Source: Heptranchias perlo (Eukaryota). From it: a stretch of DNA of 64,000 bases. The first letter of the stretch is position 1. Every line of letters starts with the position of its first letter. A program made the position numbers and the translations under genes. Location: assembly GCF_035084215.1 (NCBI RefSeq), contig NW_027139215.1, positions 62,001 through 126,000 of the forward strand, in the 5' to 3' direction. The notes beneath the pieces are model-generated. The model worked only from the letters and a program-made list of their open reading frames with translations. It was not told the origin of the DNA and searched no databases. Positions 1 to 64,000 of the stretch are shown one piece after another.

Positions 1-812
1 CCCGTTCACCGGGTCGGGCGTCCTGGGTGCCGGGGTGGGCGAGGCCGAAGAGGCCGGATTCGTCTGCCCCCGGCTCGACCTCTCCCAGGACCTGCTCGAC
101 CTGGTGGCGGGGTTTAATAAAAACATCTCACGGGCCGGGTCGGTCGGTGGCGACGTGGGTGGGGGGACCCCCTCCTCCCAGTATCTGGGCACGGAGCCGG
201 GGGAGGTGGGAGAACTGGAGTATACGTTCTCCCCCGTTTCCCCGGTTTGCCCCTATATCCGGGTGCCTGTTTTTCACCGCCCGGAGGATGGGGAGGGTCC
301 CCGCCCGGCGCCGCCCTCTGACCCAGAGCCCCCGGTAGAGCCCGGGGGGGGACTCCTCTGCCGACGATCCTGGGGGTGGGATCGTGGCGGAGGCGGGGCC
401 GGCCGGCGTGGCCGTCTCGTTCTCCGCGCTTTGTGCGGGGAGTGGGTCGGCCGCGGGCGACGATGATCCGGAGGAGGACGGGGACTCGGTGGTGGGCACT
501 GGGGAGGATTTGGAGTTCGCCACCAGTGAGGTGGTGGACGCCCTCGTGCCCGGCACCGAGTCTCCCCTCATCCCCGTTGAGGAACTCCTGGATTTTGTGT
601 CCGTTTGGAGCCATCGTCGCGATGGCGTCCGGCTGGCCCTCGACCGTTGGTCGGAGCCAGCGCAATTAATCTGCTCGGTCCGGGCCGCCGTCGCGTCCGT
701 GGCCGCGGAGGAGGGCGGCGGCAGGGTCGGGTTGCGCCGGCTCAGGTTTCTCCTCACCGGGCTCTTGAGCGAGTGGCGGTCGACTAGCGGCCCCGCTCCC
801 TCCGCGCATTAG
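1..812 (+). pseudogene. Tx1 ORF1 C-terminal part, +1 frameshift in a G run near 344-351
   Basis: ORFs 35..466 and 384..812 each match part of the intact ORF1 5802..7844; G8 here versus G7 in copy 3 (could be a homopolymer sequencing error). Confidence 0.85.
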
Positions 813-841
813 GTTTAAGTAGGTTGCGCTGTGCTCTTGCC

Positions 842-3800
842 ATGGAGATAACCATAGCCAGCCTCAACATCAACGGCGGCAGAGACGCCCGCCGTAGATT
901 TGACAAGTTCTCGGTCCTTCGGGACGGGAAGTATGCGGTGTGCTTTCTGCAGGAAACCCACACCGTTCCGGGAGACGAGGCCACGTGGATCCTGGAATGG
1001 GGAGGGGGGGTCTACTTGAGTCACCTCGCCAGCGTTTCGAGCGGGGTGGCCATCTTGTTGGCCCCGACTTTTCAGCCGGAGATCTTGGGGGTCAAGGAGC
1101 CGGTGCCGGGCCGCTTGCTCCACGTAGCCCTTCGCCACGGGGATGTGCCGCTTCACCTGGTGAACGTGTACGCCCCCTGGTCCGAGGGCGAGCAAGTGAG
1201 CTTCTTTGAAGAAGTGTCTACTTACCTAAACTCCGTCGACGCCGGCGAGTGCATTATCCTCGGGGGGGATTTTAACCGTACCCTCGAGGCGAGGGACCGC
1301 TCCGGTCCCGCGCGTGCCCGAACGGCGACGGAGAAGTTGAGGGACCTGGTCGGGTCCTTCGACTTGGTGGACGTCTGGCGGAATCTCCATCCCGACTCCG
1401 GCCAGTTCACCTTTGTGAGGGCCGGAGGGGGGAGCACCAGAATCGACCGCCTGTACGTTTCGCGGGCGTACGCCTCCTGCGTCCCGTCGGCCTCCATCCG
1501 GCCGGTGTCGTGCTCGGACCACCACCTGGTGTGGATGGAGCTCGCTCTGCTCCGCGCCCGGTCGGGGTCCGCGTACTGGCACTATAACAACCGGCTGCTG
1601 GAGGACGCGCGGTTCCGGGACTCGTTCCGTCTGTTCTGGAGCGACTGGAGAGGGAAGCGGGGAGGCTTCTCCTCCTTGAGGCTATGGTGGGACGTGGGCA
1701 AGGCTCACGTCCGCCTCTTCTGTCAAGAGTACGCGAGGGGGTCGACTAAGAGGCGGGAGTCCGAGGTCAGGCGGTTGGAGCAGGAGGTGCTTGGCCTGGA
1801 GTCCCGTCTCGGTCAGGCCGCCGAGGATCCGGCCCTGCGGCAGGTGTACGAGGAGAGGAAGGACGCTCTGAGGGACCTGCAACTGGTCGGGTCCCGAGGA
1901 GCGTACGTGAGGTCGCGGCTCCAGCTCCTGCGGGACCTGGACCGCGGCTCTCCCTTCTTCTACTCGCTGGAAAAGCGGCGGGGGGCTCGTAAGCAGCTCC
2001 TTACGCTGCTGGCCGACGACGGGTCCCTCGTCTCGGACCCGGAGGGAGTCAGGGCCCGGGCTCGATCTTTCTACGAGGCTCTGTTCTCTCCGGATCCGTC
2101 CAGCGAGGAGGCGCGCAGAGTTTTGTGGGAGGACTTGCCGAAGGTCGGCCCGGAGGACGCCGAGCGTCTGGACGCTCCGCTCAGTTTGGCGGAGCTGACC
2201 GGCGCCCTCCACCAGCTCTCCAGGGGCAAGTCCCCGGGGCTGGACGGGCTGACCGTGGAGTTCCTCAGGGCCTTCTGGGACGTCCTGGGGGGCGACTACG
2301 CGCGGGTCCTGGGGGAATGTCTGGCGACCGGGGAGATGCCCCTTTCGTGGCGCAGGGCGGTCGTGGTCCTGCTGCCTAAGAAGGGGGATCTCCGCAACCT
2401 TAAAAACTGGCGCCCGGTCTCCCTCCTCAGCACGGATTATAAGGTCTTCGCCAGGGCGATGTCTGCTCGCCTCGGCACCGTGCTGGACCACATGATCCAC
2501 CCCGACCAGTCCTACACGGTCCCGGGCCGGACGATCCACGATAACATCCACCTGGTCCGGGACCTGATCCACCACTCCCAGAGGGCTGGTCTGTCGGTCG
2601 CCTTCCTTTCCTTGGATCAGGAGAAGTCGTTCGACAGGGTGGATCACGAGTATCTATTCGGGACTCTGCGCGCTTTCGGATTCGGGTCGCATTTCGTCGC
2701 CCGGATCCGACTTCTGTACGCCGCCGCGGAGTGTCTGATTAAGGTTAACGGATCCTTGACGGCGCCCCTTCGCTTCGGGAGAGGAGTGCGTCAGGGGTGC
2801 CCCATGTCCGGCCAATTATATACCATCTGCGTAGAGCCTTTCCTTCACCTCTTGCGAAAGAGGCTGTCGGGACTGGCTCTGCTCGAGCCGGGCGTGGAGG
2901 TCGTCCTTTCGGCTTACGCCGACGACGTGCTCCTCATGGTCACCGATCCCCTTGACTTGCGGAGAATGCGCGAGTGCCAAGAGGTCTACTCTGCCGCGTC
3001 CTCCGCAAGAATCAACTGGGAGAAATGTTCCGGACTCCTGGTGGGTCAGTGGCGGGTGGACTCCATGCCGGAGGAGCTCAGGGCTTTCGCCTGGAGTACC
3101 ACGCACCTCCGGTACCTGGGAGTCTACCTCGGCCCTGCCGAGGAAGCCTGGCCGGCGAACTGGGTAGAGCTGGAGGCCAAAGTCGCCGCTCGCCTGGCGC
3201 GCTGGACAGGACTGCTCCGAGTGTTATCCTACAGGGGTCGAGTGCTGGTCATAAACCAGCTGGTGGCCGCCATGTTGTGGTACCGGTTGGTTCCTTTGAC
3301 CCCCCCCCCTGATTTTGTCGCCAAGATTCAGAGGAAGTTCGTCGACTTCTTCTGGGCCAAAGGGATGCACTGGGTCGCTGCCGCGGTCCTGAGTCTCCCG
3401 CTTAGGGAGGGCGGTCAGGGGCTGGTGTGCGTCCGCACCCAGGTGGCAACTTTCCGCCTTCGGATGCTGCAGCGATACCTGTACGCGGAGCGTCCTCTTA
3501 GATGGCGTGCGCTGGCGACGTATTTTTTCCGCCAGCTGCACGGCCTGAACTACGACACGCAGCTCCTGTTCGTCTCGCTGCTGGGCGGCCGCACGTCTTT
3601 GCGGGAGCTGCCTGTCTTTTACCAGGATCTGCTCAGGGTCTGGACCATGGTCGCCTCCAGCCGGAGCTCTCGCCCGTCGGGGGTAGCGGCCGTCGTGCAG
3701 GAGCCGCTGCTCGGGAATCCGTTCCTCCGCGATGTCGGCTTCAGCCGCTCGTGGCTGACGGAGCGGAGGGCTGTGGCCGGTCGGGTAACCAGAGTCAGGG

Positions 3801-4747
3801 ACGTCCTGGATGGCGGAGGGTCGGGTTGGCTCGAGCCGTGGGCGCTCGCCGCTCGCATGTCCTCGTGGCGTGCCGGGGACGCGGCCGCCGCCATCCAGGC
3901 GTTGAAATCGGCGCTCGGCCCTGACTCCACTCGGGGTGTGGAGGCGGCTCAGGCGTGCGGAGCCATCCCGTCCGACCTGACCCCCGTTCGGACGGAATTC
4001 CTCCTCGGCGCCAAACCCCGGAACCTCCCTCGGAGGGCCGCGCCTCACAACTTGAGCCGTCTCTCGGAAATTCCCTCCGTGCCGTTTCACACCGCGCGGA
4101 GGGATTTCCTGTACGGGCTGCTCCTGCACACCATCCACTTCCTCGCCCTCGTCTCTCGCCCGGACACGCCCTGGCGTACCATCCTGCCGTCCGGCGGAGA
4201 CGGGGGTCCCCAGTGGGAGGCTCTCTATACGGGGGTCCTCCCGTGTTACTTTGGGGATCTGGGGTGGAGAGTGTTGCACGGAGCAGTCCCGTGCAACAGG
4301 CGTTTACGCCATTTTACGGACACCCAGGCCGCTTGCATTTTCTGCGGCCTGGAGGAGTCCGTTTTTCATTTGTACACTGGGTGTGCGAGACTGCAGCCCC
4401 TGTTCCATTATTTGGAGGGGCTGCTCCTCAAGTTCTGGCTGCACTTCAGTCCCACGCTCCTGATCTTTGGCCGCCCGGTGAGGAGGGGGGCGGGCAGGTC
4501 GGTGGACGTCCTCGTGGGCCTGCTCCTGGGCCTGTCCAAGGTGGCTATCCACAGGTCCAGGATGCTCGCGGTCCGCGGGGGTGGGCGCTCGGCCTGTCTG
4601 CCTCTCTTTCGCGGGTTGCTCCGCGCCCGGGTGGCCCTGGAGATGGAGCACGCGGTGTCTGCCGGTACGCTTGAGGCTTTCCGCGACCGGTGGGCACCGC
4701 AGGGGCTGGAGTGCATCCTGAACGAGGATAATAAAATTTTGATTTGA
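842..4747 (+). CDS. Tx1 ORF2 polyprotein (APE endonuclease, reverse transcriptase, C-terminal Cys/His motif), intact, 1301 aa from ATG 842
   Basis: APE motifs SLNINGG, FLQETH, GDFN, SDH; RT motifs KSPGLDG, WRPVSLL, LDQEKSFD, GVRQGCP, YADD; C-terminal CIFC..ESVFHLYTGC. Confidence 0.95.
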   Translation: MEITIASLNINGGRDARRRFDKFSVLRDGKYAVCFLQETHTVPGDEATWILEWGGGVYLSHLASVSSGVAILLAPTFQPEILGVKEPVPGRLLHVALRHGDVPLHLVNVYAPWSEGEQVSFFEEVSTYLNSVDAGECIILGGDFNRTLEARDRSGPARARTATEKLRDLVGSFDLVDVWRNLHPDSGQFTFVRAGGGSTRIDRLYVSRAYASCVPSASIRPVSCSDHHLVWMELALLRARSGSAYWHYNNRLLEDARFRDSFRLFWSDWRGKRGGFSSLRLWWDVGKAHVRLFCQEYARGSTKRRESEVRRLEQEVLGLESRLGQAAEDPALRQVYEERKDALRDLQLVGSRGAYVRSRLQLLRDLDRGSPFFYSLEKRRGARKQLLTLLADDGSLVSDPEGVRARARSFYEALFSPDPSSEEARRVLWEDLPKVGPEDAERLDAPLSLAELTGALHQLSRGKSPGLDGLTVEFLRAFWDVLGGDYARVLGECLATGEMPLSWRRAVVVLLPKKGDLRNLKNWRPVSLLSTDYKVFARAMSARLGTVLDHMIHPDQSYTVPGRTIHDNIHLVRDLIHHSQRAGLSVAFLSLDQEKSFDRVDHEYLFGTLRAFGFGSHFVARIRLLYAAAECLIKVNGSLTAPLRFGRGVRQGCPMSGQLYTICVEPFLHLLRKRLSGLALLEPGVEVVLSAYADDVLLMVTDPLDLRRMRECQEVYSAASSARINWEKCSGLLVGQWRVDSMPEELRAFAWSTTHLRYLGVYLGPAEEAWPANWVELEAKVAARLARWTGLLRVLSYRGRVLVINQLVAAMLWYRLVPLTPPPDFVAKIQRKFVDFFWAKGMHWVAAAVLSLPLREGGQGLVCVRTQVATFRLRMLQRYLYAERPLRWRALATYFFRQLHGLNYDTQLLFVSLLGGRTSLRELPVFYQDLLRVWTMVASSRSSRPSGVAAVVQEPLLGNPFLRDVGFSRSWLTERRAVAGRVTRVRDVLDGGGSGWLEPWALAARMSSWRAGDAAAAIQALKSALGPDSTRGVEAAQACGAIPSDLTPVRTEFLLGAKPRNLPRRAAPHNLSRLSEIPSVPFHTARRDFLYGLLLHTIHFLALVSRPDTPWRTILPSGGDGGPQWEALYTGVLPCYFGDLGWRVLHGAVPCNRRLRHFTDTQAACIFCGLEESVFHLYTGCARLQPLFHYLEGLLLKFWLHFSPTLLIFGRPVRRGAGRSVDVLVGLLLGLSKVAIHRSRMLAVRGGGRSACLPLFRGLLRARVALEMEHAVSAGTLEAFRDRWAPQGLECILNEDNKILI

Positions 4748-4924
4748 ACTCTTGGTTTTGGTTTGTTTGGTTTTTAGTTGTTAAGCACGCCCCACACCCC
4801 CCCTTCTTATAAAAGGGGGGCCTAATTAGAGAAGAAAAAAGAAAGAGAAAAAAAAAAGAAAAAAAGAAAAAAAAAAAAAGAAAAAAAGAAAAAAAAAAAG
4901 TTGTGGAACTATTTTTTTCTGATC

Positions 4925-5101
4925 CAAGCTCTTGTATTTCTACTACTGGGACAGCCTGCATTTAAACCAGGAATGGACAGCACCAATGATGATTGACAAT
5001 CCCTGATAGCCAATCAGGAATCTTCCCTGAATCCAGGCACCAATTAACAAAGGACAGGGCTCTGGTGGAGAGATTGATATCCAGAGCCAATCAGAGCTTT
5101 G
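4925..5101 (-). promoter_or_regulatory. Inverted ferritin-promoter-like module at the Tx1 5' end (4 CCAAT boxes, TGATTGACA motif, eroded TATA)
   Basis: CCAAT at 4983, 5010, 5040, 5087; TGATTGACA 4990-4998; colinear blocks shared with ferritin promoters at 22003-22180 and 29445-29585. Confidence 0.65.
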
Positions 5102-5801
5102 CAATACAGACCAGCAAGGCCTTGGAGGTGTTTGTGGCTGGACTGCCACTGAGTGGAGTGGAGAGCAGAGAGAGCAGGCCCTTGCCTGGGTCCCTTGGGG
5201 AGAAGGAGAAGGAGAAGGAGAAAGAAGGAGAAACCACCATCAACAAGGAGGGAGGGAGAAGGAGAAAAAGAGCACCAACCAGTGGGAGGAAGAGGTGGTC
5301 GGTGCAGTGAGGTGTGTCGGCTGAAGGTAGGGGGAGGAAGAAGACTTCAGAGGACAGGGGTCCCCCCCAAGTGTCTGGCCCGGGACAGCTGGAGCTGCCT
5401 GGGTGAAGTTACTTTCTTTTTTAAATCTTTGGAGGACTGAGCCTAGGCAGCTCCAGCTGTCTAGGGGAAGACATCTCCTCCCCCTGCCCACCGGAAGACA
5501 GGCAGAAGAGGATCCACCTTTTAAGGTGCAACCGGCCCCTCTTCCACCCACTTCTGCAGCAGCCTACCCCTGCAGACTCCCTCCTTCCCATTCTGCCATC
5601 CATCCCTCCCACCTTCTCCTGCTCTCTGGGATATTCCCTTGCTCTCCGGGGTATTCTGGGAATATATAAAAACAACAAAGGGGCCCTCTCCCAACCAAGC
5701 ACTGGGATTCGGGGAGAGAGGTATCCTCAAGAATTCTTTTAAAAAAAGGCCAATTTCCATCCAAAGGCCTGAGACTTGGGGTGGGTGTGGCTCTTTAGGT
5801 C

Positions 5802-7844
5802 ATGGCTTCACCATCTTCGCCGGTGCCGGGACCCAGCAGGACGTATGCGGCGGTTACCTCGGGGGCCGCTCCTACAGTTCGTGCCGCTCCTGCTGGGCCG
5901 GCGCCTTTCCGCCTCATTACGAGGAAGCATGGGGTGAAGAGCTACGCCCACCCCAACATGACCATTGAGGCCTGCGTAAAGGCCATGGCCGAGGTTGTCG
6001 GCCCCTCGGCCATCGTCGCGGCCTCAAAAATGTACGGGAGGGCGGTGTTCTTCCTGAGGTCCGAGCGGGCGGTGTCCCTGGCCCTTAGTAAGGGGCTCAC
6101 GGTTGGCGGGACCTTCCTGCCGGTGGACCCGCTGGAGGCCACCGCGCAGCGAGTCATTTTATCTAACGTTCCGCCTTTCCTGTCGGACGAGCTCCTCCTC
6201 CCCCACCTACGTCAACTGGGGGAGGTGAGGTCGGGGGTAACGCCGCTGCCGCTCGGACTCAGGGAGAACAGCCTCCGGCATGTTTACTCCTTCCGTCGCC
6301 AGGCATTCGTCAAGCTGGCACGGGAGGAGGTTACGGAGGGGGGCTTTAACGCCCTCCACGAGGGGACCCCTTACCGCGTCTTTTGGACGGCAGAGGGTGG
6401 GCGGTGCCATGCCTGTAAGGAGGTGGGGCACCTGAAGAGGAACTGCCCTGCCTCTCAGGCCGCCAAAACAGCTACGGCGGCCGGGGCTGGCGCCGCCACC
6501 GCTCCTCCCCCCAACCCCGCCCCCGCGTCGGGAGAGTCAACTGCGCGGGTGGAGGTTGGCGTCGAGGCCTCCGCCAGGGGGGAGGAGGGGAACCCTCGCC
6601 AGAGAAAGGCGCGGAGAAAGAGGAAGAATTTAGAGGCTGGTCCCCGGGACAGAGAAGATCTGAGTCAGCCCGAGGCCGTGACCGCGGCCAGTCAACATCT
6701 CGCGGTCGCGACAGAGCCCGGGCTGGCGGGTGATCAGGAGGGAGCGGAGGCGGGGGTCCCAGCAGACATGGAGTTCCCCCTCCCTCCGCGACCCCCCGGG
6801 AAGAAAAAGAGGCGCCACTCCCCGGAAGCGAACGGGCTCCCTGCTAAGGGACGGCCCCCCGTGGAAGGGGAGTCGGTGCCGGTCGCGGATCCTGCGGCCC
6901 CGCCCGTGACATCCGAACAGCGGCGGGGGTCATCCACCTCTCGGGGGGAGGAGATCGTGCCCGTGCCTCCCGGGGGGGATGGAGAGACCCCGCCGATAGG
7001 GGGGGTCGCGGATCCGCATTTACCCGATACCACCCTGTTCACCGGGTCGGGCGTCCTGGGTGTCGGGGTGGGCGAGGCCGTTGCGGCCAAATTCGTCTGC
7101 CCCCGGCTCGACCTCTCCCAGGACCTGCTCGACCTGGTGGTGGGTTTTAACCAGAATATCTCACCGGCCGGGTCGGTCGGTGGCGACGTGGGTGGGGGGA
7201 CCCCCTCCTCTCAGTCTCTGGGCTCGGAGCCGGGGGAGGTGGGAGAACTGGAGTACACGTTCTCCCCGGTTTCCCCGGGTTCCCCTTATATCCGGGTGCC
7301 GGTTTTTCACCGCTCGGAGGCTGGGGAGGGTCCCCGCCCGGCGCCGCCCTCTGACCCGGACCCCCCGGTGGAGCCCGGGGAGGACTCCTCTGCCGACGAT
7401 CCTGGGGGTGGGATCGTGACAGAGGCGGGGCTGGCCGGCGCGGCCGTCTCGTTCTCCGCGCTTTGTGCGGGGAGCGGGTCGGCCGCGGGCGACGATGACC
7501 CGGAGGAGGACGGGGACTCGGTGGTGGGCACTGGGGAGGATTTGGAGTTCGCCGCCAGTGAGGTGGTGGACGCCCTCGTGCCCTGCAACGAGTCTCCCCT
7601 CATCCCCGTTGAGGAACTCCGGGATTTTGCGTCCGGTTGGAGCCGTCGTCGCGATGGCGTCCGGCTGGCCCTCGACCGTTGGTCGGAGCCGGCGCAGTTA
7701 ATCCGCTCGGTCCTGGCCGCCGTCGCGTCCGTGGCCGCAGAAGGGGACGACGGCGGGGTCGGGCTGCGTCGGCTCAGATCCCTCCTCACCGGGCTCTTGA
7801 GGGAGTGGCGGTCGACTAGCGGCCCCGCTCCCTCCACGCGTTAG
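5802..7844 (+). CDS. Tx1 ORF1 protein (nucleic-acid binding, CCHC zinc knuckle), intact, 680 aa
   Basis: CHACKEVGHLKRNC knuckle, RRM-like N-terminus, basic patches; lies directly upstream of ORF2. Confidence 0.9.
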   Translation: MASPSSPVPGPSRTYAAVTSGAAPTVRAAPAGPAPFRLITRKHGVKSYAHPNMTIEACVKAMAEVVGPSAIVAASKMYGRAVFFLRSERAVSLALSKGLTVGGTFLPVDPLEATAQRVILSNVPPFLSDELLLPHLRQLGEVRSGVTPLPLGLRENSLRHVYSFRRQAFVKLAREEVTEGGFNALHEGTPYRVFWTAEGGRCHACKEVGHLKRNCPASQAAKTATAAGAGAATAPPPNPAPASGESTARVEVGVEASARGEEGNPRQRKARRKRKNLEAGPRDREDLSQPEAVTAASQHLAVATEPGLAGDQEGAEAGVPADMEFPLPPRPPGKKKRRHSPEANGLPAKGRPPVEGESVPVADPAAPPVTSEQRRGSSTSRGEEIVPVPPGGDGETPPIGGVADPHLPDTTLFTGSGVLGVGVGEAVAAKFVCPRLDLSQDLLDLVVGFNQNISPAGSVGGDVGGGTPSSQSLGSEPGEVGELEYTFSPVSPGSPYIRVPVFHRSEAGEGPRPAPPSDPDPPVEPGEDSSADDPGGGIVTEAGLAGAAVSFSALCAGSGSAAGDDDPEEDGDSVVGTGEDLEFAASEVVDALVPCNESPLIPVEELRDFASGWSRRRDGVRLALDRWSEPAQLIRSVLAAVASVAAEGDDGGVGLRRLRSLLTGLLREWRSTSGPAPSTR

Positions 7845-7873
7845 GTTTAAGTAGGTTGCGCTGTGCTCTTGCC

Positions 7874-10800
7874 ATGGAGATAACCATAGCCAGCCTCAAC
7901 ATCAACGGCGGCAGAGACGCCCGCCGTAGATTTGACAAGTTCTCGGTCCTGCGGGACGGGAAGTATGCGGTGTGCTTTCTGCAGGAAACCCACACCGTTC
8001 CGGGAGACGAGGCCACGTGGATCCTGGAATGGGGAGGGGGGGTCTACTTGAGTCACCTCGCCAGCGTTTCGAGCGGGGTGGCCATCTTGTTGGCCCCGAC
8101 TTTTCAGCCGGAGATCTTGGGGGTCAAGGAGCCGGTGCCGGGCCGCTTGCTCCACGTAGCCCTTCGCCACGGGGACGTGCCGCTTCACCTGGTGAACGTG
8201 TACGCCCCCTGGTCCGAGGGCGAGCAAGTGAGCTTCTTTGAAGAAGTGTCCACTTACCTAAACTCCGTCGACGCCGGCGAGTGCATTATCCTCGGGGGGG
8301 ATTTTAACCGTACCCTCGAGGCGAGGGACCGCTCCGGTCCCGCGCGTGCCCGAACGGCGACGGAGAAGTTGAGGGACCTGGTCGGGTCCTTCGACTTGGT
8401 GGACGTCTGGCGGAATCTCCATCCCGACTCCGGCCAGTTCACCTTTGTGAGGGCTGCAGGAGGGAGCACCAGAATCGACCGCCTGTACGTTTCGCGGGCG
8501 TACGCCTCCTGCGTCCCGTCGGCCTCCATCCGGCCGGTGTCGTGCTCGGACCACCACCTGGTGTGGATGGAGCTCGCTCTGCTCCGCGCCCGGTCGGGGT
8601 CCGCGTACTGGCACTTTAACAACCGGCTGCTGGAGGACGCGCGGTTCCGGGACTCGTTCCGTCTGTTCTGGAGCGACTGGAGAGGGAAGCGGGGAGGCTT
8701 CTCCTCCTTGAGGCTATGGTGGGAGGTGGGCAAGGCTCACGTCCGCCTCTTCTGTCAAGAGTACGCGAGGGGGTCGACTAAGAGGCGGGAGTCCGAGGTC
8801 AGGCGGTTGGAGCAGGAGGTGCTTGGCCTGGAGTCCCGTCTCGGTCAGGCCGCCGAGGATCCGGCCCTGCGGCAGGTGTACGAAGAGAGGAAGGACGCTC
8901 TGAGGGACCTGCAACTGGTCGGGTCCCGAGGAGCGTACGTGAGGTCGCGGCTCCAGCTCCTGCGGGACCTGGACCGCGGCTCTCCCTTCTTCTACTCGCT
9001 GGAAAAGCGGCGGGGGGCTCGTAAGCAGCTCCTTACGCTGCTGGCCGACGACGGGTCCCTCGTCTCGGACCCGGAGGGAGTCAGGGCCCGGGCTCGATCT
9101 TTCTACGAGGCTCTGTTCTCTCCGGATCCGTCCAGCGAGGAGGCGCGCAGAGTTTTGTGGGAGGACTTGCCGAAGGTCGGCCCGGAGGACGCCGAGCGTC
9201 TGGACGCTCCGCTCAGTTTGGCGGAGCTGACCGGCGCCCTCCACCCCAGCTCTCCAGGGGCAAGTCCCCGGGGCTGGACGGGCTGACCGTGGAGTTCCTC
9301 AGGGCCTTCTGGGACGTCCTGGGGGGCGACTACGCGCGGGTCCTGGGGGAATGTCTGGCGACCGGGGAGATGCCCCTTTCGTGGCGCAGGGCGGTCGTGG
9401 TCCTGCTGCCTAAGAAGGGGGATCTCCGCAACCTTAAAAACTGGCGCCCGGTCTCCCTCCTCAGCACGGATTATAAGGTCTTCGCCAGGGCGATGTCTGC
9501 TCGCCTCGGCACCGTGCTGGACCACATGATCCACCCCGACCAGTCCTACACGGTCCCGGGCCGGAAGATCCACGATAACATCCACCTGGTCCGGGACCTG
9601 ATCCACCACTCCCAGAGGGCTGGTCTGTCGGTCGCCTTCCTTTCCTTAGATCAGGAGAAGGCGTTCGACAGGGTGGATCACGAGTATCTATTCAGGACTC
9701 TGCGCGCTTTCGGATTCGGGTCGCATTTCGTCGCCCGGATCCGACTTCTGTACGCCGCCGCGGAGTGTCTGATTAAGGTTAACGGATCCTTGACGGCGCC
9801 CCTTCGCTTCGGGAGAGGAGTGCGTCAGGGGTGCCCCATGTCCGGCCAATTATATACCATCTGCGTAGAGCCTTTCCTGCACCTCTTGCGAAAGAGGCTG
9901 TCGGGACTGGCTCTGCGCGAGCCGGACGTGGAGGTCGTCCTTTCGGCTTACGCCGACGACGTGCTCCTCATGGTCACCGATCCCCTTGACTTGCGGAGAA
10001 TGCGCGAGTGCCAAGAGGTCTACTCTGCCGCGTCCTCCGCAAGAATCAACTGGGAGAAATGTTCCGGACTCCTGGTGGGTCAGTGGCGGGTGGACTCCAT
10101 GCCGGAGGAGCTCAGGGCTTTCGCCTGGAGTACCACGCACCTCCGGTACCTGGGAGTCTACCTCGGCCCTGTCGAGGAAGCCTGGCCGGCGAACTGGGTA
10201 GAGCTGGAGGCCAAAGTCACCGCTCGCCTGGCGCGCTGGACAGGACTGCTCCGAGTGTTATCCTACAGGGGTCGAGTGCTGGTCATAAACCAGCTGGTGG
10301 CCGCCATGTTGTGGTACCGGTTGGTTCCTTTGACCCCCCCCCCTGATTTTGTCGCCAAGATTCAGAGGAAGTTCGTCGACTTCTTCTGGGCCAAAGGGAT
10401 GCACTGGGTCGCTGCCGCGGTCCTGAGTCTCCCGCTTAGGGAGGGCGGTCAGGGGCTGGTGTGCGTCCGCACCCAGGTGGCAACTTTCCGCCTTCGGATG
10501 CTGCAGCGATACCTGTACGTTGAGCGTCCTCTTAGATGGCGTGCGCTGGCGACGTATTTTTTCCGCCAGCTGCACGGCCTGAACTACGACACGCAGCTCC
10601 TGTTCGTCTCGCTGCTGGGCGGCCGCACGTCTTTGCAGGAGCTGCCTGTCTTGTACCAGGATCTGCTCAGGGTCTGGACCATGGTTGCCTCCAGCCGGAG
10701 CTCTCGCCCGTCGGGGGTAGCGGCCGTCCTGCAGGAGCCGCTGCTCGGGAATCCGTTCCTCCGCGATGTCGGCTTCAGCCGCTCGTGGCTGACGGAGCGG

Positions 10801-11781
10801 AGGGCTGTGGCCGGTCGGGTAACCAGAGTCAGGGACGTCCTGGATGGCGGAGGGTCGGGTTGGCTCGAGCCGTGGGCGCTCGCCGCTCGCATGTCCTCGT
10901 GGCGTGCCGGGGACGCGGCCGCCGCCATCCAGGCGTTGAAATCGGCGCTCGGCCCTGACTCCACTCGGGGTGTGGAGGCGGCTCAGGCGTGCGGAGCCAT
11001 CCCGTCCGACCTGACCCCCGTTCGGACGGAATTCCTCCTCGGCGCCAAACCCCGGAACCTCCCTCGGAGGGCCGCGCCTCACAACTTGAGCCGTCTCTCG
11101 GAAATTCCCTCCGTGCCGTTTCACACCGCGCGGAGGGATATCCTGTACGGGCTGCTCCTGCACACCATCCACTTCCTCGCCCTCGTCTCTCGCCCGGACA
11201 CGCCCTGGCGTGCCATCCTGCCGTCCGGCGGAGACGGGGGTCCCCAGTGGGAGGCTCTCTATACGGGGGTCCTCCCGTGTTACTTTGGGGATCTGGGGTG
11301 GAGGGTGTTGCACGGAGCAGTCGCGTGCAACCGGCGGTTACGCCATTTTACGGACACCCAGGCCGCTTGCATTTTCTGCGGCCTGGAGGAGTCCGTTTTT
11401 CATTTGTACACTGGGTGTGCGAGACTGCAGCCCCTGTTCCATTATTTGGAGGGGCTGCTCCTCAAGTTCTGGCTGCACTTCAGTCCCACGCTCCTGATCT
11501 TTGGCCGCCCGGTGAGGAGGGGGGCGGGCAGGTCGGTGGACGTCCTCGTGGGCCTGCTCCTGGGCCTGTCCAAGGTGGCTATCCACAGGTCCAGGATGCT
11601 CGCGGTCCGCGGGGGTGGGCGCTCGGCCTGTCTGCCTCTCTTTCGCGGGTTGCTCCGCGCCCGGGTGGCCCTGGAGATGGAGCACGCGGTGTCTGCCGGT
11701 ACGCTTGAGGCTTTCCGCGACCGGTGGGCACCGCAGGGGCTGGAGTGCATCCTGAACGAGGATAATAAAATTTTGATTTGA
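7874..11781 (+). pseudogene. Tx1 ORF2 of copy 2, frameshifted (+2 C near 9244-9247)
   Basis: ORFs 7856..9286 and 9157..11781 together equal copy 1 ORF2; CCACCCCAGC versus CCACCAGC. Confidence 0.9.
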
Positions 11782-11912
11782 ACTCTTGGTTTTGGTTTGT
11801 TTGGTTTTTAGTTGTTAAGCACACCCCACACCCCCCCTTCTTATAAAAGGGGGGCCTAATCAGAGAAGATATAAAAAAAAAAAAAAAAATTCTGGAACTA
11901 TTTTCTTCTGAT

Positions 11913-12090
11913 CCAAGCTCTTGTATTGAGACGACTGGGACAGCCTGCATTGAAACCAGGAATGGACAGCACCAATGATGATTGACAATCCCTGATAGCC
12001 AATCAGGAATCTTCCATGAATCCAGGCACCAATTAACAAAGGACAGGGCTCTGGGGGAGAGATTGATATCCAGAGCCAATCAGAGCTTTG
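11913..12090 (-). promoter_or_regulatory. Second copy of the inverted ferritin-promoter-like module
   Basis: Near-identical to 4925-5101; TATA-equivalent further eroded. Confidence 0.6.
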
Positions 12091-12807
12091 CAATACAGAC
12101 CAGCAAGGCCTTGGAGGTGTTTGTGGCTGGACTGCCACTGAGTGGAGTGGAGAGCAGAGAGAGCAGGCCCTTGCCTGGGTCCCTTGGGGAGAAGGAGAAA
12201 GAGAAGGAGAAAGAAGGAGAAACCACCATCAACAAGGAGGGAGGGAGAAGGAGGGAGAAGGAGAAAAAGAGCACCAACCAGTGGGAGGAAGAGGTGGTCG
12301 GTGCAGTGAGGTGTGTCGGCTGAAGGTAGGGGGAGGAAGAAGACTTCAGAGGACAGGGGTCCCCCCCAAGTGTCTGGCCCAGGACAGCTGGAGCTGCCTG
12401 GGTGAAGATACTTTCCTTTTCAAATCTTTGGAGGACTGAGCCGAGGCAGCTCCAGCTGTCTAGGGGAAGACATCTCCTCCCCCTGCCCACTGGAAGACAG
12501 ACAGAAGAAGATCCACCTTTTAAGGTGCAACCCCGCCCCTCTTCCACCCACTTCTGCAGCAGCCCACCCCTGCAGACTCCCTCCTTCCCTTTCTGCCATC
12601 CATCCCTCCCACCTTCTCCTGCTCTCTGGGATATTCCCTTGCTCTCCGGGGTGTTCTTGGGGAATTTAAAAACCAACAAAGGGGCCCTCTCCCATCCAAG
12701 CACTGGGATTCGGGGAGAGAGGTTTTCCTCAAGGTTTTCATTTAAAAAAAAGAGGCCAATTTCAATCCAAAGGCCTGAGACTTGGGGTGGGTGTGGCTCT
12801 TTAGGTC

Positions 12808-14850
12808 ATGGCTTCACCATCTTCGCCGGTGCCGGGACCCAGCAGGACGTATGCGGCGGTTACCTCGGGGGCCGCTCCTACAGTTCGTGCCGCTCCTGCT
12901 GGGCCGGCGCCTTTCCGCCTCATTACGAGGAAGCATGGGGTGAAGAGCTAGGCCCACCCCAACATGACCATTGAGGCCTGCGTAAAGGCCATGGCCGAGG
13001 TTGTCGGCCCCTCGGCCATCGTCGCGGCCTCGAAAATGTACGGGAGGGCGGTGTTCTTCCTGAGGTCCGAGCGGGCGGTGTCCCTGGCCCTTAGTAAGGG
13101 GCTCACGGTTGGCGGGACCTTCCTGCCGGTGGACCCGCTGGAGGCCACCGCGCAGCGAGTCATTTTATCCAACGTCCCGCCTTTCCTGTCGGACGAGCTC
13201 CTCCTCCCCCACCTACGTCAACTGGGGGAGGTGAGGTCGGGGGTAACGCCGCTGCCGCTCGGACTCAGGGAGAACAGCCTCCGGCATGTTTACTCCTTCC
13301 GTCGCCAGGCATTCGTCAAGCTGGCACGGGAGGAGGTTACGGAGGGGGGCTTTAACGCCCTCCACGAGGGGACCCCTTACCGCGTCTTTTGGACGGCAGA
13401 GGGTGGGCGGTGCCATGCCTGTAAGGAGGTGGGGCACCTGAAGAGGAACTGCCCTGCCTCTCAGGCCGCCAAAACAGCTACGGCGGCCGGGGCTGGCGCC
13501 GCCACCGCTCCTCCCCCCAACCCCGCCCCCGCGTCGGGAGAGTCAACTGCGCGGGTGGAGGTTGGCGTCGAGGCCTCCGCCAGGGGGGTGGAGGGGAACC
13601 CTCGCCAGAGAAAGGCGCGGAGAAAGAGAAAGAATCTAGAGGCTGGTCCCCGGGACAGAGAAGATCTGAGTCAGCCCGAGGCCGTGACCGCGGCCAGTCA
13701 ACATCTCGCGGTCGCGACAGAGCCCGGGCTGGCGGGTGATCAGGAGGGAGCGGAGGTGGGGGTCCCAGCAGACATGGAGTTCCCCCTCCCTCCGCGACCC
13801 CCCGGGAAGAAAAAGAGGCGCCACTCCCCGGAAGCGAACGGGCTCCCTGCTAAGGGACGGCCCCCCGTGGAAGGGGAGTCGGTGCCGGTCGCGGATCCTG
13901 CGGCCCCGCCCGTGACATCCGAACAGCGGCGGGGGTCATCCACCTCTCGGGGGGAGGAGATCGTGCCCGTGCCTCCCGGGGGGGATGGAGAGACCCCGCC
14001 GATAGGGGGGGTCGCGGATCCGCATTTACCCGACACTACCCTGTTCACCGGGTCGGGCGTCCTGGGTGCCGGGGTGGGCGAGGCCGTTGCGGCCAAATTC
14101 GTCTGCCCCCGGCTCGACCTCTCCCAGGACCTGCTCGAACTGGTGGTGGGTTTTAATCAAAATATCTCGCCGGCCGGGTCGGTCGGTGGCGACGTGGGTG
14201 GGGGGACCCCCTCCTCTCAGTCTCTGGGCTCGGAGCCGGGGGAGGTGGGAGAACTTGAGTACACGTTCTCCCCGGTTTCCCCGGGTTCCCCTTATGTCCG
14301 GGTGCCGGTTTTTCACCGCTCTGAGGCTGGGGAGGGTCCCCGCCCGGCGCCGCCCTCTGACCCGGACCCCCCGGTGGAGCCCGGGGGGGACTCCTCTGCC
14401 GACGATCCTGGGGGTGGGATCGTGGCGGAGGCGGGGCCGGCCGGCGCGGCCGTCTCGTTCTCCGCGCTTTGTGCGGGGAGCGGGTCGGCCGCGGGCGACG
14501 ATGACCTGGAGGAGGACGGGGACTCGGTGGTGGGCACTGGGGAGGATTTGGAGTTCGCCGCCAGTGAGGTGGTGGACGCCCTCGTGCCCTGCACCGAGTC
14601 TCCCCTCATCCCCGTTGAGGAACTCTGGGATTTTGCGTCCGGTTGGAGCCGTCGTCGCGATGGCGTCCGGCTGGCCCTCGACCGTTGGTCGGAGCCGGCG
14701 CAGTTAATCCGCTCGGTCCGGGCCGCCGTCGCGTCCGTGGCCGCGGAGGAGGACGGCGGCGGGGTCGGGCTGCGTCGGCTCAGATCCCTCCTCACCGGGC
14801 TCTTGAGCGAGTGGCGGTCGACTAGCGGCCCCGCTCCCTCCGCGCGTTAG
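12808..14850 (+). pseudogene. Tx1 ORF1 of copy 3 with a premature stop (TAC>TAG at 12949-12951)
   Basis: Direct comparison with 5802..7844; the remaining ORF 12964..14850 starts at an internal Met. Confidence 0.9.
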
Positions 14851-14879
14851 GTTTAAGTAGGTTGCGCTGTGCTCTTGCC

Positions 14880-17800
14880 ATGGAGATAACCATAGCCAGC
14901 CTCAACATCAACGGCGGCAGAGACGCCCGCCGTAGATTTGACAAGTTCTCGGTCCTGCGGGACGGGAAGTATGCGGTGTGCTTTCTGCAGGAAACCCACA
15001 CCGTTCCGGGAGACGAGGCCACGTGGATCCTGGAATGGGGAGGGGGGGTCTACTTGAGTCACCTCGCCAGCGTTTCGAGCGGGGTGGCCATCTTGTTGGC
15101 CCCGACTTTTCAGCCGGAGATCTTGGGGGTCAAGGAGCCGGTGCCGGGCCGCTTGCTCCACGTAGCCCTTCGCCACGGGGATGTGCCGCTTCACCTGGTG
15201 AACGTGTACGCCCCCTGGTCCGAGGGCGAGCAAGTGAGCTTCTTTGAAGAAGTGTCCACTTACCTAAACTCCGTCGACGCCGGCGAGTGCATTATCCTCG
15301 GGGGGGATTTTAACCGTACCCTCGAGGCGAGGGACCGCTCCGGTCCCGCGCGTGCCCGAACGGCGACGGAGAAGTTGAGGGACCTGGTCGGGTCCTTCGA
15401 CTTGGTGGACGTCTGGCGGAATCTCCATCCCGACTCCGGCCAGTTCACCTTTGTGAGGGCCGGAGGGGGGAGCACCAGAATCGACCGCCTGTACGTTTCG
15501 CGGGCGTACGCCTCCTGCGTCCCGTCGGCCTCCATCCGGCCGGTGTCGTGCTCGGACCACCACCTGGTGTGGATGGAGCTCGCTCTGCTCCGCGCCCGGT
15601 CGGTGTCCGCGTACTGGCACTTTAACAACCGGCTGCTGGAGGACGCGCGGTTCCGGGACTCGTTCCGTCTGTTCTGGAGCGACTGGAGAGGGAAGCGGGG
15701 AGGCTTCTCCTCCTTGAGGCTATGGTGGGACGTGGGCAAGGCTCACGTCCGCCTCTTCTGTCAAGAGTACGCGAGGGGGTCGACTAAGAGGCGGGAGTCC
15801 GAGGTCAGGCGGTTGGAGCAGGAGGTGCTTGGCCTGGAGTCCCGTCTCGGTCAGGCCGCCGAGGATCCGGCCCTGCGGCAGGTGTACGAGGAGAGGAAGG
15901 ACGCTCTGAGGGACCTGCAACTGGTCGGGTCCCGAGGAGCGTACGTGAGGTCGCGGCTCCAGCTCCTGCGGGACCTGGACCGCGGCTCTCCCTTCTTCTA
16001 CTCGCTGGAAAAGCGGCGGGGGGCTCGTAAGCAGCTCCTTACGCTGCTGGCCGACGACGGGTCCCTCGTCTCGGACCCGGAGGGAGTCAGGGCTCGGGCT
16101 CGATCTTTCTACGAGGCTCTGTTCTCTCCGGATCCGTCCAGCGAGGAGGCGCGCAGAGTTTTGTGGGAGGACTTGCCGAAGGTCGGCCCGGAGGACGCCG
16201 AGCGTCTGGACGCTCCGCTCAGTTTGGCGGAGCTGACCGGCGCCCTCCACCAGCTCTCCAGGGGCAAGTCCCCGGGGCTGGACGGGCTGACCGTGGAGTT
16301 CCTCAGGGCCTTCTGGGACGTCCTGGGGGGCGACTACGCGCGGGTCCTGGGGGAATGTCTGGCGACCGGGGAGATGCCCCTTTCGTGGCGCAGGGCGGTC
16401 GTGGTCCTGCTGCCTAAGAAGGGGGATCTCCGCAACCTTAAAAACTGGCGCCCGGTCTCCCTCCTCAGCACGGATTATAAGGTCTTCGCCAGGGCGATGT
16501 CTGCTCGCCTCGGCACCGTGCTGGACCACATGATCCACCCCGACCAGTCCTACACGGTCCCGGGCCGGAAGATCCACGATAACATCCACCTGGTCCGGGA
16601 CCTGATCCACCATTCCCAGAGGGCTGGTCTGTCGGTCGCCTTCCTTTCCTTGGATCAGGAGAAGGCGTTCGACAGGGTGGATCACGAGTATCTATTCGGG
16701 ACTCTGCGCGCTTTCGGGTTCGGGTCGCATTTCGTCGCCCGGATCCGACTTCTGTACGCCGCCGCGGAGTGTCTGATTAAGGTTAACGGATCCTTGACGG
16801 CGCCCCTTCGCTTCGGGAGAGGAGTGCGTCAGGGGTGCCCCAAGTCCGGCCAATTATATACCATCTGCGTAGAGCCTTTCCTGCACCTCTTGCGAAAGAG
16901 GCTGTCGGGACTGGCTCTGCTCGAGCCGGGCGTGGAGGTCGTCCTTTCGGCTTACGCCGACGACGTGCTCCTCATGGTCACCGATCCCCTTGACTTGCGG
17001 AGAATGCGCGAGTGCCAAGAGGTCTACTCTGCCGCGTCCTCCGCAAGGATCAACTGGGAGAAATGTTCCGGACTCCTGGTGGGTCAGTGGCGGGTGGACT
17101 CCCTGCCGGAGGAGGTCAGGCCTTTCGCCTGGAGTACCACGCACCTCCGGTACCTGGGAGTCTACCTCGGCCCTGCCGAGGAAGCCTGGCCGGCGAACTG
17201 GGAAGAGCTGGAGGCCAAAGTCACCGCTCGCCTGGCGCGCTGGACAGGACTGCTCCGAGTGTTATCCTACAGGGGTCGAGTGCTGGTCATAAACCAGCTG
17301 GTGGCAGCCATGTTGTGGTACAGATTGGTCACTTTGACCCCCCCCCTGATTTTGTCGCCAAGATTCAGAGGAAGTTCGTCGACTTCTTCTGGGCCAAAGG
17401 GATACACTGGGTCGCTGCCGCGGTCCTGAGTCTCCCGCTTCGGGAGGGCGGTCAGGGGCTGGTGTGCGTCCGCACCCAGATGGCAACTTTCCGCCTTCGG
17501 ACGCTGCGGCGATACCTGTACGTTGAGCGTCCTCTTAGATGGCGTGCGCTGGCGACGTACTTTTTCCGCCAGCTGCACGGCCTGAACTACGACACGCAGC
17601 TCCTGTTCGTCTCGCTGGTGGGCGGCCGCATGTCTTTGCAGGAGCTGCCTGTCTTTTACCAGGATCTGCTCAGGGTCTGGAACATGGTCGCCTCCGGTCG
17701 GAGCTATCGCCCGTCAGGGGTAGCGGCCGTCCTGCAGGAGCCGCTGCTCGGGAATCCGTTCCTCCGCGATATCGGCTTCGGCCGCTCGCGGCTGTCGGTG

Positions 17801-18784
17801 CGGAGGGCCGTGGCCGGTCGGGTGACCAGAGTCAGGGACGTCCTGGATGGCGGAGGGTCGGGTTGGCTCGAGCCGTGGGCGCTTGCCGCACGGATGTCCT
17901 CGTGGCGTGCCGGGGACGCGGCCGCCGCCATCCGGGCGTTGAAATCGGCGCTCGGCCCTGACTCCACTCGGGATGTGGAGGCGGCTCAAGCGTGCGGAGC
18001 CATCCCGTCCGACCTGACCCCCGTTCGGACGGAGTTCCTCATCGGCGCCGGGCCCCAAAACCTCCCTCGGAGGGCCGCGCCTCACAACTTGAGCCGTCTC
18101 TCGGAAATTCCCTCCGTGCCGTTTCACACCGCGCGGAGGGATTTCCTGTACGGGCTGCTCCTGCACACTCTCCACTTCCTCGCCCTCGTCTCTCGCCCGG
18201 ACACGCCCTGGCGTACCATCCTGCCGTCCGGCGGAGACAGGGGTCCCCAGTGGGGGGCTCTCTACTCAGGGATCCTCCCGTGTTCCATCGGGGATCTGGG
18301 GAGGAGAGTGTTGCACGGAGCAGTGGCGTGCAACAGGCGTTTACGCCATTTTACGGACTCCCAGGCCGCCTGCAATTTCTGCGGCCTGGAGGAGTCCGTG
18401 TTTCATTTGTTCACGGGGTGTGGGAGACTGCAGCCCCTGTTTGATTATTTGGAGGGGCTGCTCCTCAGGTTCTGGCTGCACTTCAGTCCCACGCTCCTGA
18501 TCTTTGGCCGCCCGGTGAGGAGGGGAGCGGGCAGGTCGGTGGACGTCCTCGTGGGCCTGCTCCTGGGCCTGTCCAAGGTGGCCATCCACAGGTCCAGGTT
18601 GCGTGCGGCCGGTGGGGGCGGTCGCTCGGACTGTCTGCCTCTCTTCCGCGGGATGCTCCGCGCCCGGGTGGCCCTGGAGATGGAGCACGCGGTGTCTGCC
18701 GGTACGCTTGACGCTTTCCGCGACCGGTGGGCACCGCAGGGGCTGGAGTGCATCCTGAACGGGGAAAATAAAATTTTAATTTGA
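14880..18784 (+). pseudogene. Tx1 ORF2 of copy 3, -1 frameshift in a C run at ~17338-17346
   Basis: C9 versus C10 in copy 1; ORFs 14862..17429 and 17012..18784. Confidence 0.88.
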
Positions 18785-18959
18785 TACCTGGTTTCGTTTT
18801 ATTTGGTTTTTAGTATTTAAGCACACCCTACACCCCCCCTTCTTATAAAAGGGGGGGCCTAAGAACACAAAAAAAAACAAAAAAGAATTTAAAAAAAACA
18901 CAAAAAAAAAGGTGCTGGTTGGTGGGTAAAGTGAAAAAGAAAAAAAATATGCCCGTTTC

Positions 18960-19112
18960 TGCAAGGACTGGAGAACAGAGTTGATCAGGAAAATTAAAAT
19001 TCTTATTTGACTCTGGTTATTGATTTGTATTAAAAATAAAGTTGTCATCCTAAACCTACCCCCAGCCAAAGGGGCTTAAATAAAATCAAAAGCAAAAGAA
19101 ATATATAAATAA
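18960..19112 (+). mobile_element. Old degenerate Tx1 3' terminus
   Basis: GCAAGGACTGGAG...AAAATTCTTATTTGA matches the ORF2 end (QGLE...KILI*); decayed hairpin and A-rich tail. Confidence 0.6.
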
Positions 19113-19119
19113 ACCCGTT

Positions 19120-19541
19120 TAGGAGACACTGGGTTTGCCCTCGTGTCATCAACCCAAAATAAAGGATATCTAACAAAGGGGCACAACTAATAAACACCAA
19201 AATCAAACAAAAGACAAAGAAAACTTAGCAAATTAACTCATAATATTATTGGCAGTGTCTACCATACACTCCAGTCCCTGCTGTGCCCATCGGTCGTGGA
19301 AGGCCTCAAGTGTACCTGCAGACAACGCGTGCTCCTTCTCCAGGGCCACCCAGGCATGGAGAAAGCCGCGGCAGAGAGGTACGCAGCCAGAGCGGCAGCC
19401 CCCATGGGCCATATCCAACCTGGACCCGTGGCTGGTCACCTTGGCCAGGCCCAGGAGCAGACTCATGAGGAGGTCCTCCGACTTGCCTCCACCACTCCGC
19501 ACCGGGCAGCTAAAGATCAGGAGCGCAGGACTGAAGTGCAA
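19120..19541 (-). mobile_element. Older Tx1 subfamily 3' fragment
   Basis: ORF 19233..19541 is homologous to the ORF2 C-terminus; distinct 3' UTR shared with 28801-29075. Confidence 0.85.
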
Positions 19542-19554
19542 AATTCAATTAACT

Positions 19555-19995
19555 GTGATGCTGAGACAATATTCAAAGCAATCAAGTAGCCTTGAGTGAA
19601 TTTGCAAACCAACCATTGGACAGAGAAATGGAATTTCCATCCCATGGATGGTGGGAATCGCCCCCAGTTCTAATATAGAGAATGGGTGTGTCTGAGGATT
19701 GGCAGCATGGGGGCATCAACTGGGTAAAGCATTGTGGGATGTGTCATTTTTAGTTTTGATTCTCATGAAATGTTGTTTGGTAAAATTCAGGATATTCAGC
19801 GAGAATGAGAGGGAGTGAAGATTACTGAATGCAATGTCACCCACACAAACATCTCCATTTGTGTCAGCTGTGGCTCAGTGGTAGCACTCTCACCTCAGAG
19901 TCAGAAGGTTGTGGGTTCAAGTCCCACTCCAGGGACTGGAGCACAAAGTCTAGACTGATACTTCAGTGCAACACTGAGGGAGTGCTGCACTGTCA
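19555..19995. repeat. Inverted duplicate of ~34242-34667 (unique DNA plus SINE head)
   Basis: Reverse complement aligns nearly base for base. Confidence 0.9.
19862..19995 (+). mobile_element. tRNA-derived SINE head (DeuSINE/SacSINE1-like), truncated
   Basis: A box TGGCTCAGTGG, B box GGTTCAAGTCC; matches the longer copy at 33880-34357. Confidence 0.8.
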
Positions 19996-19999
19996 GATA

Positions 20000-21704
20000 T
20001 AGAATAGTTATGTCCAGCTGGAGATATCGTGGAACATCTAAGTTTCCCCTCGAGCGTTTGGATTTTAATCCTCTTGGTCTGGAGGATTGGCAAGTGTTGC
20101 ACTTCAGATTGATGCATTTTTTGCATCATTGGAGCAAACTTACTGTACAGTAAGTGCTTAGATCCTGGGGTCACTGGGACACACTTACTGCTAATGTACA
20201 CAATAGGCCAACTTGCCTGTCTCCCCCCTCCCCAAAAAATTCCAAGAAAGACGCAAACAAACAAACCAATTAGGAATGAAGATCTTTTGAATAGGCTCAA
20301 GGACAGCAAGGTTCCTCCATCTCTAACTTACCCAAAAGCCCACATTAACAGCATTAGGAACTTACATGAGGGTCTGTCCTCAGTGGACAGTTTGTGCAGA
20401 TCCAGCAGACTCTGGTTCACATCCTTCTCCATCTGCAGAGCTCTCTGCATCGCCTCCAGACCATTGCTCCACTCATCCTGCTCTGGCTTCTGAAAAGGAA
20501 GTCTCAGCCAGTTCACTTAATGGATTAAACAAACGAACAATACACCAGAAAGCATTGAAGGAAAATAGGGTGGAAAAAGTAAAAGTCCATGTTACCATGA
20601 ACCAATTGTGTTAAGAATATAGAATTACTGAATTAAGCCATCACAACCACAAGAGTCAAATTAATGACAATTAGTATCGATGCATTTAAAGGGGAGCTCG
20701 ACATGTACATGAGTGCAAAAGAAATAGAAAGATATGCTGATCACATTCGATCAAGTAAAGTGGGAGGAGGCTTTTCTGGAGCATGGACATAAACATAGAC
20801 CAGTTGGACCAAATGACCTGTTTCTGTGAAGCAAATTCCATATAAATTGGAACAAGCAAAGTGGTGCCATGTAAAAGACCACTTGTTTGCTGAACCCAAC
20901 CTGGATATCCTCCAAGATGATTCTGGAATTTCAGCAATTTCTCAGCATCCTCATGTTTCTCCTGTGACTGCTCCTTGAAGAACTTGACAAAGTGATGCAG
21001 GGCAACATCATCCCGGTCAAAGTAATAGGACTGTGGAGAGATCAAAAGTAGTTGGATATCTCAAAGACCAATCATGGGTATTGTACATGAAGCCAACTTC
21101 AATATTTTGCTTTCTGGCTCACTCAACTGGTCTGCAGATTGTTATGAAAACTAGCACAGGCCAACTTGCTTCACTAATCTGGTAAAGATGGTGGATAATT
21201 TCATTCCCAGCAATTGGGAAGCTAGCCAATGGAAAATAATCACCAATTCAGCTTTAATTAAAATTTTACTTGAATATGCTCACAAATCAATACTTGCTTA
21301 ACGTGAAATTATGACACTCAATAGTATATCTGGAAATTAGTGAAGGACCAATAATAACATTCCTTTCACCAGGATCATGCCCCCATTGAATGCAGTGTAT
21401 TCCAAAAGTAAATTTGAAGAAGCTCAGAGCCCAGGAACGTGAGTCAGAGATTGAAGAAACTCAGCCTATATTACAATTACTGTAAGGAACAGGGAGACAG
21501 TTTGTTTATAACAATTCAATTTAACTTGCACAATTACAGGTTTCAAAAATACACCCACTGTACATAGATTGAGGGATTGAATAGGGTCCAAAAAAAAGAC
21601 TCACTATGGAGAGATAAACATAGGAGGAATAGAGCTCCATATTGATCTGCTTGTTGACACCATCCTCACTCCTTGTGATAGTTCTAACACACCTGGGAAT
21701 CCAT
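20000..21704 (-). pseudogene. Ferritin heavy/middle-type pseudogene (exons 21704-21605, 21030-20901, 20489-20366; exon 4 deleted)
   Basis: Stop at codon 7 (CAG>TAG), 2-bp deletions in exons 1 and 3, internal deletion in exon 2; introns homologous to the gene at 29647-32197. Confidence 0.92.
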
Positions 21705-21765
21705 TCTAACTGTCTAAGAAGGTATTTTAACTAGCTGAACCAGGCTAACGTCTTCCCAAACTCTT

Positions 21766-22002
21766 TTTTTTTTCTTTTTTTTCTTTTTCCTATTAGGCCC
21801 CCCTTTTATAAGAAGGGGGGGTGTGGGGTGTGCTTAAATACTAAAAACCCAAACAAACCAAAACCAAGTGTTCAAATTAAAACTTTATTATCCTCGTCCA
21901 GGATGCACTCCAGCCCCTGCGGTGCCCACCGGCCGCGGAAAGCCTCGAGCGTACCGGCAGACACCGCGTGCTCCATCTCCAGGGCCACCCGGGCGCAGAG
22001 CA
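21766..22002 (-). mobile_element. 5'-truncated Tx1 insertion with 13-bp TSD TTCCCAAACTCTT (21753-21765 / 22003-22015)
   Basis: ORF2 end, 3' UTR, hairpin and poly(A) on the minus strand; exact direct repeat on both sides. Confidence 0.92.
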
Positions 22003-22180
22003 TTCCCAAACTCTTCTATTTATATGTCTGGGGACAGCCTGCCTGTAATACAAGGCGTGGCATTCCCGATGATGAGTAAAAACTCACACTAGCCATTCAG
22101 AGCTCGACGCCCACTGAGGACACCAATCAAGAAAGAGGCGTAGTCGAGATTGTATTTAAGGCCAATCAGAACATTTTTTT
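22003..22180 (-). promoter_or_regulatory. Promoter of the ferritin pseudogene (TATAAATA 22024-22017, CCAAT boxes)
   Basis: TATA box at the expected distance once the Tx1 insert is removed; CCAATCA at ~22123 and ~22162. Confidence 0.7.
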
Positions 22181-22214
22181 TTCAATTAAGTAGATTTGTT
22201 TTGAATCAGGTTGA

Positions 22215-22335
22215 CTTTTTTTGTATGTTTCGATCCCCTTTTATGAGATTGAGGGAGGGAGGTTCAGGATGTAACTTTATTTTTTTTTTTAAATCCAAAA
22301 ACTAAATGATAACAGAGTCAAATAATAATTATAAT
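22215..22335 (-). mobile_element. Old degenerate Tx1 3' terminus
   Basis: Minus strand reads ...ATTATTTGACTCTG...CATAAAAGGGG...A-rich, similar to 18960-19112. Confidence 0.55.
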
Positions 22336-22358
22336 TTTTTTTTTTATGGGCAGTCAGC

Positions 22359-22770
22359 TTTTTTTGTGTGTTTTAGGCCCCCCTTTTATAAGAAGGGGGG
22401 TTAGGGTGTGTTCATGTGCAGTAAATCCAAAAAATAAATAAGTGTCAAATTATAATTTTATTATCTCGGCCCAGGATGCACTCCAATCCCTGCGGTGCCC
22501 ATCCGTCGCGGAAAGCCTCAAACGTACCGGCAGACACCGCGTGCTCCCTCTCCAGGGCCATCGCGGTGCGAAGAATGCTGCGGAAGAGAGGCAGACGGTC
22601 GGAGCGACCGTCCCCATGGGCCGGGTCGAGCCTGGACCTGTAGATGACCACTTTGGACAGGCCTAGGGCCAGACCCATGAGAATGTCCTCCGACTTGCCT
22701 GCGCCCCCCCCCCCCAAACTCCCCACTCCCCTCAACGGGTGGCCAAAGATCAGGAGCGTGGGACTGAAGT
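22359..22770 (-). mobile_element. 5'-truncated Tx1 fragment
   Basis: ORF 22445..22735 is homologous to the ORF2 C-terminus; hairpin and A tail. Confidence 0.9.
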
Positions 22771-22955
22771 CCTCGTGGGTCTGGTCCTGGGCCTGTCCAA
22801 GGTGGCCATCTACAGGTCCAGGCTAGACATGGCCTATGGGGGGGGCGGTCGCTCCGACTGTCTGTCTCTCTTCCGCAGCATTCTCCGTGCCCGGGTGGCC
22901 CTGGAGAAGGAGCACGGAGTGTCTGCCGTTATGTTTGAGACCGGGGACTGGAGTG
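22771..22955 (+). mobile_element. Tx1 ORF2 C-terminal fragment fused head-to-head to the previous one
   Basis: VLVGLVLGLSKVAIYRSR...RARVALEKEH. Confidence 0.85.
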
Positions 22956-23491
22956 GATAGTTGATTACGACAGTGACATTTTGGTTTAATTCGGTTTCAT
23001 TGCTATGATTGGGTGTGCCACAAGAAAAAATTCTTACAGCACTTGAATAGGTTTTCGGGGTTCCTGACACTGGGGCTCAAAGACCCATTAGAAAAAAAGA
23101 GAAACTCAGTGTCTCCTTCTTGTTCAATTAAAAGAGTAACATTGAGACAATGGCACCGAGGGACTGGATAGCATGCTCGTAGTGGAAGGAATATTTTTTA
23201 TTGAAGAGAGTGACTCAGGCTGACTGAAGCACAGGGACATGGACACACAGGCTGCAGACTGCACAGTGTTACAAGGGGACATGGGAATGGGTGGGATTCT
23301 GGGGAATGGGGGAGATGGGGAGAAAAGAACAGAACAAATGAGGAGCAGGGGGAGAAATCATTAGAAAGAGAGGTTAAAAAACAGACAGGTCACAGAATAA
23401 AAACAAACAGCAGGTTAAAATGAAGTGAAGAAACTTATGAAATAGAACAAGAGAAGTGATTGAATGAAAGGAGGATCCTGAAGATATTGGG

Positions 23492-23550
23492 TTTTTTTTT
23501 GGTGTTTTTAGGCCCCCCCCCCCACTTTTTTCAGGGGGAGGGGTTAGGGT
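23492..23550 (-). mobile_element. Tx1 3' hairpin/poly(A) remnant upstream of ferritin gene 1
   Basis: T-run-GGTGTTTTTAGGCCCCC...GGGGTTAGGGT matches 22359-22408. Confidence 0.6.
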
Positions 23551-23739
23551 TTTTTTCCGTTCGTGTGATGCGAAAGCAGCTATTTGATTGGCTGCCAAAC
23601 ATTTATCATCAGTGATGTCACATCCTGTAGTTAAAGATGGGTTGGGTCTGAAAGAATAAATATAGCAGCTTAGGTTTGAGGTCCTTATGTTCATATTGTT
23701 TATAGTCAGTTGCTGGTCTATTAAAAAAAAGTAGTTTGG

Positions 23740-26803
<3,064 letters not shown>

Positions 26804-28800
26804 CTGGACTGTTGTCCATGTTGCAGATATTCAACTTGTGTATTGAAATTTTATGTTGCCATCTCTCTGAACTGGGAATGGAATTCAAAGTCTAAGATTA
26901 ACTTCCAAACATTGTAGTTGAGTGTTCTTGCAGCTGAAATAAAACATTTTGATGTTGAACTGGTTCCTTTTCTTCAGTAATTGAGCGCATTCTAACACCA
27001 ATGCACGTGGCCTTGCGTCAAACAAAAAAACATTCTAAGAAATAGGTTGTCACCGTGATAAAATCTGATTTGTTTGGGCACATGGATGTTTTAACCCCTT
27101 CCCCTCCAGAAGGCTTAATTTGGTTTTGTAGCAGCCTAGGATGGCCATCAGGCCAAAATTAGATTTGTACCTAACAGCTTTCAATATTTGGTGTTCTGTA
27201 GTAGAGATTAAAGTGTAATCTGATTACAGTAAGACCTCTTCCTCCACATAGGCTTGAATCCCTTTTGGAGAGTGTGCATTTTTTTATTACTATTCGTTCA
27301 TGGGATGTGGGCATCAATGGTGATTACAGTAGTTAACCTTCTGAATAAACAACCCCACACATTGCTGCTGACTTGTCCATTGTTGGACATGAGGGAAGTG
27401 TTCCCTGAAGCAGGTATTCAAATTTAAGTAGTTACAAAAATCCTGGAGCAAAGTAAGACCAAATCTCCAATTGTTCCTGCTAGGGTTACCTGGCTCTTTC
27501 CTCCTTCTCTTCAGCCCATCTTTTTCTTCCTGTGCAGAACTTTGGTCCAGCTCCTGCTATTTGTTTCAATCTCAATTTTTATTTTCCAGTCTCTGTTCAC
27601 CTCCTGCACCTTTTATATCCTGGACCCCATAGCCTCTAAAATACTTCCATTTGCTGTTGCAAATCTAAGAGCCCCTCTAAGTTTCCCTTGCTGGATTCTG
27701 TTTCATTAAACAGTTCTTGCCCCATTCCCCTCTCCTTGTGAATACAATCTTTGTGTAATCTTATTTGGCCTGGAACCAAATAACACTAGATCCCAATTGC
27801 CAAAACTGCCACTTATAAGTCTACTGAAGAGTTGGAGAATAGAGCCATCTAATTAAAGGCTAAACCACCAACTACTTGGTCTGTTTAAAGCTTTAACTGA
27901 GTTTGCACCAGTGATGTTCAGGTTATTCTCACACAGGGATCATGTGATCAGATCAGTCCATCGACCCCACTTTTCGTTGCTTCATCTTTCCTTCACTAGG
28001 TTCCACCTTTGATTTTTTTTTTTAGCCTGCTGTTTGTTGTTTATCCGACAGTATTCTGATGTGATCTGGAACACAAAATATCCACGGGGCCCCATCCTTC
28101 CCTGACCGGATTTAGGGAAATATCAGTAACTCCCCTTTCTAATGAGAAAATTCACCACTCGACTCTTTCCACTTGGTGTTTGACTGTCCAAAAAGTACAA
28201 GAGATTAATCATTGAAACACGGGATTACCAAACCCAGGAAATACCAGATAGTCTGTTCACCACTGTCGCTCACTGTATATACAACCAACACTACACACAG
28301 TGTTTGCCTCTCACCGCAATCCCTCCCAACACCAAACCATCCCCCGCCCCAAATCCCTTCAGTCAATGGTCCACAGTCTCTTCCCCGTGGAGTGCTCTGC
28401 ATTTTATTGTTTGTAAAATGTCATGATGACAAAACAAGAACTCAACATGCCGTGGCCCCCTTCACTTTCCAGCCGATGTGTGTACAGATGCTCACTGACC
28501 CTAGAATTGATGGAGTATTGAAGGACTTGTGTTTAACACGTTCATCACACCCACTTTCCATTCGCCTGACTCGCTGTTGGTTGCTGTTCACAGGCTCTGA
28601 TCTGTTTGGATGTTGCCTCAAACCCGCAGCTACTTGCCAAATAACCAACTCACGGATCCATCCAGAATTATTCAAAGACACTGACCCGCAAACAACAATT
28701 AAACCTGTGGTTCTGGATCTTTGAACCGTCACGATCAGTGACCATAACCGATGGGATGGGGGCAGATCCACCAATTGACAATTTGGTCCATTATGGTCAA

Positions 28801-29075
28801 GTGCCCGGGTGGCCCCGGAGAGGGAGCATGTGGTGTCCACCGTTACGCTTGATGCCTTCCGCGACCGCTGGGCACCGCAGGGTATAGACTGTCTTTCAGA
28901 CATCAATAATAGAATCCTGATTTAATTGGGAAAGTATCCTGTTGTTTTTGGTGGCACTTGATGCTTATTTTGGTATCTTTTCAGTTTGATTGGACCATCC
29001 AATATTAGTGGTGCCCTGAGAGGGCCACTTGTGATGGTTTATGTTTGGTGACCCTGGGGCAACCCAGAGTCTCCC
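28801..29075 (+). mobile_element. Older Tx1 subfamily 3' fragment
   Basis: ARVAPEREHVVSTVTLDAFRDRWAPQG; 3' UTR similar to the reverse complement of 19120-19236. Confidence 0.8.
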
Positions 29076-29171
29076 TTATTGGTCCATCAAAGAAAGGTCG
29101 ATTATGGTCAAGAATATGGTCACTATCAGATTTTTTTTTCTTTGGAGTGTGGGATGGAAGAGCAGCCATGG

Positions 29172-29351
29172 TTTTTTTGCTTTTCCTTTTTTTGTGTTTT
29201 AGGCCCCCCTTTTATAAGAAGGGGAGGGGGGGGGGGTTGGTTGTGTTTATGTGCAGTAAATCAATAAACCCAAAATAAGTGTCAAATTATAATTTTATTA
29301 CATCGATCCAGGATGCACTCCAGTCCCTGCGGTGCCCACCGGTCACGGAAA
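29172..29351 (-). mobile_element. 5'-truncated Tx1 3' end upstream of the ferritin gene 2 promoter
   Basis: FRDRWAPQGLECILD, hairpin CCCCCCTTTTATAAGAAGGGG on the + strand, A tail. Confidence 0.88.
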
Positions 29352-29444
29352 CAGATTTGACAGTTTGAGGAAAGTCAAAGCAATTGGATCTTTATTGAAT
29401 TGTCAGCCAATGATGCTCCTCCTTCAAAGTTCTGACTGGCTCTG

Positions 29445-29585
29445 GGTGTCATCTCCCCTCCTCCCTTTTCTTGATTGGTGTTCTGAGAGAGGATGTAATT
29501 TCTGATTGGGTATTGCCAACTGTCACTCATCATCTAGGCTGCCACGCCCAGGATTAACCAGCAGTATAAATATGGAGCTTTGGGT
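29445..29585 (+). promoter_or_regulatory. Ferritin gene 2 promoter: inverted CCAAT boxes, CTGTCACTCA (PBX/PREP decamer) 29520-29529, TATAAATA 29565-29572
   Basis: Motifs read directly; TATA starts 82 bp upstream of the ATG. Confidence 0.75.
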
Positions 29586-29646
29586 GGCTGTTTTTCAGTT
29601 TCTTGCTTCAATAGAGTTGTTTAGTTTTGTTAAAGTTAATTTAAAG

Positions 29647-32197
<2,551 letters not shown>

Positions 32198-33539
32198 ACT
32201 GACTGCAGGGATAAAGCTTATTGTTCAGTACTCCTGTTTATAGTCTGAAGAACCCCTATCCTGTAGCAATGGTGACTTTGTACTAAGAGCTCTGAGACCT
32301 GGGCTCTTGATGTGAAATGTAATAGTAACTGGAAATAAACTGTTACAGAAGACTGGGTTTTGGCTCCTTGTAAATTGAGTGATTGCTTATTTTTCAGATT
32401 AACATAATTCAGCTGTTGTAACAAATTACATTGGGCTATGTATTGGCTTTAGGGTGAGATTCTGCCCTATGACATTTTTTCTTCTGGGGTCATATCAATG
32501 TAGTGACTTGGGTGTTGAGGGCCAATGTGTCTGCCTTGAGTGTAAATTGTATTTATGCAGTAAAATGATTACTGCTGATTTCAATGCAAAGAACAATACA
32601 GTAATGAGTTACTGTTCCTATTAGTACTGCATATTATCAACTGTTTAACTCATTAATGATGCAAAATCAGCTGCTGTAACATTTTGTTCCAATAAAACAC
32701 AAGGAAAGTGAACTAGTAATTTCAGTCCAATCGGCAATTTTTTAAAGAATAGTATCTGCCTGGGGAAGAACAATCCAGATGCTTTTTTTTTCAAAGATGC
32801 TACAGACCTCAGTAGGTAGTTGGGGTAGATTATGAAATCACTCACTATTACTCCTAATAAACTGTTTGTTTGGAGTCAAATAGGTCTCATATGGGGGAGT
32901 GCAGGTTCCCTGTTTGTCTATTTCCCTTCATTTTCATCTTCTGCCCCCCAACCCCCTGTTAATCTCCCCCATGAATAATAAATTGGGTATGGTACAGAAA
33001 AAATACCTCGAACTAAACTCCAGCAAACAAAATCTTCCTTCTGGGAGATGTAGTAAATGCACTAAACAACTAACTTGAACCATTAAGTTGAATAGATAAG
33101 GCTCCTAAACTCTTCCATACCACTACTGTTCCATCAATTCATAAACCCAATATAAGCAGCTCATCCATAAATCTATCAATTTGTATTTATCCCATTGTGC
33201 AGTTAATACTAGATTACAATTCTAAATTCTACTGGATCACCATTTCATTTAAACCAAGTTAAATAGATATTTTGCCTGAAACTCCACATCCCAATGCCAT
33301 CAATTCATAAACACAATACAATCAGCTCCTCCATAAATGTGTCGATTTGCCTGTAGTCCTATTGTGCGTTCCATACCAAATTGTAATCAACCTTTCCAAA
33401 TCCTATGGGTTCTCCATTCATCTCCTTCACCCCTATGAATGGATTCAAATGTTGATGCTGTAGCTGTAATTATCCAGTGTTTCCAAGTGAAGTTTAGGAA
33501 CTTGTGACTTGCACTGGGTGTGATAGAATTGCCGTCTTC

Positions 33540-33860
33540 AGTCAGTCCATGTTAATATCTTTATATTGATGGAGTAAATAAGGGGAAACTGATTCCAGTT
33601 GCAGACCGGTTAGTAACCAGCAAACACAGATTTAAGGTGATTGGTAAAAGAACCAGAAGTGACACGAAACTTTTTTCAGTGTTCTGATCTGGAATGCATT
33701 GCCTCATCGGGTGGTGGAAGCAGATTTAATAACTTTCAAAAGGAAATTGGATAAATACTTGAAGGGGGAAAGAGCAGGGGAGTGGGACTAATTGGATAGC
33801 TCTTTCAAAGAGGCAGCATAGGCACAATGGGCTGAATGGCTTCTTTCTGTGCTGTAATAG
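33540..33860 (+). mobile_element. CR1-type LINE 3' fragment
   Basis: WNALP-like coding remnant (TGGAATGCATTGCCT) and ATGGGCTGAATGGCTT..TCTGTGCTG tail; similar to 43480-43800. Confidence 0.7.
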
Positions 33861-33879
33861 TAGGATATTCTGATCTCTA

Positions 33880-34357
33880 AAGGCACTTTTGGGATATCAA
33901 TGTCACCACATTTCATACGTTGTTGAGCCATAATTTTACGAGTCAGTGTGGATTATCTGGTAGCTTTGACTGCTGCATAGTTCGCACCTTTGAGGTGTAG
34001 TCACTGTTGTAAGGTAAGAAATGCGGCAGTCAATTTGCCTCCAGCAAGGACCCAAAAACAGCAATGAAATATTGACCTGATAATCTGTTTTAGTGATGTT
34101 AGTTGAGGGATAAATATTGGTCCAGATATTGGGGAGAACTCCGCTGCTCTTCCTTGAAATAGTGCTGTGGGATATTTTACGTCCACCTGAGAGAGCAGAT
34201 GAGGCCTCGATTTAATATCACATCCAAAAGACGGCACCTCCGACAGTACAGCACTCCCTTAGTCAGCCTAGATTATGTGCTCAAGTCTCTCGATGATGAC
34301 TTGAACCCACAACCTTCTGACTCTGAGGTGAGAGTGCTGCCACTGAGCCACAGCTGA
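33880..34357 (-). mobile_element. DeuSINE (SacSINE1-like): tRNA head, Deu core, L2-like tail
   Basis: A/B boxes; core GAAGAGCAG..AGTTCTCCCC..CCAATATTTATCCCTCAAC..TTACAACAGTGACTACAC. Confidence 0.8.
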
Positions 34358-34789
34358 CACAAATGGAGATGTTTGTGTGGGTGACATTGCATTCAGTAAT
34401 CTTCACTGCCTCTCATTCTCGCTGAATATTCTGAATTTTACCAAACAACATTTCATGAGAATCAAAACTAAAAATGATGCATCCCACAATGCTTTGCCCA
34501 GTTGATGCCCCCATGCTGCCAATCCTCAGACACACCCATTCTCTATATTAGAACTGGGGACGATTCACACCATCCATGGGATGGAATTTCCATTTCTCTG
34601 ACCAATGGATGGTTTGCAAATTCACTCAAGGCAACTTGATTGCTTTGAATATTGTCTCAACATCACAATCACTAACAAGTAATAAACTTGACCAGATTAT
34701 GAAAAGCCACTTCAGTGAAAATATCAAATTATTATCAAATAATTCAAAGTTATGATTCCAAGAGATTGAAACAAAGAGAAACTTTCAGA

Positions 34790-36640
34790 TTTTTTTTTTC
34801 TTTTTTTTTTCACTTTCAGATCTTTTTTTTTCCTTTTTTATTTTTTTTTATTTTGTTAGGCCCCCCTTTTATAAGAAGGGGGGTGTGGGGTGTGCTTAAA
34901 TACTAAAACCAAACAAACCAAAACCAAGTGTTCAAATTAAAATTTTATTATCCTCGTCCAGGATACACTCCAGCCCCTGCGGTGCCCACCGGCCGCGGAA
35001 AGCCTCGAGCGTACCGGCAGACACCGCGTGCTCCATCTCCAGGGCCACCCGGGCGCGGAGCATTCCGCGGAAGAGAGGCAGACAGGCCGAGCAACCGCCC
35101 CCACGGACCACGATCATCCTAGACCTGTGGATGGCCACCTTGGACAGGCCCAGGAGCAGGCCCACGAGAACGTCCACCGACCTGCCCGCCCCCCTCCTCA
35201 CCGGGCGGCCAAAGATCAGGAGCGTGGGACTGAAATGCAGCCAGAACTTGAGGAGCAGCCCCTTCAAATAATGGAACAGGGGCTGCAGTCTCGCACACCC
35301 AGTGTACAGATGGAACACGGACTCCTCCAGGCCGCAGAAATCACAAGCGGCCTGGGTTCCGTGAAATGGCGTAACTGCCGGTTGCACGCGACGGCTCCGT
35401 GCAACACTCTCCACCCCAGATCCCCGATGGAACACGGGAGGATCCCTGAGTAGAGAGCCCCCCACTGGGAACACCCGTCTCCGCCGGACGGCAGGATGTT
35501 ACGCCAGGGCGTGTCCGGCCGAGAGACGAGGGCGAGGAAGTGGATGGTGTGCAGGAGCAGCCTGTACAGGAAATCCCTCCGCGCGGTGAGAAACGGCACG
35601 GAGGGAATTTCCGAGAGACGGCTCAAGTTGTGAGGCGCGGCCCCCCGAGGGAGGTGCCGGGGTTTGGCGCCGAGGAGGAACTCCGTCCGAACGGGGGTCA
35701 GGTCGGACGGGATGGCTCCGCACGCCTGAGCCGCCTCCACATCCCGAGTGGAGTCAGGGCCGAGCGCCGATTTCAACGCCTGGATGGCGATGGCCGCGTC
35801 CCCGGCACGCCACGAGGACATCCGTGCGGCGAGCGCCCACGGCTCCAACCAACCCGACCCACCGCCATCCAGGACGTCCCTGACTCTGGTCACCCGACCG
35901 GCCACGGCCCTCCGCACCGACAGCCGCGAGTGGCCGAAGCCGATATCGCGGAGGAACGGATTCCCGAGCAGCGGCTCCTGCAGGACGGCCGCTACCCCCG
36001 ACGGGCGAGAGCTCCGACCGGAGGCGACCATGGTCCAGACCCTGAGCAGATCCTGGTACAAGACAGGCAGCTCCTGCAAAGACGTGCGGCCGCCCACCAG
36101 CGAGACGAACAGGAGCTGCGTGTCGTAGTTCAGGCCGTGCAGCTGGCGGAAAAAATACGTCGCCAGCGCACGCCATCTAAGAGGACGCTCAACGTACAGG
36201 TATCGCCGCAGCGTCCGAAGGCGGAAAGTTGCCACCTGGGTGCGGACGCACACCAGCCCCTGACCGCCCTCCCTAAGCGGGAGACTCAGGACCGCGGCAG
36301 CGACCCAGTGCATCCCTTTGGCCCAGAAGAAGTCGACGAACTTCCTCTGAATCTTGGTGACAAACTCCGGGGGTGGGGTCAAAGTGACCAATTTGTACCA
36401 CAACATGGCGGCCACCAGCTGGTTTATGACCAGCACTCGACCCCTGTAGGATAACACTCGGAGCAGTCCTGTCCAGCGCGCCAGGCGAGCGGCGACCTTG
36501 GCCTCCAGCTCTTCCCAGTTCGCCGGCCAGGCTTCCTCGGCAGGGCCGAGGTAGACTCCCAGGTACCGGAGGTGCGTGGTACTCCAGGCGAAAGGCCTGA
36601 GCTCCTCCGGCAGGGAGTCCACCCGCCACTGACCCACCAG
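34790..36640 (-). mobile_element. 5'-truncated Tx1 (~1.85 kb, ORF2 C-terminal part, frameshifted)
   Basis: ORFs 35264..36823 and 34932..35474; 3' UTR, hairpin and poly(A). Confidence 0.93.
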
Positions 36641-36654
36641 AAAACTAGACGAAA

Positions 36655-36977
36655 CTGGAGTGCATCCTGGATATCCACAGGTCCAGGATGCTCGCGGTCC
36701 GTGGGGGCGGGCGCTCGGCCTGTCTGCCTCTCTTCCGCGGAATGCTCCGCGCCCGGGTGGCCCTGGAGATGGAGCACGCGGTGTCTGCCGGTACGCTTGA
36801 GGCTTTCCGCGACCGGTGGGCACCGCAGGTGCTGGAGTGCATCCTGGACGAGGAAAATAAAATTTTAATTTGATGCCTGGTTTCGTTTTATTTGGTTTTT
36901 AGTACTTAAGCACACCCTACACCCCCCCCCCCTTCTTATAAAAGGGGGGCCAGAAAAAAAAAAAAGACAAAAAAAAA
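36655..36977 (+). mobile_element. 5'-truncated Tx1 whose poly(A) abuts the zp3 5' region
   Basis: ORF2 end at 36873, hairpin with TATAAAAG 36937-36944, poly(A) to 36977. Confidence 0.93.
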
Positions 36978-37021
36978 GGTGCTGGTTGGTGGGTAAAGTG
37001 ATAGTTGAGTTGTTTGGTATC

Positions 37022-39874
37022 ATGGGGGATTTTGTAGTGAGAGGTTTGTTCCCGGTGCTGGTGTTAGTTGGAGCGGTTTGTTGCTCTGATATTTGGCAAC
37101 AGTTTAGAGGCCAGAGATTTCCATGGAGAAGAGTAAAACCCACCCCTGTGCCCCAGAGAGTCCCTCTCCCTGTCCCTCCCTTTGGTTCCCATTTCAGTGT
37201 GTCTGAGGGGAGAAGTCTGTCTCCACTGCAGACTGTGATGGTGCAGTGTGGAGAGCAGAACCTGCTGGTGAGGGTAGACATGGATTTATTTAGAACCAGG
37301 CACCTGATTAAAGCTGCTGACCTGACCCTGGGGACAGCAGGTTGTCGGCCAACTGGGATCTACTCTCAGAACCACACTGTCCTCTTTGACTATGGGCTCC
37401 ATGAATGTGGCAGCAGATTGCAGGTAATGTGATTCCTCAACTCTTGTTCCAATTTCACTGTGTAGATTACTGCCCACTCTGAACTCATTAACATCGGGGG
37501 AAACTCCAGCCACTGAGGAGATCCCTGAATGAAATCTGTGTATAAATTTTTGCCCACTGTGAAGTATCACCCTGTGTGAAACTACTTCTTTGTGTTGACA
37601 TGTCAATCTTCGCTTTATATTTAAAAAGAACTTCGACTTGTCACTGAGGGACTGCATCTTTCTTAAATGGGTCATTGCTGCTCTCTAACTCTGAGATTCA
37701 ATTCTATTGACCTTGAACCTTCACCTGCATTTCTCCAAACCACTCTGTTCTTTTGTGCCTCAATTGATTTATCTTTTCCGTTCCTTCCTGTGGATATTCA
37801 GGCCTGTTGCCTCAACTTGTGGTCAATGAATGTTCAGTGTGGAAGTTCCTGTTGAGACTTCCCTTGAAAGATGAAACAAGTGGAATAATAATTGGGATAC
37901 AATGAATTAAAGGGGAACTCCACTTTTGGTTGTTACACCTGCCAATACCATTGATTCCACGGACACAGATGAGATTTAAAAGTGATGTTGTGTTTTGTGC
38001 TCCATATCAGGGGTAACTTGAGCCCCTTAAGGTGAAAGCTCTAATCTATATGGGAAAGAATGCTCATCAAATCTGGCAGTGCCAATCATTTCAGGGGTTT
38101 CTGACTGCAGGCCTGAAGTCCCCTGTAATAGAAGGTGGACTGAGCAGAGTAACAGAGGCTGCTCCAGGCAACTTCTCCCAATGGTGGAGCGACTTCAATC
38201 ATGTGTCATTGAGGAGCAGCTGAAACCCCTTAAACTGCTGCTTAACAGGGTAGGAAAATGACCAGAAATAGCTTTTGTTCAATGAGACCAGCTCTTCATT
38301 TCTTAACCTGATGTCTTTCAGATGGCTGGCGATTTCCTGGTCGACACCACCCACCTGAACCACACCCCAAATGCTCGTGGATCTGTCATTGTGAGAACTA
38401 ATGGAGCAGTCATTCCCATTGAGTGCCACTATTTTAGGTAAGAATCTTTACTCTATTGCAAATAAGGTCTACAGCAGGTGCAGTTCTCTGAAGTTGTCCT
38501 GAAATTACTGTAGTGTCCTTTCAGGAAGGGCAATGTGAGCAGTGACCCTATCAAGCCCACCTGGATCCCATTCCGCTCTACCAAGTCTGGAGAAGGGCTT
38601 CTGTCATTCTCACTGCGTCTTATGAACGGTATGTGATGGGTGGATGGGGAGTGCTTTTCTGTCGTCTCCCACTGGGAGTTACACCCACTGTCTCCAACCC
38701 TTGTCCTCTTGTACTTCAGATGACTGGCTGACAGAGCGCACCTCGACTGTCTACTACCTGGGTGACCTCATTCACATTGAGGCCTCTGTTTCAATGACCA
38801 ACCACATGCCCTTGAATCTCTACATTAACAGCTGTGCAGCGACATTGAGCCCAGACAAGGATTCCACCCCAAGATACAACATCATTGACTCCCATGGGTA
38901 AGGAGCTCTCTGCTTTCTCCAGCTGGTTCTGTCTCAATCGGTTCACTTAATTCACTTTGTCCCTTTTTAAATCTTTCTTCAGTTGCCTCCTGGACAGCAA
39001 AGCTGAGGACTCCTTTTCAACCTTTGTGTTGCCAAGAGGTGAACGTGAGCTGGACGAACTCCAGTTTGATCTGGATGCGTTCCGCTTCTTTGGAGATGAC
39101 CGTTCCTTGGTAAGAGGAAGCCAAACATTGGGTTCCCCATGTTGGGAGGAGGTCACTAAATAACAACTTGTATTGAATGTGTCCCTCAGATTTTCATCAC
39201 CTGTCACCTGAAAGTTGCTGCAGTGGATCGGAGAGATTCCATGAACAAGGCTTGTACTTTCCAGAATATGTAAGTTCCCTCTCTCGTTCAGGGATGTGTT
39301 GATTGAAGGGTGATGGACAACCTGGTTGATAAACTGATTCTCTGGTTGAGCTGGACCCCATTGGAAGAATCGACCAATGACGTGTGTGCCTCTTGTCATC
39401 TGGGCAACTGCAGTGCCACAAGGGATTTCCTCGTTGATTCCAGAGGAAGGAGGGATCTTGTATCTGGACCTGGTAGGACATTGATCCTCTTGATTGTTGG
39501 AGGTCACCCTTTACCCTCTAACTGGAATGTTTGATATTGCAGAGAGTGATGCTGAGTTGAAGTGGGAGGGTGAGGCCTCACTTGGACCCTTGGTCATTCT
39601 GGATCCTCATGTGACAGACCTGGCAACTGAGCCCCTTAATGATGTTGAGCAAAGGATGCAGGAGAGGTCTCCAGGTGGTGAGTTGGCAGACTGCTAGTTT
39701 CCATTTTCCCCTCAGTATTTCCTTCACTAACCATTGGTTTCTTGTTGCTTTATAGGTGTGGCGTCTGAGGTGGTCCTGATCTTGGCCCTGACTGTGAGCG
39801 CTGTCTCTCTGATCTCTGCTTCTTGGATTGCCTTGTTCCTGAACAGGAAACACAAGCAAACCCAGTTTAACTAG
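37022..39874 (+). CDS. zp3: Zona pellucida sperm-binding protein 3-like, ~460 aa (exons 37022-37423, 38322-38437, 38525-38628, 38720-38897, 38983-39109, 39190-39269, 39351-39472, 39543-39677, 39756-39874)
   Basis: Signal peptide; ZP motifs VQCGE, LHECGS, IPIECHY, KPTWIPF, IHIEASV, FITCHLK, NKACTF; furin site RGRR; EHP-like SLGPLVIL; TM helix; AATAAA 39888; GT-AG junctions keep frame (exon 7 acceptor least certain). Confidence 0.92.
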
Positions 39875-40674
39875 TTATCAAATGACCAATAAAGCAGTGA
39901 CCACTTGTATCTTCTCATGGCTGGTTGCTCATTTCTCACTGTCTCCAGTCAACGACACAATGAGTGCTCAATACCGTGTTAGTAACACACTGCACTCCTC
40001 CGTCAGTTCCTCCTGTTAGTGAAATGGGTTGAAATGGGTCCATGTAACTAGTGGCAGAATGGCTGGTAATAGTGTATCCAGGCCCAGTCCAGGGATGGCT
40101 GCAGCAATGGGTGAAGGCTTGCCAGGCCCTCATTGTGCAGGTCAATGAGCTCTGAAGGGACAGTGGGACTGGCCTGAAGTCCTGGTGCCGGGTGGTTGAC
40201 TGCCCAATCATTCCCTTGGTGCTCTGTGGCCATTGATCACTCGAATCCGCACATGGGCTCCAAACTCCTAAACTTTCCCATTTGGAGCTAATTGTCCAAA
40301 CACCAATAGGATTGAAAGTGGGTGGACTTGAACTCTCTTCCAAGATTGAAGATCTCTGCCCCTGGTGTGAAGATCTTTGTTTTGTTGGGCTGGGGCTCCA
40401 AGTAAATTTCCAATGCCCAGTGTTAAGATTAATGTTCACAGGGGGCAATGTTGTGCTCATTGGGTACAGGCACAGAGTGCGAGGGACGGGGAGCCCAGCG
40501 GTTGTGATTTACCTCTGTTGGATTTGAATTTCACCTGTCTTCTCGTGAGCACAGACTGAAGTTTCGTTATCCTCAGCTTCCCCTCACGGCAGGCCCTCAG
40601 GATTGTATTGTAAGTAGTTAGTGCTATTTTTCAGATTCCGTTATTGTTTATCATTCACTATATTTGAGGGGTGG

Positions 40675-40950
40675 CAATAGGAACAGGAGTTGGCCATTTA
40701 GCCCCTCTCGCCTGGTCCACCATTCAATGAGATCATGGTTGATCTGTGACATAACTCCATATACCTGCCTTAGTCATATCCCTTACCTTTTTGATTAACA
40801 AAATTTTAACCTGAGATAATAGATTTAACAATTGAGCTAGCATCAACTGCCATTTGTGGAAGAGTGTTCCTAACTTCTCCCACTCGTGTGTAGAAGTGTC
40901 TCTTAACTTCATTCCTGAAAGTCCTAATTCGAACTTCGAGGTTATGTCCC
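40675..40950 (-). mobile_element. CR1-type LINE 3' fragment
   Basis: ATAGGAACAGGAGTTGGCCATTTAGCCC.. is the reverse complement of a CR1-like tail. Confidence 0.65.
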
Positions 40951-41914
40951 CTGGCCGTTAAACTGGCTGTGTCTTTATAACTTTACAGTGAATTGGGTAC
41001 AATCCATGTCTGGGACAACCTTGCCTTTGAAATACTGAAATTTGTTCATAAAATGTTCTTCAGATTTAATAAGAGCATATTTGTTTATCTTTACTGAGCT
41101 GGGTTTTTCTTTTTGGTAAATCAGACATTCAGGGGGTTTATTAAACAGGATGAGAGCTGTTAGCAGTAAACACCCTCGCTTCAGACAACATTCTTTGGCA
41201 GGTGGAAACCACTCCTCCATTTAAATCAAATCATAGTAATATTTTACTTGAGCTATAATCACTGAAGTTTAGTGTTTAAACATAGCAGGAGATCCAGGCT
41301 CGTTCTGTTGCAGTAGAATCATAATAAGTTAGTGGGAACTTTTAACAATAGCAATTCATTTCTGCTCACTACACACAAGGTGATTTTTCTTCCAGTGGAA
41401 ACTGCAGTCAGACGGCCCCTCCTCACTTTCACTCTCAGCTTCCTCACACTATTGATAAATAATGTTAGGAAACATTAAACCCAATCGATGACAATACATT
41501 GTAGTGTAGTGTAGGGCCATCCTACCCTCTTCTGACTCTTGTCTGATTTACATGTAAACATTTCAGGGAGGCTTTACAAACTGGATATACTGACCAGGAC
41601 ACCAGGAGAACTACTTTGGGGTATTTTTAAAATGTTGCAACAAAATACCATGTAGAAATGCTTCATGAATTCATTCTCAATGAAGCTTAGGATCTTACAG
41701 GACAGAAAGAGGTGACTTTCCTCTCGCCCCCTCATCCAATTTAATGTTCCTCTGTTCCAAGGTGCCTCCACTATTATTCCCATTTAAAATAATTCATGGA
41801 GTCTGTGTGAACAACATTTTCGGGCAGAACTCTACATTGTCCCCTCCCTATAAAGATATTTTTTTGAACCGTAGACATGTATCTTTTGCCATGTTACATT
41901 TGAACCTAGGGGTT

Positions 41915-42550
41915 ATAGAATCATAGAAATTTACAGCACAGAAGGAGGCTATTCGGACCATTGTCTGTGCCAGCTGAAAAAGCTATCCAGCCTAATCGCA
42001 CTCTTGGTCTTGGTCCGCAGCCTTGCAGGTGACGGGACTTCAAGTGAGCATCCAAGTACTTATAAAAAGCGATGTTGGTTTCTGCCTCTACCACCCTTTT
42101 AGCGAGTCAGGCTCAAACCCACACCACCCTCTGGGTGAAAAAAATTATCCCCAGATCCCCTCGAATTCTTCCAATTATTTGAAATATATGCCCCCTGGTT
42201 ATTGGCCTCTCTGCTAAGGGATATAGGACCTTCATATTCTTTTTTTATTTGTTCATGGGATGTGGGTGTTACTGGCAAGGGCAGCATTTATTGCCCATCG
42301 CATTTGCCTTTGAGAAGGTGGGGGTGAGTTGCCGCCTTGAAGTGACGCAGTCCGCGTGGCCCCCAATAATTTAATACACCTCAATTAAATCCCCCATCAG
42401 CATCCTCTGTTTCAATGAAAACAACTCCAGCCGATCCAATCCTTCCTCATAGCTAAAAGTCTCCACTCCTGGAACATCCTTGTAAATCTCCTCTGTACCC
42501 TCTCTGGTCCAATCCCATCTTTCCTGTAATGTGGTGACCTGAACTGGACA
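41915..42550 (-). mobile_element. CR1-type LINE 3' fragment interrupted at ~42238-42358 by the tail of the 46.3-kb LINE family
   Basis: TAGAATCATAGAA terminal repeat; nested GTTCATGGGATGTGGG..GCATTTATTGCCCATC. Confidence 0.7.
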
Positions 42551-42639
42551 CGAGTTAAATTTATTAGTCCGCCTGTTCCCACAGGTCCCAGTCGAGTTTC
42601 TTCATTCCTTTCCTTGGTTCAATCCGTCATTCACCGATT

Positions 42640-43150
42640 GGGTTTATGACCGGTCACCACCTCCTGTGATTTCCCCAATTGGCTGCCCCTCTTCTCAGAG
42701 ATTCTCTCGCTCCACAGACCACCTGCACTCTGTCGGTTCCACCAATCCGGGAAGCTTCATCTGTGATTGGATGAACTCGGTGACCCGGGCCCGTCATGGC
42801 GGCCGGATCTCCCACAATGCAGAGCGGCAGAGAAAAGGCCCCATCTGTGAGACGGGCCGCGCTGCACTCTGGGAGAATGTTAGCACATGCGCACATCACC
42901 CGCCGGATCAGCGACCGCTTCCTGTTGTGTCGCGAGACAAACTTTCCGTTTTTTCGGTTGAGAACGAGCGGTTTTTATTGTGACGGAAACTGACGTCACT
43001 TTTCCTTTGAATCGCGCGGTTTGATTTAAATAAACGGCGCACATGCGCAGTGTGGCGCGTCCCTCTTAAAGGGCCCTGGACCGGCCGAGAGTCCCCGAGC
43101 CCGGGGTCAGGACCGAGAGACGGGCAATGGGATTCGAGCGGAGGGCGGCA
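42640..43150. promoter_or_regulatory. CpG-island-like promoter
   Basis: Local CpG enrichment; CRE TGACGTCA 42991-42998; NRF1-like GCACATGCGCA twice; TCGCGAGA ~42930. Confidence 0.5.
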
Positions 43151-43810
43151 GCACAAGTTGGTGAAACCGTTAAAACAGCATCCGGTTCCTTGGCTTAATA
43201 ATAGAGAAATAGAGCACAAAAGCAAGGAAGTTATGTTAAACGTTTATAAATCATTGTTCAGGCCTCATCTGAAGTATTGTGTCCAATTCTGGGCACTATA
43301 ATTTATTAAGGAGGTCAAGGTCTTGGAGAGGATGGAGAGGAGATTTCCCAGAATTATACCAGGGATGGGGTTTAGTTGTGTGGAGAGACTCGAGAACCTG
43401 GGATTGTTCTGCTTCGAGCAATGAAGGTTAAGGGTAGAAGTAATCCACGTGTTCAAAATTAAGAGGGGTTTTGATCGAGTAAATAAGGAGAAACTTCACC
43501 CACTGGCGGGAGGGTCGGCAACCAACGGACGCAGATTTAAGATAATTGGCAAAAGAACTAGAAGGGAGTTAAGGAGATTTTTTACACAGCGAATTGTTAT
43601 GATCTGGAACGCACTGCCTCAAAGGATGGTGGAGCTCGATTCAATCGTAACTTTAAAAGGAAAATTGGATAAATACTTGAAAAGGTAAAAATTACAAAGT
43701 TTATGGGTAAAGAGCACGGGAATGGGAGTAATCGGTTACATCCTTCAAAGAGCTGGCCACTGCACGATGGGTCGAATGGCCTCCTGTGCTGTGAGATTCT
43801 AGGATTGTAT
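43147..43810 (+). mobile_element. CR1-type LINE 3' fragment (duplicated at 62305-62840)
   Basis: YKSLFRPHLKYCVQFW and FFTQRIVMIWNALP motifs. Confidence 0.85.
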
Positions 43811-44974
43811 ATTTTCCATATATTTGTTTCTGTCAGAAGGACAATGGCAGGCTGTCTGAGCAAAGCAGATGTTCAAAAGGTCCAAACACACGAGGCATCA
43901 AAGAATCAGGTGTAGATTTCAGCCCAAAGATGTTTTTTCTGCTCCAGTCATCAGCACAGCACAGACCCCTGAAACACAACCAGTCACTCCTTCCAATATC
44001 ACAGAGCCAGAAACAGACCAGCTCTCAGTTTGCTTTCGAGTGAGTGCTGAACTCATCACATGGTGTCTGCACTAAACTGGCAATTAGAATCTCCTGATCA
44101 CTTGGCTGTTTGTTAATACGGTAAAAAATCAGATTTTAACTGACCTGCCCTTTTCAATCCATTTATTGATCATTCACAGAGGCCCAAAGAGACCTCTGAG
44201 AGTGTCTGAATCAGCTGTACTAAAGATGATCCATTAGTTCTTCGCGATGAACGTGATGAAAACATATGTCGCTCATTGATTTTGGTGTCAGAAGGTTAGA
44301 TATTTATCTCACGGTGGGAGAGAGATGAATAAGATGAAATAAAGCGAGTGTCTGTGACAATGTTTGAATGACCGACACCAATCCGGAATTTGTACAATGC
44401 TGAATGTTTCAATTCACAATGTGGATTTCCAATGGATTCTCTGCAATGTTAACACAAATCCGTTTGTTCCACAGGAGATGGTCGTGGTTCTGGTCACAGG
44501 AAATGTACAAATTCAGAAAATTTATTGTCTTGAATTTCTATATACTTCAGTTCCCAGAACGAATAATTACAGACTCTCTGGGGTACATTTTCCGCTTGGT
44601 GATCTGGTGTAAAACTGGCCTTGCAGATTGACCGCTCGTTATTAAAACCACCTGGGGCAGGAATTCTTCCTGGACGGTACCGCCTGACGGCCGGAATCGC
44701 TCGCTGAAGCTTCCTCCTGATATTCAGTCAAGTCCCACTGAAGTCAAGGCAACTGAATATCAGGTGGGATGTGTGATGGGCGGCCTATCCGCTATCACCC
44801 ACTTTGTGCTACAGCCCAAGACCATTCTGATTCCCATTGAAATGAACGGCAGGGAAATTCCCGCGGTTTGTATAAACGGCGGGCGATCCGCCCACCAAAT
44901 GACCTCCAGGCGGTGAAGACATATGTCGACATCTCCTCGTCACCGGGGCAGATTCGGTACTGGCGCTCGGGCAT

Positions 44975-45093
44975 GAAACTGCCGTTGGCTCTGTGGGACT
45001 GGATAGACCCAGACCGACTGGAAGTGTACGGGGATATGCTTCTGGCAGACAGCATGTCAGAGTCCACGAGGAAAGGCATCATCACCCTCATCT
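44975..45093 (+). mobile_element. Short RT-region fragment of a different Tx1/L1-like family
   Basis: ALWDWIDPDRLEVYGDMLLADSMSESTRKGIITLI parallels AFWDVLGGDYARVLGECLATGEMPLSWRRAVVVLL. Confidence 0.55.
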
Positions 45094-46346
45094 CCACCTG
45101 CCACCTTGTCCACTCACGTAACCTGTCTGTATCCCTTTGCAGACACTTTGTGTCCTCCTCACAGCTCACTTTCCCACGTAGCTGGCGTCAGAGATCTTTT
45201 TACACTCATATACATTGTAAATAGCTGAGGCCCAGTAAAGGCCGGTATCGCTCGCTGATAAGTCAAGGGTAAAATCCCTACGAGGACATTGGTCCCAGTC
45301 TTGTTGAGGTGCAACCCGTCCATCTTGTACAGGTCTTTAGTATTAATCAAAGTGCACAATGACGCCCCGGTAAAGCGAGTATCTCCCCACAGATACTACC
45401 TGACCTGCTGAGTGTTGCCAGCAGTTTCTGGGTTTATTTTTGAGCTTTCACGATAGCAGTTTTCCTGACAACCTGCAACTTGCCTCAAGGGCGCAGCTTC
45501 AAGCACAACTTTCTTGTGCTCTTCTCACACACAAGATCACACTTTACTTTCCGACACATGCGTTTAAAATCTGCCGTTTCCGCACACAGCGTCCTGCGCC
45601 ACGAGAATTTGAAAGACCTTCCGCTCATGGACTGTCATCGCTCCTTTTTCCCCACAGGCGCTCTTTACATTTATCCTCTACTCGTTTCAATCACAGGTTT
45701 CAACAGAACTATTAAGATCAAGGCGGAACACTTCCGATCTCACTGCACCGCCCCAACTTGCCAAATGTGCACCTTTCAACCGCCATTCGCAGCTCTGTAA
45801 CGCTGCCCGTCACTCACGCAACTCAACTGCTGAGAGAAAAGAGCCAACAAGCAACAAAACAAAAACCAGTTCTTCAGTTACCATCCCCTGGATCACAAGA
45901 TTCCCCAAGTAAATTTCGTGAACAATCGGGCGGCTGTCTTTCCAGAGACCAGCCCTGCTTTCGTCGTGTTTGTCTGTCGAGCGGTCACGCAGATCGAAAT
46001 GTATCGACTGGTTTCAAGGCACAAATGAACATTGGTGTGAATGGGACATGTGCCCAATAGAAACAGCGGTCGGAGCAGAACAAACTGAAAGGCGTGAGAT
46101 CGTGAAAGTGAATGTTAGAGTCGGCAATGGAGCAGGAAAGTGTCCATGAAATAGAAGGAGGGAAGTCAAGGCGGCCCATTGACTGTGGAAGGAAGAAAAA
46201 GCTGGGAGAAGAGGCGGGTTTGAACTGTGGAACATCAAGGACAGGCATGTGAGAGTGCTGGGATTTGACGGAATTAAAAGGTTTCACCAAAATAATATTA
46301 TTTCTTGTGCGAAAGATTGATTTCTTGCTGCATTCTCTTAGCATAT

Positions 46347-49300
46347 GTGGCATAGTGGTTATGTTACTGGGCTAGTAATCCAGAGGCCTGGACTGAAATC
46401 CAGAGTCATAAGATCAATTAAAAAATTCAATTAATTAAATAAAAATCTGGAATTAAAATACTAGTATCAGTAATGATGGCCATGAAACTACCGGATTGTC
46501 GTAAAAACCCACCTGGTTCACTAATGTCCTTTAGGGAAGGAAGCCTGCCGCCCTTACCCGGTCTGGCCGATATGTGACTCCAGACCCACAGCAATGTGGT
46601 TGATTCTTAATTGCCCTCTGAAATGGCCTAGCAAGCCACTCAGTTGTAAAATCTCGCTACGAAAAGTCACAATAAGAATAAAACCGGACGGACCACGAGG
46701 CACCGGACACGACAACGGCAAAACACCAAGCCCAGTCGACCCTGCAAGGTCCTCCTTACTAACATCTGGGGACTTGTGTCAAAATTGGGAGAGCTGTCCC
46801 ACAGACTAGTCAAGCAACAGCCTGACATAGCCATACTCACAGAAATATATCTTTCAGCCAACGTCCCAGACTCTTCCATCACCATCCCTGGGTATGTCCT
46901 GTCCCACCGGCAGGACAGACCCACCAGAGGTGGCGGTACAGTGATATACAGTCAGGAGGGAGTGGCCCAGGGAGTCCTCAACATTGACTCTGGACCCCAT
47001 GAAATCTCATGGCATCAGGTCAAACATGGGCAAGGAAACCTCCTGCTGATTACCACCTACCGTCCTCCCTCAGCTGATGAATCAGTCCTCCTCCATGTTG
47101 AACACCACTTGGAGGAAGCACTGAGGGTAGCAAGGGCACAAAATGTACTCTGGGTGGGGGACTTAAATGTCCATCACCAAGAGTGGCTCGGTAGCACCAC
47201 TACTGACCGAGCTGGCCGAGTCCTGAAGGACATAGCTGCTAGACTGGGCCTGCGGCAGATGGTGAGCGAACCAACACGAGGGAAAAAATTACTTGACCTC
47301 GTCCTCACCAATCTACCTGTCGCAAATGCATCTGTCCATGACAGTATTGGTAGGAGTGACCACCGCACAGTCCTCGTGGAGATGAAATCCCGTCTTCGCA
47401 CTGAGGTCACCATCCAACGTGTTGTGTGGCACTACCACTGTGCTAAATGGGATAGATTCAGAACAGATCCAGCAGCTCAAAACTGGGCATCCATATGGTG
47501 CTGTGGGCCATCAGCAGCAGCAGAATTGTATTCCAGCACAATCTGTAACCTCATGGCCCGGCATATTCCTCACTCTACCATTACCAACAAGCCAGGGGAT
47601 CAACCCTGGTTCAATGAGGAGTGTAGAAGAGCATGCCAGGAGCAGCACCAGGCGTACCTAAAAATGAGGTGCCAACCTGGTGAAGCTACAACTCAGGACT
47701 ACATGCATGCTAAACAGCGGAAGCAACATGCTATAGACAGAGCTAAGCAATTCCACAACCAACGGATCAGATCAAAGCTCTGCAGTCCCGCCACATCCAG
47801 TCGTGAACGGTGGTGGACAATTAAACAACTAACAGGAGGAGGAGGCTCTGCAAACATCCCCATTCTCAATGATGGCGGAGTCCAGCACGTGAGTGCAAAA
47901 GACAAGGCTGAAGCGTTTGCAACCATTTTCAGCCAGAAGTGCCGAGTGGATAATCCATCTCAGCCTCCTCCCGATATCCCCACCATCACAGAAGCCAGTC
48001 TTCAGCCAATTCGATTCACTCCACGTGATATCAAGAAACGGCTGAGTGCACTGGATACAGCAAAGGCTATGGGCCCCGACAACATCCCAGCTGTAGTGCT
48101 GAAGACTTGTGATCCAGAACTAGCTGGGCCTCTAGCCAAGCTGTTCCAGTACAGCTACAACACTGGCATCCACCCGACAATGTGGAAAATTGCCCAGGTA
48201 TGTCCTGTCCACAAAAAGCAGGACAAATCCAATCCGGCCAATTACCGCCCCATCAGTCTACTCTCAATCTTCAGCGAACTGATGGAAGGTGTGGTCGACA
48301 GTGCTATCAAGCGGCACTTACTCACCAATAACCTGCTCACCGATGCTCAGTTTGGGTTCCGCCAGGACCACTCGGCTCCAGACCTCATTACAGCCTTGGT
48401 CCAAACATGGACAAAAGAGCTGAATTCCAGAGGTGAGGTGAGAGTGACTGCCCTTGACATCAAGGCAGCATTTGACCGAGTGTGGCACCAAGGAGCCCTA
48501 GTAAAATTGAAGTCAATGGGAATCAGGGGGAAAACTCTCCAGTGGCTGGAGTCATACCTAGCACAAAGGAAGATGGTAGTGGTTGTTGGAGGCCAAGCAT
48601 CTCAGCCCCAGGGCATTGCTGCAGGAGTTCCTCAGGGCAGTGTCCTTGGCCCAACCATCTTCAGCTGCTTCATCAATGACCTTCCCTCCAGCATAAGGTC
48701 AGAAATGGGGATGTTCGCTGATGACTGCACAGTGTTCAGTTCCATTCGCAACCCCTCAGATAATGAAGCAGTCCGAGCCCGCATGCAGCAAGACCTGGAC
48801 AACATCCAGGCTTGGGCTCATAAGTGGCAAGTAACATTCGCGCCAGATAAGTGCCAGGCAATGACCATCTCCAACAAGAGAGAGTCTAACCACCTCCCCT
48901 TGACATTCAACGGCATTACCATCGCCGAATCCCCCACCATCAACATCCTGGGGGTCACCATTGACCAGAAACTTAACTGGACCAGCCATATAAATACTGT
49001 GGCTACGAGAGCAGGTCAGAGGCTGGGTATTCTGCGGCGAGTGACTCACCTCCTGACTCCCCAAAGCCTTTCCACCATCTACAAGGCACAAGTCAGGAGT
49101 GTGATGGAATATTCTCCACTTGCCTGGATGAGTGCAGCTCCAACAACACTCAAGAAGCTCGACACCATCCAAGATAAAGCAGCCCGCTTGATTGGCACCC
49201 CATCCACCACCCTAAACATTCACTCCCTTCACCACCGACGCACTGTGGCTGCAGTGTGCACCATCCACAGGATGCACTGCAGCAACTCGCCAAGGCTTCT

Positions 49301-49619
49301 TCGACAGCACCTCCCAAACCCGCGACCTCTACCACCTAGAAGGACAAGGGCAGCAGGCGCATGGGAACAACACCACCTGCACGTTCCCCTCCAAGTCACA
49401 CACCATCCCGACTTGGAAATATATCGCCGTTCCTTCATTGTCGCTGGGTCAAAATCCTGGAACTCCCTTCCGAACAGCACTGTGGGAGAACCGTCACCAC
49501 ACGGACTGCAGCGGTTCAAGAAGGCGGCTCACCACCACCTTCTAAAGGGCAATTAGGGATGGGCAATAAATGCCGGCCTTGCCAGCGACGCCCACATCCC
49601 GTGAACGAATAAAAAAAAA
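46347..49619 (+). mobile_element. Single-ORF CR1-group LINE with tRNA-like 5' head, near full length
   Basis: A box TGGCATAGTGG and anticodon-like arm at 46347-46383; one long ORF; short 3' UTR and A tail; absent from the paralogous segment at ~63740-63850. Confidence 0.9.
46650..49556 (+). CDS. APE endonuclease-reverse transcriptase ORF; frame open from 46650 with no AUG before the APE domain
   Basis: KVLLTNIWGL, LTE, YRPPS, GDLN, SDH; KAMGPD, YRPISLL, LDIKAAFD, GVPQGSVLGP, FADD. Confidence 0.9.
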   Translation, partial: NLATKSHNKNKTGRTTRHRTRQRQNTKPSRPCKVLLTNIWGLVSKLGELSHRLVKQQPDIAILTEIYLSANVPDSSITIPGYVLSHRQDRPTRGGGTVIYSQEGVAQGVLNIDSGPHEISWHQVKHGQGNLLLITTYRPPSADESVLLHVEHHLEEALRVARAQNVLWVGDLNVHHQEWLGSTTTDRAGRVLKDIAARLGLRQMVSEPTRGKKLLDLVLTNLPVANASVHDSIGRSDHRTVLVEMKSRLRTEVTIQRVVWHYHCAKWDRFRTDPAAQNWASIWCCGPSAAAELYSSTICNLMARHIPHSTITNKPGDQPWFNEECRRACQEQHQAYLKMRCQPGEATTQDYMHAKQRKQHAIDRAKQFHNQRIRSKLCSPATSSRERWWTIKQLTGGGGSANIPILNDGGVQHVSAKDKAEAFATIFSQKCRVDNPSQPPPDIPTITEASLQPIRFTPRDIKKRLSALDTAKAMGPDNIPAVVLKTCDPELAGPLAKLFQYSYNTGIHPTMWKIAQVCPVHKKQDKSNPANYRPISLLSIFSELMEGVVDSAIKRHLLTNNLLTDAQFGFRQDHSAPDLITALVQTWTKELNSRGEVRVTALDIKAAFDRVWHQGALVKLKSMGIRGKTLQWLESYLAQRKMVVVVGGQASQPQGIAAGVPQGSVLGPTIFSCFINDLPSSIRSEMGMFADDCTVFSSIRNPSDNEAVRARMQQDLDNIQAWAHKWQVTFAPDKCQAMTISNKRESNHLPLTFNGITIAESPTINILGVTIDQKLNWTSHINTVATRAGQRLGILRRVTHLLTPQSLSTIYKAQVRSVMEYSPLAWMSAAPTTLKKLDTIQDKAARLIGTPSTTLNIHSLHHRRTVAAVCTIHRMHCSNSPRLLRQHLPNPRPLPPRRTRAAGAWEQHHLHVPLQVTHHPDLEIYRRSFIVAGSKSWNSLPNSTVGEPSPHGLQRFKKAAHHHLLKGN

Positions 49620-49644
49620 TGGAGAAAATCGGTAAATGACACTC

Positions 49645-49716
49645 TGTGGAGACTCGGATTCGAACGGAGGTTACTGCGACCACAACGCAGAGTATTAACC
49701 ACAAAACGATCACGAC
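49645..49716 (-). tRNA. tRNA-His(GTG) pseudogene
   Basis: Matches vertebrate tRNA-His; acceptor stem and A box mutated. Confidence 0.8.
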
Positions 49717-49820
49717 GAGCGACATCAGGTGTGGCAGTTGTGCCTGAACAACAGCAATGGCGCTGCTTCGAAAAGAAGGATTCTGAGCGATGAGGCCAAA
49801 ACAACCAGCACCTCAAATTG

Positions 49821-49902
49821 TAGCAGCGGTGGGATTTAAAACCACGTCCCCACAGAAACTGGGACCTCAATCCAGCGCCTTCGACCGCTCAGCCACACTA
49901 CC
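49821..49902 (-). tRNA. tRNA-Leu (AAG/TAG family) pseudogene, anticodon reads GAG
   Basis: GGTAGTGTGGCTGAGCGGTCGAAGGCGCTGGATTGAGG...; T-loop damaged. Confidence 0.8.
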
Positions 49903-50027
49903 ATGTCACCTCTGCTGCCCTCAGAATCTGGGAACTGGTGATTGAAAAGCGGCTTTCTTACTCTGACCTTTCAGTCCAAGACTTTTCCTTTTACAAAATA
50001 AAAGGGCTTTCTTTGCACTGTTCATGC

Positions 50028-50109
50028 GACAAGGTGGCCGAGTGGTTACGGAAACGGACTGCTAATCCACTGTGCTCTGCACCCATGGTTTTGCATCCCA
50101 CCCGCGCCA
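50028..50109 (+). tRNA. tRNA-Ser(GCT) pseudogene
   Basis: GACAAGGTGGCCGAGTGGTT..GGACTGCTAATCCA.TGTGCTCTGCAC; B box and acceptor stem damaged. Confidence 0.8.
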
Positions 50110-50117
50110 TTATTGTA

Positions 50118-50505
50118 TTTTTTTAATCGTTCATGGGATGTGGCCATTGGATGTCAAGGGGAGGTGGTTAGACTCTCTCTTGTTGGAGATTGTCATTGCC
50201 TGGCAATTGTCTGGCGTGAATGTTACTTGCCACTTATCAGCCCAAGCCTGGATGTTGTCCAGGTCTTGCTGCATGTGGGCACTGACTGCATCTTATCTGT
50301 GGGGTTGCGAATGGAACTGAACACTGCGCAATCGTCAGCAAAGATCCCCATTTCTGACCTTATGATGGGGGAAAGGTCATTGATGAAGCAGCTGAAGATG
50401 GTTGGGCCAAAGACACTGCCCTGAGGAACTCCAGCAGCAATGTCCTGGGGCTGAGATGATTGGCCTCCAACAACCACTCCATCTTCTTTTGTGCTCGGTA
50501 TGCCG
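50118..50505 (-). mobile_element. Internally deleted fragment of the 46.3-kb LINE family
   Basis: GVPQGSVFGP...FADD joined to the family 3' tail. Confidence 0.88.
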
Positions 50506-51522
50506 ATCCAGTGGAGAGCTTTCCACCGGAGCGGCAGCTGAACGGATGGTCTCAATCTTTGTGACAGAATAGTCCAGGAGCTCCTCGCAATTTTTTTGGT
50601 GAGGGTGGAAGAGGCAGGGGGTGCAAGAAGTCGGTTTGTGGTCGAGAAGAGATACAGGGGATATCTTTGGATTCCAGGATGATCATGGAATAGTGAGCAG
50701 TTTTCTGTCTCACTCTGTTCAGAGAGAAAGAGACAGAGACCGACGCAGGAAAACATAGAAACGATGAGGCAAATACACAGACAAACAGACACAGACACAC
50801 AGAAACAGACACACATACACATGGAGTGACTCAGAAATACAGAGATACAGAACATCGATAATTTGGCTGATTTTTCATCGATTTCTGTCGCAGATTTCGT
50901 GAAATCTTGCAGATCAATTAAAATGAGCATAAAACTCGCGGTGTTCAACATCGTGGAATTTCAATTCACTTAAGAATTATTAATTCGACAAGGAACTTGT
51001 TGAATTTTGAAACGCAGAGATGAAACGGGTTGATGAATGACGGGATCTGAAGTCTGTCAGATTTGAACCTGCGCGCGGGAAATGAATGAATTTCGAATCT
51101 GTCACCTTATTCAACAGTCAGTAAAAATCACAATTGCTCTGCATCCAGTCCTCAAATAGTCTCCGTACAATAATATTCTGAAAGTGACAATCACCTGTTT
51201 TTTTTCTCTGCAGTTTATTTTTTGGAAGAAGCTCGGCGAAGACATAAAATTAAAAGTTGGAGTCTTATAAATGCTTCCTCCCCGTCGGGGAATGAAACCC
51301 CGGACGAAGGCGGGGCAACTCACCACGATAAGTGAGAAAGAAAGAACGAAAGAAAGACAGAGTCAGTTGTTCGTTGTCTAACAAAGAGATGGAAATGTAA
51401 AAGGTTCTTTCAAGAGTGGCCCGTGGAAAATGAAACAAACTGTCATCAAATAATTAGTTGAAAGAAATGCACTGATACATGAAGCATGTCTAACACCATA
51501 TGGGATGAGTGTACGGTTAACG

Positions 51523-51594
51523 CAGTAGTTAGTATAGTGGTGCGTATCCCCGCCTGTCACGCGGTCGACCGCGGTTCAGTTCCCAGACGGGGCG
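51523..51594 (+). tRNA. tRNA-Asp(GTC) pseudogene
   Basis: GTTAGTATAGTGGTGCGTATCCCCGCCTGTCACGCGG...; 5' acceptor strand lost. Confidence 0.8.
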
Positions 51595-63920: not shown

Positions 63921-64000
63921 GCCTCACGTCAGTGAGTGAGTTTCTACCCGAACTATTTAAATAGCACCATTAACGTAGCAAAACGTCCCAAGGCGCGTCA

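Follow-up and report, generated by a model that had tools for sequence, protein, structure and literature searches.

The window, by which we mean the whole 64,000-nucleotide stretch of shark DNA that we analyzed, begins with a tandem array (1-18910) in which a non-LTR retrotransposon of ~7 kb is repeated head to tail in three copies. Beyond the array lie a ferritin pseudogene, two ferritin genes, and a ZP3-like gene. Copy 1 (1-4899, plus strand) is clipped by the window edge and ends in an A-tail (4835-4899); its ORF2 (842-4747) is open over 1301 codons and specifies an APE endonuclease and a reverse transcriptase. Copy 2 (4900-11889, plus strand) has an open ORF1 (5802-7844) and a 2-bp frameshift in ORF2 near 9244, and copy 3 (11890-18910, plus strand) carries a stop at codon 48 of ORF1 and a 1-bp frameshift in ORF2. 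ORF2 matched the Pfam families RVT_1 and Exo_endo_phos and was identical to the Xenopus laevis Tx1 149 kDa protein (P0010) at 652 of 1299 residues (50%) over its full length. On these domains and this identity, we assign the array element to the Tx1 clade. ORF1 had no Pfam match but 19 relatives at 35-58%, in sturgeon and turtles among others. The marks of target-primed insertion (A-tail, 5' truncation, and target-site duplication) are all present in this Tx1 family.

The 5' leader of the element (5102-5801, plus strand) has no sense-strand ATG in either copy. Over the ~700 nt from 5102, 5.9 and 5.1 ATGs were expected, and only 1 and 4 of 2000 shuffles were as free of them. We take this ATG-free leader to be the mark of an old 5' UTR; it begins where the homology to ferritin promoters, described below, ends. 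A long imperfect inverted repeat occupies ~5206-5624, with a 32-nt core at 5372-5403 and 5442-5473, and the folding of 4900-5810 beat that of 20 of 20 shuffles (z = -6.5). A pattern scan picked up a donor-like site at 5327; we considered an intron here and claim none.

The ferritin pseudogene (19995-21704, minus strand) has a stop at codon 7 and several frameshifts, and shares its introns with ferritin-2 at 70-74% identity. Both ferritin genes have open exons. Ferritin-1 (23740-26810) and ferritin-2 (29647-32197) are 93-98% identical in their exons and cannot be aligned in their introns, a pattern that either strong constraint or exon-level gene conversion could produce. An Rfam scan of 21500-30000 yielded 11 matches (E up to 10), with no iron-responsive element among them; the top match was an inverted pair of Tx1 fragments (F and M, below) that mimics a microRNA hairpin. 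The ZP3-like egg-coat gene (37022-39873, plus strand) has open exon frames. In exon 1 it shares 91% identity with a shark ZP3-like protein, and 58 of the 59 exon 1 matches carried shark or ray names, which identifies the host as a shark. From ZP3 alone, we infer that these loci are expressed in oocytes. The window also holds a CpG-island-like stretch free of Tx1 insertions (42500-43250), a minisatellite (55645-56229; 54-bp unit, 10.8 copies, 93% matches), and another LINE-like element, recognized by eye from its translation, with a 968-codon open frame (46650-49556) and related fragments at 50-54 kb. A 405-bp segment occurs twice in inverted orientation at 94% identity (19554-19958 and 34263-34667), each time near a minus-strand Tx1 piece.

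All four promoters have been hit by Tx1 insertions other than those of the array. The pseudogene promoter (22007-22175, minus strand) is hit at both edges. Just past its TATA lies insertion D (21753-22015, minus strand), a 5'-truncated Tx1 in gene sense with a 13-bp duplication (21753-21765 / 22003-22015). On the other side, insertion E (22176-22340, minus strand), an old Tx1-like 3' UTR in gene sense that we recognized by eye and nhmmer did not match, abuts the distal CCAAT box with its A-tail. Fragments F (minus) and M (plus), head-to-head Tx1 3' pieces (22358-23011), separate the pseudogene promoter from that of ferritin-1 (23583-23670, plus strand). Upstream of the latter, insertion G (23489-23556, minus strand), again identified by eye, is a ~50-nt Tx1 3' end with a 10-bp duplication (23489-23498 / 23547-23556). 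This duplication is weaker than it appears, being mostly A (7 of 10 bases; seven As occur at 416 of 127,920 positions). Upstream of the ferritin-2 promoter (29424-29582, plus strand) is insertion H (29127-29358, minus strand), a 5'-truncated Tx1 with a 32-nt tag, a second A-run, and a 7-bp duplication (29127-29133 / 29352-29358). One copy of the duplication stands at the truncation point (29352) and the other at the end of the second A-run (29127); of 127,920 window positions, 175 have this 7-mer no more than 3 nt away. At ZP3, nhmmer detected a second head-to-head pair (34790-36977), formed by fragments I (minus, to 36648) and J (plus, 36663-36977). The tail of J passes directly into the ZP3 leader with no ZP3 promoter module between them. 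The ZP3 promoter appears to have been deleted at the I/J pair, although the ZP3 exon frames are open. Target-site duplications were thus found for three of the six truncated insertions examined (D, G, and H), and none was found at the inner junctions of F, I, and J or for the array copies.

How strongly do these insertions favor promoters? Of 12 non-array Tx1 fragments (10 found by nhmmer and 2, E and G, by eye), 9 have one terminus no more than 1 kb upstream of an estimated start of the four ferritin and ZP3 loci, compared with 0 of 26 other repeats. The clustering gives a Fisher p of 1e-6, or 0.009 against the 6 repeats before 40 kb, and 7 of 10 fragments remain clustered without E and G; these p-values overstate the effect, since the intervals were chosen post hoc, the starts are estimates, and the fragments are not independent. 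Within the window, no Tx1 fragment lies past 36977. The ten 3' flanks have only an A-run in common: two start directly with TCTGA, several have it nearby, and they share no target. A fixed target sequence or repeat, such as defines Tx1L, Keno, Kibi, Koshi, and Tx1-Mar, was not found in these flanks, and the insertion preference is therefore regional.

The 3' end of the element carries a C/G hairpin (4797-4822 in copy 1, plus strand) that contains TATAAAAG (4808). Eight of the nine TATAAAAG sites in the window belong to Tx1 3' ends, namely the eight younger ones, and the motif is missing from the older ends E, G, and N. It lies 33-92 nt ahead of whatever sequence follows, and 92 and 48 nt ahead of the next array copy. 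This motif may be part of an RNA stem-loop or a polyadenylation signal alone, instead of a promoter TATA. Copy 3 is followed by a tag (18911-18947, plus strand) of which 24 nt repeat the beginning of the ZP3 leader (36978-37001) without a mismatch, and then by a second A-run. Copy 3 and fragment J are sisters at their 3' ends (support 84/87) and have the ZP3-leader tag in common, which points to a source copy at a ZP3 promoter; the tag is probably a 3' transduction from that copy. Short tags of 12-32 nt with a second A-run occur on four Tx1 tails (18911-18947, 22345-22357, 29134-29171, and 34790-34821), which suggests that short 3' transductions or re-priming are frequent. On fragment I, the tag resembles both the fragment's own flank and that of insertion H. 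At 4887-4920, the first 20 nt past the A-tail fold back onto the tail (-7.9 kcal/mol at the copy 1/2 junction versus -1.7 at copy 2/3), possibly a snap-back scar.

Between the A-tail of one array copy and the leader of the next lies the sequence that concerns us most. An earlier note on this DNA had proposed that, read as the reverse complement, 4925-5101 is homologous to the promoters of ferritin-2 and the pseudogene. This proved correct. In local alignment, the reverse complement of 4925-5101 (copy 1 of the module, minus strand) reached a score of 92 with the promoter of ferritin-2 (z = 15.8) and 95 with that of the pseudogene (z = 21.6); copy 2 of the module (11913-12090, minus strand) scored 84 and 87. 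None of 1000 dinucleotide shuffles reached these scores in any of the four element-promoter pairs (z 14-22 overall), and the opposite orientation scored 19-24, which is background. With the module as sole query against the whole window, nhmmer recovered 22008-22175 (E = 9.5e-11) and 29425-29573 (E = 9.2e-10), and reached only E = 0.46 at ferritin-1. Identity between module and promoters is 59-63%. The sequence blocks quoted in the earlier note are present, as is the exact 12-mer shared by 4948 and 22031; only the start of the ferritin-2 match, placed there at 29445, has to be moved to near 29424.

Module copy 1 contains four CCAAT boxes (4983, 5010, 5040, and 5087), a decamer-like site (4990), and a broken TATA (4935-4942). 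Perhaps a common set of motifs was responsible for the alignment? We masked the CCAAT, decamer, and TATA motifs and aligned the sequences segment by segment; the similarity persisted in all four pairs (z 4.8-5.6, 0 of 2000 shuffles). In a stricter masked local alignment, the pseudogene promoter held (0-1 of 2000 shuffles), ferritin-2 was weaker (8-33 of 2000), and ferritin-1 was lost; the ferritin-2 decamer was masked on the element side only in this local test and on both sides in the segment-wise one. We conclude that the homology reflects common descent and not a shared motif grammar. The ferritin-1 promoter, which has one CCAAT box and a TATA, is a partial and weaker homologue: 3 and 26 of 1000 shuffles matched it unmasked, and 14 of 2000 in the segment-wise masked test. 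The decamer was said to be conserved, and this holds in part: 9 of its 10 bases are kept at 4990 and all of them in ferritin-2, together with an intact TATA there, but it is lost in the pseudogene and ferritin-1 promoters. Lying within ~20 bp of a CCAAT box (4990 and 5010), it makes this a candidate TALE-DECA/NF-Y site by its motifs. The TATA is indeed broken in both copies of the element, by different substitutions in each.

That 4925-5101 forms the 5' end of the element we can only infer, because both copies lie inside one tandem array. A 25-nt head (4900-4924, plus strand) stands between the upstream A-tail and the module; the junction is equal within 1 nt in both copies, and the head occurs nowhere else within the window. 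We rejected the head as a duplication between tandem copies: 2-3 of ~24 positions differ, so it is not a fresh target-site duplication, and it is absent after copy 3. The module was also rejected as an arm of the leader inverted repeat (270 of 300 shuffles score equally; there is a weak same-strand similarity, reached by 7 of 300 shuffles) and as 3' read-through cargo, there being no A-run after it and no other 3' end that carries it.

Two origins had been suggested for this homology: that the element captured a host promoter backwards, or that the ferritin promoters descend from an outward-facing Tx1 promoter. Our data favor capture and give the second no support. The distal end of the module coincides with the junction of insertion E at the pseudogene promoter, and its TATA-side end falls ~3 nt from the end of the D duplication. 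The concentration of Tx1 fragments at these promoters, the start of the ATG-free leader at the edge of the homology, and the presence of a separate TATAAAAG in the 3' hairpin of the element argue the same way. With the ferritin state as outgroup, the TATA was kept in the genes and lost in both element copies by different substitutions; 3 of the 9 module differences fall in the core of the TATA, and both lineages contribute to them (p = 0.002; counted as events, 0.02). Descent of the ferritin promoters from an ancient outward promoter of the element is, by our estimate, very improbable. It can appeal to the near-equal distances among element and ferritin modules (56-66%), and to a tree without supported nesting of the element inside the ferritins. 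In the five-row promoter tree, direction is unsupported and the element, ferritin-2, and the pseudogene form an open fork, with quartet counts (6:3:2) slightly for the two ferritins grouped apart from the element. Composition is uninformative on direction because the whole leader, and not the module alone, is CpG-poor. An old donation of which no trace of the element remains would also be compatible with a single window. But the TATA is decayed in the element and intact in the genes. Homology also extends to all three ferritin promoters, even to that of ferritin-1 with its unalignable introns. Human H-ferritin has also been linked to NF-Y, judging by a title in the reference list of PMC7760355.

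The main argument offered for donation had been the divergent Tx1 remnants just upstream of the ferritin genes, read as internally deleted elements. Such remnants do lie upstream of ferritin-2 and ferritin-1, but the Tx1 pieces adjacent to the pseudogene point towards the gene. Moreover, the remnants are not deletion products: each of G and H is bounded by a duplication of its own, placed precisely where its 5' truncation falls, which makes them separate 5'-truncated insertions beside a promoter that already existed. When the module was taken as the 5' end of the remnants instead, no junction duplication was found (the best candidate, of 6 nt, missed the junctions). Nor does Tx1 account for the 73 and 37 bp that separate module from remnant, where 33 of 200 and 200 of 200 shuffles score equally. 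We therefore rejected a domesticated Tx1 promoter in the ferritin genes, since the promoter lies outside the duplications and the DNA in between does not come from Tx1.

Does the module belong to the mobile unit? The array copies share the module and its left junction (4900/11890). The only two 5' ends in the window both belong to this array, and a full-length copy elsewhere in the window was not seen, which counts against mobility of the module. Between copies 2 and 3, 61 of 135 coding changes are synonymous versus 26% expected (p = 2e-6), a bias that persists in the segments where they are most alike (13 of 23, p = 0.002). CpG positions are not over-represented among the changes (31 of 138, p = 0.22), and divergence varies by segment from 0.4 to 7.4%. 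With purifying selection, no CpG decay, and patchy divergence, these copies look like the products of separate active lineages that replicated under selection, not like a neutral duplicate. Neutral change could explain the differences between copies 1 and 2 in the 3' part, of which 5 of 14 are synonymous (p = 0.30). Among the differences between the module copies (4901-5101 versus 11891-12090), 8 of 9 are transversions, versus 54 of 138 in the ORFs (p = 0.004).

These observations bear on an alternative that we consider possible but somewhat unlikely, in which the module stands outside the mobile unit: a host ferritin-type promoter would remain between two Tx1 insertions, and the combination of promoter plus Tx1 would have been multiplied as DNA, by unequal crossover and gene conversion, with progeny that lack the module. 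Several features fit. The ATG-free leader begins only at 5102, and the module, with 3-4 sense ATGs (6-7-codon uORFs) versus none in the leader, has not been purged of them, which suggests that the translated mRNA starts downstream of the module and would lose it on retrotransposition. (The module is poor in antisense ATGs, a state reached by 8 and 33 of 2000 shuffles.) Copy 2 is a mosaic, copy-3-like in ORF1 and copy-1-like at its 3' end, as a single unequal crossover would leave it; 5102-5380 differs at 1 of 279 sites between copies; and host promoters in the window are hit at both edges. Neutral duplication, however, predicts too little divergence. At the rate of 14 changes in 1677 seen in the 3' part of copies 1 and 2, the module should differ at 1.7 positions and differs at 9, the distal leader shows 31 against 3.5 expected, and the 3' half of ORF1 shows 24 against 7.2; the module excess becomes marginal once the TATA cluster is removed (p = 0.02). 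Private changes in the EN-RT core are synonymous at 11 of 21 sites (p = 0.007), several conversion tracts would be required, one of them from another module-bearing donor, and no target-site duplication ties 5102 to any 3' flank. Even if multiplied as DNA, the module may serve the downstream copy as a promoter, through divergent transcription that starts at ~5110-5200, and by its position the CCAAT cluster is apparently placed to drive the element whether or not it belongs to the mobile unit. The least probable of the readings we considered makes the module a passenger, captured once and now functionless, its TATA changes due to chance. The TATA clustering does rest on three substitutions, but the two copies agree at every one of the four CCAAT boxes and at the decamer, their nine differences (of 200 columns) falling elsewhere, which with n = 2 is a weak argument.

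We return to capture as the preferred reading, to which we assign a probability of roughly 0.55: the module would be a promoter of the host ferritin family, picked up backwards by a promoter-seeking Tx1 lineage ahead of the older 5' end of the element (~5102). It would now be carried along as the element moves. The first step can be seen in the window, where the Tx1 family has inserted repeatedly at both edges of ferritin and ZP3 promoters and in both orientations. A full-length copy would then have landed antisense just past the distal CCAAT box, which would leave an inverted promoter as its 5' flank. A transcript initiated on the far side of the TATA could have copied this flank into progeny, a 5' transduction. 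The likely source of such a transcript would be another Tx1 3' end, with TATAAAAG in its hairpin 33-92 nt before the next sequence; the host TATA is an alternative. Once in place, the CCAAT boxes and decamer would activate sense transcription of the element. CCAAT/NF-Y sites act in either orientation. CCAAT boxes usually lie upstream of the transcription start, which counts against the proposed arrangement. The outward TATA would fire antisense into the upstream copy, and its two independent losses may reflect selection against such firing. In arrays, the result could be a split promoter, with the TATA supplied by the tail of the upstream copy and the activator sites by the head of the downstream copy.

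A broader scheme, which is speculative and which we think rather unlikely as a whole, would have a retrotransposon tethered to the NF-Y/TATA promoters of multicopy oocyte genes, using them as landing site and power source. A replacement TATA from the 3' hairpin would repair the host gene, and the backward capture of one target promoter would have created a split, self-renewing array promoter.

The origin of new LINE-type 5' promoters is seldom traceable. Here, the proposed donor family and the recipient lie within 25 kb, and the ends of the presumed capture match insertion points of the element, so that the route of capture is testable. The Tx1 targets named in the texts consulted are small-RNA genes, microsatellites, telomeric repeats, and DNA transposons; a Tx1 family that prefers Pol II promoters of protein genes, if real, would extend the clade to a new class of target. 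Such a family would also act on the multicopy ferritin and egg-coat genes of sharks, as here, where one ferritin promoter is interrupted and the ZP3 promoter is apparently gone. Among the titles and abstract openings we searched, a set that lies outside most subscription papers and Repbase, we found no report of Tx1 at protein-gene promoters, of shark Tx1 targets, or of ferritin-promoter capture; this lends weak support to novelty. Acquisition of target-derived 5' heads is known in Tx1, and what would be new is the protein-gene Pol II promoter as both target and donor. PMC3747384 and PMC9341512 provide general context in the portions available.

The element resembles Tx1L of Xenopus laevis in its two-ORF endonuclease/reverse-transcriptase anatomy and its non-random insertion, a comparison made by ORF2 and not by 5' DNA. 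The target of the Xenopus element is the DNA transposon Tx1D, according to the available text of PMC4494074, whereas the shark insertions cluster at protein-gene promoters. The spacing of decamer and CCAAT box recalls the TALE (Pbx/Prep) DECA and NF-Y pairing at zebrafish blastula-stage regulatory sites, where both factors are maternally deposited (PMC6023610, available part). That part of the source does not describe the pairing at oocyte promoters or retrotransposons and, unlike the sites it covers, the element decamer is imperfect and is lost in two of three ferritin promoters.

Retroelements are known to acquire host or novel 5' sequence. SVA took transcribed sequence downstream of the MAST2 promoter by 5' transduction, and mammalian L1 recruits new 5' UTRs (PMC4494074 and PMC5872511, as excerpted). 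The accessible part of PMC5872511 describes L1 promoter turnover as mammal-specific, not seen in lizard, frog, or fish L1, and names no donor for the recruited 5' UTRs; the shark donor family, by contrast, can be identified, and the piece is inverted. Drosophila HeT-A/TAHRE offers a parallel for the array: a tandem promoter, shown experimentally (a review, PMC5537684, in its available text), in which, as could occur here, an upstream 3' end and the next 5' end form a promoter together in a head-to-tail arrangement. Those elements are telomeric and of an unrelated clade, and the split promoter proposed here is suggested by the TATA motif in the 3' hairpin alone.

The closest precedent we know comes from crocodilian Tx1-Mar and the Tx1-mobilized SINEU-2B (Kojima 2015, PMC4494074, in the text available). 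Within one target, Tx1-Mar uses two insertion regions that have no sequence similarity, and it enters them in opposite orientations; some Tx1 families have host-derived 5' heads, those of Tx1-Mar being pieces of U1 and U2 snRNA; and the 5' extension of SINEU-2B is an inverted piece of the target. Transcription from the flank was also proposed. Insertion in both orientations and an inverted piece of target at the 5' end would thus be common to the crocodilian and shark systems. They differ in that Tx1-Mar targets Mariner and carries snRNA heads, whereas the head of the shark element would be the Pol II promoter of a protein-coding gene.
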